Assembly: GCF_021028975.2 (NCBI RefSeq) | Contig: NC_059440.1 | Span: 10,974,001 to 11,038,000, forward strand | Source: Sphaerodactylus townsendi | Lineage: Eukaryota | DNA length: 64,000 bases | Direction of reading: 5' to 3' | Part shown: piece after piece, positions 1-64,000 of the stretch | Layout of the letters: each line of letters opens with the position of its first letter | Numbering within the stretch: position 1 is the first letter of the stretch | Translations under genes and position numbers: made by a program | The notes under the pieces: model-generated | Seen by the model: only the letters and a program-made list of their open reading frames with translations | Databases searched by the model: none | What the model was told of the DNA's origin: nothing

Positions 1-1475
1 TGGACAACGAAGTGGTGCAGCTCCGCGAAAGGCATTGGCGGATATTCAGCTTGTCTGGCACGCTGGAGACTGTGCGTGGTCGGGGTGTCGTGGGACGAGT
101 GAGTGTGAGAGCGGACTGTCTGAAGGGAGGAGAGGGCCTCCTCCCTTCGTAAGCGCAGAGCTCACCTGGCATCTCAGTTCCTCTGAGTATCAGCCGAGTT
201 CTGGCAACCCTTGGGCCCCTTCTGCACATACAGAATAATGCACTTTCAATCCACTTTCACAATTGTTTGCAAGTGGATTTTGCTATTTCATATAGTAAAA
301 TCCAGCTTCAAAGTGCATTGAAAGTGAATTGAAAGTGCCTTATTCTGCATGTGTGGAAGGGGCCTTGGGGACTTCTGTAGCAAGGACTGTTTTGGTTCTC
401 TCAGGGATTTGGAATGGAATTGTGCATGGATGCACTGACCTCTGCTGGTGACAGGGCAGGAGGGGGATGCAATAGTGTGGGGAAGGCAAGGTGGGGATTG
501 AAAGCGGTGTCTCTTGCACGCTGGGCAGGAAGATCCCATGTCACAGTCATCTGTTCTGAAGGTGTTTTGTCTCCTCAGGAGCCAGTCCTGTCCAAAGAGC
601 AGCCAGCCTTCCAGTACAGCAGTCACGTCTCCTTGCAGGCATCCAGCGGCCACATGTGGTAAGGAATTTGTGAATCAAAAAAAAAAACACACACACACAG
701 CAGAGCTGCAAGGCTCTGTGGGAAGCAGGCTTCCTGAGAGATAAGCTGGCCAGGGGTGTGGGAACATGTGATCAGGGCCAGCCTCTTTAATGCCTTGAAT
801 TCCCAGGAGCAGCTTCCTTCTCCTCCATGTCATAAAGTTGCTAGAATAACTTGTCCTTGCGAAAAGGAGCCCTAGAGAGAAATTTTCCATGTTCCTTGCA
901 GAGGCATAGGGGGCAAAATGGTACCCACCCGCACGGGGCCCTCATCCCCCCCACGGCCCCCCACCCCCACTTACCTTAGTTCCTCTCTCCTGCAGGCTGG
1001 TGGGAACTTACCTTCCCAGGAGCAAGGTATCTGGGATGTGTAGTTCTCACCAGGCTGCAGGAGAGAGGAATTTCCTGGTGGGAAGAGAGAGAAACTAAGG
1101 GGCAGGAGAGAGGAACTAAGATAAGTGGGCGTGGGGGGAGGGGTCGGGGAGCAATTTTCCGCCCCCACCAGAGCTTGCCCGGTGAACCCCCCCTCCTGTC
1201 CCCTTATAGCTCCGCCACTGATTCCTTGTAAAGTGGGGTTAGGGAGGGGTGTGTGTGGAGGGTCATAGCATATTGCACTGTTCCTTTTCTCCCTGGTCTC
1301 TTGAATGTTTACCGATATAAACTGCCAGCCCTTCACTCTAGTCTTTGCTTGGCACCGTAGGGGCACTTTCCGCTTTGAACGGCCTGATGGTTCTCACTTC
1401 GATGTCCGAATCCCACCCTTCTCTCTGGAAAGCAACAAGGACGAGAAGACGCCCCCTTCTGGTCTCCACTGGTAG
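1..1475 (+). CDS. POLDIP2: Polymerase delta-interacting protein 2, 3' end (ApaG domain). Coding exons <1-98, 579-658, 1361-1475 (stop TAG 1473-1475)
   Basis: Spliced translation DNEVVQLRERHWRIFSLSGTLETVRGRGVVGR|EPVLSKEQPAFQYSSHVSLQASSGHMW|GTFRFERPDGSHFDVRIPPFSLESNKDEKTPPSGLHW* matches the vertebrate POLDIP2 C-terminus; GT/AG junctions keep frame; gene starts upstream of the window. Confidence 0.97.
214..364. mobile_element. PIF/Harbinger-like palindromic MITE
   Basis: TIRs GGCCCCTTCTGCACAT / ATGTGTGGAAGGGGCC, internally palindromic, 3-bp TSD TTG (211-213 and 365-367). Confidence 0.85.
899..1220. mobile_element. Non-autonomous hAT-like element in last POLDIP2 intron
   Basis: Imperfect termini CAGAGGCATAG / CTCCGCCACTG; 8-bp TSD GTTCCTTG / ATTCCTTG. 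Confidence 0.6.
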
Positions 1476-3065
1476 AGCCGTCCTCAGGAAACCAGGCTCC
1501 CCAGGAACGCGCCCACCTTTTTTCAAAGGCTGAAAAGGATTGTGTTTTTAAAAACATTTTGATCCCACCTTCCCTTGTTTTTTTACCAACTATTGAGAGA
1601 TTTATGGGGCTCGGTGGGGTGTGGGAAGAGTTTGGAGCTGTTAAATCTGACTCGCTGTGGCTGCTTGGCCCCATGAACCCTTTCCCCACCCTAGCTGTGC
1701 AAGCTGGGGTCTCCAGAGACCCCAACTGCTATGAATGGAGCCCGTAAAGGCCTACTGGCTGTGAACCATTGGAAATGTGAAGTCCCACCCAAATGAAGAC
1801 ATCATCCCCAGTGGTAGGCCAGTCTTCCATCATAGCCCCAAGACGTTGCTGTCTTCCCCATTTCTAGCTTCCTCCCGCTCTCGGAGGTGGTGTCATATTA
1901 AAAGGTTGGAGGTTGGGAATGGTAAGAATAGGGAAATATCCCAACTGCTGTATCCCACCTCTCACTGCAAAGCTGAAGCATCCCTTTTAGATACTGGGTA
2001 CTCTCTTTTGCACTGACTTTTCTTAGTTGGAGCCTGAACCCCCCTGGGATTTGGGGTGGGTTGTTCCTCCTGCAGGAATATCAATTATTTTCCAGAGTAG
2101 CTGGAGCTACCAATTCCTGGCCCTCAGGGCTGGGCCATTTGCTTTGATAGCTGTGGGTCGGTGTGTAGCATTCCCACCTCACTGTTGTGTCAGTTCATTT
2201 TCCGGCCTTTGCTTACTTGGGTGGGGCATGACTTGGAATTTAATACATAAGACAGGAGTTGTGAGCAAGGCAAAGCGGATTACAATGTGGAGCGGTTTAG
2301 TATTGCACACTTGCTGTTACAGCAGAATGCTTTCCCCAGGTGCAAAGCTGCCAACTGTTTCCCCCCACCTATTTATTGGCATCCTGGAACAGCCCTAAGG
2401 CAGAATGGCGCCATCTAGGGAAAGGGCAAGCATTCTGAGGTGCAAAGTCAGCAGATGCTCACAATCCAAGGAGCCGTTTGGCCTCTAAGTAAACAGAGCC
2501 GGTCTTGCAGAGAGGAGCTCCTTCAGCTGGTCCTTTCCTTCCCGAACTGCATATTTTTTAAGCAATTAAATTAAAATACCTCCAACAACGTAGCTGTTTC
2601 TCTGGTGATTCTGCCGCAGCTGCTGCAAATGCCAAAGTGGCTGTCACAGGCAAAGGTGTCACGAACAGCCCAGTGGTGTGAATTAGATGCAGCTAACACT
2701 GTTCCTCTGACCCAGGTTCCCACTCTGCTGGTGTGTCTGCCAACAGCTCTTTAAAAAAAGGAACCAAACCAGCTGTGGTTCAGAATTGGAAGAGTAGCAC
2801 ACCTACACATCCGGGAAAGCTTTCTCCTTGGTCCTGTTTCTGGTAGTTGAGCAAGCCAGCAGTAAAAATGGGGGAACATTCTTAGATGGAGTGCTAAAAG
2901 GAAGGGGTCTTTGGGGATGGGGGTGGGAGTATGTTGCTTTCTCAAATACTTCTTTTGGGCCATTTCCCTTGAAGGGGCAAGTCCTCCCACAGTGCATTGG
3001 AACTTTTAGAGGCTTTGGCAGAGACTGGCTTTGTCATGTAAATAACTGTAAAAAAAAGGCTATTC

Positions 3066-3071
3066 AATAAA
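3066..3071 (+). terminator. Likely POLDIP2 polyadenylation signal (AATAAA), implying a ~1.6-kb 3' UTR
   Basis: AATAAA followed by GT-rich sequence, just before the repeat-rich intergenic stretch. Confidence 0.55.
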
Positions 3072-3356
3072 TGTGGTTGAAGTAACCTTGGTATTATGGA
3101 TGCTGATGACTAATAGTTCCTCCTGAAATCGCTACCTGCGTAGCTGCAGCTTCGGTTGAGGAGCAGCTTGAATTGATGGAAGAACAGGGATGGTTTGTGG
3201 TAAGAAAATGGTCATTTGAACATGAGGGTTTCTTTCAACTTCTTTCTTTGGGGTGTGCAACTGTGCAGTGCTTTTCTCAGACATCTGAATCCAAAACATG
3301 AGGGTGAGAGAACAGGAATCCAGGGACATGGATGGTCAGGTGTCATTTCATGAATA

Positions 3357-3580
3357 GAGGAATGTGGATTTAAACCCCACTTTTCTCTCGAAAGGAGTCC
3401 CAAAGTGGCTTACAATTACCTTCCCTTTCCCTCTCCATAACAAGACATCATGTGAGGAGGTGGGACCGAGAGAATTCTGAGAGAGCTGTGATTAGCCCAA
3501 GGTCACCCAGCAGGCTTCAGGGGCAGGATTGGGCAAACAAACCTGGTTTACCAGTTTCTTAACCACTCCACCATGCTGGG
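3357..3580 (-). mobile_element. Squam3-like SINE, degenerate
   Basis: Reverse complement of the SINE body (gcccaaggtcacccagc, ttaaccact...catgctgg). Confidence 0.7.
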
Positions 3581-3915
3581 CAGGACAAGACTTCATGGAT
3601 AAGGTTAAGGTGGCGTCTGAGCAGAAATCTGGTAAATGATATCACAGAGCTGAGCAAGGATTCTAGCCTGAAACAGCTGCAAGGATTAAAACAACTGTAT
3701 TTTATTTAGCTTGGATTTGATTTTAAGTAGTATAGCTGCTGTAATTGTTTATCAAGTTTTATATGTTATGTTTTATTACTGTAAGCCACTTTAAGCCCTT
3801 TCGGAGAGGGCGGCATATAAATTGAAATAAATAAAAGATGGAGTTGTTTGAGAGCAAAAAGAACCAGGGAGGGGGAGGCTGAGCCCTTCGGGGGCAGGGC
3901 GGTCTACTAAATCGA

Positions 3916-3983
<68 letters not shown>
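3916..3983. repeat. (AAT)n microsatellite
   Basis: ~22 perfect AAT units following an L2-like 3' end. Confidence 0.95.
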
Positions 3984-3985
<2 letters not shown>

Positions 3986-4152
3986 TTGTTGCAATGAAGG
4001 CCAACAACCAGCTAAAGATCTGGCAGCTGTGAAATCTACAATAATAATAATAAAATACATTACAACTTCCTAGGCTTCTGGGTGAGGCTCGTAATGAAGG
4101 CCAACAACCAGTTAAAGATCTGGCAGTTGTGAAATCTACAATAATAATAATA
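3984..4152 (+). mobile_element. Two tandem 5'-truncated LINE 3' ends, probably R4/Dong, each ending in (AAT)n
   Basis: Direct repeat aatgaaggccaacaaccagYtaaagatctggcagYtgtgaaatctacaataataat at ~3993 and ~4093, embedded in TAA repeats; family assignment from recalled resemblance. Confidence 0.55.
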
Positions 4153-4159
4153 TTATTGA

Positions 4160-4252
4160 TCCTCTGAAGATGCCAGCCACAGATGCAGGCGAAACGTCAG
4201 GAGAGAATGCTGCTAGAACACGGCCATACAGCCCGGAAACCACACAGCACCC
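4160..4252 (+). mobile_element. Penelope-like element pLTR fragment carrying a minimal hammerhead ribozyme (4160-4202)
   Basis: TCCT-CTGAAGA-TGCCAGCCACAGATGCAGGC-GAAAC-GTC-AGGA: CUGANGA and GAAA cores, stem I TCCT/AGGA, stem II GCC..GGC, GUC triplet; followed by cacggccatacagcccggaaacc typical of squamate PLEs. Confidence 0.8.
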
Positions 4253-4359
4253 AATAATAATAATAGTTGGGGCAGTGCAGAGAGATGGGAAGAAAGAAGC
4301 CACCGAGCGAGAACTTTGTGCTGGTTATGAAAGGTGCGTGCAGAAGGCTTTAGCTTAGG

Positions 4360-4800
4360 CATTTGCGCCCTGGTTGCGTGTTTGGACGGAGCTCTCTCCC
4401 CATTGGAGGACTGGTCTGCCGCTCAATGTTTCGCTCGAGCCTAGGCTCCGCCTTCCCCTGCCACCGGAACCACCTGTCGCGTAAAGAAGCTACATTCGGT
4501 CGCTGACCCGGAAGTGTTGTCGCGGCAAGGGAGAGAAGCATGGTTGTCCCGAAGGAGGGTGGCGGCGGCGGCCACCGGCCTGGAGCCCTGAAGCAGCAGA
4601 ACAAGCCGCACAAAGCGGGCAGGCACCGCCGCAACAGCACTCGGAGGCACGCCGGTAAGCGCGCCGGGGGAAGGGTGGCGTGCGAGCGGGGTCTGGCGTG
4701 AAGAAGGCTGGGGCCGCTGAATGGCGGATGGAGCCTCTCTCCATATAGAGGTGGTCGAGCCGCAGAGAGGGGCAAGCACAGACCCCGGCAGGCGACTTCT
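4360..4800 (+). promoter_or_regulatory. TSR1 CpG-island promoter
   Basis: CpG-dense stretch spanning exon 1; ETS/GABP site CCGGAAGT at 4508-4515; inverted CCAAT (ATTGG) near 4402. Confidence 0.75.
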
Positions 4801-7800
4801 GTGCCCCCTCCCCCTTTGGAGTTTTCAGAGGCCGTCTCCCCAACAGTGCTCATGTGGCTGGTCTGGGTGAGAAAGCAAGATGTCAGTTGCAACTCCCCGC
4901 CTCGTCCCCTTCCGTTAAAAGGAGGTTTCTCTGTCTAACGTGCAGTAAACTGTTGCAAAGCGCTTTTAGATTGAGATGGTGGTGGATTGCAATGGTGAGG
5001 CGGGCCCGAGTCTGTGGAAGCATTTTCAGAATTTCTGTAAAGTCTCTCAGTGGCCCCCTAGGGCAGCAGGTACAAAAGGTATAGGGCTAGGAAACGGTGT
5101 TTTCCTTCTCCTGTTTTTTACTGTTTTATTTTCTCAACATACTTATGGATAAAAAAAACCCATGAACACTTTCAAACCCCCCCTTAATGCAAGAACGTGA
5201 AGTGCGAAGAGGAAAAGTAACCAAATAACGATCTTCCACTATCTCATTGAATTCTAGTCTCATTGAATTCTAGTCTAGGAATCATTGAGTCTGTCATCTG
5301 CACCTCTATAACTGTGTGGTTTGGTTCTGCAACCCAACAAGATCGGCACAGACTTCAGAGAATAATCAGAACTGCAGAAAAAACAATTGCTGCTAACCTG
5401 CCTTCCATTGAGGACCTGTATACTGCACGGGTCAAAAAAAGGGCTGTGAAAATATTTACTGACCCCTCGCATCCTGGACATAAACTGTTTCAACTCTTAC
5501 CCTCTAAACGTCGCTACAGAGCACTGCACACCAAGACAACTAGACATAAGAACAGTTTTTTCCTGAATGCCATCACTCTTGTTGAAACAAAATAATTCCC
5601 TCGATCAATGTTAAAGCTATTTATTTATATACTCTATTATATAATTACTGCACTTCTTTTTTCATCATTCCTATTACCCATCTTTCCCTCCCACTTATGA
5701 CTGTATGACTATAGCCTGTGCGGACATTTTATTTTATTTTATTTTATTTTATTTTATTTTATGATTTTACATTTTATGTTTTCATTACTACTGATTGTTT
5801 CCTGATTGCTTACTAGACCTATATGACAATCATTAAGTGCTGTACCTTATGATTAAGTGCTGTACCTTATGATTCTTGACAAATGTATTTTTTTTTTATG
5901 TACACTGAGAGCATATGCACCGGAGACAAATTCCTTGTGTGTCCAATCACACTTGGCCAATAAAGATTCTATTCTATTCTATTCTAATCCATTCCAGGTT
6001 CATGCATCTACTTAAAACTGAATAATTTATCAGTTACGCATTTTATTATTTGTAACATTCTATTTCAATCTGCTGTTTTCTTTTAGAACTCAAAACCTAC
6101 AGCTGTTTCTCTTCTAAAATATATTTTCAATCAGTCTGTAGAAGGGTTTTAGTTTTCTACAAACTTCTCTGTATTAACATCCTTTAGTAAAGTGGTTAAT
6201 TTTGCAGTTTCTGAATATTCTGTAGCATTTTTCTTCTCAAATCGGTTTTATGTACCTGCATGTGTGTATTATAGTGCTCCACAGTAAGTACTTTTTTTCT
6301 TTCTCAGTCGGAGTTTCTGCCAAAACTCTCAGCCATCAAAAGCGCCAGAATTTGGCCAAGATGGATCGCAAGCATCGCGCATCGCAGCTCCGGAAACAGT
6401 CCAAGGAGGCGGTGAGCTTGTTAACAGGCATGAAAAATCAGAGCTGGAACTGGTTGTTGTGGGTTTTCTGGGCTGTGTGGCAGTGGTAGATCTTGTTCCT
6501 AACATTTCACCTGCATCTGTGGCTGGCATCTTCAGAGGTGTATCCCAGAAAGAAATCTGTTACACATGTAACAGACTTCTCTCTGGGATACACCTCTGAA
6601 GATGCCAGCCACAGAAGCAGGCGAAACATTAGGAACAAGATCTACCAGACCACGGCCACACAGCCCGGAAAACCCACAACAACCAGTTGAATCCAGCTGT
6701 GAAAGCCTTCGACAATACATGGAGCTGAAACTATTTGTTGTTGTGAAGAAGGGCAAGGCGGACTAAATTTTTCTCTCTCTCTGTGATCACAGGTGTTGGC
6801 AGAGAAGCGAAACTTGGGCCACAAGGGTGGGCCACCGCACTTGGTGGTTGTGGTCCCGCTGCACGCTAATGTTGACAGCCAGAGTGTTTTGCACCTGTTT
6901 CAAAGCAACGAGGCTTCTGTTGTGTGCCAGGCTGAGAGGGGTTTCCCAGGCTTTGTCTTTCAGTGCCCTCGATCTAAGTTACGATGGCAATTTGTGGTAG
7001 CTGACAGAGGTGAGGACATCGTCGCTGACAGATTCAGCTGTTCACAGACTCTGAGTGAGCTCAGTCTTCACTAGCGCAAATCTTATTTTTCTAGGGAACC
7101 TTCTTGCTATTCTGGACCTTGCTAAAGTTGCTGACACCCTTCTTTTTGTGCTGGATTTACTGGAAGGCTGGGATGCCATTGGCAATAATTGTCTGTCTTG
7201 CATATTTGCACAGGGCCTCCCCAACTATGGTGAGTATGGCTACCCTGCATTCCTTGTAGCTTGTAATAGTGTGGGTTAGCCTTGATGACCAGGGAAATGC
7301 TTGCAGTGTAGACCTGTTGTTGGGAGATTAAGACAAAAGGGAAAGCTTCTCTGAAGACGTTAGTAGTTTTCATGGGGACTAGGTCTGTTGCTGGCTGTTA
7401 CCCATTAGTGCTAAACAGCCTGGTACCTCTAAATATCAAATGCTAAGGATAGAGAAGAGCAGTTGATGCATTTCCCATTTGGCTGGTCTTGAGTGAAAGC
7501 AAGATGCCACATGCAGTACTTGGTGTGCAGTACTTGGTGTGATCTAGCAAGGCTGTTCTTGTTTGTCTAGTGGTTGCTTTATGTAGAATAATTGGAAGAG
7601 AAGGCAGTGGATTTCTAAGCAGTGCTGCAAAAGTGTTAAGCTTTTACATGGCATTTCCTGCCATTTCATGTTTGGTTTGCTCTGCTGCAGGGTATTTACC
7701 TGGGTTCCCATGGTTTTGTGCTGTCCAGTCCAGGCCCAAATTTATTTTCCATGTTTTGTCTGCAGGCCTTGCTGTTCAAGGTCTTGCTGACGAACCACTG

Positions 7801-10800
7801 AAGAAACAGATTGACTTGCAGAAAAAACTGAGGAAGGTTACCGAGAAGAGGTTCCCTGAAGCCAAGCTCTTTCCCCTCGACACAGAGCAGGAGTCTGCAC
7901 TCCTGCTGCATCACCTTGCCACCCAGAAGCAGCGGCACCTGGCGTTCCGGGACCGGCGAGCCCACCTGTTGACTGAGGCTGTGGAATTTGTCCCTGGGCC
8001 AGGCAGTGACTTAGTGGGGACTCTGAAGGTGTCTGGCTACGTGAGAGGGCGGAGCTTGAATGTAAATAGTTTGGTGCATATTGTGGGCCATGGGGACTTT
8101 CAGATGAGCCAGGTAGATGCCACTCCGGAGCCATTTGTGCCAAACCTGAATGCTGCTAAAGGGCAACGTAGAAGACGCCAAGGCTTGCAGGTATGACTGG
8201 GTTCTGTTGCCTTGCTGGGCAGCTGGGATTAAGTGAGGGGTTAAGTGTCTGAAAGTTCAGATGAAGACTGCCATCTTCAGTGAGTTACAAAGCTTCTGCC
8301 TGTGGCTTGTGGGTAGTGGCAGCACTGGTGCTTCTGTTTCCTAGGACAGCCCTTTCAGCGGAGTGGCTGAGATGGAGGAAGACGTACAGGTCTTAATGAG
8401 AGCCGATCCTAACAAGCAGGAGTCTCTGCAGTCAGAGATGGTCCCTGATCCCATGGATGGAGAGCAGACCTGGCCCACTGAAGAAGAACTGAATGAGGCA
8501 GCAGGTGAAGTCTGTGGTGGCTGGGAGAACTGAGTCTTCTCGGTTATATTCCTTTCTAATTCTGTCTTTTCGGGATGAGTGTGTATCTCATCCAGCTCTT
8601 CCCTCAAGGTTTTCCAATTCTTTGTGGCAATTGGAAGCCAAATATGTGCTACGCCAGGCATTGGCAATCTTCTGGAACTGGCGTTTGTGAATGTGCTTTT
8701 ACTTTGGCATGTGTGAACACTTTTCCATCTAATGTCCTACTAGGAACATTTCAGCTTGTCCCCTATCTGGAAAGGCTTTGTCCCTATGGCTCTGGTTCAC
8801 CAAATTCAATACTACATATCATCCTTCAGCGTCGACTGTATCAGGGTCCTCGTAGTGCATGCCTTTCAGCCTTACTTCAGACCAAAAAAATTGTAAACAC
8901 GGCTCAGCTAATTCAGTCTTTGCTGTGAGATGATGACACTGAAACTTCTGTTTTGGTAACCAAGTTTTTAGTGATACTAAGAGTAGTGGAGTCTCCTTCT
9001 TTGGAGGTTTTTAAGCAGAGGCTGAGTGAACATATGTCGGGAGTGCTTTGATTGTGTGTTCCTTCATGGCAGGGAGTTGGACTTGATGGCCCTTGTGGTC
9101 TCTTCCAACTCTATGATTCTGTTAAAGCAAAAAAATAAAATCCTTTTGACATTATTAATTATGCCTATTAGGACACCTACTGCTGTCCGACTTTACTTTT
9201 AAATTGTTAAATTGTTTTTATTTACATTGTAACTTTATATTATTGGGTAGAGGATTTTATTGGCATATTTATTCTTAGCAATTTTCTTTCAAATCTGATT
9301 CAATTCTGGAGCTCCAGGATCTGACCATCAATCTATGCAGATCATTTTCTGTCATCTTGTTAAACTATGCTTGAGGCTGTAGGTTGGGTTTATGTAATTT
9401 TTAACTTATGCCTATTAAAGATTAATAAAATGAAATGGCTGTGCATGCCTGCATAGATCACATCTTTTTTGGGAACCCAGGTCCAGGGTTCCGCTCCACA
9501 TCTTTGCAATTGTAGAGGAGGGTTGGCCCTGCCTGGTGAGCATTCTGCATTTGACCCTGACTGGCCTTCGCCCACACTCCTGCAGAATCCCTGAAGCAGA
9601 CCAAGAAGATCTCCAAGAAGGTCCCCAAAGGCACTTCCGCCTACCAAGCCGCCTGGATCGTAAATGAGAGAGAAGGAGAAAGCGGCAGTGACGACGAACA
9701 AGATGAGGCAAATGAGATGGAGGAAGAGATGTTTACAGAAGAGGCCATCTCCCAGGTAACAGAACTGGCGGGTGAAAGCATTACCTGGCTTGAATGTGTA
9801 CAGGATGTCACGGCTGTGATTGATGCCTAGTGGACTGTACAGCTGGAGACAGCACAAAGCAAGGGAGAAGAAGTGAGACCTGTGATGAACCAACAGCAGG
9901 CATGGCACAAATCAAGTATGCTGATCTGGGAAGGCAGCAAATGTTAGCTTGGTGGTTAGCTCCATCCCTCAAGCCGAGAAGGAAAGGTGGCATTGCCCTG
10001 GGGATGATTTCTGTTTCCTACCTTCCTCAGTGCAATGCAGGTAAGAACTTGGGTGGAGTGTTCTTCCCCCACCTGACTGAGGTTCTTGTTCCTGATAGGC
10101 TTGCAGGTAGATTTGTGGATTCCTATTGATAGAGCAACTGCGGGGAAGGGCTCTGAGAGAAAGCAAAGTTGTGGCGGGATATTGCAGAAGAGACTCCCTG
10201 GAAAGGCTGACAGTATAGGAGAGGCTTTGCTGGAGACTTCTGTCCTAGTTGTCAGCCTGGGTTGGCCCTCTATTCTGTGTTAGCTGACCCCGTGCAGACA
10301 CTGTACTGTTTTTATATCCCAGGATGGGAGCAGCAGTGAGGAGGAAGAAGCTACAGAGGATGAAGAATGTGAGTCTATGGTGTTGCCAGAGACTGAAGAG
10401 GATGCTGAGGAGGAGGAGGCAGTGCTGGAGAAGTACCAGCGTGAACGACAAGATGAGATGTTTCCAGACGAAGTGGACACTCCCCGAGATGTGCTGGCCA
10501 AGATCCGGTAAGAGCACCATTCCAGAGGGAGGAAAGCAAGGAGTTGTGCAGGGGGAGGGTACTGAACTTGCAGCAGCTTGCTCCCACCCACCCCCTACCC
10601 CCATCATACCAGGTCACATAGCCAGGCTAGCTTGTATAAGGTAGGCAAGTGCTAGCATAGGTGTCAAACATCATGCTGGCACGGAATGATGGGAACTGTA
10701 GTCTATAACATCTGGAGGGACGCGAGTTTGATATCTATATGCTAGATCATCAGGGGCTCATTCTTCATCCTTCCCGGATAGTTTGTGGTGATGTGCTGAG

Positions 10801-13800
10801 AGCAAAGGCAGGACGTTGAAGCAATGAACAACCCTATCTTTAGCCTCCCAACACATTGCAGGAGGCATAGTCAGTTTTCTGTGACCGCTCTGGAGGGGGG
10901 AGATAGGTGGCAGGTGCCTCCCAACTGGGCACAAGGAACACAGCTTGGCGCCAGCATCAAAATAAATTGGGGTAGGATTTAGCTGACATCCAACATTGTT
11001 TGGAGTCTGAGTTTAGGATTGTATTGTAGAGCATGGGATGAGCTTAACACACTTTGACCTGCAGCTTCCAGAAATACAGAGGACTAAAAAGCTTCCGGAC
11101 ATCCCCGTGGGATCCCAATGAGAATTTGCCCAGGGACTATGCCCGCATCTTCCAGTTCCAGGATTTCTTCCAGACCAGAAAGCACGTCTTCCGACAGCTG
11201 AAGAAAGAAGAGGACGACGGAGTTGCAGTAGGTGCTTCCTTTCTGAGTTGAGGCCTAGTTGCACAGCCATCCCTTCCCTTCCCCATAGCCACAAGGGGTA
11301 GCCTTGACTTAGCATGCTGAAAAGGGGGGACTTGAAAGGGAATTGACTCAGTTTGGCTGCAGCTCCTTGCTTCGGCAACCGATAACAAAGATGTTGTTGG
11401 CCACCCATGAACACTGCTTGCTGAAGGCCAGAGAAAAGTTGGTATGAGATTTCCTTCCCACGACCAGGAAAATCTGAGCAAAATATGCATAAGAACATAA
11501 GAAAGAGCCTGCTGGATCAGACCAGAGTCCATCTAGTCCAGCACTCTGCTCCTCACAGTGGCCCACCAGATGCTTTTGGGAGCTCACATGCAGGATGTGA
11601 AAGCAATGGCCTTCACCTGCTGCTGCTTCTGAGCACCTGGTCTGCTAAGGCATTTGCAATCTCAGATCAAGCAGGATCAAGATTGGAAGCCATAGGTCAA
11701 CTTCTCCTCCATAAATCTGCAAAATGAGAAATGTAAACTGGCATTGTATGTCCAGCTTGCTAAAGAACCAGTATGGTGCAGTAGTTACGAGCAACAGACT
11801 CTAATCTGGAGAAGGAGGTTTGATTTCCCACTTCCCTATGTGAAGAATGATGGGTGACCTTGGGTCAGTCCTCTCAAAACTCTCAGCTCCACCTATACCT
11901 ATACCACAAGGTGCCTCTTGTGGGGAGAGGAAGGGATTGTGATTGTAAGCCACTTTAGACTTCTTAAGGTAGAGAAAAGAGGGGTATAAAAACCAGCTCT
12001 TCTTCTTTGTGGCTTTCAGCAAACTACCAAGCTTTTATTCTCCAAGGATCTCAAGAGCTTTGTAAGGCACGCTGCTTTGCAGGGCGTCCTCTTCATCTGG
12101 GCTTGTTCTCGAGTCTTTTAGAAGAAGGGGAAGGGCTTCAAGTGTCTGGGCTCTTCGCACGTTCAGCCCACTTATTCGCAAAACAAAAAGAGTTTTTACT
12201 TCTTCAGCTGGTGGGAGGAGACTTTCTGAATTCTCCTCCTTTGTTGGCAGACACTACCTCCCTTCCCCGTACTCACTGCTTCTTACAGTTAAGTGCAGCT
12301 TTTCATCCACTGTGCTGTTGTGTCTCCTCTGCCTGCCTGTCCTTTCCCCAGGTTGGCCGTTACGTGACCCTTCACATTTGCAACGCCCCAGCCTCCGTGG
12401 TGGAGAGTTTCCAGCAGCGGGTGCCTCTGGTGCTCTACGAACTGCTCCCTTATGAGCAAAAGGTGACTGGAACGCCCGTTTAGTGGGGGGGGGGGGGGGG
12501 AAATTGCACCTCTTTCCTCCATGTAAGAAGGGGAAGCCAGTGATGAGTTTTCTCCACAATGTCTGAACCTGTCCGATGTCTCCTGACGAGCCTTTGTTGG
12601 CCTGAGGTTTCCCTCGCCTGTGCAGGGGTGTGTCTGGACCACCGTGCTGGCGGGGAGGGCTCAGGCTTCCTTCTGGTTTTCCTTCCTATTTGCAGATGTC
12701 TGTGCTGAATCTCCTGGTCAGACGCTTCGCCAGCTATACCGAGCCTATTCAGGCCAAGGAGGAGGTGATCGTTCACTGTGGATTCCGCCGCTTCCAAACC
12801 TCGCCGCTTTATTCTCAGCACAGCTCAGGTGGGGGAATTTTGCTCTGCAGCCCAAGATTCTGGTGCGAGGCCTCTCCATTTGGGAGGGAGGGGAAATGTT
12901 TTTGTGATAAAAGGGCCCATAACCCAGCATGTCGAAGTCGCAGGATTGATCTCTGGTATCTCTAGTTATAGGAGTAGCAAGAGTCTCTAAAAGCAAAAAG
13001 GACTATTTGGTGCACTTCTGCTCACAGAATAGGAGGTTGGCCCATGAGGATTGTGCCAGGTTGGGAGTTCTAGTAGGATTGCAATTGGAAAAGCATCTCA
13101 GACAATGTGTGTTTCAGCGAAGGCACCTGTAGAAGAGCTCTCCTCACCCTTCCCTGAAGCCGGCTCAGAAGGGGGGCTTTGGCTCACAGGACAGCTACAG
13201 GGCCTCTAAACACATCATTTCGTTCCCTTAGGATCCAAGCACAAGCTGGAGAAGTTTCTGCGGGCTGATGGCACCACCATGGCTACCCTGTATGGCCCCA
13301 TCACTTTCCCACCAGCTTCTGTGTTGTTCTTCAAGCAGAAGAGTGACGGTGAGTCAGGCTTTCGAGGTTTGGCTTTCTCCCCAGGTGAACTTACTGCTCT
13401 GGGGATTAGCTGTGCTGCAAAACCAGAAGACTGAGATCCTGTGTGGTGGAAGGGCAGAGTAATGGATTTAAACCCCGAAACCCTGAAGTTCATTGGCTGA
13501 CCTTGGTCAAGCTGCAATTAATTCATGGGGTAGTGGCGGAGGTTTAAGGGGGAGGAAGCTTGCATGTCACCATGTCTTCCTTTGAGGATGTAATATAATA
13601 GCTGTGCAGCTGGTTGTGGCTAACTTCTAGTAGCGCCTTCTCCAGGTGGAGCCTCCCTTTTTCTTAGGGTCATCCATTGGGATGCTCTGCTCTTTGTTCC
13701 CTGTTAATGAATGAACACATTTGTTGTGAGGGGGGTGGGGTTGAGAAAACAGGGCCTTTCCAGTGGTGGTATATCTTGGTTGAGAAAACAGGGCCTTTTC

Positions 13801-16363
13801 AGTGGTGGTATATCTTGGTTGAGAAAACAGGGCCTTTTCAGTAGTGGTATCTCCTGGGGAACAGTCTCTTCAAACAAGCCTATCTAGCATGTCATTCTCT
13901 ATTAGCAAAGCGTGTAACTTGCTCCATTGGTGGTGTTGGCATCCTCTACAGCAGGGCTAGGTGGTTCCTAGCTCACGCCAACAACAGCACATCAAAACAG
14001 TTTGCTTGGCACTCAGCCGAGTGTGGAACCAACTGAGGCTCTGGTAGCATGGCTGGTGCCAGTGATCTAGGAAGGCATGGCTTGTGCCCATTGTTGCCTT
14101 TCAGATCCGTACAGGCTACCAGCCAAGGCTAATGCCACTGCTGGGACTTGGCTTGCTCCAGGTACAAACCCAGTGTCTCTCTCCTCACCAGCTCTTTTTT
14201 TGTTTTGTTTCTGATTTAGCACCTTCACCCAGTAAACATGGCATTTTTCAGCACTTGAGCCAAAAAGGTTGATCCATCTCTTGGCTTTTGTAAAATTTAT
14301 TTCAGGTTTGGGCTGGGACTCGCATACAATGCATTGCAACTGGCTAGCTTTGGCTCTTTCCATGTTGAACAGGCTGCTAAACAGGTAGCTTACACATGCA
14401 ATAAATGATCATAAAGCTTGTAGGACTCCTCACCCCAGTCCTAGCTTGTTGCTGTCCTTGTAACTTCTGCTCTGTCATCTTGTAATATCTCTTTTCTCCC
14501 TAGGATCACATGACCTTCTGGCCACAGGTTCGCTGCACAGCGTTGACCCCAGCAGGGTGATCCTCAAAAGGGTGGTGCTTAGCGGCCACCCTTTCAAGAT
14601 CCATACAAAGATGGCCGTCGTGCGCTACATGTTCTTCAACAGAGGTACAGGTCATGAGGGAAGATTCCCCAGGGGTCCACAGTGCAGCCTTGGCATGCTT
14701 AGCACAGCGACAGGAATTTTTTTTAGTCTTGTTTGGTCAACAGACTGGGCACAGCCCATATGCTATTCTGGTTGGCCTCAGGTGGCTTTAAAAGTAAGAT
14801 CCCACATGTGCATACACACCAGCCTGTCACCCCTTTGGGAGGCAGTGCTGGAGTAAAAGGCTAGTTCTGTTAGCATGGTGCTGTTGCAATTTCATGAACT
14901 CCCATCAGTGGTTCAGAGGCCATGACGGGGAGGACCCACGGGGTAGAACAAGCTGATGATGATGAAGAAGAAGAGTTTGGATTTATATCCCCCCTTTCTC
15001 TCCTGCAGGAGACTCAAAGGGGCTTACAATCTCCTTGCCCTTCCCCCCTCACAACAAATACCCTGTGAGGTAGGTGGGGCTGAGAGAGCTCCGAGAAGCT
15101 GTGACTAGCCCAAGGTCACCCAGCTGGCGTGTGTGGGAGTGTAGAGGCTAATCTGAATTCCCCAGATAAGCCTCCACAGCTCAGGCAGCAGAGCGGAGAA
15201 TCAAACCCGGTTCCTCCAGATTAGATACATGAGCTCTTAACCTCCTATGCCAGTGGTGGCGAACCTATGGCACGGGTGCCAGAGGTGGCACTCAGAGCCC
15301 TCTCTGTGGGCACGCGCAAACAGAGTCGCCCCCCCCTCCACACACATCTAGGCTGGCCTGGGCCGCTGGGCTTGATTATTAGCATTAAACCAAAGACCTA
15401 GTTTTGAGGAAGCAGTGTAGGTAATCCTGTTAAGCACTGTTAAACCCCACCGGTTTTCATGCGAAGAACTAAAGCACAATCTGTATTGTCAAAGAACTAA
15501 AGCGTGATCCTTTACCTGGAAGTAAGATCAGTTGTTGGCAATGGGGCTTGCTTCTGAGTAAACCATCCTAGGATTGTGATTTACCCGTTGGAAGAGTTGC
15601 ACGGTTGCTTCAAAGCAAAGCCACTGACTTCCACCAAGCTTACTCCAGAGTAACACATGCCTCGGAGCCAACCATTTTTTCTAAACAAAAAACTCAGTGT
15701 TCAGGTTAAATTGCTGTGTTGGCACTTGCGATAAATAAGTGGGTTTGGGGTTGCAATTTGGGCACTTGGTCTTGAAAAGGTTCACCTTCACTGTCCTATG
15801 CCACTGCTGCTCTTTTTTTCTATGAGAAGTGCCTGGGTTTTGTATGCAAGAGGAAGAAATTATCACAGCACCCAGCCTGCTTAAGTTTTTGGAAAAATCT
15901 GTCTATACATGCACACAGCCTGGGCAGTTGCAGAGCATGAAGAGCTGTATTCTGGATGGCAGGCACATGGTAGTATCTAATGATGTGCGTGGTGTCTGCT
16001 TCCCTCTCATCCTTCTCTTTCTGCCTACAGAGGATGTGTTGTGGTTTAAGCCTGTAGCACTCCGGACCAAGTGGGGTCGGCGGGGGCACATCAAAGAGCC
16101 TGTGGGTAAGTGGGCTGGGTTGGTGGATTTAATCTAGTAGAACTACCCCAATTACTTGGCTAGCGGTTTATCACCTCTCTTCTCTGTTGCCAGGTACACA
16201 TGGCCTGATGAAATGCCAGTTTGATGGACAGCTGAAGTCCCAGGACACAGTTCTGATGACTCTGTACAAGCGGGTCTTCCCCAAATGGATATATAATAGC
16301 CATGTTCCTGGACTGTGCGAGATAGGAGAGAGTGCCCTTTGCCATGAAGAGGAAATGAACTAG
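4540..16363 (+). CDS. TSR1: Pre-rRNA-processing protein TSR1 (40S maturation factor), 806 aa. Exons 4540-4654, 6308-6411, 6793-7009, 7095-7229, 7766-8190, 8345-8504, 9586-9755, 10323-10507, 11065-11227, 12352-12462, 12696-12828, 13232-13348, 14504-14644, 16031-16105, 16194-16363
   Basis: All 14 introns GT-AG, frame preserved (2421 nt). Hallmark peptides [96 protein letters not shown]. Confidence 0.98.
5277..5986 (+). mobile_element. Rex1/Babar-type LINE, 5'-truncated 3' end, in TSR1 intron 1
   Basis: ORF end [34 protein letters not shown]...[20 protein letters not shown]...NSFF is the Rex1/Babar RT C-terminus; 3' UTR ends AATAAA + (ATTCT)n. Confidence 0.85.
6448..6719. mobile_element. Penelope-like element with inverted pLTR (fold-back) in TSR1 intron 2
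   Basis: Arms 6448-6564 and 6567-6688 are near-perfect reverse complements; hammerhead-like core on each strand; possible TSD gagctgRaac (6441-6450 / 6722-6731). Confidence 0.85.
8982..9120 (+). mobile_element. CR1 LINE 3' end fragment
   Basis: gtggagtctccttctttggaggtttttaagcagaggctg...tcttccaactctatgattct is the CR1 3' terminus. Confidence 0.8.
11488..11720 (-). mobile_element. CR1 3' UTR fragment
   Basis: cataagaacataagaaagagcctgctggatcagaccagagtccatctagtccagc; same family as 40563-41104 and 61570-62083. Confidence 0.8.
11765..12006 (+). mobile_element. Squam3-like SINE (older copy)
   Basis: tRNA-like head ggtgcagtagttacgagc...ggtttgatttccc, body gggtgaccttggg, CTT tail. Confidence 0.75.
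12531..12613 (+). ncRNA. SNORD91: C/D box snoRNA, SNORD91 family, in TSR1 intron 10
   Basis: Terminal stem GGGAAGCC/GGTTTCCC; C box GTGATGA 12540-12546; guide AATGTCTGAACCTG 12558-12571 complementary to 28S rRNA CAGGUUCAGACAUU; D' CCGA 12573-12576; C' TGACGA 12584-12589; D box CTGA 12602-12605; human TSR1 hosts SNORD91A/B. Confidence 0.9.
13739..13850. repeat. 39-bp tandem repeat, ~2.9 copies
   Basis: ggttgagaaaacagggccttttcagtggtggtatatctt at 13739, 13778, 13817. Confidence 0.9.
14964..15811 (-). mobile_element. Squam3-like SINE interrupted near its 5' end by a hAT element
   Basis: SINE body 14964-15250; last bases cactgctgc resume at 15802 after the insertion. Confidence 0.85.
15251..15793. 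mobile_element. Non-autonomous hAT (Charlie/Buster-like) element
   Basis: TIRs CAGTGGTGGCGAACCT / AGGTTCACCTTCACTG; perfect 8-bp TSD TCCTATGC. Confidence 0.9.
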
Positions 16364-16563
16364 AAGCAGCCTGGCTTCATTTGCACCCTTACTGTAGAGG
16401 GAATTTGAGAGAAGGGTTGCTCTTTGGTGGTTCTAAAGAGCTCACAGCTTTATGGAGGGTTGGGAATGAGGTGGTGGGAAAGAACCCTACCTTCCTTTGT
16501 TCTTATGCAGTACTTCTGAGGGTCTGGTTCCTTCCTACAGGTGCCTTAACATTATATTCAGTG

Positions 16564-16569
16564 AATAAA
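16564..16569 (+). terminator. TSR1 polyadenylation signal AATAAA
   Basis: First AATAAA ~200 nt after the stop codon. Confidence 0.7.
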
Positions 16570-16770
16570 AAATTATGCATTCTGTTATGAGTAATCATCT
16601 CTCTCAGACATGGGCATAGCGAGGGGTACAGGAGGGGACTTGAGCCCCAGGCACTCCTTGAGGATACAGGCATCCCATCCTGCCCAGAATCCAACATGAT
16701 TTTTGTGGCATATCTCTTTTCTCACCTGCTCAAGGGGCCGGGGGGGAGGCGGTGGTGGTGGTAATAATAA

Positions 16771-16980
16771 ACAGCAATGAGGTGGGTACCTCCTGATGCC
16801 AAAAGACAACGTGTAGCATCAGGAGGTTCCCACCTTATTGGAGAATATTCAAGCAAGACCTGAAGGCACTGAACGCTACATGGGAAGTGACTGGAACACT
16901 CATCCAAGACTGGAACTCCTGGAGAGCACTTGTTGTCTGATGTACTACTGAGCATGGGAGGATCTAACTAAATCAATAAT
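16771..16980 (+). mobile_element. Degenerate RTE-clade LINE 3' fragment
   Basis: Conceptual translation TAMRWVPPDAKRQR...FKQDLKALNATWE...DWNSWRALV resembles an RTE ORF end; followed by (AAT)-rich tail. Confidence 0.55.
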
Positions 16981-17579
16981 AATGACAACAGTGATAATCA
17001 TGACTAGTGAATGCATGATAAATAGTGATAATAATTATAACTGATTATAATGGAATGGAATTTTTAATTTGTATAACGCCCTTTCCTGAAGGGCTCCAGG
17101 GCGGTGAACATCACACAATAATATATAACAGTAATACATAGCAAATACAATGCATCAAAACAATAAATTCAACATAGCAACAATATACAATCTCAAAAAC
17201 TCTTAACATTATCAAATATCAGTATTAATAATGATGGTAATAATAAAAAGTGAATTCAGCTAGTGCCAGTGGGGTGGTCCTGACCTATTGTTGTAAGACC
17301 TCCCCTGGAAAGATTTTGGGATACATAAATACCCTTTCCTGCTAAGTCAGAAGCACCCAGATTGGAGGGGAGCCAGGAAGGGCACTTTTGGGTTTCTAAA
17401 GCTGCCTCCGTTGGCGCCCCCCGAGCTGGCAGACTGCAACCGGGGTGGGGAAAAGCATTGGCATAAAGGGGTGTGTGCCAAATGCGCCCTCCACAAGGGA
17501 GCCAGCACAAGAGGGGGGCACCCGAATGGAGGGTAGCTGACAGGCGGCCTCTGCAGCAGCAGCAGAGGGTGGGAGCCTG

Positions 17580-18220
17580 GGGGTGCGGGCACAAGACAAG
17601 GCCATTCCGCTGCTCCGGCTGGGGCGACCCTCTGCCACGTGCGGGTTGCCTGGATTCAGTGGGCACGTCCGGAAAGGTTACGCGTTTTCTCCTGTTGGTT
17701 CCCTCTGAGGCCCCGTACCCGGCGCTAGATTTGTCCTCCCGCTCTTCCGGCAATCAGCGCGTTCGGCCAATGAGGCGACAGTCCTGGGAAGTGCGGCCTA
17801 TCAGTATGCAGAGCCGAAAGGGGGCGGGGTAGTTCGGCCACTTCCGCGTGGCGTCATGGCCGGCGGCTGCTTGAATCTGTGGCGGGAGGAGAACGACGCG
17901 CTGGTTCGGCGCTGGCGGAGGAGCCCGCAGAGGGTAGCCCGGACTCTGCCCCGAGGAGCGCGCCTGGCTCGGCCGGGGGGGGGGGGGGGGGGGGTCCTTG
18001 AGGGCTGCGGGGCTGAGCTTGGCGCTCATTCCCGCTGGGCTCAGAAGAGCCGGAGGCGGGTTGTGTAGTCAATAACCGGCCTGATTCTGACCCGACTCTT
18101 TTGTAGGTTCCGACGTTCTCCGGATCAGAGGCCCGCTCGGCTGGGGAGTGGCAGGCAGCCTTCCGCAAACTGCTACAGAAGATCCAAGGTAGCGCCAAGG
18201 GGCGAGGAGCGAGCAGAAAG
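17580..18220 (+). promoter_or_regulatory. FANCG CpG-island promoter
   Basis: CpG-dense; CCAAT at 17767, GC box GGGGCGGGG 17821-17829, ETS site ACTTCCG ~17840, immediately upstream of ATG 17856. Confidence 0.75.
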
Positions 18221-21200
18221 ATCCCTGCTGGAGAGCTGCTGGGCCAGAGCAGGGGTCCATGTAGGCCAGCAGCCTCTTCTACACCTGGGCCAGTGAGAGG
18301 CCATAGAGGCCAAGGCCTTCCCCTCCTGTCATCTGAGCAGGAGGTTTGTTGCCTCTGCATACAGAGGTCCATTTTCGTCACCATGATTGGTGGCCACTGA
18401 TGCCTCTGTCTACTCCCCTGTTAAACTCATCTCTGGCCAGTTTCATCGTGATTCCATTGTGTGGAAATGAGATTTCCATCTGTGGAAATGAGATTTCCAA
18501 ACATCAGCAGTAACCATGTGCTGCAACTGCGGGTCATAGAACCAACCAGAGGGGGGTGGGTGTCTTGCTCTTGGTTCTGACCTCTCTGCGCTCCCCTCAA
18601 GACCTCGTGAGAGATTTAGAGTTTGGTGCACCACTTGGGGACTGTGACCAGAATGCTATTAAGCATAACATTAGCATCTTTGGAAAGTTCCCCCAAAGTC
18701 CCTGACAGTATCATTTTGTTTCAAAATAGGGAACTGTATAAAAATGAGGGGAATAGTTAAAAGGGAACTGGGGGGAAAACACACATAAGAGGGTCAGATC
18801 CCTAAAGGATGCTTGGAAGCTATTTAACAGCCCACTAATATAGTAGAATGCATTCTCCAGGTTAGAAAAGCGCTGCCTAGTCGAAAAGAAGGCTTGCATG
18901 GTTAACACAAGCCATAAAAAGCAAAAAGGCCTCTTTTAAAAAGTGGAACATTTGCACCAATGAGGTGAGCAGATGGGACCACAGGTTCTGGCAAAAGAAA
19001 TGTGAGTTAGTCATTCGGCATGCAAGAAAGGAATTTGAGGAATTGGTAGCTAAAAGCACCAAGACAAACAATAACTATTTCTGTATCCAGAGCAGGAAAC
19101 CAGGCAGACAAGCAGTTGGGACTTTGGATGACCCAGAATGAAAGGATTGGTAGAGAATAATGGGAAGGTGGTAGAGAAGCTCTCGCTCTCTCTCGCTCTC
19201 TCTTTTTGCCCCTGTGTTCACTGTGGAAAGTGTGGGGCATATGTCCAGGCCACGGCCGCTATTTTCAGAAAAGGAGTCTGAAGAACTGAGTCAAATTATG
19301 GTGACCCGAGATGAAAATCTACAATTGGGGAAAATAGAAATCAGTAAGTCTCTAGGCCCTGATGGCATTCACCCAAGAGTTCTTAGGGAACTCAAACATA
19401 AGAATATTGATCTACTAACCCATGTATGCAACCTGTCGCTAAATTCAGCCACTGTAACAGAAGATTAGACAGTAGCAAATGTTACACTGATCCAGAGAAG
19501 GGTCCAGAGAAGAACCACATTTTTTATAGGTCAGTTAGCCTAACTTCTTTCCCAGGCAGAAGGAAAATCAGCACAGCTTCTGCAAAGTGAAGTCCTGCCT
19601 CAGCAACCTTGTGGAGTTTTTTGAGAAAGTGATCGAACATGTTGGTAATGGTGATCCAGTGGATGTGATATACTTGAAATTTCCAAAAGCTTTTTACAAG
19701 CTACCTCACCGCGGACTCCTGTGTAAACTTCAAAGACACGAGATGAGAGGATGGGTACTTGTGATTATACAAAAGAAAGCAAAGAGTAAGAATGAATGGA
19801 CTTCCAGTAGAGTGAAATAAGTCGTAGGGCCCAGTGAGGCCCCTTTTAGATCACTCAGGATGGACTTGGTCTCTGTTGTTGCAGGGCTCCCAGCTGTGCT
19901 TCCTGCTCTGCCACTGGAGCTGACCATTCTCTGCAATTCCCTGCTCTTTGATATTGGTCTGTCCTGTGACTCCAGTGAGCAGTTATTGGCAAGGATAGAT
20001 CATGGCCTCAACAGAGGTAAGGCTTACTCATATTGTCTGAAGAACAGGATTATGGGTGCCTGGCTTTCTTCAGAGCCGCTGGCACGTAGGGCCTGGAGAA
20101 GCCTCACTTTCTACTTTCCACATCTGTCTGTAAGCAGCAGATTCAGCTGTGGTCCCTGTGAGCATAGCACAAGCTGGACCATGACATTTTTCTACCCCCA
20201 CCCCCCGCGCCTTGAAAGGAAAACAGACCTCAGCAGGCCTTGTCCCTCTCTCCTAGTTCTGGAAGCTCATGCTGTTCCTGGACAACGGTTCACCCCAGTG
20301 GACCTCTGGCAGAAAGTGCTCCATCAGGGGGTCTCTGAAGAGCTGCGGGGCCCTCTGCATCAGTTGGCTGCCCTGCAGGGCTTGCTTTGGCTGGCAGCAA
20401 ACCGCCTGGGAGAAGCAGAGGGCCTATTTCAACATCTCTGCAGTGCCGAGGTAGTGTGGAACCATTCTAGTATCTTGCCTAGTATCACAATCCAGGCATT
20501 GCTCAGTCCTTTCCTTTTGGCATAGCCTTGTTGTCACAGCTTGGAACATGTAGCACACCCTCAGGCTTTTTTTTCTGCAGCAGTGGCATGGTTAAGAGCA
20601 GGTGCATTCTGATCTGGAGAACCAGGTTTGATTCCCCACTCTGCCTCTTGAGCTGTGGAGGCTTATCTGGGGAACTAGGTTAGCCTGTGCACTCCAACAC
20701 ACACTGGCAGGGTGACCTTGGGCTAGTCACAGCTCTTCAGAGCTCTCTCAGCCCCACCCATCTCACATGGTGTTTGTTGTGGTGGCGTGGAAGAGTTAGG
20801 GACATTGTAAGCCCCTTTGAGTCTCCTTACAGGAGAGAAAAGGGGAGGGGGATAAATCCAAGCTCCTCTTCTTCCTGCAGTGGGCTGTTGTGTGAGAACA
20901 ACTTAAATTTCAGGAAGGCCGTTTCTCCAAGCCTCTGGCCACATCCTATGCACCCTGAGGGCCTGAGACTGTGGAGGAAGATTTGTCTTTATAGGGTTGG
21001 GGCATGAAGAGAAGCTCCGTGCTGAAGCAGCTGCCTCTGTTAAGCTGTGTTGCTGGCACAGAGTGCAAGGGAGCACCCCCCTTTCCTTGGGGACCTCCAA
21101 TTGCTCTGTCTCTTGGCTGCCCTGCCATTGACTTGAAATGTAGGGGTTAAGAAAACTGGAGTAGCTCAAGAATTTGGCTGGTCTCAGGAGTGCCACTTCA

Positions 21201-24200
21201 CTAAGGTTGTTCGTTTCTCAGAGCCCAGGGCTTCCTTCACATGGTGGTTGCGAGAATAAGCTCCTTTCCCTGCTCCAAGGATGGCATCCGTGTGATGTGG
21301 GGGAATCTGACCCCCTCGTGGGGCAGAGCGCTAGGGACTTGAAAGATGTTCTGTGGACTTCTGCTGCTTTCTTGCAGGGTAAGACGAATTGCTCTTGTTT
21401 TTATTTATGTACTTAGGGTATTTTTAATGTTCCTCCTTTAAAATCCTGCTCAAGGCAGCTTACAATAAAAAGCATAGCATTGAAACACAAGCTGATTGTC
21501 TTATGCAGCGTAAAAGCACTGTACCCAGCAATCTACTTCAGTTCTGCATAGAACAGAAGCAGACCACTTTAAAAAGCTGATAATATTTTTAAAAGACCTG
21601 ATTAAAAGCCTGGGTAGAAAGATGTGTTTTAGCCTGAGATGCCAGGTAGTCCTCAAGGAAGAGGTCAGGCTAAGGGTGAGCTGTCACCAAGGAATATGTG
21701 GGGGCTTGAGAGGCAGACCTGAACAATATTGTGGGGAGATGGTCCTTCAGGTCTCCCTGCCCAGATCCTGCTGCTGTTTCTAGAAACCTTTCCCCCTTAA
21801 TCTCCCTCCTCCTGTCAACACACTATGAAATGGAGCATGGTCAGTCCCCGAAAATATAACATGTGGCCCAAAATCAACCCAAACAGAATTCTCTTGGGCC
21901 GTTTCCGCACGGGCATTTAATGGCGGCCTGGAGACTCTCGGAAGCGCTCTTGTTGGGGAAACGCTGCCTCGAAGCAACGGCAGTGGCCCGAGGCGCTGCA
22001 GTGAGCGGCAGCGGCCCGAGCGCCTCCCCACCCGGCGCACCTTGTCCCGGGCCTCCCGAGGGTGTCGCCCGAGCCTGGGGACCGCCCCCCCTGCCCTGCG
22101 CCGCAGGGGCGGGCGCGCAGGACCAGGGGAGGCGTGTCCCCAAAGCTCGGCTGCTGCACCGAGAGCCGAGGACATCTGGCTCGGCTGAAGCGCCCGGCGC
22201 TCTCCCTTGGCGCTGGCTGCCCTGCTCTTTCCAGGACCGTCCATGCGGATGGTCCCAGCGTTGTCGGGTCGGCGTCGGAAACGCTGACCCGGCTGCTTCC
22301 GCATTCGTGCAGAAATGGCCTTGGATTACTTTGGAAGATCCTGGGGCTTTGGAGACCCTCCAAGAGAAGATCTTGCTAACAGGGCAAGGAAGGGGTGGCC
22401 AAGAGTTCCACGTTCCACTTGGCAACAGCCATGGTCAGAGATTTGCTCTTGGGTATGACAGTGGGATGTGGGTGCAAGAAATAATTTCTTCCACAGACAG
22501 GATCTTGCAAGCCCCATTTCTGCTGGGTTAACTGGTGAAACACTCATTCACAGATGAAGAAGACAATAGGCGGCTCTGTAGGGGAAGGATCACAGTGTGC
22601 CCCATAAGCAAAAAAACAAACCCCACAAGTTAAGGATGGGAAGAGCTTTGCCATTCCAAGCAGGAATCCACCACCTGCCCCTTCATTCAACTAACTCCTC
22701 TCACACACAGGACCCAAGTCTGAGTTGGCCCATTGGTTGTCCTGTGGGGTTGGAAGGCCCCTGCCCCATCTTGACAAGGCAGGGTGGGGCTCATACTTCA
22801 GTCTTGTCTCTTTCCTTCAGGCTTTCAGGAACTGGTTGCAGGCAATCACTCTGTGGCTCTTGCCCTTCTCCAAGCAGCTGCCACTGGGCTGTGTCCGAAG
22901 AGAGTTCTGGCCCAGATCTTTACGTTAATGGGATGCTGCAATGTGAAAATGGTATGGAGACAGTTTGTGTGATGGTGTGTGAACAACGAGCGATGGCAGA
23001 AGAGGAATTGTGAGGCAGTGTTAGTAGGGCCCAAGGCTAACTGGCTGTTGGCATCAATTGCCTGCGATGCAGATCTGGAGACAGAAAAACCAACTGTGTT
23101 TCTGCAAAGCATAGTTGAAGCAGCTTCCTCGCTTGCTTTTGCCTCCCCTGCTGGGCTTCTGAAGCAATGTGCAGGCCACCCAGCCAGACGCCGTTTGTTA
23201 TTAAGTAAGGTAGATGAGAGAGGCCGTTCGTCCCTTGCATTCCTTCAGAAGAACCAAAAAGGCAGAATTTTCTCATAGTTGTCAAGACAGGTGTATGTCT
23301 GTCTTATAATTTGTCCCTGCAAATAAAATCTGTCATGCAAATTGCCAGAATGGGGAAAAAAAGGATATTGTTCCTGTCCCATAAATGTATTTTTTTTAAT
23401 TTGCAGCAGTGGTGTAGGAGGTTAAAAGCTCGTGTATCTAATCTGGAGGAACCAGGTTTGATTCCCAGCTCTGCCGCCTGAGGTGTGGAGGCTTATCTGG
23501 GGAATTCAGCTGGGTGACCTTGGCTAGTCACAGCTTCTCGGAGCTCTCTCAGCCCCACCTACCTCACAGGGTGTTTGCTGGGAGGGGGGAAGGGAAAGGA
23601 GATTGTAAGCCCCTTTGAGTCTCCTGCAGGAGAGAAAGGGGGGATATAAATCCAAACTCTTCTTCTTCTTCTACTCACAAATATTCATCTGACTTTATTA
23701 GAAGAGTTTGGATTTATGTCTCACTTTTCTCTCCTTTAAGGAGACTCAAGGTGGCTGACAAGCTCCTTTCCCTTCCTCTCCCCACAACAGACACCTTGTG
23801 AGGCAGGTGGGGTTGAGAGAGTTCCAAAGAACCCAAGGTCACCCAGCAGGAATGCAGGAGTGCGGAAATACATCTGGTTCACCAGATAAGCTTCTGCCAC
23901 TCACGTGGAGGAGTGGGGAATCAAACGTGGTTCTCCAGATTAGAATCCAACTGCTCTTAACCACTACACCACGCTGGCTCTCTTAATAAACATGCTACCT
24001 TTGCATTTTTACCCAACCCTTCCTCTAGAGAGATCAAGGCAGTACAATGGTTCTTTCTTCCTCCACTTTATCTCAGAGCAACTCTATGGGAGTGCCCGGC
24101 CAAAAGTAATCCCCTAAGGACTGTGGTGCCTTGATCACATGGATCTGAATTCATCCCTCTGTGTACTGCACTACAGTAGCTCTGAAGCATGACAGAAGCG

Positions 24201-27200
24201 TCACAAAGGAGAAGGGAAGGAGGGGTCTGTGGGGGATCACATCCTGTCATCACAGGAAAGGCTAGGCCACACTGCCTTCATTAGATCCCAGTTGTGGCTG
24301 CACCTTCTCTCCACTGCAGGGTAAGCCGCAGACGACGATCCAGTGCCTGAAACGAGCCCTGCAGGTGGACTCCTCCTTCCTTCCTGCCCTGCACCAAGCG
24401 GCCTTGTTGTATCGCCACCTGGGCCTCATGGAGGCAGAGCTGGAGGCCTTGACATTGCTTTATCAGGTCTGATTGGTTGCTTTTCTGGCTTGATGGGATA
24501 TAATCAAGGGCTATGGGGATGCTTCTGCTGTCTCTGTCCAGAGAGGGGATCACTGGCCACGCCCGATCCTGACCCTAGAAATGGGCCACTGTTGAATCAA
24601 CTGGTTCTGTCTTTGTTTATGGGCCTCCTCAGCCTTTTGCTGGGCCCAGGTTCTCCCTGGATAAAGGGCAGGAGCAGTTTGCAAACACAGCCTTTGAGGA
24701 AGGGGTGGGAGCTATTGCCGTCCTGGCTGGTAGTGAACAGAGCTTCTCCCCTGTCTAGGCCATGGAGGGCCCAACAGAGACAGCCATAAAATCCCTCAGC
24801 CCACTTTCCCTTGTCAGCGTGGAACTCCTCATCTGCACGCCACGTCTTCGTGCTTTCTTTGGCCGGAACTCTTCATTGGAAGTGAAGTACCTGCTGGCTC
24901 ACAGATGCCTCGAGGCTGGAAGGTGCGTGCCCCTCCCTCTTGTAGAAGGCTCCCCTAGTCCCGTGGTGGCGAACCTTTGGCACTCCAGATGTTATGGACT
25001 ACAATTCCCATCAGCCCCTGCCAGCATGGCATTGGCCATGTTGACAGGGGCTGATGGGAATTGTAGTCCATAACATCTGGAGTGCCAAAGGTTCGCCACC
25101 ACTGCCCTAGTCCCTTCTCGGGGTTGGAGAGAACTTGTGAGTTGAAAATGACTCACTGGATAGTTCTGGAGTGGGGGGAGAATGGTGGCACCCCAGCTTT
25201 GGAAGTGCAGTGGCGGTCAGGGGAGGGGGCAAGCTGAAGGCAGTGGAAGAACTGCACATTGAGCATAGCCCCCATATCGGGGGTCTGTGGGGTATCTCCC
25301 CTCCACCTCTCTTCCTTCTGACAGGGCGGGGGAGGCAGCAGAGCACTACCTGGACCTCTTGGCTCTGTGGCAGGACGGACCTCTTCACCAGGTGGGTACC
25401 TTGCAACTCTTCAGCTTTGGAGGCACACTTTATATTGCCTTTACTCGTCTGCTATTTTGCCTAGAGGGTCTCTTGGGGTTCTGCAGGCTGCTTGCAATTT
25501 TGGCCCTAAATAGAAGAAAGCGGGTTTGGATTTTTATACCACCTTTCTCCTGTAAGGAGACAAGGCAGCTTACAAGCTCCTTTCCCTTCCTCTCCCCATA
25601 ACAGATGCCCTGTGAGGTAGGTGGGGCTGAGAGAGTTCCGAAGAACTGTGACTAGCCCAGGGTCACCCAGCAGGAATGTAGGAGTGCGGAAACACATCTG
25701 GTTGAGAACCATGACAGTATTCCACCTTAAGCTAGCCTCTCCTTTCCTGCGCTTTCAGTTTTTCTGTTCTCAGTTTTATTTTTGCTGGTTTGTGTTTCTT
25801 TTCGTTTGGTGTCTTTTGTTTTGTCCTGGTTATTGATTACTGTTGATTATTGGAAGCAACACTGTTGTTATGTGTATGTAGAAGGTTGCACTATTAGAAA
25901 TCCTTTTTATGCACTATTTAATTGCATATTTATGGTTGATCACCACTCTGAGCCTGTTTGCAGGGCAAGCGGTATATAAGCCAAAGAAATAATAATAAAG
26001 AACTAGATGTATCATTTCAGCATGACTTCAAAGCTTGTTTTTGGTTTCCTATTCCTTATTGTGAATGTTTTAATGATACCGTTGTGTATTGATTTTATAT
26101 TGTGTGATTGTTATGTTTTTACTGATGTTTGCTGCCCTGAGCCCTGTTGGGAAGGGCGGGATATAAATCAAATAAATAAATAAATAAAATTAAGTGTCAG
26201 GCATTTTTTTGGGAAGGCCCCCTGGGTGAATTTTTTAGAGCTGTTGAATATAAAGACTTGAACAATGCAAAGGACGACACCAAATTTTGACCCCAGGAGC
26301 TGCTTTTCCTTCTTCTTCACAGGAACCTCTCTGTGGCAAATTGGCCATACCCAGGATCCCTCAGGTGTTTCTGGAAGCTGCGGCTGCCCTGGAGGAGGTG
26401 ACCAGGCACCGAGATGCCATCGCCATATGTGAGGAGGTGGTCACCAGAACAAGCCATCTGATCCCCCAGAGTCTGCGGATTGATGTGGGCTCGAGCACGC
26501 TAGAGGAGGGCAGCCAGGGGCCCCCGGGGGCCTCACTGGCACAACAGGAGAGGGAGAAACTGTGTTGCGTTCTTTGGCGGGCCACTGCCTATCTTCTGCA
26601 AGGCTGCGCATCGGCAAGGCTAGGAGAAGCCAAGGAAGCCATCAGCGTCTTGACCAGGTGAGTTAGTCTCTGAGCATCCAGCCTGGGTTCCTCTCTTGTT
26701 TGTCCCATTTGTAAAAGAGAAGGTTGGTGCTATGAGGAAGAAGCAGAGAAAGAGCATTTTCACACCTCCCTGGGAATTGAAAAGCAAGCTCTACAAGCAG
26801 CAGTGGTGTAGTGGTTAAGAGCAGGCGGATTCTAATCCGGAAAACCGGGTTTGATTCCCCACTCTGCCACTTAAGCTGTGGAGGCTTATCTGGGGAACCA
26901 GATTAGTTTGTGCACTCCAACACACACCAGCAGGGTGACCTTGGGCGAGTCACAGCTCTTCAGAGCTCTCTCAGCCCCACCCACTTCACAGGATGTTTGT
27001 TGTAGGGGGTGGGGAGGGAAAGGAGATTGTAAGCCCCTTTGAGTCTCCTTACAGTAAAGAAAGGGGGGGGTATAAATCCAAACTCTTCTTCAAGATGCAA
27101 ACCCCCAACTGTTTTTTCTCAGATATGTGTTTTCCCTCTCTATCCCAGCAAGTATCCTGTGAGAATGCTTGTTTCTGTGCATTGGATCCCCACCCCCCAA

Positions 27201-30062
27201 GTCTATATTCTGCCCTGAGGCAATCCTTCCTCGGTAGCTGATTATTTCTTTTGTTGATTCTCCTTGCTGCTGCTCATTGTCATACCATTCCTCAGCTGCT
27301 AAGTGCTCCTGCTTCCAGTTCTGAACGTATCTTTTCAAACTCCAAAGGTAGTGAAAACAAAACAAACAAGATCCACAAGATGCTGGTCTCGGTTCCAGAT
27401 TTTTGTTTCTGGACTTGTGTAGTCTGGTTATAGGCTTGGAGGAAATGCACTCCCTATCCAGGTCTCTCTAGCCCTCTCCTGGGTGGTAACTGTTCAAATA
27501 CGTCTTCATAGCCTGGTGCTGCTGAAGTTCTTCTGACAGCTCTGAAAGGATTGCAAAATAAAACAGAGGTTCCGTGGCCCCTTAAAACCAGCGGTGGGAT
27601 CAAAAAAATTTAGTAACAGGTTCCCATGGTGGTGGTATTCAAACTGTGGCGTAGCGCCAATAGAGCTGGGCGGGGCACGTTGGGGGTGTGGCCGGGCACG
27701 ATGGGGGCGGGGCATTCCTGGGCGGGGGTGTGGCAAGGATGCAGCTGCTGCGCCTGTCCTTGGGCAGGAAACGAATGCACACAGGTGCAGGCTGCCACGC
27801 ACACCAGTGCATCTCCTGCTAGACTGCTTCAAGTTCTGCACGCTACTGCTGAGAGGAGGGGCGTAACTAAGGCAAAAATCACGTGGCAAAATCACCATTT
27901 AGTAACCCCCTCTCGGCACATACAAATAATTAGTAACCTACTCTCGGGAACCTGTGAGAACCTGCTGGATCCCACTTCTGCTTAAAACTAATATGTATCT
28001 CAATGTGAGCTTTTCTGGGTCACAATTGACTTTTCCCAGTATGTGAAGGAGAAAATCATACAGAATCCAGTACGTTAAGGAGAAAATCATACAGAATTCT
28101 TATGGGCAAGATTATAGGATTGGAAGATCATATTGAAATAAAAGTTGTTAGTCTCTAAGGTAATCTACCTGCTCTTAACCACAGGCCTCTTCTTTTGTGA
28201 AGCTCTGAAGTGACTCTGCTTTGCTGTTTTCAGGTGCCTTCACGATCTCCTGCGAATCCAGTTTGTAAATACAGGTAGGGATGAAGTGGTTTTCTGCCTG
28301 TTCCTGCCTCTCTCCCTCTTGGCTGGGGAGGTTTCTTAAGCTGTAGAGAGCCTCTCTTGCAGGTGCAGCTGGATCCCTGGTTGCTGCCAGAAATGGATCA
28401 GGCCTCCTTTTCTGATTGTTGCTCAGTTCTCCCCTTTCAGGGCCAAAAGTGCAGAGAGCCATGTCGCGTTCTTGACTGGATCTTGAGCCCTGTGGGGAAA
28501 AGGCGGGATACAAATCTAATAAAATCATAAAAAATAAATACTTTACAGTTTCTGCTGCTTTATATTTTCCCATTTAGACCAGATTGGCTCCTCTTTAAAC
28601 CTTTGCTGTTCTCTGACGGCAGAGTTTCCAGGGGAAACATGTTGCGCTGTGGACCTGGCTATATCTCAGAGCTGAGAAACGGGTTCTGTTTTTATGGCTT
28701 TTGCTAGAACCCGACACTGCGATGGACTCTCAGTGAGAGACCCCTTTTCCTCCTTTGGCAGGCAGTAACAGCACTGAAGAACAACTGGCCCTGTTTGCTC
28801 CATTGGAAGCCAAGATGATTCCCCAAGTCAGGCATCTGGCTCTGACTGTCCGAGGAGCAGAGTTCTTGGAGCTGGGGAGAGACAAAGAAGCCTTGATGGA
28901 TTTCCAGCATAGTTTGCACTTCTGCCCAGGTACCCTGCCTTTTGGGTGCTTTATGTGCAAATGGGCTACAGTGGGTCTAACAGTCGGGCTGGGGCTTGTG
29001 CGCACCTTATAAGAAGCAGAATATTAGAGCATGTTAGAACGCTTCTGCAATGTTGAGCTGGCAGATTCTTAGTGCAGAATCAGGGCCAGGTCTGACTGAC
29101 TGACCTTAAAAAAGCATGGGGTACGGCACATTTGGAAGAAGGGGAATTCGGATTTATACCCCACCTTTTTCTCTTGTAAGGAGACTCAAGGTGGCTTACA
29201 AGCTCCTTTCCCTTCCTCTTCCTACAACAGTCACCTTGTGAGGCAGGTGGGGCTGAGAGAGTCCTGACTGTGACTAGCCCAAGATCACCCAGTAGGTGTG
29301 TAGGAGTGCGGAAACACATCTGGTTCACCAGATAAGCCTCTGCCACTCAGGTGGAGGAGTGGGGAATCAAATTACAGATTAGAATCCGCCTGCTTTTAAC
29401 TACCGCACCACGCAGGAAACCTGTGCCCTGTTCTAGTCGCCATGTTTCAAGACGGATGTTGAAGGGCTGGGTAAAGGACACTGTGATTTGACCCCCAGGT
29501 ACTTTGGGCTCTGGTCTAGCCTGGCATTGAGACCAGCTCAATTTGCAGCTCCTCCTTTGTGTGTTGCAGAGAGCCCTGCTGCGCACTGGTATCTGCTACA
29601 CACCCTCTGGAAACTGGACAGGAAGCAAGAAGCCCTGGCACATTGGCAGAAGTTCCACACGAACCCTGTGTTGATGGAGGAAGAGGCTGAAAGGTACATA
29701 TTTATTACTGAGCCTTGCTTTGCACTCTCTACACAAGCAGGGGGACAAATTTGAGTTAAAAGTGACTTGGGAGTGCCAGGAGAATTCTGTCCAGTGAGTT
29801 CAGCGGGCTGCATCTAGTGCAGTAGTTATGTCTGGCATCCAGTGGCATGTTAAAAGGATGATCTTCCATTTGTTGCTCCATCCCTAGTGGAGCCCAAATC
29901 CTATATTTGTCTGCCCTCATAGCTAAGAATGCCTTGGCTTTATGTTTCAGATCCTGCCCACAATACTTGTATCTGTGTATGAAGTGGATGAAGTTTCCCC
30001 ACTCGGAATCCCTGGCCAAGAATCTGGAAACTTGTTTGGGGGAGAGAAGGCAGAAGCGCTAG
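17856..30062 (+). CDS. FANCG: Fanconi anemia group G protein (XRCC9; TPR protein of the FA core complex), 643 aa. Exons 17856-17933, 18107-18188, 19885-20016, 20257-20450, 21222-21378, 22821-22951, 24320-24466, 24759-24922, 25325-25391, 26323-26657, 28234-28274, 28762-28929, 29570-29693, 29951-30062
   Basis: 14 exons, all GT-AG, open frame (1932 nt). Peptides match human FANCG motifs: CLNLWREENDALVR (CLDLWREKNDRLVR), QGLPAVLPALPLELT, AATGLCPKRVLAQIFT, RAGEAAEHYLDLLAL, PQVFLEAAAAL, DKEALMDFQHSLHFCP, LLHTLWKLDRKQEA. Confidence 0.95.
18670..19820 (+). mobile_element. Degenerate CR1 LINE ORF2 (reverse transcriptase) fragment in FANCG intron 2
   Basis: Frameshifted peptides SKSLGPDGIHPRVLRELK and KSCLSNLVEFFEKV...DPVDVIYLKFPKAFYKLPHRGLL. 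Confidence 0.85.
20577..20876 (+). mobile_element. Squam3-like SINE
   Basis: gcagcagtggc..gttaagagcagg head, gggtgaccttgggctagtcacag body, CTT tail. Confidence 0.85.
21897..22320. mobile_element. GC-rich PIF/Harbinger-like MITE in FANCG intron 5
   Basis: TIRs GGCCGTTTCCGCACG / CGTGCAGAAATGGCC; 3-bp TSD TTG (21894-21896, 22321-22323). Confidence 0.85.
23403..23672 (+). mobile_element. Squam3-like SINE
   Basis: Full head-to-(CTT)n copy with an internal deletion. Confidence 0.85.
23701..23980 (-). mobile_element. Squam3-like SINE
   Basis: Reverse-orientation copy, tail-to-tail with 23403-23672. Confidence 0.85.
24961..25104. mobile_element. Palindromic hAT MITE
   Basis: TIR GTGGTGGCGAACCTTTGGCACTCCAGATG; perfect 8-bp TSD CCCTAGTC. 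Confidence 0.9.
25511..25702 (-). mobile_element. Squam3-like SINE, 3' half
   Basis: Reverse complement of SINE 3' portion. Confidence 0.75.
26797..27091 (+). mobile_element. Squam3-like SINE
   Basis: Full-length copy with A/B-box-like head and CTT tail. Confidence 0.85.
27589..27980. mobile_element. Non-autonomous hAT element
   Basis: TIRs CAGCGGTGGGATC / GATCCCACTTCTG; perfect 8-bp TSD CTTAAAAC. Confidence 0.88.
29135..29413 (-). mobile_element. Squam3-like SINE
   Basis: Reverse-orientation copy. Confidence 0.8.
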
Positions 30063-30186
30063 TGTTGCCGTGTGACCCTTTTCGGCTTTCCTTTCTGGCA
30101 TGCGGACTTCCTGTGGGGCTTTTCTCAGACTCCTTTCGTGGTTGGAAACTGAGGCCATGGCATGTAATATAGGTAGCATTTTTCCT

Positions 30187-30192
30187 AATAAA
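30187..30192 (+). terminator. FANCG polyadenylation signal AATAAA
   Basis: First AATAAA ~125 nt after the stop codon. Confidence 0.65.
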
Positions 30193-30974
30193 AAATATTG
30201 CTTACACCTTGCCTTATTTTGCAGCTATGCAGTACAGCTGTAAAAATAATAGAGGACTGGGGAGAATTAGTTGGGTGTGTTTGGGTGCCTGGATTGAGGG
30301 GCAGACCAGGGAATTATTTCCTTATTAGAGCTCTTATGCACTGTACCACACTGAGAAAAGGGCTGTAGAGGCTGCGCTGGGGTGGTGGAATCAATTATGG
30401 GGTGTTGAGCAACTCTAATAATTAACAGAAAAGACTAAACTTGGCCCCTGAGGATTCCCAAATACTCTTTTTAGTTAAGAACTAGGGTAGCTTAGTGCCT
30501 CCTTGTCCAGAGTCCAATTGTACAATTATCCAAAAGATGGCAGTCAGATGTTTCAGTGGAGGGGGGGTACAATTTCATTGCTTGACCTGGGCACCCTTTC
30601 CTGTAGCTACGCCCCTGCTCTCAGATCCCCCCTTCCTCAAGGAAACAAAGGGACATACTAGAGCAGAAATGGCGAACCTTTTGGCCATGGCGTGTCAAAA
30701 ATTCGGAAAATTACTAGACTCTGCTGGCATGTAACACCCCCCACACACAACAAAAGAGAACCTATATGCCATTAAAGGTTAAAATGAATGAAAATGAATG
30801 AACAAAAGAGAACCAATTCTTTACATATTCATTTTATTTTTAGTTAATTTAAAAAATTTAATTTGTTAGACTTACTACAGTCCAATCACGTGTGGTGCTA
30901 TGTAGTATTTTATAAAGAAACATTAAATAACGACCAAAATGAAACAAACTCAGTTATTGTTGGGTGTTGGTGAC

Positions 30975-31725
30975 GCTGCACGACAGCCCTTGCTCTGTAT
31001 TGCTGCGGCCCCGCCTGTGCCCTGCGGCGGGGGTTCCTGCATTGCTCTTCCCGCTAATGAACACGGATCTCGCCGTAGGGCTCGGGTGCCAGCCGCGCAA
31101 GGCTCTCCGCTCGGTTTTCACGCCGCCTCGTCCCCGCCACGTGGTTTCGTTACGTGCTGAGGGCGCTTCCGAGCCCCGTTTTCCCGTTGACAACCAGCGC
31201 CGGAGCACAGCTTTCGCCGTCTCTAGGCCTCGGTCTCGATGGTCTTTGGTGCCACTTCCGGGAGAGATTCCTGCGGCGGCGTGGGGAGGGGGGTAGAAGT
31301 CCCATACGCCTCTGCGCGGGATTGGCCTTTCTCGGCCGCCATCTGTTTCCCTGGCGCCGGGAAGTAAAATGGCGGCGGCGGAGCTGGAGAGGGTTCGTGT
31401 CTCGGCGGCGGAGTTGAGGAGGGGGATTCTGGCGGCGGAGGCGGCGCTGGGGAGGGGCGGCCCAGGTGAGGCCCGTGGCGGGGGGCCGAGCTTGCGTGAG
31501 CGGCCTGCCTCTTGGCTCGGCGCGCTTTCCTCAGCCCGCTCCCGCTCCGTTAACGCCGGACGGGGGTGTGGCGGGGAGAGCCTCGGCCGGAGGACGGGCG
31601 ATACCAGTGGGGCGGACGCCTGGTTGTGCCCGTCGCCGGAGCCCGGCCAGGGTTGAAACCATCCTGGTGAAGCAGGCTCGAGGCTTTGGTCGCTGATGCC
31701 GGGCTGGGAGGTGTGGCGGTCCGTT
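30975..31725 (+). promoter_or_regulatory. SMG6 CpG-island promoter
   Basis: CpG-dense; E-box CCACGTGG 31137-31144, ETS CACTTCCGG ~31253, YY1-type AAAATGGCGGC overlapping the ATG. Confidence 0.8.
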
Positions 31726-34700
31726 AGCTATCCTTTACTACAGGGGGTTGCAACCTGCGGCTCTCCAGATGTTCATGGACTACAAATCCCATCAGCACCT
31801 GCAAGCATGGCCAATTGGTCATGCTGGCAGGGCTGATGGGAATTGTAGTCCAACATCTGGAGAGCCGCAGGTTGCAGACCCCTGTTCTACTACAACCTTT
31901 TTAGTGAGAGTGGCTGATGCTTTGGGGGCGCCCTGTTGCAAGACGCTTTTGGATCTCCGAAAGCCCCGCTTTTTCTCTTCTCCAGCAGTAGTTTAGACTA
32001 TGCCTGCCAAACATAAGCGAGTCTCTCTGGCACTGCCAGGCTGCGCTTTTGACTTTGCTCCAGTAGTCGAATAGGGTGAACTTATCACAGTTTTCGTTTA
32101 TAAGTTGCTTTGGGTCACCTCACAATCCAGGAACATCAAATATATGTAATAACACCGTCATGATCTCTAGGCTGTGATATGTGCGGTGTGAAACTTAATC
32201 TCATGTTGGAGTCCTGGTAATCCAGCATGGGACAAACTGGTCCCTGCATGGAAGGGGATGTTGGATTCTGTCATGTGATCCTTTCGTACATTTAAACGTA
32301 GGATTGGTCAGTGATTTCCAGTTGTACCCCGGGATCTCTCCTCTCAAAATGTAAACCATGTGTAGAAGCTTCACATCTATTGTACAAATAAGATTCTTTG
32401 ATGGTGATATATGTACCTACACATGTATATAAAATACACAGGGTATACACGTGCTTGTGTTGGTGTAGCTTATTTTAAGATCTTTAATTGTGCTTTGCCT
32501 TAAGATGTTAGTGGTAATTCCCATTTTGCTGCTGGGAACACAGGATGAGAGAAGGACATGTCAGAGGCCATGCTGTGAACATTTTAGAGACGGAGCTTGA
32601 AGTTTGGCTCTAACTCCCCTGATTGTGAACTCTTTGGCCACTAGCTGATATAGAGCTAGAGGTGCATGAGAAGTCCACACATTTTGCTGTGCACTTAATC
32701 CTTGCATTGGGTTGTAGCTCTTTTTAGGGACATAAATCCATTTAATTTTGTTAAACCTAACTCTTTTCATCTAACCATGGAATCTTACTACAGAATAAAG
32801 GGTTGAGGCCGAGAGAGCAACTTGGTCCAAAGCCAGTAATTCTAGTCGAGGGGAGGACTGGGAACTCTCACAGTTTCTGAGCTGTGTTGCCTCTCAGCTC
32901 TGCAGCACAAGGGTTCCTTGATTAAACATTGCCTGAAATCTTAAATGAATCCTGAAAACCAAGTGACGTCTGCATCCTATCACCGGCAAGTGACTATGGC
33001 TTCATTCTATCCCAGCAGTACAGCTGAAAAGCACCCAGATCCCCGTTCCCCCACATACACTTGAACCTATAGCAGCTTGGTGGTCTTTGAGGGGCTCACC
33101 CTACCCTTAAAAAAAATATTGCAGAACCTGAGAAGGTGCAGAAAAGAGTAACCAAGATGATCGGCAGGGCTAGAGCAACTGACCTATAACATTTAGGACT
33201 GTTGAGCTTAGAAAAAGAGGGTAGGGGGAGACATGATAAAAGGTCTATAAAATTTTGCAAGGCATGAAGAAAGTGGACAGGGAGAAGCGTTTCTCACTCT
33301 CATAATAACTAGAACGCGGAGTCATGTACTAAAGGATGAGAGATTCAAAACAGACAAAAGGAAGTATTTCTTCACAAAGTCCATAGTTAAATTGTGGAAC
33401 TCCTTGCTCCAGCCTGTGGCAACAGACACCAACTTGGAAGGCTTTTAAGAGGATATGTTCATGGAGGATAGGGCTGTCTGTGGCTACCAATCAAAATGGA
33501 TTCTAGCTGTGACGTTAACCTGTTCTCTCCAGTTTCAGAGGAGTTTGTCGATTATATTAGGTGCTGTGAAACACAGGGAGAATAGTGCTGCTGCAGTTGT
33601 CTTTTTTGTGGACTTCCTAGAGGCATCTGGTTAGCTACTGTGTGAACAGACTGCTGCACTTGATGAGCCATGGTTTGATCTAACACGGTTTATATGTTCT
33701 CAGCAATAATTGCTTCAAAACTAATCAGGTGGATTTGCAGCCTGCTCATTGGAAGGACTGACATTTCTTGATACTCTGCACTATAAAAGAAATAAACAAA
33801 TAGGCTCAAAAGCTTTGTTTGTTACAAGTTCATATATTTTAGTATTTACTCTTGGTAGTAGCAGTGACAATTAGATGAACCTTTATCTGTGGCAATTAGA
33901 TGAACCCTTCGTTTACATTAATTAAAAATAAATTTCAAGGCTGACCGCCGAGTCAGTTGAAGCCCTGCTCAGGAGTTAAGCAAACCTTGCCTAATAAACC
34001 TTGTACCAATAGTCACCTTGTTTGTTCCAGAACCCTGCCATGCCAGGGTTCTGTTGCCGTGGACACAACTTCCCCCAGTGTTCTGATACCTGGAAGCTGA
34101 GAACAGAGGTACCTGGCATTCATTGTATCCTGCAGGTTGGTAGTGGCACACAGAGCTAACCAGTGGGAGGCATCTGATGCAGTTGGGATGTTCTCTCCTG
34201 CAGAAGGTCAGTTCTGGCTCTGCCATAGCGATTCTGGGCAGGTGTGATACAGCATTACAATGGGATTTGTAATACCCCCACTATACTATGAAATTTGCTT
34301 GAGTGACCTTGGGCTACTCACGTACTCTTAGCCTAACCTATCAATGGGATATGAAGATGAAAGGGGGAAAGGAGAATCACATGTGTCTTGAAATCTTTAC
34401 AGGGAAGGGCAGAATTAAAATGTAGAGATGGATAGAAAACAAACAGGAATATTTTGGGACCTGCAGAAGAAGTGGTTACTTGGTTCACAACCATTAATGG
34501 TTGTGGAGAGCTAGATATACGTTTAAAATAGTAGATGCTAATATTTGATTTATTGGGATGTGGAATAAACAGCATCACGTTTTGGTACCTGTCCTGTCAG
34601 GTGTTCATAAGACAACTTCAGAGTAATAACTGGCCACCAGCTTCGAAGTTGTCCAAGCAGCAAACACATCCTTGGTTGTTCCAGCACTGAAATGGAAAAG

Positions 34701-37700
34701 GTATGAGCAAGGGCTGTAGATCTACAGGGAATTGCTCAGAAGGTCCCAGGTTGACTCTTGCCTGGCCCTGGCCCTTGGCAGGTTCAGCTTCTTGTAATCA
34801 GAGGCTCAATCCATACTTACCAGAAAGTGTTTGATAAAGCAGTGATGGAGCAAAATACAAGTAATAGGCTCTTCTTGAACGGATTTAGGTTGGTGTGCTG
34901 TCTCAACCCAGAAGACATCTGAAGAAGAAGAAGAGGAGGAAGAGTTTGGATTTATATCCCCCCTTTCTCTCCTGAAGGAGACTCAAAGGGGCTTACAATC
35001 TCCTTGCCCTTCCCCCCTCACAACAAACACCCTGGGAGGTGGGTGCGGCTGAGAGAGCTCCGAAAAGCTGTGACTAGCCCAAGGTCACCCAGCTGGCGTG
35101 TGTGGGAGTGCCCAGGCTAATCTGAATTCCCCAGATAAGCCTCCACAACTCAAGTGGCAGAGCTGGGAATCAAACCCCTTTCCTCCAGATCAGAGTGCAC
35201 CTGCTCTTCGCCACTGCTGCTCTGAGATGTTTGTTGGTTGCCGTTTCTGTCTTGAAAGTTTTCAAAGCAATAAACAACATCTAACTTACAAAAAAAAGTA
35301 TTGTGGAGAAGATATGAAGGAATTTGAAGTGCAAGCAGCTGCCTTTTTTAGGCTTAGTAGGGCAGCCATTATGAAAGAAACAAGGCATTCAGAGGCAAGT
35401 GAGTGCTTGTAATTGTTGCCAGTTTTCCATCTGTTCAGCTCCTGTATGGCCTTTTTCTTTGTCTTCTGTATGACCAGCCACTCGCATGTGCTTTTTGTTT
35501 TGCAGACACCATGAAGGAACCACGACATCGCAAAGACAATAGGCGCCCAGACCTCGAAATCTACAAACCTGGCCTTTCCAGGCTGCGTAACAAGCACACC
35601 CTGGAAAAGCAGGAGCCTTCTGGGCCTGAAGAAGCCAAGGACAGAGTGGCTGAAGACACCAGCGCTTCTGCTGCTCCCATCAAAGGGGAATCTCACGTCT
35701 CTCACGACCCACAAGGGAGAAGCAAGCAGGATTCAAATATCCCCTCTGAACAGGGTGTTGGGACAGGACCCCCTGCAGACCAGGTGAATGTCCCTGAGAC
35801 CTGGTGCCCAAAGATTATCAGGCGAGTCAAGAAACCAGATCAGCAGATCTACCAGCCTGGGAAACGGCTGCAAAGCTTGTCCAAGGAGGCCATCAGCCAG
35901 TCTGCTACTAAGGAATCTTCCGCTAAGGGAGAGGAGGAGGATGACCCTGAAAGGGATACTGGGAAAAGTAATAACGGCTGCAGAAAGCAGGCAACCCAAG
36001 AGGCCAGGGAAGGGAACCGAAGCAAAGAAGGAACCAAACCTGCCCATGGGGAGAAAGGCAGGCGAGCTGAGCCAGCGGACAGAGCCAAGAAGGGCAGCGC
36101 TGATGTGGCCCACGGCAAACTGAGCACTCCCAAGCGTTATTCTCGATCTGACAAGCGCCGGAACCGATACCGCACCTGCAGTACCAGTTCAGCTGGGAGC
36201 AACAACAGCACGGACGGAGTCCGGGGAGAGGCAGAGGCAGAGAAGAGGCGACAAGAGTTGGCCAAGGAAAAGCCTCGTCCCCGGAAGCAGCTCTCTACAT
36301 CGTCCACAGACTCCCTCGATGATGACAGGACCGTGGAGGCAGACACGCGTGGCCCCAGAAGGGACCCAGAGACCAAACGGGGCTTGAACCACAGGACCAC
36401 TGATGGGAAGGAGGCCAGAGGAGCCCAGCACGGTGGCAGGACTGCAAACAGGGAGTTCTTCTGTATGACAGATGGGGACCAGCAGAAGCGCAAGCTATCT
36501 GGTGCCAGTTTAAGTGACTCTACAGAGACCGGAGGGGGGAAGGGCTTGAGGAGGGAGCCCCCCGGGAGGGGCCGGGGCATCCTGGTCCTCCCAGCTAACA
36601 TGGACCTTACCACTAGTGGCACTGGCTCTCCCGAGGCTCCTCACTCTGGATCCAGGCTGCTCTTTGGAGGTGGCAGCAAAGGGACCCGGGGCAGGGGCCG
36701 GGGGGGCACTGCCCGCCGCCTCTGGGACCCCAATAATCCAGACCAAAAGCCAGCACTGAAAAGTCAGACCACCCAGTTGCACTTCCTAGACACGGATGAC
36801 GAGGTGGCTCCTGTGCCTCGGGGTGACACTCGCCAGGCCCCCTTCTACAGGTTCCAGAACTCGGATAACCCCTACTACTATGGGCGTCCCGTGGGCCAAA
36901 CCTCCTCGTACCCGTACCCAGGATATTCACTGCAGTATCCGGTGGCCCCCAGCAACGGGGTTTTCCCTGGTGCCTATTACCCTGCTGGCTACCCCAGCCA
37001 GGTGGAGCCTTATCTCTGTATCCCCGTCCTGGCCAGTCCTCGGAACCTCGAGATGGAGCAGCAGATGCGTGGCCTACACCAGCAGGAAATCTCTACGCTC
37101 CTTCGTGAAGCCAGCAACCTGGAGCAGCAGCTGAGCAATCTCCTTTCCAGGGACCGGCTCAGTCTTGAGGGCCTGGAGAAGATGGGGCAACTCAGGTTTG
37201 AGGCTTGCTTTCAGTGGTGGGGGAAGGAGTGGAGATGAGGCCATTGACTGGAAACGATGGGGGAGTAGAGGGCTGGGGTAGTAACAGTTGCTGGTTCTGT
37301 TTGGCTGTCTGTGTGGTATAGCACAAGAACTACCGTGTTTCCCTGAAAACAAGACCCACCCCAAAAATAAGCCCTATCATGATTTTTCAGGATTTTTGGA
37401 GGAGGCTTAAAATATAAGCCCTGCTCCAAAAATAAGCCCTACTAGTAGTTACAGATCAGGATGGTGTGATCCAGCAGGGTGCTCCCTGCCAATGAGGATG
37501 CAGCATACATTACACGTGACAGGGAAGCAACAGGGCTGTTGAGAGCCGATGAATGGTGACAGTACCATATTTCCCCTAAAATAAGGCCTACACCGAAAAT
37601 AAGCCCTAATGCATCTTTTGGTTCAAAAATTAATATAAGACCCTGTCTTATTTTCGGGGAAACACCGTATGTCCAGCCTACTAGGGAAAGCAATAAGGGC

Positions 37701-40700
37701 TCCCCAGTGGCTTATTCCAATTTAGGACTTGTTCAGGCATTCAGGGAAAGGAGGGAACAGAGTCCTGAGTGGGTTGAATGGACTGCAGCACATTCGACTA
37801 CAAAAGAAAGGCTGCTTGTTTCAACACTCCCTTGTGTTAAAACTTCGTTGTAAAGAGAAAAGCAGCACAGCCACCAAGTAGCAGAGGTCACTGTCGTGGC
37901 GAGCTAGTTGTGTATTTGCAGGGAGCTTTTCTGTGTGAAGGGATATTCAGATCTGGGATCTACATATAGCGAGTGCGTTCTTTCACCTCGGGGCTCTTTG
38001 TTCGCCATCATTCATCTCTGCCTTGGCTCTTGTGTTTTGCTCCAAGGAGAGCAGGGTGGCATTTGTGGGTTCGCCACTCTTGGTCCTGACAGCAGCTTTG
38101 CGTATATCTTTGCCTGGTTCAAGATCACTCAATGAGGAGAGTTTGAATGCAGGTCTTCCCACCCTTTATCTAGCTGCTTCATCTAGCTATGAAGCTAGGA
38201 GCAGCAGTGCCGTAGTGGTTAAGAGCAGGTGTACTCTAATCTGGAGGAACCGGGTTTGATTCCCCGCTCTGCCGACTATGATGGGGAATTCAGATTAGAC
38301 TGTGCACTCCCAACACATGCCAGCTGGGTGACCTTGAGCTAGTCACAGTTCTTCTGAGCTCTCTCAGCCCCACCCACCTCACAAGGTGTTTGTTGTGAGG
38401 GGGGAAGGGTAAGGAGTTTGTAAGCCCCTTTGAGTCTCCTACAGGAGAGAAAGGAGGGATATAAATCCACCTTCTTCTTTCTTTTTTTCTTTTTTCTTCT
38501 ATGCCATACTTGCTATGAAGGATATGTCACCTCTGTATTGTTTGCCTACTTTTCATGCCTGTAATAAGCTCATCCCATTGTTCAATGAGGTCAGGGGAAT
38601 CCTTCAGTACTTTTTGGTGAAGAAAGCCATCCATCCTGCTCTTTGCATTACCCAGAGTTAGCAAGGGGCACCATGCTCTGTCCCAAACTCAGCTCCTCTC
38701 CAAGCAAGGCTGGGAGAAGGAACAAGCAGAAGATGGTGAAGAGTCTGTTTGTTATACAGACTGGCAAGAAAGTCAGGATAAGAACAGGAGGTCTCTCCTA
38801 CCCCCTGGTGCAGAGAGACTTCTTTAATTCATCTGGTTGTTTCTCCTGCAGTCAAAGGTACTCTTATTTCACACCCCATCCCAGCTCAGGACTTGCTCCT
38901 GACTGAGTTCACATGAAGAGAGTTTGGATTTATAAAAAAACCCTTTCTCTCCTGTAAGGAGACTCAAAGGAGCTTACAATCTCCTTTCCCTCCCCCCCAC
39001 CCCACCCCACCCCACAACAAACAGGCTGTGAGGTACGCGGGGCTGAGAGATCTCAGAACAACTGTGACTAGCCCAAGGTCACCCAGCTGCCATGTGTTGG
39101 AGTGCACAAGCTAATCAGGTTCCCCAGATAAGCCTCCACAGCTCAAGTGGCGGAATGGGGAATCAAACCCGGTTCTCCAGATTAGAGTGCACCTGCTCTT
39201 AACCACTACGCCACTGCTGCTCGGCATGGTGTTATGGGAGGAGTGTCTCCCTGTTCTTGAAGAGGAGCTCCTATTTTTTCCCCTCTTAGTTTTTCTCCTA
39301 GTTAGAACAGGTGGAAGGTTGGATCTAGACAAAACTGGCAGTTCCCACCCATTCTTTCTTCACACTGGACCTTCCATGTCATTCTTCAGAGTCCTGTGTT
39401 TCCCAGGGAGGTTGGGGGGAGCTAAAGAGGGACGAGGAAGTCATGGAAATTCCCTTCTGCTGATGGCAAACATAGTGTGGGTCCAAACACATTTAGACTG
39501 TCTTGAAGTTTTTTCATGGGCCCAGCCACAGGTGGCCTCAGCTGCAGTGTCTGCCTGTTGAGCAGCTGTGGGTATGCTTTTCCAGGGCTGAGATGCTGCA
39601 GCTTTACGAACGCTGCCTCCTGATCGACATTGAGTTTGCTGACACCCAGAACGTGGACCAACTTCTGTGGAAGAACGCCTTCTATCAGGTGATCGAAAAG
39701 TTCCGGCAGCTGCTCAAGGACCCCCTTGCCGAGAACAGCCAGGAGCTCCGCAGCAAACTGCTCCAGATCCTGGACGAGGTAACAGGAGGCCCAGCTCCTC
39801 CAGTCTGGTTTGGCTACGGGGTGGTGGTGGTGGAGAACTGGTGTCATCTTAATTGTGTGCCTATGTACATGTCACCTAGTGAAGAGGCGGAGCTACCAGG
39901 GGGCGCGTGTGGGTTGCATTGGGTGTATGTCTAGGGGGCATGGAAAATTCCCCCCCTGCAGCACCCCACTCCCCCGCCCCCCACCCCCATACTTACCTTA
40001 TTGAAACAGTGCAGGCTAGAGAAGCGGCCTGTTCCCTTCAGGCTGGAAACAGCCTGGTGGGAACTACACTTCCCAGGAGACCTTGTGAGCCCCAAGGTCT
40101 CATGGGAAGTGTAGTTCCCACCAGGCCCTTTTCAGCCTGAAGGGAACAGACTGCTTTTCCATGCAAAACTAAGGTAAATGTGGATTTGTGGGGGGGAGGG
40201 GGCACAAAATGCTTTTGAGCACTCTGGCCCAGCTATGCCGGCACAGACTGATGGCTGCCCTTGGTTGTGGCGACTTCAGAGCCAGAATGTAGAGAAAAAT
40301 CCTGAAAAGCCTCAGTTTCTTTAAAATTTCTACCATAAACTGAAGTTTAGTAGTTACACCTAGTCCTTGAGCTTTGTGTCTTACAAGACAGCATAGTAGA
40401 TGTTTTGCAACAGGTGCTCAAATATACATTATATGAACATTGTATATACTGTAGTATGTACTGCAGTTAATCAATAATAACTACAGATATATTGTCAGAG
40501 GGAAATACCTAAATATTCTGGTTCTGAAGGTCAGCAAAAAGAGGGATTTGCTGAGGCCCTAAAACATAAGAACATAAGAACAAGCCAGCTGGATCAGACC
40601 AGAGTCCATCTAGTCCAGCTCTCTGCTACTCGCAGTGGCCCACCAGGTGCCATTGGGAGCTCACATGCAGGATGTGAAAGCAATGGCCATCTGCGGGAGC

Positions 40701-43700
40701 ACCTGGACTGTTAAGGCATTTGCAATCTGAGATCAAGGCAGATCAAGACTGGTAGCCGTAGATCGACTTCTCCTCCATAAATCTATCCAAGCCCTTTTTA
40801 AAGCCATCCAGGTTAGTGGCCATCATCACCTCCTGTGGCAGCATATTCCAAACACCAATCACACGTTGCGTGAAGAAGTGTTTCCTTTTATTAGTCCTAA
40901 TTCTTCCCCCCAGCATTTTCAATGGATGCCCCCTGGTTCTAGTATTGTGAGAAAGAGAGAAAAATTTCTCTCTGTCAACATTTTCTACCCCATGCATAAT
41001 TTTATAGACTTCAATCATATCCCCACTCAAACGTCTCCTCTCCAAACCAAAGAGTCCCAAACGCTGCAGCCTCTCATCATAAGGAAGGTGCTCTAGTCCC
41101 TCAAACAGCAGGAGGACCCTTAAAAGGTCTCTGGAAGCTGGTGAAAACCGTCCAATGAAAATATCCTGTGGTCTTTCTTTGCACCAGCCTGTGTAACTGA
41201 AGGCTCCCACTGCTATGGAGAATGGTGAAGCTGCCCCTCAGATGTACTCCTGGTAATTGGAAGGTGCCTCTTTATTGTCCCCAATATAGACTTCTGACTC
41301 AGTTTAGTAGTTAGAACTGAGAAGCAACTTGCTGAGTCAGCCGTACAAGCTCCCTCAACCAAAGCATCACACACACACACTCTCTCTCTTTCCTCTGGTG
41401 GCGGGCTAATGAATTTGCTGCCTTGTGGTCATGGAGGACAAACACTGCAATCGAATTTGAATCTGGAAAACGCAAGGGCACCCAACTAAATGCAAGGAGG
41501 GGAGCACAGAAGGTTGTTTCAAAGTATTAGCTAGGAAATTAGGGTTAGGGTTAATTCATCTGGCTGTTTCTCCTGCAATCAAATCAGGGCCCCAAGATGT
41601 TGGAAATGGTGGCCAGTTTCCTAGTTAATACTTTGAAATAAACTTCTGGGCTCCCCTCCTTGCATAAATGATGTCTGTATACTCCTGATACTCTTTCCAG
41701 CTGTATCATTATATTAAACCCTATCTGGTGTACATTTTATATTCGATTTTTTCTTTCTGATGCCTAATAAACGTCAAGTTTGAATTTGACCCAACTAAAT
41801 GGGAAATTGGGATAGGCCACTGTTGAAACCTGAGTTGTGACCCACCTGTTCTTTTGTTGGGCTTTGGCTGTGTGGCTTCAGTGTCTCCATTGGACCTACC
41901 TGTGGTTGTTTACTATGAACTGGGCATCTGAAGCGTGGGAGGCCTGACTTCAGTCCAGCACCGCCTGTTTTGTTTTCACGAGGCCCGCCACTGCATTTTC
42001 AGTTTGTCAACCGAGAGACCAAATTCAGGTTCATTTGGTTGTCAGTGGACAGGATGCTGCGGAATCCCGTTTCACCATTCTTGCAGGACAGTGCAGACTG
42101 AGGACATTCTAAGCCATGTTCTTGGCAAGAATCTCAGCTGGGGTGAAGTGGTCCACTGTAGACTAATTAGCAGTCAGCCTTCTGATACCTCCCCGCCCCC
42201 TGCCCCCCCCCTCGCCCCCCAGTCATCAGCAGTTCTAGAGGGAAAATACAGAAGGGTTGCTAGAAGAGAGAGGCTGTCTCTGTGCACGTTAAGGACAGTT
42301 GAATTCTCAGAACATTTTTTCTGTCCATTTTAGAATGCGAAATCTAAGATGATCAGTTCATTGGTCTAGGGCGCTCAGAGTCAGCCTGGGTTGAAAAGTT
42401 CCCTTCTGACAAAAACCGCAGGTTGCTATGCAAACTGTGAAGTTCTGAGAAGTATATAAAGTCCATCCTATCCAATCATTAATTTTTTAAAAAATTAAAT
42501 AGATGTTAATAAACATTGTTTCATAGTCTTATTCGTACATTTAATATTTTGCTTTTAAAAGGCTACATAGGCCTTCAGATGTTTTGGACTCCAATGGTTT
42601 TAAATTTTAAGTTTTCCATTTCGCTGTTTTGTATGTATGTAGTAGTCGGTCAAACACCGTAATAATAAGCTGAACTAATGGCAGAGGTGTTAAGGAGCTC
42701 TGTGCTTCTGAGCTGGAAGTGCTCCTGGCTGTCAGGGATCCTAATTGCCCATGAGAGGGGCCAGAACTAGGTGCTGAGAGTCATCTTCTCCTCCTGACCA
42801 GTGTGGTGTAGTGGTTAAGAGCAGGTGCACTCTAATTTGGAGAACCAGGTTCGATTCCCCGCTCTGCCACATGAGCTGTGAAGGCTTATCTGGGGAACCA
42901 GATTAGCCTGTGCACTCCAGCACACGCCAGCTGGGCTGGTCACAGCTTTTTGGAGCTCTCTGGGCGCCACCCACCTCATAGGATGTTTGTTGTGGGGCGG
43001 GGGGGGGGGGAAGGGAAAGGAGATGGTAAACCCCTTTGAGTCTCCTTATAGGAGAGAAAAGGGGGTATAAATCCAAACTCATCTTCTTCTTTCCTTCGCA
43101 GGGCACACTTTTCTTTGATGGCTTGCTGCAGAAGCTGCAAGTATCTTACAAGTTCAAGCTGGCGGATTACATGGATGGCATGGCTGTTCGCAGCAAGCCC
43201 CTGCAGAAGATGGTGAGTCCTGACGCTGCTCCCGGCCAGAAAAGGCGGTGTGGGGGCTTGCTTCTTCCTCAGTCAGGGGGGCTGGAAGTTTCATGGGTGG
43301 CAGCCACATGGGCCTTTGCAAGGCTATGTCTTAAGGCCAAATTAGATGTGACACAGGGACACTCGTGGCTGACACTGCTGCCATTTTTAAATTGTCTTAA
43401 AAGGCTACAAGAGCTAAGTTTTACTCTCCACGCCCATCACCCTCTTTTCCCCTGCTGTGTTGGCATTTGAAAATATTGCGGGGGGGGGGGGGGGGGGGCT
43501 CTCATTTGGAGCCAAATCAGGATTGAGCCCTCACTCCATTTTAAAGTCATTTTAAGTGGAAGTGGTGTCCGTGCGGATTACTGTCTTGTCTAATCTTGCT
43601 CTTTGAGTTGCGTGAGAACATAAGAAAAGCCACACTGGATCAAATTAAAGGCCGATCATGTCCATCAGTCTGTTTATACAGTGGCCAACTAGATGCCTGT

Positions 43701-46700
43701 AGCCCAGCGGTTCTCAACCTGTGGGTCGCGACCCCTTTGGGGGTTGAACAACCCTTTCACAGGGGTTGCTAAGACCAGTGGTCTACAACCTGCAGCTCTC
43801 CAGATGTTCATGGACTACAATTCCCATTGGGCTGATGGGAATTGTAGTCCATGAACATCTGGAGAGCCACAGGTTTCAGACCCCTGCCTGAGACCATCGG
43901 AAAACACATATTTCCGATGGTCTTAGGAACTGAGACACAAATAATTTTATGGTTGGGGGTCACCACAAGATGAGGAAACTGTATTAAAGGGTTGTGGCAT
44001 TAGGAAGGTTGAGAACCACTGCTCTAGGCAGTTTCACAGCACCCAATAAATCGGCCTGCTCTTCTGATACTAGGCATGCATCACGACACATTCCAAATAA
44101 ATGTGTGAATGTCATTTTTTGCCAATACCCTTTTGAAACTTGCCGTCTTTCTTTGATCCCTTTACCATGTGAGAGTTTCCTGCAGAGGCCTATCCGCAGT
44201 CTTCCTTGTGCTCTCCCCCACCAGTTGTCTGGCTGCCAGCCAACTGCTGGCATCCATGGTGTCTCATTGACTCTGCCTTTGCCAGGTGAAATACGCTCTC
44301 ATCAGTGCCCAGAGGAGCCTGATCTGCCAAGGGGACATCTGCAGGTACATGGAGCAAGGCAGCGACACACCAAACTACGGGAGAGCGCGAAGGTGAGAGG
44401 GAACGCTGCTGCTCTGCAAAATGCAGCTGGGGGGCGTCTTGGTGTGGCCTGGGCCCCAGCTGATCCTGGATTGGGCTGTGCTGGGCAGGCAGGAGGCTGT
44501 GAAGTCTCTAGAATGTGGATGACAGAACCATGTACCATGAGGGGAAACGTAAGAGTGGAAAGGAGCTGGGCGTTGTTCAGGAAATCAACTTTAGCTGTTG
44601 TGCTGAGGAGTTCGGCAGGAGTTGTACCTGGGGCAGTTCTGCCAGCGTGGTGTAGTGGTTAAGAGCAGGTGCACCCTAATCTGGAGAACTGGGTTTGATT
44701 CCCCATTCTGCCACTTGAGCTGTGGAGGCTTATCTGGGGAATTCAGGTTAGCCTGTGCACTCCCACACACGCCAGCTGGGTGACCTTGGGCTAGTCACAG
44801 TTCTTTGGAGCTTTCTCAGCCCCACCCACTTCACAGGGTGCTTGTTGTGAGGTCGGGGGGAGTGAAAGGAGATTGTAAACCCTTAAAGGAGAGAAAAGGG
44901 GGATATAATTCCAAACTCCTCCTCCTCTTCTTCTTCTACTACTACTACTACTAGTAGTAGTAGTAGTACTACTACTGCATGTGCGTGCTGCTTTCCTGAG
45001 CAACAGAAGCAAGGCCTCTGCCCCAAAGGGGCATGCATTTGGAATTTCACTAGTAGAGAAGGCAGCAGAGGGAAATCACAGGGGTTAGATGACAGATTCC
45101 ATGGGTGAATGTGAACATGCAGGTGCAGAGACCTCCAGTCTTCATTCCACTTGCAAGCAAGGAATCAGGGAGAAGCCAAAGGCACCATGGAACACATAGG
45201 ATTCAGCTGTCTTTCTAGGCCTAAGCAGGCCTGAGTCTGGCCAGTGTTTGGATGTGCAAACTTCTCCATGTTGCCTTAAGTTCTGTTGTGGGAAAAAAAG
45301 CTGGGATGTAAATGTAATCAAGTAAATTAACAAGTGGTGGAAAAGGCGGGTTTTGAGGCAGGAATTGAAAAACAGAGGGGAAGATTTCGCTATCTAGTTG
45401 TTTGGGGCAAGCATTGCAAATGTAAGGGGTAGCAGTGGCATTCTGTAGCCACAGGCAGCCTGTGGGGGGTGGGGCCAAGAGCACCAGCCTTCTGGCTGGA
45501 TTTAATGCCTGTAAGCCCCAGTTTAATGTCCTTGGTCTTACCAAAGGCCGGATTGTCAGTTTCACCGTCACTTTCGTCCTCAGCTGGTACATGAAGGCAC
45601 AGCACGTCGCCCCCAAGAACGGACGTCCATATAATCAGTTGGCTCTCCTCGCTGTCTACACGGTAAGATACAGTCCGAACTTAAATCGCCTGAACTCTGT
45701 AGCTTTGAGAAAGGTGAACCGAGCTGTGATTAGTTAGACCTGCTGTGAAATGCCTGCTGCTGCTGACAAGGGACCCTGGGTGGGTCTGAATGATACATTT
45801 TGGGCATGTGTAGGTTGTTTCTTAAAAAACCTTTTGGCCCAAAGTCCTGCCCCCCCCCCCCCCACACACACACACCCCTGGTTCCTCTCTGTTCTCTTCT
45901 GCTCCACTGAGTGCTGGAGGGATACCTGTGGTAGATTCTTTGGTAGATTCTTTGGAGTGGTGAATCCCAAGGTCCCCTAGAGCTGGTGCCTCTGGAAGAG
46001 GTCACACAGAGACCCTGCTAGTTCTTGTAGTGGCCGTCTGGTTGTTTCTTTGCAGAGGAGGAAGTTGGATGCCGTGTTCTACTATATGCGCAGCTTGGCC
46101 GCCAGCAACCCCATCCTGACTGCCAAGGAAAGCCTCATGAGCCTCTTTGAGGAGATCAAGCGGAAGGTGAGGGGACGGGAGGGCCTTTCTCGGCCTCCTT
46201 CCAAGGCCCTGTAGTGCCCTCTCCCACCCTAGTGTCTTGTCTCCGTTCTCCTCTGCATAGGTTGAGCAGGTGGAACAGAAGCAGAGTCCCAGCCGGAGGG
46301 GGAAGGGGAAGAATGCGGCGTTCCGGCCCGTCGGCGACGATGCCACCCGCCTGGAGTTGTGGATCCATCCTTCTCACCCTCGCTCCTCCCAGAGCCACGA
46401 GTCCGGCCGAGACTCAGAGCAAGACAACGGGCTCGGGAGCCTCAGCCCCACTGATGTGAGTCTTGTGGTGCCAGGATGTGGCTTTCTTTCTGGACGTTTT
46501 ATGAATGGGACCTCTGGGCACCCTGAGAGGGTTGGCTCTGCATTGGGCAATGTTCCCTCCTGCCACTGTGTGGAGCTGTTTCTCCTGTTTTGCCAAGCTG
46601 GAGAGGAACCTCCATGCCCAGGACAGGCACAGACCGGAGGAGCAGTGTTGTGGCTGTTCTCTTTGCTTGCTTTCTAGCCAACCTGATTTGCAGCAGCAGG

Positions 46701-49700
46701 GGCAGCACACGTGCAAGTTGGCTGTTAACAGGTTGTCTAGCAGCTTGTATGCCCCAAGCCAAACAGCAACGCTGCTTCCGAGAGAGAGGTGTAGTGGTTA
46801 AGAGCAGGTGGGTTCTAATCTGGAGAACCGGGTCTGATTCCCACTCCTCCACCTGAGTGGCAGAGGCTTATCTGGTGAACCAGATGTGTTTCCGCACCCT
46901 ACATTCCTGCTGGGTGACCTTGGCTGGTCGCAGTTCTCTCAGAACTCTCAGCCCCACCTGTCTCCCAAGGTGTGGGGAGAGGAAGGGAAAAGGAGTTTGC
47001 AAGCCACCTTGAGTCTCCTTACAGGAGAGAAAGGTGGAGTATAAATCCAAACTTCTTCTTCTAATAGAGGAAGGTTTTTAGTGTGGTAGAATGACTCCTG
47101 TGGGCTTTGGCTGTTGTGTTTCTTGCAGTTGCTTTTGGTGCCCTGCAGCTGGGATGCAGGGAACAGCAGTTCTGCTAATGATGAGGCAAGGGGCCCAGGA
47201 GGAGGGGGCACATTTCCTGCCTGGCACAGGGTTATCATTAGGCCCCTGGGCACCCTCATGGTCTGCTTCCAAAGAAGCAAGGCTACTGGGACCAAGGCTC
47301 CACTGGCCAGGGAAGCACATGGCAGTAATGGTGGAGTGGGGCAGGAGGCCGTGCCGGCCTTGGGCTGCCTGTTCTGGAATAGAGGGCTGTGATGATCCGT
47401 GACTGAGGCTTGCCTTGCCCTTGAGCTGACAGAACATCAGTGGCAGAACCATATCGCACGAGTTGTGGCATCGTACGGGAATTGGTTTGGGGTATGACAT
47501 TGGCTGGGTCTCTTCTATTCCACCTGTGTTTGGCCCATGGTGGCTTCCAGAAGGAAAATATCTCTAGACCAATGAGATGTACTGAAGAGCTGTTGACTGG
47601 GGTTGGGAAGTCAGTGCCGGACAGCTGACCTCTTGCAGCGCTCTCTCCAGTGTCTGGCTTGCCCTGTTAATGGTGACGCCCGGCAGAGAAATTTGGAGCG
47701 CCAACACAGCCATTGCAAGATTTGGTTGCTTGCTGTGCCGTGCTCAAAAGGTATCACAGAGATCTGCAACTGGGCATATTAAAGCGTACGCTAGGATTCT
47801 TTTTTTCCACTTTCTGTTTCAGAGAGAGTTCGCAGGTTGGGGTTCTCGCCCTCACATCTTGACTGGCAATCTTCGTGCTGCTTCTCCCCCCCCCCCCCCC
47901 CGCCCCACGCTGTGCTACTTGACCCCGGTCACCAAAACCACTTCAGGGCTTTATTTTGACTTGAGCTGTTTCATTTCGAGCTCGTGAGGTTGAGTCTCTT
48001 TCCTCTAAACGAGGGAGAAGTTCTCTGGGGAGGAAGCCACGGGCACCAGGCTGCAGTTGGGCTGGTTAGACGCGGAAACCACATGCCCAGCTCTGCTGGC
48101 TTTGGTACGTGACGCACGGCATGCGGCTCCGGGTGGCTGCTGTTCCCACCCCGACCGACAACCGCTGCTGTCCCCAGTTCCCAACACTTGAGAGCAGAAG
48201 CTGTCTGGGGCATTGAGCTAGCGTCCTATCCCTGTAGCTTGAGCGTCACGCTCTCAGACCTGTCCACAAGTTTATAGCAGAACCTGCCAGCAGCCTTTCT
48301 CTTCCGTCTTAACCCGCTTGACCTTTTGTTAGCACCTGTGAGGGGGAGGGTGAAGTTACCACCAAGAGTTTCCAGACGTGCAGAGGAAACTTGCCATTTG
48401 TGGTAGAAAGGAAGAGGACGGGAGGGCTTCGACAGACAGGGGGCTCCTTGCAAGGTCAGGAGAAGTCTCTGTTGTCCTAGTGGACAAGCAACCCCCCCCC
48501 CTCCAGTCCTGGACATCCCTCGTGCTTTCTGCAGAGACTTAAGCTGCTGCTTTGGTTTGGACCAGACCTGTGTCTTTTAAAAAAAAAAAAAAAACCCCTC
48601 TGAATATGAGGTGTCAACCAAGAGTGATTGCTTCTCTTGTGTTCTTTTTGCAAAGCGTTCTCGTCCTTCGTCAGCTGCGGGGAAGGGCGAAGTGTTCAGC
48701 AGCATGATGAAGGGCCTACCCCCCCCACCATCCCCTTCTGCTCACAGTCCTGCCCTGCCATTCGCTGACTTCTGAGGCTTCAAGCTTCCAAGTTCACGAG
48801 AAGCAGCAAGGGCTAGAATCTTTCAGAGAAGTGGATAGAACGCGAAGAGGTTTGGTCTGTTGGGTTCTGCGTTCAGTCCTAGTTTGCTCGGTTTAGTCCA
48901 AGGGCTGGCAGAGAGGAGCGTGCCCAGGGATCTTGGTGCCCGAGCACTGTTGCACAGGAGGGGCTTGTGTACATTCTGCTCTCATTCCCAGAAGCTCCAG
49001 GCAACGGAGATGGTTTCACATAAATGCACGCATGTGCTGTGTTGTGTTCACAGCAAGCCCATGCTTTAGAACTGAGTGTGTGTGACTCGTCTTTCTACAA
49101 GCGGACAAGACTGTGGCTCTGGAAACTGGAGGTCTGTTGAGTGGTCTTGCTTGTCTGCTAGTTTGGACCCCATCAGGTACCCCCCCCCCCCCCGGGTAAA
49201 AGGATTGTCACCTCCGTCCACATCCGGTATCTCAGCGAAGACCTCTTTTTCCAACCCCGTCCGATGGCACATTCTGCTCTGCAGATGCGCAGGGAGAAGG
49301 TTTGCCGTCCTTGATAAAGAACAGATACCGAAATTTACTTCCAAACCTGAAGTCACAATTTTTAACTTGAAACAGCTTCTCTCTACCCTCCTCCCCCCCC
49401 CTTCCCCAGCAGCTGTGTTGGAATTCTTCCCTTATTTGGTCCCCTGTTCCCATCTGGGAACCAATGTCCAGGTGCCTTTTTCGGCTCTTGGGATGAGGCC
49501 AGAAGGGCTTGGGCCTGTACCCAGGTCTCTGATCTGGCCTCAGCCACCTGCCTGCCAGGGGCCCTTATGGGGGAAGGACTGGAAAGGCCTGTTGCAGGAC
49601 CCCTCCCCTGCCCCCTGCCAGCAGGATTGGCTCATTGGTGGCTGGGGCAGAATGGAAGAGATGAAAGAAAAGGACAACTCGCTAACAACCAGCTGGGTCT

Positions 49701-52700
49701 GGAATTTATGCCCTACGAGGAGAGACTTAAGGAACTGGGTATTCTTGGTGAAGAGAAGGTTAAGAGGTGACATGACAGCCATGTTAGATATTTGAAGGGA
49801 CATCATGTTGGTGAGGGAGCAAGCTTGTTTACTGCTGCCTCACAGACCAGGAGGAATGGGTTCAAGGTGGAGGAGAAGAGATTCCACCTCAACATCAGGA
49901 AAAACTTCCTGACAGTCAGGGCTATTCGACAGTAGAACGCACTACCTCAGAGTGTGGTGGAATCTCCTGCTTTGGAGGATTTTAAAGAGAGGCTGGATGG
50001 CAATCTGTCAGGAGTGCTTTGGTTGTGTGTTCCTGCACGGCAGGGGGTTGGACTTGATGGCTCTTGGGGTCTCTTCCAAGTGATTCTGTGCCCAGATCTG
50101 CTGTTCTCAACCAGATGTTTGCTGTTGCTAAAGTGAGGGTTCAAAGCAGGCATTTAGTATTGTCTGTTGGTAAGCAGGTCTGCTGCTTAGGAAGCCTCTG
50201 TGTAGCTTTCTTTTTTTCCTGCATCCCCCTTCACCGACTTATCCCCGGGACATTTGCGCCAGGGGGCATCCCTGCTGGGCTTCAGGTACGGCAAGAGCCG
50301 GAGCCCCCTCCTGTCCTGTGGCAGGGCAGCCTCAGTTCGGTTTCAGCCTTTGCGCCCGTCCCTCCTGAGGTCAAGGCGAGGGTTTGCGTGAGAGGGCAAC
50401 TGGGAAAGCCGTGATGCAACGGAGCTGTCAGGGCAGCAGGAAGTGGTGGGGGACTTTTTCCTCTCTGCGGCTCACAGGCGGGAGAGGTGCAGTTTGCCAC
50501 CGCAGCTTTGGGGAAGTGTTCCTCTTCCCCACTGCTGCCACAAAGAGCAGGTGACGCTGCTTCCTCTCCCAGGGCCAGGTCTCTGTTTCCCTCTGCCTGT
50601 GAGAAGCAGGAGGTTCCCAGGGGCCTGGTAGGCAGGTGAGTCACATGAGGAGAGGAGTCATTTGGAAAGCAGCCGCTGGCCCGGATTTGACCCCTTCATG
50701 CTGTCTCTGCCCCAGTGCTGAGTTTGTCAGGGTGACAGAGCTGCTGTAGGGTTCCGCTGGTTGGCATCAGGTTTATAGTCACTGACTGACTGCACTATAA
50801 TGTGCCTCCCTGCCCTCCCCAGGACCTTTGCCCTTCCGGATTTTCAGGGGAGGAAATGCTGAGGCATATTGAGCCCTACCACACCTCTTAGACTGTGCGC
50901 TGTTTCTAGCCCCACAGCAAACCCCACAGTAAGCCAGCGTGGTGCAGTGCTTAAGAGCATGTTCACTCTAATATGGAGAACTGGGTTTGGAGAACCCAGT
51001 TCTCCATATTAGAGAATATGGAGAACTCTGAATGGCAGAGGCTTATTGGGTGAACCAGATTAGCTTGGGCATTCTGACACACACCAGCTGGGTGACCTTG
51101 GGCTAGCCGCAGTTCTTCGGAGCTCTCTCAGCCCCACCCACCTCACAGGGTGTTTGTTATGTGGAGAGAAACCCTTTGAGTCTCCTTACAGGAGAGAAAG
51201 GGGGATATAAATCTAATCTCCTCTTCCACCTCCTCCTCCTCCTCCTCCTCCTCCTCCTCCTCCTCCTCCAACTGCACTGTTTCCAGCCCCCCAGATCCAA
51301 CCATGGGGGAGACAAGCAGCACAGGCTGTCAAAAGCGTAAGCCAAAGGGGGCAGGCCTTGGAGTGTTTTGGTCTCTGACGTCAGTGCTCAGAAGCGCCCA
51401 GTTTGCTTCAGTTTCCAGTACACTCACCAAATGCAAATTGGGGGGGGGGGGGTAGGTAGGCATTGCAGGTCTTTATCCAGCAGTGAGGTGGGAATGTGCT
51501 AGTGTGGCAGGGGCCAAGGTTAGGGCAAGGCGACCACATATTTGTGGAGGGATTGGGAGAGCACCACCTGCGTCTTGGCCTTCACCTCCCTTTCCCTGGA
51601 GTTACGCTGTCCCCGTTTCAGCCTTACATCTGCAAAGAGGGAGGCAAGTGGTAGTTGTCTTTCCTTTCTTTGGCACCCTGTGGTGTCCCCACCCTTCCTC
51701 CAAGGAGCCCATGGCAGCACAGATGAGGCCATCTTACGCAGGATGCATCTGGCTTAGGGTCCCCCTCCCAGTTTCTGCTCCCTGATCTCGATCCAGCACT
51801 CCATCCCGGTGCTGCTCCCTCCACGCACGCAGGTTCTTTGCTTGGTTGTAACAGTGCCGATTCCACAAGAGAGAATAACAGAGCGGGCTCTCTTATCCAC
51901 CAGTGAGCTTAGGGAGCTCAAGAAGGCGGGCCCACGGTTCAGCGTTTAAGCAGCTGGTTGGCAGTCATTCTGTGTTCATTCCATGAAATTTCCAGCAAAG
52001 AAAGGTCTGGTCTTAGGGGTTGTGAAAGCCCTGTGCTTGAGACCCCGGAGAGAAACCGCCGGTCAGAGCGGACTAGAATGCACCAAGAGCCAACGTGGTG
52101 TAGTGGTTAAGAGCAGGTGGATTCTAATCTGGAGAACCAGGTTTGATTCCCCACTCCTTCACCTGCGTGGCAGAGGCTTATCTGGTGAATCAGATGTGTT
52201 TCCACACTCTTACATTCCTGCCGGGTGACCTTGGGCTAGTCACAGTTCTCTCAGAGTTCTCTCAGCCCCACCTACATCACAAGGTGTCTGTTGTGAGGAG
52301 AGGAAGGGAAAGGCTCTTGTAAGACACCTTGAGTCTCCTTACAGGAGAGAAAGGTGGGATATAAATCCAAACTACTACTACTCCTTCTTCAAGGTTCTGA
52401 CTCCATCTAAAGCATTGTTTTCCAACATGGTGCTTATGGGTCCCATGGCACTCGCCAATACCAAGTGTTCTTAGGAAGTGGGTGGGGCCAAGTAGGGTTT
52501 CTGATGGACTGTTGATTTGATTGGCTGCGCAGGTGTTGCTTTGGCAGCCGCTGCCACCACAGTGCAAAGATCTACCCCGTGTTACTGAAGTTAGGCTGTG
52601 ACAATCATTTTCTGACCATCTCCCCCTCCTGCAGCAACTGTTTTGTTGCTGTGCCCAATGTGTCGTGTCAGAATTCTAGAACTGCCCGCAGGCTCAAAAA

Positions 52701-55700
52701 GGTTGGGGAATCCTGGTGTAAAGCATCTTAGTGTGTAGGATGTTGTGGGTTTCCGGGTTGTATGGCCATGTTCCAGTAGTATTTTCCTGACGCTGGCATC
52801 TTCAGAGGGTCTAGATTCCAGCCACAGATGCAGGCAAAATGCTGGAATACAATACTACTGGAATGTGGCCACACAACCTGGAAAACCCACAACATCCTAG
52901 TGATTCCGGCCGTGACACACTTGCTGACTATTAGGGAGCAAGAAGCTGGCCTTGCCTAGGGTTGGCAGAGGGGAGCAGGGCCAGGGTCTTGCTTCAGGCA
53001 GCGGAGATGGTTATACATAAGTGCATATGCGCCATTTTGAGTTCACTGAGTGTGTGTGGCTGGCCCAAGGACTGCTAGTTGGTTTCATGTGAACAGGGCT
53101 CTGAGCCCAGGACTCTAACCACTACACCAGGCTGCCCCTTTAAAAGCCGGAGATGCAGGGAGAGGAAGCAAACCTGACTGGAACAACCAGAGAGATCCTA
53201 GGTGGTGTTTTGATATAGAAGAGTGTGGTGTCACTCAAAGGTTGGAGGACTCTTTCTCTAGGGCTGGCTTGGCTGTGGGCCGTGGAGGTGGCTTGGTTCT
53301 GGGCTCTCCTCTGTGCGTGGGTGCATGGGGCAGTGTCGCATGGGTGCGGCCGCTGGCATGCTTGCTCAGTGGCGCTGTGCATGTACTCATCATGCTTTCA
53401 GTCCCGGCTGGTATATTTTCCTCTCCTCCAGTCAGCTTTGAAAGGTCTTCCTGACTTGCCTGGCTGGGCTCTGGCCATTCCATTTCCTTGCAGGGCTGGT
53501 TCTTTCACAGGGTCTCTGCTTGCTGGGCTGCAGGGGGGGGGGGGGAGGGTCCAGTGACTTTGAGAGCCCTGGCAGTTTTGGAAGAGGAAGTTATCCCCTC
53601 CCCCTGCCCCTCGCCCGCTCCCATTGCAGAGGGGGCTGGCCGCCAGCAGAGGGTGCCGTACACTTGGCGTGGCTCTCCGGCCCAGCTGTTTGGCACTCGT
53701 GAGCGAGGGCCGGGGCACGGCCATTTGGTTCCCATCTGCCTACCCACCCCCACATCCCAGCCAGGTTATCCTGTCACCCGGGACTGTGAGCTCGTTCACA
53801 GGAAAGGGGAGAAAGAGAGCAGAGTTTGAATTGTTTTCTCATCTTCTTTGCCATCTCTTTTCCCCCCTCTCTTTTCCCCCCATGCAGCTGAGCAAAAGGC
53901 TTGTCCTGAGTTTTCTCCATGCCCATGGGAAGCTGTTTACCAGGATTGGGTAAGGCTGCAGGATGTTGGTTTTATTTTCCTACATTACGAGGCCTTTTGG
54001 AATTTAATATTGTTAGCAACTGGGCTTGTGTTTGGAGCTGAGGGCACAGGGCGTGAAGCTGACAGGCCTGGCCCCTTTGGCCTTGACTTGAGGGCAAGGC
54101 AGGGGTGGGCCTGTCAGTCCTTTGGGGCATGGGTGAGGTCAGGGGGCAGCAGAAATGACCCTGGAGCTCCGCCTCTGCCTTGTGATATCAAGCCAAAGCC
54201 CATCTAATTCTGCCAGATCCCTCGGGGAAGTCCATAGAGAAAGGCCTGAAGGTCAAAGTTTCTCGTTGTTTGTCCATGTATCTAAAGATAAGCTGCCACT
54301 GTACTTGGAGGTTCCATTTAGCTATTGTGGCTGTTACTTATCAACAAGCCTCTCTTCCAGGAATTTCTTCTTACAAAAGTAGACAATGAATTTCGAAGCG
54401 AGTTGGACTTCCAGTGTTTTGTTACTAGTTTTGTTTCCTGTGACTGCAGAACGATTGGCAGACCCTTTCTGTTGGCAGCTGGGAACAACTGGGCATCTGT
54501 CTGAAGAGGGCTCCCTTCTTGGCCATTCTTACCAGGCGTATTAAATAAATGCTTAACTTGCTGTGGACCTGATTTGGTTTTGGAATTATTTTTTTTGAGC
54601 TGAAGTGAGAATGGCCAAAGGGCCACTCTGTGCAGTGGCCATTGGTTGGAACATACACAGCACAACAAACATGGAAGTGGTTTCTCTGTCTCTTCCCAGA
54701 GGCTGCTTCTACAATAAAAGTATTTAGCATCCCCCCCCCCCCCACACACACACACACTTTTCAGAGTGGTTCACACATGGAGAATACAATCCTGTATGGA
54801 AGACCAGGCTGGTTATCTTCCAGAGCGCCAGCATAGTGAATAAGAGCAGGTGGATTCTAATTTGGAGAGCCAGGTTTGATTCCCCATTCCTCCACCTGAG
54901 TGGCGGTGGCTTATCTGGTGAACCAGATGTGTTTCCGCACTCCTACATTCCTGCTGGGTGACCTTGGGCTAGTCACAGTTTTTTGGAACTCTCTCAGCCC
55001 CACTTACCTCACAAGGTTTCTTTGTGGAGAGAGGAAGGGAAAGGAGCTTGTAGGCCACCTTGAGTCTCCTTGCAGGAGAGAAAGGTGGGGTATAAATCCA
55101 AACTCCTCTTGTTCTGCTTCTTCAAATGAGGGTGTCGGGCTAAGAACTACTGCCTCGTCTCAAGCTTGCACACACCTCTCCAGTAATGTTTTAGACAGAT
55201 ACTGCTGCTGCCTCTCATCCTCACAATGCTGAGACCTAGGAGTTTTCTCTTGCTAAAACAGTCACTGAGCCCAGGAGGTCTGCACCTTGTGGCTGCACAG
55301 CACTCTAGTGTGTCTTCTGGATGGGAACGGCAGTCAGTGCCCAGCACAGTTCCCCTGTCTGTTGACAAAAGGGACAGGGTTGGGCAGGGCTGTGGAAGAG
55401 CAGCGAATGGACTGCTCAGTCAGGAGATTCCCCTCACCCTCTTCCATAGGCCCTGCTCGGAGGCTTTCCCAAGAATCCCTCTCTGTTTTCCTTGAGATAT
55501 CTTCAGCCTTTTAAATCCAGCCCTTCCTTTAAGAAACGCAGGTTGGTTATGTCCTCTCCTGCATTGTATCTTCACTGCTGTCAACAAACGTGTGAAATGG
55601 ATCAGATTCGCACAGGGGAATAAAGGGGAAAACTTTCAGGTCTTGGCTACCAATCTTGGCTACCAATCTTGATCCTCCTTGATCTGAGATGCCTTAGCGG

Positions 55701-56213
55701 ACCAGGTGCTCAGGAGCAGCAGCAGCAGAAGGCCCTTGCTTTCATATCCTGCATGTGAGCTCCCAAAGGCATCTGGTGGGCCACTGCGAGTAGCAGAGTG
55801 CTGGACTAGATGGACTCTGGTCTGATCCAGCAGGCTCGTTCTTATGTTCTTATGTGGTAGAATAACCTGCAGGCAGCCGGCCTGATTTTTCCTTTTGCCA
55901 TAAGCCATATCCACAAACTGTAAAATTGGGTTGTGGGGGGCAGAAGTGTTGACTGGAAGTAAAGTGGTGCACACTGTTTCAGATCTCCTTAGGAACTAAG
56001 GAGGGGGACTTGCCAGCCATGGGTTGTGGCTTAGATGTTCATGCTGTTCTTCTCTTGGCACCCGCAGAATGGAGACATTCCCCGCGATGGCTGCGGAGGT
56101 TCTAAGTGAGTTCCAGGCGCTGCTGGAGTACAGCCCCCCGCCCATCGGAAGCACCAACATGTTGCAGCTCATGGCGATCAACATGTTTGCTGTGTACAAC
56201 GCTCAGCCCAAAG
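31369..56213 (+). CDS. SMG6: SMG6/EST1A nonsense-mediated decay endonuclease, exons 1-10 (partial; continues past the window). Exons 31369-31465, 35506-37195, 39586-39778, 43102-43212, 44286-44392, 45584-45662, 46056-46166, 46261-46455, 53888-53949, 56068-56213
   Basis: LERVRVSAAELR N-terminus; EJC-binding motifs RRPDLEIYKPGLSRL and KKPDQQIYQPG; RRLWDPNNPDQKP; TPR/14-3-3-like region VDQLLWKNAFYQVIEKFR, APKNGRPYNQLALLA, FLHAHGKLFTRIGMETFP; all junctions GT-AG and in frame. Confidence 0.97.
31741..31884. mobile_element. Palindromic hAT MITE
   Basis: CAGGGGGTTGCAACCTGCGGCTCTCCAGATG...GGTTGCAGACCCCTG; imperfect TSD ctttacta/ttctacta. Confidence 0.85.
33113..33700 (+). mobile_element. Degenerate CR1 LINE 3' portion
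   Basis: gagaaggtgcagaaaagag..accaagatgatc, gacatgata..aggtctataaaatt, aaattgtggaactccttgc; CR1 ORF2 end plus 3' UTR. Confidence 0.8.
34921..35222 (-). mobile_element. Squam3-like SINE
   Basis: Reverse-orientation near full-length copy with (GAA)n. Confidence 0.85.
37333..37667. mobile_element. Tc1/mariner-superfamily (Tc2/pogo-like) non-autonomous element
   Basis: TIRs CCGTGTTTCCCTGAAAACAAGAC / GTCTTATTTTCGGGGAAACACCG, TA TSD, internal aaaataagccct repeats. Confidence 0.85.
38201..38480 (+). mobile_element. Squam3-like SINE
   Basis: Full head-to-tail copy. Confidence 0.85.
38915..39222 (-). mobile_element. Squam3-like SINE
   Basis: Reverse-orientation full-length copy. Confidence 0.85.
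40563..41104 (-). mobile_element. CR1 LINE 3' end (ORF2 C-terminus + 3' UTR)
   Basis: GLEHLPYDERLQRLGLFGLERRRLSGDMIEVYKIMHG...RTRGHPLK...FFTQRVIGVWNMLP; (TTCTTATG)n tail. Confidence 0.92.
42796..43090 (+). mobile_element. Squam3-like SINE abutting the SMG6 exon 4 acceptor
   Basis: Full copy; tail aaactcatcttcttct runs directly into ttccttcgcag|GGC. Confidence 0.85.
43705..44021. mobile_element. SPIN (Space Invader; URR1-like) non-autonomous hAT MITE, with a second MITE nested at 43776-43886
   Basis: CAGCGGTTCTCAACCTGTGGGTCGCGACCCCTTTGGGGGT...ataattttatggttgggggtcaccac...TTAGGAAGGTTGAGAACCACTG matches the recalled SPIN/URR1 consensus; nested element flanked by gctaagac/cctgagac. Confidence 0.85.
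44641..44937 (+). mobile_element. Squam3-like SINE
   Basis: Full copy; tail grades into CTA/TAG repeats. Confidence 0.85.
46787..47061 (+). mobile_element. Squam3-like SINE
   Basis: ggtgtagtggttaagagcagg head, CTT tail. Confidence 0.85.
49690..50087 (+). mobile_element. CR1 LINE 3' end fragment
   Basis: GLEFMPYEERLKELG...RLRGDMTAM, VESPALEDFKERLD; ends ctcttccaagtgattct. Confidence 0.85.
50932..51268 (+). mobile_element. Squam3-like SINE with (CCT)n tail and an internal inverted duplication
   Basis: SINE body plus 22-bp inverted repeat 50966-50987/50993-51014. Confidence 0.8.
52087..52390 (+). mobile_element. Squam3-like SINE
   Basis: Full copy. Confidence 0.85.
52736..52925. mobile_element. 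Degenerate inverted Penelope-like element
   Basis: taggatgttgtgggttt...gctggcatcttcagagg / ccagccacagatgcaggc...aaaacccacaacatccta; same family as 6448-6719, hammerhead cores damaged. Confidence 0.75.
54823..55123 (+). mobile_element. Squam3-like SINE
   Basis: Full copy. Confidence 0.8.
55645..55853 (+). mobile_element. CR1 3' UTR fragment
   Basis: ggctaccaatcttgatcctcc...ctggactagatggactctggtctgatccagcaggctcgttcttatgttcttatg. Confidence 0.8.
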
Positions 56214-56270
56214 GTATTTTCCGGGCCGGGTGGGGAGGGTCGGGACTGCTGTGCTTTTGTGGACTTAGGA

Positions 56271-56411
56271 CAGGGGTCTGCAACCTGCAGCTCTCCAGAT
56301 GTTCATGGACTACAAATCCCATCAGCCCCTGCCAGCATGGCCAATTCTGGCAGGGGCTGATGGGATTTGTAGTCCATGAACATCTGGAGAGCTGCAGGTT
56401 GCAGACCCCTG
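56271..56411. mobile_element. Palindromic hAT MITE
   Basis: TIR CAGGGGTCTGCAACCTG; perfect TSD ACTTAGGA. Confidence 0.9.
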
Positions 56412-56501
56412 ACTTAGGAGAAGGATGGAAGGACAAGTATGCTTGGGTCCCTGGTTGGGTCAGCCACCACATTCAGATCTTGGGGCACTCTTTCACTCAT
56501 G

Positions 56502-56840
56502 GATTTTGCCATCAAGTCACAGCTGGCTCACGTCAATCTCAGGGCCATGTCATTGCAAGAGCTGAGGTGGTTTGCCATTGCCTGTTTCTACATATCAACG
56601 CCAGCCTTTCTTGGTCATCTCCTGTCCAAGTATTAACCGACCCTGCTGAGCTTCCAAGCTCTGATGAGGTCAGGCTAGGCCCGCAGTGGCGAACCTTTTG
56701 CACTCCAGATGTTATGGACTACAATTCCCATCAGCCCCTGCCAATTGGCCATGCTGGCAGGGGCTGATGGGAATTGTAGTCCATAACATCTGGAGTGCAA
56801 AAGGTTCGCCACCACTGGGCTAGGCTGTGCTATTAGGCTG
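56502..56840 (-). mobile_element. 5S rRNA-derived SINE with RTE-like tail, interrupted by a hAT MITE (56681-56817, TSD GGCTAGGC)
   Basis: Minus strand reads gcctgacctcatcagagcttggaagctcagcagggtcggttaatacttggacaggaga (5S A/IE/C boxes), then aggcaatggcaaaccacctc. Confidence 0.7.
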
Positions 56841-58554
56841 CTCATACCCAGGAAGCCCTCTGAATACAGGGCAGGTGGTGGCAGATCCCGGCAAGATTCC
56901 CAAATCATATTGATGTCCAAAAGCAAAAGGCAAAGCAGGGTGTAGCAGAAGCCCCTCTGTCTGTCTCTTGCACAGCTCCGTCGCTTTTCTTTTGTGCCTG
57001 GGAAGGAGCTGTGTGACTCCCAGGCAGTGCGGTTGAGTTGAGGAAGGCTGTGGTGTCCTTCCCGCCCCCAGCAGCATTTGCGCTGTTTCTGAGGCGGTTG
57101 ATCCAAATTGGCACCCTTTCTCCCACCCTCCGTTTTTAATTAGCAAATTCAATATGGAGCTGGTCCACCAGGCAGTTTCCCTGCACAAGCCTCACAGAAG
57201 AAGTCCATTAGAATCCCGGGCAGCTCTGTCAATTCCTGGGTGGCTTCTGCCCCAGAGCGGTCCCTGTGGCTTGTTCCTTACATGCCAGATTTGTGGGTCT
57301 CTTGCTCTGCTGCCTTCTTCCATGTGTGCCCCCAGCATTCTTGTGAGTTGATGAGTCTTGTGTATTTTCCCACAGTTTGTTCCTTGGTGCCCAAGCCCTG
57401 CAGTTCTGTTGGGAAGGGCTACGCGCCTCCCTGTCCCCACAAGTTCCATGGTCTCTCAGAACCAAGAGATTCATTCCTTGGGAATCTGCTTATAGGGGAA
57501 GCATGCGTGGACTCTTTTTTCCCCCTCTCCACGCCAGCTGGGGGGGGGGGGGCGTGGAACCCACCTCCGGGTGGCCACATCGGACTGCATGGTAGCCATT
57601 CAAAGATCTGTCTAGGAGGGAGGTTGGTGGGTCTCTTTATCCTGACTTGCAAGCACACTGGGAATGTTTTATGTCTATAATATATATTCTGTAATTTGGG
57701 GGGAAATCGAATTCTGGTTTGCAAGGGAGTTAATTGAATCCGTGCCTTGTGGCAGGGCATCTTGGAAGGGGGAAGAGAATGCCCTTCCCCCGCCCACCTG
57801 TGCCCAATTTGCTCCAAGCTGTATTCCGCGGGGCTTTCTCTCTCTTGCTCCTCTCTTTCTCTTTTTAATAATTTGTTTTATAATTCCTGGAATCAAACCC
57901 ATCGCAGACATACTGTTCCATTTTACTGCATGATTGGATTATACTTCCAATGAATCACTGGAGGATGCTCGAAGGCCACCGACAGGATCGCTTATAGATT
58001 CCTCCCCTCATATGCAGAAATCATTCTTAGTTATATGGACCAGTTCTCTGCCTTCTCACCCCAGCAGCCAAGGGCCATTTCTCAGCCTGCTCGTCAAGGC
58101 AGTATTCGGTTGTGATAGAACCATGTAGCTTAAGTTGCCCTTAAACTCTGGCATGCGTTGACCCTTGCCCTCTGGGGTTCACTTACAGGTGAACCCTCAG
58201 GAGCTGAATGTAATTACTTTGGAGTGTGATGTTGCTCACTTTCAGAGGTATTCTCACCTTCACATGTTCCAGATCTGAGCTACTAGGACAGACTATCTCA
58301 GCAGCAGAGCATGCGTTTTGCATGCACAAGGTCTCAGTTGAAAGGTTGTTAGATGTCATATGTGCCAAGGCGACTCTGTGTCTGAGACTGGGGATATAGG
58401 GTTGTCAGGTCCAGGTTGGGAAATACCTAGAGATTTGGGGGGAAGGGTGAATAGGTTAGGGTTAGGTGGATGTCCTATGCTCATCCATCATAGGATAAGG
58501 TTTGGGGATGGGAGGGCTTCAGTGGCTCATAATGCCATAGAGCCCACCTCTTGA

Positions 58555-58860
58555 GAGCCAGCGTGGTGTAGTGGTTAAGAGCAGGTGCACTCTGATCTAG
58601 AGAACCGGGTTTGATTCCCATCTCTGCCGCCTGAGCTGTGGAGGCTTATCTGGTGAACTAGATTAGCTTGTGCACTCCCACACACACTAGCAGGGTGACC
58701 TTGGGCTAGTCACAGTTCTTCGGAGCTCTCTCAGCCCCACCTACCTCACAGGGTGTTTGTTGTGGAATGGGGGTAAGGAAAAGGAGATTGTCAGCCCCTT
58801 TGAATCTCCTTGCAGGAGAGAAGAGGGGGATATAAATCCAACTCTTCTTCTTTTTCTTCC
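58555..58860 (+). mobile_element. Squam3-like SINE
   Basis: Full copy. Confidence 0.85.
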
Positions 58861-59256
58861 TCTGAAGCAGCCATTTTCTCCAGGCAGGCTTGCCAACCTC
58901 CAGGCAGCATCTGGAGATCTGTTACTGTTACAACAATCAAGATCAAATTCCCCTGGAGGAAATGACTACTTTGGAAAGTGGAGTGTACAGCATTAACCCT
59001 GCTGAGGCTCCTCCCCTGGCTCCACCCACAAAATGTCCAAGTATTTCTGAACCCAGAGCTGGCAACCCGATCTCTAGGTTGTCTGGAGATGAGTTGCAAT
59101 CCCAGGAGATCTCCAGTTACCACCTCTAGGTTGGCACTCCTTCTTGGGAGAGATGGTGGGATCTGGTGACCGGCTCCATGGAAACAGGTTCTGGGCTCCA
59201 CCTAGGTGAGCTCCAGTATCGATAGATTGGAGGGTAAGACACTTTGAGGCCTAGAC

Positions 59257-59438
59257 CAGGGGTCTGCAACCTGCGGCTCTCCAGATGTTCATGGGCTACA
59301 AATCCCATCAGCCCCTGCCAGCATGGCCAATTGTAATTGTAGTCCATGAACAATTGTAATTGTAGTCCATGAACAATTGTAGTCCAAGTGTAATTGTAGT
59401 CCATGAACATCTGGAGAGCCGCAGGTTGCAGACCCCTG
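59257..59438. mobile_element. hAT MITE with internal tandem expansions
   Basis: TIR CAGGGGTCTGCAACCTGCGG; perfect TSD GCCTAGAC; aattgtagtcca(tgaac) repeated 4 times. Confidence 0.88.
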
Positions 59439-61569
59439 GCCTAGACGATGGCCATCATGGGGGTGTAACAGTGTATTACCCCTCTGTGAGGGAAGCACTC
59501 CTTCTAAAACACACATCTGTCTGTAAGGCAGAACAAAAGCTGGGAACCTTCCCCCGGTTGTCTCTGTGGCTTTCTGTCATTTCCCATTTGGGTCCTTAGT
59601 CACGGTGATTATTGGGGTCAGCGTGTAATTAAAGGTATGTGTGTTTTAGCCAGTTATTGTTACAGTTGATTTCTTCCGATTGTTTTTGCTTCTGAATAAC
59701 TGTAACCCGCAATAAGTTGGTTAGAGATTTCTGTCACACAACAGGAGCCCCCGCCTGTCACCCCCTTTTCTCCCCCCCCCCCCCCGCCTTTCGTGAGCTC
59801 GGCTTGCAGAAAGCGAGGGGCAAGCTCAGAGCGCTATGGACAGGAGAGCCCCTTCATACTTGTGTGCGGTGGTGGTGGGGGGCCAGCGTCCCACACCTCT
59901 GCCCCTTTTTAGCCATGCAACAGCTGAGGCCTTGCAGCATCTGATGAAGCCTGCCTGACCGGAATGGTGAGGCCCTTTCCCAGTGGCTCTTGTGCAGAGC
60001 CTAGCATGCCGGGCCCACGCGGTCTTGCATTTGCAGCCTCTTCAAACAGGGACCCAAGAACCCACAGACATCTTCACAAAGCGGGCTTGACCACACTGCT
60101 CACGTACAAGTGCTTCGAGCAGTCCAAGTTCTGTTGGCTAGGAGTAAAAATAGCTCCAGGTTCTGCTGTGTGTCTCGGTTTGGTGGCGTTTTAAAATTAG
60201 GTTCCTGTGAGTGCTGACTAAACCTCAGACTCCCAGGAGCAGAAACAGCCTTGTGGGGAAGTCGCCCTCAGTCCCCATTCTCAAGTTCCATTGGCCCACC
60301 AGCAGCCTGAGAGATGACAGTCCAATGTCTTTGGGCAAGTCTGGAACAGATTGAGCCCCGCTGCCTAGTCATGGGAAGAAAATGGGTTTTTTGCAGCGGC
60401 CGCCCCTTTCTTGTTGGAAGCTGGTTTGAGGGCCGCTAGCTTCTCTCAAAATAACTGCCAGCGGATCGTTGAGTTGATTAAACAACCAACCTTTGACTGA
60501 GTGGTTGACTGATCATATTTAAATAAATCTGAACTTTTCCTGGGCTCCTGAATAGCCGATCCGGAACACAGCAGTTGTCACCAGGAGCTGACGGTATGGA
60601 ATGTACATCACCACGTGATGTTACCAGATAGTGATTCCCAGTGCTGCCGTGGGCCTTTGAAAGCATTTCTTTGGAGTGTGTTCACAGCATGAGCATTTTT
60701 GGTAGCAAATCTTTAAGTGGGGGGGATCTCCCATGGAAGGGGGGAGGATCCCTATTTGTATGGTTCACCTTAGGACTTTCTGATACAACTCGCTTTTTTG
60801 TGTGTTGGCTTTTTCTGACACAAGGTTTTTAAAGGTTTTATGTTTTTGACTGTTCCGTGCTGGCGCTTTATTTTTCCCCCCTAGATTGTTGCATTCTATT
60901 TTCAAGTCGTGATTGCCTAACAGAGCGATCCAGATTTTTTTTTGGGGGGGGGGGTGCGGAGGCAATTGGAGATGGGACGGGGCACAAAGCGAGAAAACTT
61001 GAAATCCCTCTGGCCTCTCAAATTGCCCCATAGGACAAACAGGCTTACGCTGCAGGACCAGGGGCCATTTCCAGGCTGGTACACCAGTGGAAGCCGACAA
61101 ACATCATTAATTGTAAGCTGACGCGGCAGCATGGAAATATCCTAAATCTGGTGTCACCAACCTTTGGGGCAACCCTAGTTCAAACCCCCCCTCAAGGAAA
61201 AAACAAAGAACAGGTATAGTGAGGTGTAAGGACTCAACGAAAGAGGAAGCCTCCCAAGTTATCCTGTAACATTCATATGCTTATACACGTGTATTTAATA
61301 AAGTGCCCCCTCTAGACATCCAAAGTGCATAATCATAATACTGCATAAAAATGTCCCAAAAACTCTGTGGAAATCCAGACCGTGTACAGGACAATCCGTT
61401 AGTATTCAAAAGGTAGGATAAACATATCCATATCAGTACAGAAATTCCCGTTACATAGTCCAAAGTACGAATTCTAAATCAGATTTCAAACAGGGACAGG
61501 TGTCCAGATAAAATACTATTCCGCATGATGTCAGTAATTCCACTTCATCAGCAATACATATGTGCTACC

Positions 61570-62083
61570 TTGCAGAATTTGGGACTCTTTAGTTTGGAGA
61601 GGAGACGTCTGAGGGGGGAGATGATTGAAGTCTATAAAATTATGCATGGGGTAGAAAATGTTGACAGAGAGCAATTTTTCTCTCTTTCTCACAATACTAG
61701 AACCAGGGGGCATTCATTGAAAATGCTGGGGGAAAGAATTAAGACTAATAAAAGGAAACATTTCTTCACGCAACAGGTGATCGGTGTTTGGAATATGCTG
61801 CCACAGGAGGTGGTGATGGCCACTAACCTGGATAGCTTTAAAAGGGGCTTGGACAGATTTATGGAGAAGTCGATGTATGGCTACCAATATTGATCCTGCT
61901 TGATCTGAGATTGCAAATGCCTTAGCAGTCCAGGTGCTCGGGAGCAGCAGCAGCAGCAGAAGGCCCTTGCTTTCACCTCCTGCATGTGAGCTCCCAAAGG
62001 CATCTGGTGGGCCACTGCGAGTAGCAGAGTGCTGGACTAGGTGGACTCTGGTCTGATCCAGCAGGCTCTTTCTTACGTTCTTA
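61570..62083 (+). mobile_element. CR1 LINE 3' end
   Basis: LGLFSLERRRLRGEMIEVYKIMHG...FFTQQVIGVWNMLP; closely similar to 40563-41104. Confidence 0.92.
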
Positions 62084-62876
62084 TTCCGGTCGCTTACATA
62101 GGATTGCCATCATTCCAAGATTTTCTTCAAGTAGCTTCCTTAAGGAGATACGTTCCTTAGCTGTTGGGCATAATGTTCCGTTGATCCTGGCCTGCTTTTT
62201 AAGGTTGTCCAGTACATGGTCTGGATTTCCACAGCGTTTTGGGGACATTTTTGTGTAGTATTATGATTATGTACTTTGGATGTTTAGAGGTTGCATTTTA
62301 TTAAATACACATGTATGAGCATACGAATGTTACATGTTAACTTGGTAACCATCATGTAGCGATCCTGGGTTTTTCCCTTTAGTTGAGTTCAGATCCACTC
62401 ACTCAGCCACAAAGCTCACCGGGTAACCTTGGTCCAATCATGCTTGCCCCGGCTGCTTTCACAGGGTTGTTGGAGGAAAGAGAAACCAGGTATGTAGCCC
62501 TGAGCTTCTTGGAAGACGGCCAGGATATGAATGTGATTAATGTCAGAAGGAAAGACCTCCTGTTTTGTGTTTTGTTCCAAAGACTAAAGTGGCCTTTTAC
62601 TTTGGCCCCTCCAGTTAGAATTCATCCTCTTCTATATTATAAGTTGATCACTTTTCTGATTAAATTTGACAGTCCTACAGGCCGGTCCAACTCCCAGGCC
62701 TAAATAGCTGTGATACAGGGCATGCAACATTTTTGAGCCCTGGGAAAGGCCCGGCAAGTGCTAGCGAGGCTGCTCAGATAGCAACAAGAGAAGCCAGTGA
62801 TGAGGTGCAATTAGAACTGAAGCAAGAACTCCCAGGGCATTTTTCGGCTCTTCATCCTACGTGTGATGCTCTGAGG

Positions 62877-63010
62877 CACAGGTGTCAAACTCATGGCCCT
62901 CCAGATGTTATGGACTACAGTTCCCACCATCCCCTGCCAGCATGATGCTAGCAGGGGATGATGGGAACCATAGTCCATAACATCTGGAGGGCCGCGAGTT
63001 TGATACCGAG
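62877..63010. mobile_element. Palindromic hAT MITE
   Basis: ggtgtcaaactcatggccctccagatgttatggact...agtccataacatctggagggccgcgagtttgatacc. Confidence 0.75.
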
Positions 63011-64000
63011 GGGTTTCTCCTCTGCGCCAGGTCTAAATGCAGCAGGGAGTTTGTTTGGCTGCTGAACAGCTTCACTGGGGCACAGTTCAGGCAGATTGCA
63101 GATGTTTCACTGAAGGGCTGCTGCACCCCAGTTCACTATGCTGGCTGCATTTTTTCCACGCAGGGAGCGGTCGAAACAGCAGCACAGCTAGACTCGGCAG
63201 AAGGGATAGAGCTGTGCCTTGCGATTTGGCTAGGAGGCATCCTCGGCCCACCCTCAGTGGTTTATTTTGTCCCCTGCAAATTGGCTTGACTGGCCCTTTT
63301 AGAGACTTGGGGCTGGGAACTCAGCCTGGCGTGTGAAAGCAGCCATCGGGATTCTCTGATTTCTGCAGCCTCAGTGGGAGCATCAGAGCCTCCGCTCTGT
63401 CATTTTGCGCATGGCCTCTGCGGCTACTTGGAGTTTCTGACTCCAGATTCTAAGAGGACATCCTCTTGCTCGTGGCTCCTCCCTCCGTTGCGTCTCTTGG
63501 GCAAGGCCTTGGGATCTGTTCTGGGCGAGGGGAGGCGACGCCTGCACTGTGCATGCCACCTTTTCAGGAAGCCGCTCACGGCAACTCTCCCAACATCAAA
63601 TTAAAAACAGGTCAAAGCAGAGAAGGCTAATTGGCTCGGCAAAGGAAGCCCAGCAGCCAAATCCTTCAGGATGAAAACATGCTAAAAATGCACAAGGCAG
63701 CCAAGCGCAGGCCAGTCGACCATAAAAGATACTAAAATGGCTGAATAAAAAGTGGAATAAAGACTCAAAATGCACTTGAGTGTCCACAGATCAGGCACCA
63801 GGGGAACCTTTTAAGGGGAGAGCATTCCAGAGCCGGGAGGCACAGCGGAGAAACCGTTGCCTTTGGTTTCTCCCCGACCTCTGTGGATGCGCGCACAAGC
63901 TGAGGATGTTGCTACTTTCTCTTTGAAGGCTGGGGGATGTAGACCAATGCTGGAGAGGCACCCAGACCCCCACCCCGGGTTGTTCCTGGTTGTCTGGCAG

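What the first reader, a model, noticed from the sequence alone, without database searches (positions are those of the whole stretch)
17856..30192. Intact FANCG relocated, introns and all, into the TSR1-SMG6 interval
Seen: a complete 14-exon FANCG with its own CpG promoter and poly(A) signal between TSR1 and SMG6, on the same strand. Known: in human this interval (17p13.3) holds SRR, whereas FANCG lies at 9p13 next to VCP; I recall the VCP linkage also in chicken (Z) and fish. Inference: FANCG moved here in a reptile lineage by a DNA-level transposition or translocation, not retroposition, because 13 introns are present as in human. The result is a compact head-to-tail POLDIP2-TSR1-FANCG-SMG6 cluster of genome/RNA maintenance genes with only ~1.2-1.5 kb between each poly(A) signal and the next ATG.
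Basis: partly seen in the sequence, partly recalled or inferred. Interest (0 to 1): 0.7.

Follow-up and report, generated by a model that had tools for sequence, protein, structure and literature searches.

The report
Dwarf-gecko FANCG jumped; neighbours scattered too
In this dwarf gecko the DNA-repair gene FANCG sits intact, with all its introns, on a different chromosome from the neighbours it keeps in birds and other lizards, and two of those neighbours have each moved to other places as well, likely because whole genes were copied as DNA and the originals then lost, a known process.

Summary
Real. A 14-exon, 643-aa, stop-free FANCG lies between TSR1 and SMG6. It is the only copy found in the assembly and the true ortholog (sister to Euleptes FANCG). 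Chicken, Pogona, Anolis and Podarcis keep VCP-FANCG-PIGO-STOML2 together, and other geckos keep FANCG with PIGO, so the move is recent, likely within sphaerodactylid geckos. Both acceptor and donor flanks stay collinear, so it is an insertion, not a translocation. New here: the donor is empty (FAM214B-like gene runs straight into VCP), STOML2 now sits between PAIP1 and NNT, and PIGO is on a third chromosome. No target-site duplication or transposon ends survive. Short-read contigs from two organisms cover both junction flanks but break in short repeats. This is a 'relocated gene', a known kind; this scan's unchecked notes report other relocations elsewhere in the same genome.

The parts
17856..30062 (+). 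FANCG coding span, 14 exons: 17856-17933, 18107-18188, 19885-20016, 20257-20450, 21222-21378, 22821-22951, 24320-24466, 24759-24922, 25325-25391, 26323-26657, 28234-28274, 28762-28929, 29570-29693, 29951-30062
17501..17855 (+). CpG-rich upstream region of FANCG with ETS-type, CCAAT and GC-box motifs and no TATA match; promoter function inferred
30187..30192 (+). AATAAA, likely FANCG poly(A) signal
4540..16363 (+). TSR1 coding span (upstream neighbour); AATAAA at 16564
16740..17240 (.). Junction 1 zone: short high-copy repeats, likely two LINE 3' ends (class recalled) with A/T-rich tails; the upstream breakpoint likely lies here
   Evidence: depth peaks; blast hits
30560..30980 (.). Junction 2 zone: short high-copy repeats, the larger resembling a truncated hAT-type element (class recalled); the downstream breakpoint likely lies here
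   Evidence: depth peaks
31369..64000 (+). SMG6 (downstream neighbour), first exon 31369-31465 in a CpG island; runs beyond the window
1..1475 (+). POLDIP2, last exons

Best explanation
This is the gecko's only detected FANCG gene, intact and orthologous, which likely moved as a roughly 13-14 kb piece of genomic DNA (promoter to poly(A) signal) from between VCP and PIGO into the gap between TSR1 and SMG6, likely by being copied first and then lost from the old site. Shown: intact gene, single copy in the assembly, empty donor, collinear flanks at both sites, ancestral order in four outgroup species, PIGO and STOML2 at two other sites. Inferred: copy-then-loss rather than cut-and-paste; insertion during double-strand-break repair or repeat-mediated recombination; timing after the split from Euleptes; SRR gone from the slot before FANCG arrived. 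The protein would work as in other vertebrates, as a TPR scaffold of the Fanconi anaemia core complex (established knowledge), from a promoter that it likely brought along.
For: Single copy: Euleptes FANCG against the whole genome gave 16 listed matches of 20 candidates, 12 of them exons in this window (E 2e-45 to 4e-5) and 4 at E 4.5-7.4. Ortholog: sister to Euleptes, 98/94 support, in a 13-protein tree that follows gecko families. Donor: FAM214-family last exon (PF13889) ends about 6 kb before the VCP start codon, with DnaJ/DnaJ_C exons beyond VCP; no FANCG, PIGO or STOML2 remnant in 200 kb (best E 0.5-0.8). STOML2 lies between PAIP1-like and NNT-like exons, 21.7 Mb away; PIGO is on contig C11 between FAM75-like and CDC25-like genes. 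Outgroups keep the block: chicken Z, Pogona, Anolis (PMC4902969 supplements) and Podarcis (PMC9856856 supplement). A Gekko kuhli gene model fuses PIGO (aa 95-1079) to FANCG (aa 1101-1793); FANCG and PIGO share a contig length in 8 of 8 species with both values, and FANCG and TSR1 differ in 5 of 5. Acceptor order TMEM199-POLDIP2-TSR1--SMG6 matches chicken chr19. Contigs of the best-holding run match both junction flanks with 0 differences; a second organism's contigs carry the same flanks.
Against: No listed contig spans a whole junction stretch: the chain has a 33-base unlisted hole at 17146-17178 and only a 16-base overlap at 30773-30788, both in repeats, and run X1 may be the assembly's own sample. 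No target-site duplication or inverted ends beyond shuffles (longest direct 11 nt, reached by 62 of 300 shuffles; longest inverted 10 nt, reached by 195 of 300), and no decayed donor copy, so copy-then-loss is not shown. The Euleptes date rests only on accession-number distance. The G. kuhli record is labelled UNVERIFIED_CONTAM by its source, though it groups with G. japonicus. UNC13B beside the donor has exons 1-3 inverted against the rest, so the donor region is either unstable or locally mis-assembled. Amphibian and fish orders were not tested.
Confidence: 0.72

Rival explanations
1. One larger STOML2-PIGO-FANCG block was copied more than once and each copy kept a different gene (segmental duplication with reciprocal loss), rather than three separate single-gene moves.
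For: Three consecutive genes are missing from one donor with a clean join; one unstable block explains this more economically. An unchecked note (e1-9829852) reports duplication mosaics in this genome.
Against: No neighbour remnants at any new site: no PIGO or STOML2 match in the window, no FANCG or STOML2 match in 160 kb round PIGO, no PIGO match round STOML2, and FANCG matches there only at chance level. FANCG's flanks leave only about 1.2 kb on each side.
Confidence: 0.13
2. A DNA transposon (Pack-TIR type) carried FANCG, or it was cut and pasted without a duplicate stage.
For: A truncated hAT-like repeat abuts the 3' junction (class recalled). An unchecked note (e1-9964967) reports a cargo-carrying hAT element in this genome.
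Against: No paired inverted ends or target-site duplication above shuffles; a 13-kb complete gene is large cargo; similar repeats are common in this window's introns, so one at a junction is expected.
Confidence: 0.09
3. Assembly artefact: FANCG was mis-joined into this interval.
For: Both junctions contain short repeats and no listed contig spans them entirely; an odd inversion in UNC13B lies near the donor.
Against: It needs two false joins here, a false join at the donor and four more for PIGO and STOML2, all at gene boundaries; no N in the window, the donor stretch or the PIGO stretch; the repeats are under about 500 bases; unique flank sequence is attached to the same repeats in two samples of organism A and in organism C.
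Confidence: 0.05
4. The order is ancestral, or FANCG arrived by retroposition.
For: None found.
Against: Four outgroup species and three other gecko genera keep FANCG with VCP or PIGO; 13 introns are present.
Confidence: 0.01

Closest known systems
Relocated genes as defined by Toups et al. 2011 (PMC3242482; passages seen): one-to-one orthologs on non-homologous chromosomes, parent usually lost after duplication; 37 (26 under stricter criteria) likely DNA-mediated pairs between chicken and zebra finch
   Same: One-to-one ortholog, different chromosome, introns kept, parent copy gone.
   Different: Here the direction is polarised by outgroups, and three adjacent genes left one donor for three sites.
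Positional relocation from avian dot chromosomes: CARMIL3, IRF9, PLEKHA4, TPPP2 (PMC12954441; passages seen)
   Same: Intact genes leaving a GC-rich, unstable region for non-syntenic sites; the donor here is GC-rich (0.58 over 200 kb) and 3.1 Mb from a contig end.
   Different: The donor is the end of a large chromosome homologous to chicken Z, not a dot chromosome; the neighbours moved rather than being lost.
Squamate rearrangement-linked gene loss (PMC13005343; abstract, sections 5 and 14, supplement hits seen)
   Same: Lineage-specific rearrangement of conserved blocks in squamates, some near telomeres.
   Different: That paper concerns losses; FANCG, SRR, TSR1, SMG6, VCP and PIGO have 0 occurrences in its main text.
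Vertebrate FANCG (human 7kzp_G; squamate orthologs P0001-P0017)
   Same: Full length, all 14 exons alignable, 80% identical to Euleptes FANCG.
   Different: Genomic position only; no change in the protein was found that points to a new function.

Membership tests
FANCG ortholog | Full-length similarity to FANCG and placement with the species tree | tested here: met
FANCG ortholog | Expressed and active in the Fanconi anaemia core complex | not testable with these tools
   no expression or functional data were obtained
Relocated gene (DNA-mediated) | One-to-one ortholog, single copy in the genome | tested here: met
   (assembly may be incomplete; the search scores best candidates only)
Relocated gene (DNA-mediated) | On a chromosome not homologous to the outgroup location | tested here: met
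   C16 with chicken-19 genes versus C7 with VCP, DNAJB5-like, NNT
Relocated gene (DNA-mediated) | Introns retained | tested here: met
   13 GT-AG introns
Relocated gene (DNA-mediated) | Passed through a duplicate stage (decayed parent copy) | tested here: inconclusive
   no remnant at the donor; absence fits old loss or excision alike
Retrogene | Introns lost | tested here: not met
Chromosomal translocation breakpoint | Synteny changes on one side of the site and stays changed | tested here: not met
   chicken-19 order resumes on both sides; donor flanks are rejoined
Pack-TIR / transposon-borne cargo | Paired terminal inverted repeats and a target-site duplication round the cargo | tested here: not met
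   (exact-word test against 300 shuffles; old, decayed ends would be missed)

The most novel reading that the evidence does not exclude
Dwarf geckos carry a gene-exodus hotspot: a GC-rich chromosome-end block that stayed intact from mammals to other geckos shed three consecutive housekeeping genes, one at a time, to three collinear sites, as part of a lineage-wide rise in whole-gene DNA transposition; and the slot that FANCG took marks an older loss of serine racemase across lizards, which would make them natural knockouts of the enzyme that makes D-serine in mammalian brain.
Probability: 0.3. Interest if true: 0.62.

Novelty: new member of a known kind. Interest (0 to 1): 0.36.

Why it matters
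By itself a moved FANCG is a synteny footnote and a usable phylogenetic marker within Sphaerodactylidae. It matters more as part of a pattern: three neighbours from one old block each sit alone in otherwise collinear regions, which offers a dated test of whether intact genes leave GC-rich chromosome ends at a raised rate, a question posed for bird dot chromosomes (PMC12954441). It also warns that gene position on the chicken-Z homolog cannot be assumed in gecko sex-chromosome or dosage studies. The likely absence of serine racemase is a separate lead on D-serine signalling in lizards.

Tried and rejected
An extra open frame at about 23070-23210 in intron 6 was considered as a 15th exon and dropped: the 14-exon model is in frame without it and aligns fully. 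A second CDC48_N locus on C3 is a diverged VCP-like paralog, not the donor. A phosphodiesterase-family hit on C6 first taken for PIGO is a sulfatase-like exon. The PALP locus on C8 is not SRR: it is closer to threonine dehydratases (E 1e-7) than to human SRR (E 1.5e-3). Pfam did not name FANCG exons 3 or 10, the POLDIP2 last exon or SMG6 exons (2 of 8 proteins hit at E below 0.001). Codon-based ORF picking was poor and covered only part of the frames (117 of 1,998 round STOML2, 123 of 2,226 round VCP, 146 of 881 round PIGO), so other neighbours may be missed. No RNA holder listed. Run X5 (organism B) gave low-depth pieces, some identical to the window and some about 87% alike, so it was not used for breadth. 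Paper searches: FANCG+synteny+VCP+PIGO gave 0 papers; FANCG+TSR1+SMG6 gave 1 unrelated mouse paper, listing only; two searches on serine racemase in reptiles listed no paper containing the term; some searches gave listings only, apart from the papers cited. The SRR row in PMC13005343's supplement shows an id without values. Earlier-finding look-ups by gene names and by relatives returned nothing. bioRxiv supplements were not available and two picture files of PMC4902969 were not searched; a gecko gene-order table there could bear on the dating.

Full report
Observation. The gene model was built from splice sites in the window: 14 exons from 17856 to 30062, 643 codons plus stop, all 13 introns GT..AG. 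Every exon aligns to other lizard FANCG proteins, 48-100% identical to Euleptes, and exon 10 hits human FANCG in the Protein Data Bank at E 9e-11. A CpG-rich bin covers the start and an AATAAA lies at 30187. TSR1 lies upstream, SMG6 downstream and POLDIP2's last exons open the window, all on +. A named TSR1 record from Sphaerodactylus townsendi is identical over the exon searched, so the genome is a dwarf gecko's.

One copy, true ortholog. Exon 10 found one place in the genome (1 match of 7 candidates). Full-length Euleptes FANCG found 12 exons, all in this window, and four chance matches at E 4.5-7.4 (16 listed of 20 candidates). In a 13-protein tree the gene is sister to Euleptes (98/94) inside geckos.

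The donor. VCP is on contig C7 at 3.13-3.16 Mb with DnaJ and DnaJ_C exons beyond it. Upstream, a FAM214-family last exon (PF13889, E 4e-13) ends about 6 kb before the VCP start codon. In outgroups STOML2, PIGO and FANCG fill this gap. Here no remnant of any was found in 200 kb (best E 0.5-0.8), and DNA matches between the gap and the three new loci were repeats or short weak hits. STOML2 is 21.7 Mb away on C7, between PAIP1-like and NNT-like exons; PAIP1 and NNT are 30 kb apart in Anolis. PIGO is complete on C11, between a FAM75-like frame and CDC25-like exons. PAIP1, TMEM199 and UNC13B were named from short recalled motifs, not from a database hit to those exons.

Outgroups. Supplementary gene tables of PMC4902969 (row look-ups and one part read) give DNAJB5-VCP-FANCG-PIGO-STOML2 as consecutive genes on chicken Z and on one Pogona scaffold, and VCP-FANCG-PIGO-STOML2-FAM214B on one Anolis scaffold. 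The table of PMC9856856 (row look-ups) gives the same order on Podarcis chromosome 11. Chicken chromosome 19 reads TMEM199, POLDIP2, TSR1, SRR (opposite strand), SMG6, which is this window's order with FANCG where SRR was. In Pogona and Podarcis POLDIP2 abuts SMG6, TSR1 is elsewhere, and chicken SRR has no Pogona partner. The human arrangement is recalled; amphibians and fish were not tested.

Dating. A Gekko kuhli gene model joins PIGO to FANCG in the ancestral order; the source flags it UNVERIFIED_CONTAM, but its FANCG half groups with G. japonicus. FANCG and PIGO share a contig length in 8 of 8 species where both were given, Eublepharis and Heteronotia among them, while FANCG and TSR1 differ in 5 of 5. 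For Euleptes, the same family, there is only a weak proxy: its FANCG and TSR1 accession numbers are 15,993 apart, like different-chromosome pairs in Eublepharis (14,771) and Heteronotia (22,080) and unlike same-chromosome pairs (703, 374). So the move likely followed the split from Euleptes and preceded the split from organism C, a close relative whose contigs differ by a few percent.

Junctions. In run X1, contigs with 0 differences cover 15900-16803, 16774-17145 and 17179-17994, and 29400-30788, 30773-30834 and 30805-31750; run X3, another sample, tiles similarly with more holes at the second junction; organism C has contigs over FANCG exons 13-14 plus 490 bases past the poly(A) signal, over the SMG6 promoter and over the FANCG promoter with exons 1-2. 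No listed piece spans a whole stretch, the tables were cut, and X1 may be the assembly's own sample. A mis-join is therefore unlikely but not excluded.

SRR. Three genome searches (PF00291, 16 matches of 17 candidates; NF005454, 6 of 7; a bacterial protein that hits human SRR at E 6e-50, 7 of 10) found CBS-, SDS-, THNSL1- and threonine-dehydratase-like loci and nothing on C16. Twelve minus-strand frames across the interval matched no NCBIfam family, while the control exon matched 36. No vertebrate SRR was available as query, so absence is likely (about 0.8), not shown. A Gekko japonicus-based table of 18,964 genes has no srr row. Against a squamate-wide loss, SRR is not named in the main text of a paper on 53 genes lost in squamates; why is unknown. 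Since SRR is also missing from the slot in lizards whose FANCG never moved, the two events are likely independent.

Mechanism. Introns exclude retroposition; collinear flanks at both ends exclude a simple translocation. What remains is an insertion of genomic DNA. Flank comparison found no target-site duplication or inverted ends beyond shuffles, so transposon capture has no support, though old ends would have decayed. Copy-then-loss is preferred by inference: a move without a duplicate stage would yield gametes lacking the gene, and relocated genes are usually explained this way (PMC3242482). An unchecked note on TTLL13 in this genome describes a dead donor copy, which would fit. Whether the three genes moved singly or as one block with reciprocal loss is open; the lack of neighbour remnants favours single moves. 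The compact spacing is inherited: chicken and Pogona are as tight.

Comparison and verdict. This meets the published definition of a DNA-mediated relocated gene, of which 26-37 are reported between chicken and zebra finch; relocations out of GC-rich dot chromosomes are described in birds (PMC12954441). I found no paper on this case. It is a new member of a known kind. The scattering of three neighbours, and this scan's unchecked notes of other relocations in the same genome, lift it somewhat above a footnote. Interest 0.36.

Noticed in passing
G000:C7:3,058,500-3,090,500 versus 2,900,000-2,966,000 (L023, L026, L027, L104-L107): UNC13B-like exons 1-3 lie on + while the C1, C2B and MUN exons lie on -; no N in 2.93-3.22 Mb. 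Either a real inversion that cuts off the N-terminal C2A exons or a local mis-orientation.
   Followed up: partly
whole genome G000; window 16570-31370: No serine racemase found in three searches; the gene that older lizard annotations call 'srr' is likely the threonine-dehydratase-like gene at C8:2.50 Mb.
   Followed up: partly
PMC4902969 and PMC9856856 tables: TSR1 has itself left the POLDIP2-SMG6 interval in Pogona and Podarcis, so this small interval changed gene content independently in two lizard lineages.
   Followed up: partly
G000:C11:77,197,000-77,222,000 (L091-L094): A 25-kb extremely G+C-rich short-period tandem array 20 kb downstream of PIGO, between CDC25-like and FAST-kinase-like exons.
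   Followed up: no
G000:C11:77,152,296-77,155,286 (L088:2296-5286, -): A 997-codon frame with three FAM75 (SPATA31-like) stretches head-to-head with PIGO; relatives of this family lie near VCP in human (recalled).
   Followed up: no
window 21897-22321: A CpG-rich element in FANCG intron 5 with roughly 15-base inverted ends and a possible 3-base flanking duplication, likely a Harbinger-type MITE; it explains the CpG peak at 22001-22500.
   Followed up: no
G000:C3:109,673,524-109,673,697 (L003): A second, diverged VCP-like gene.
   Followed up: no
G000:C4:70.90 and 70.96 Mb; C13:40.16-40.18 Mb: Two tandem CBS-like genes and two head-to-head SDS-like genes.
   Followed up: no
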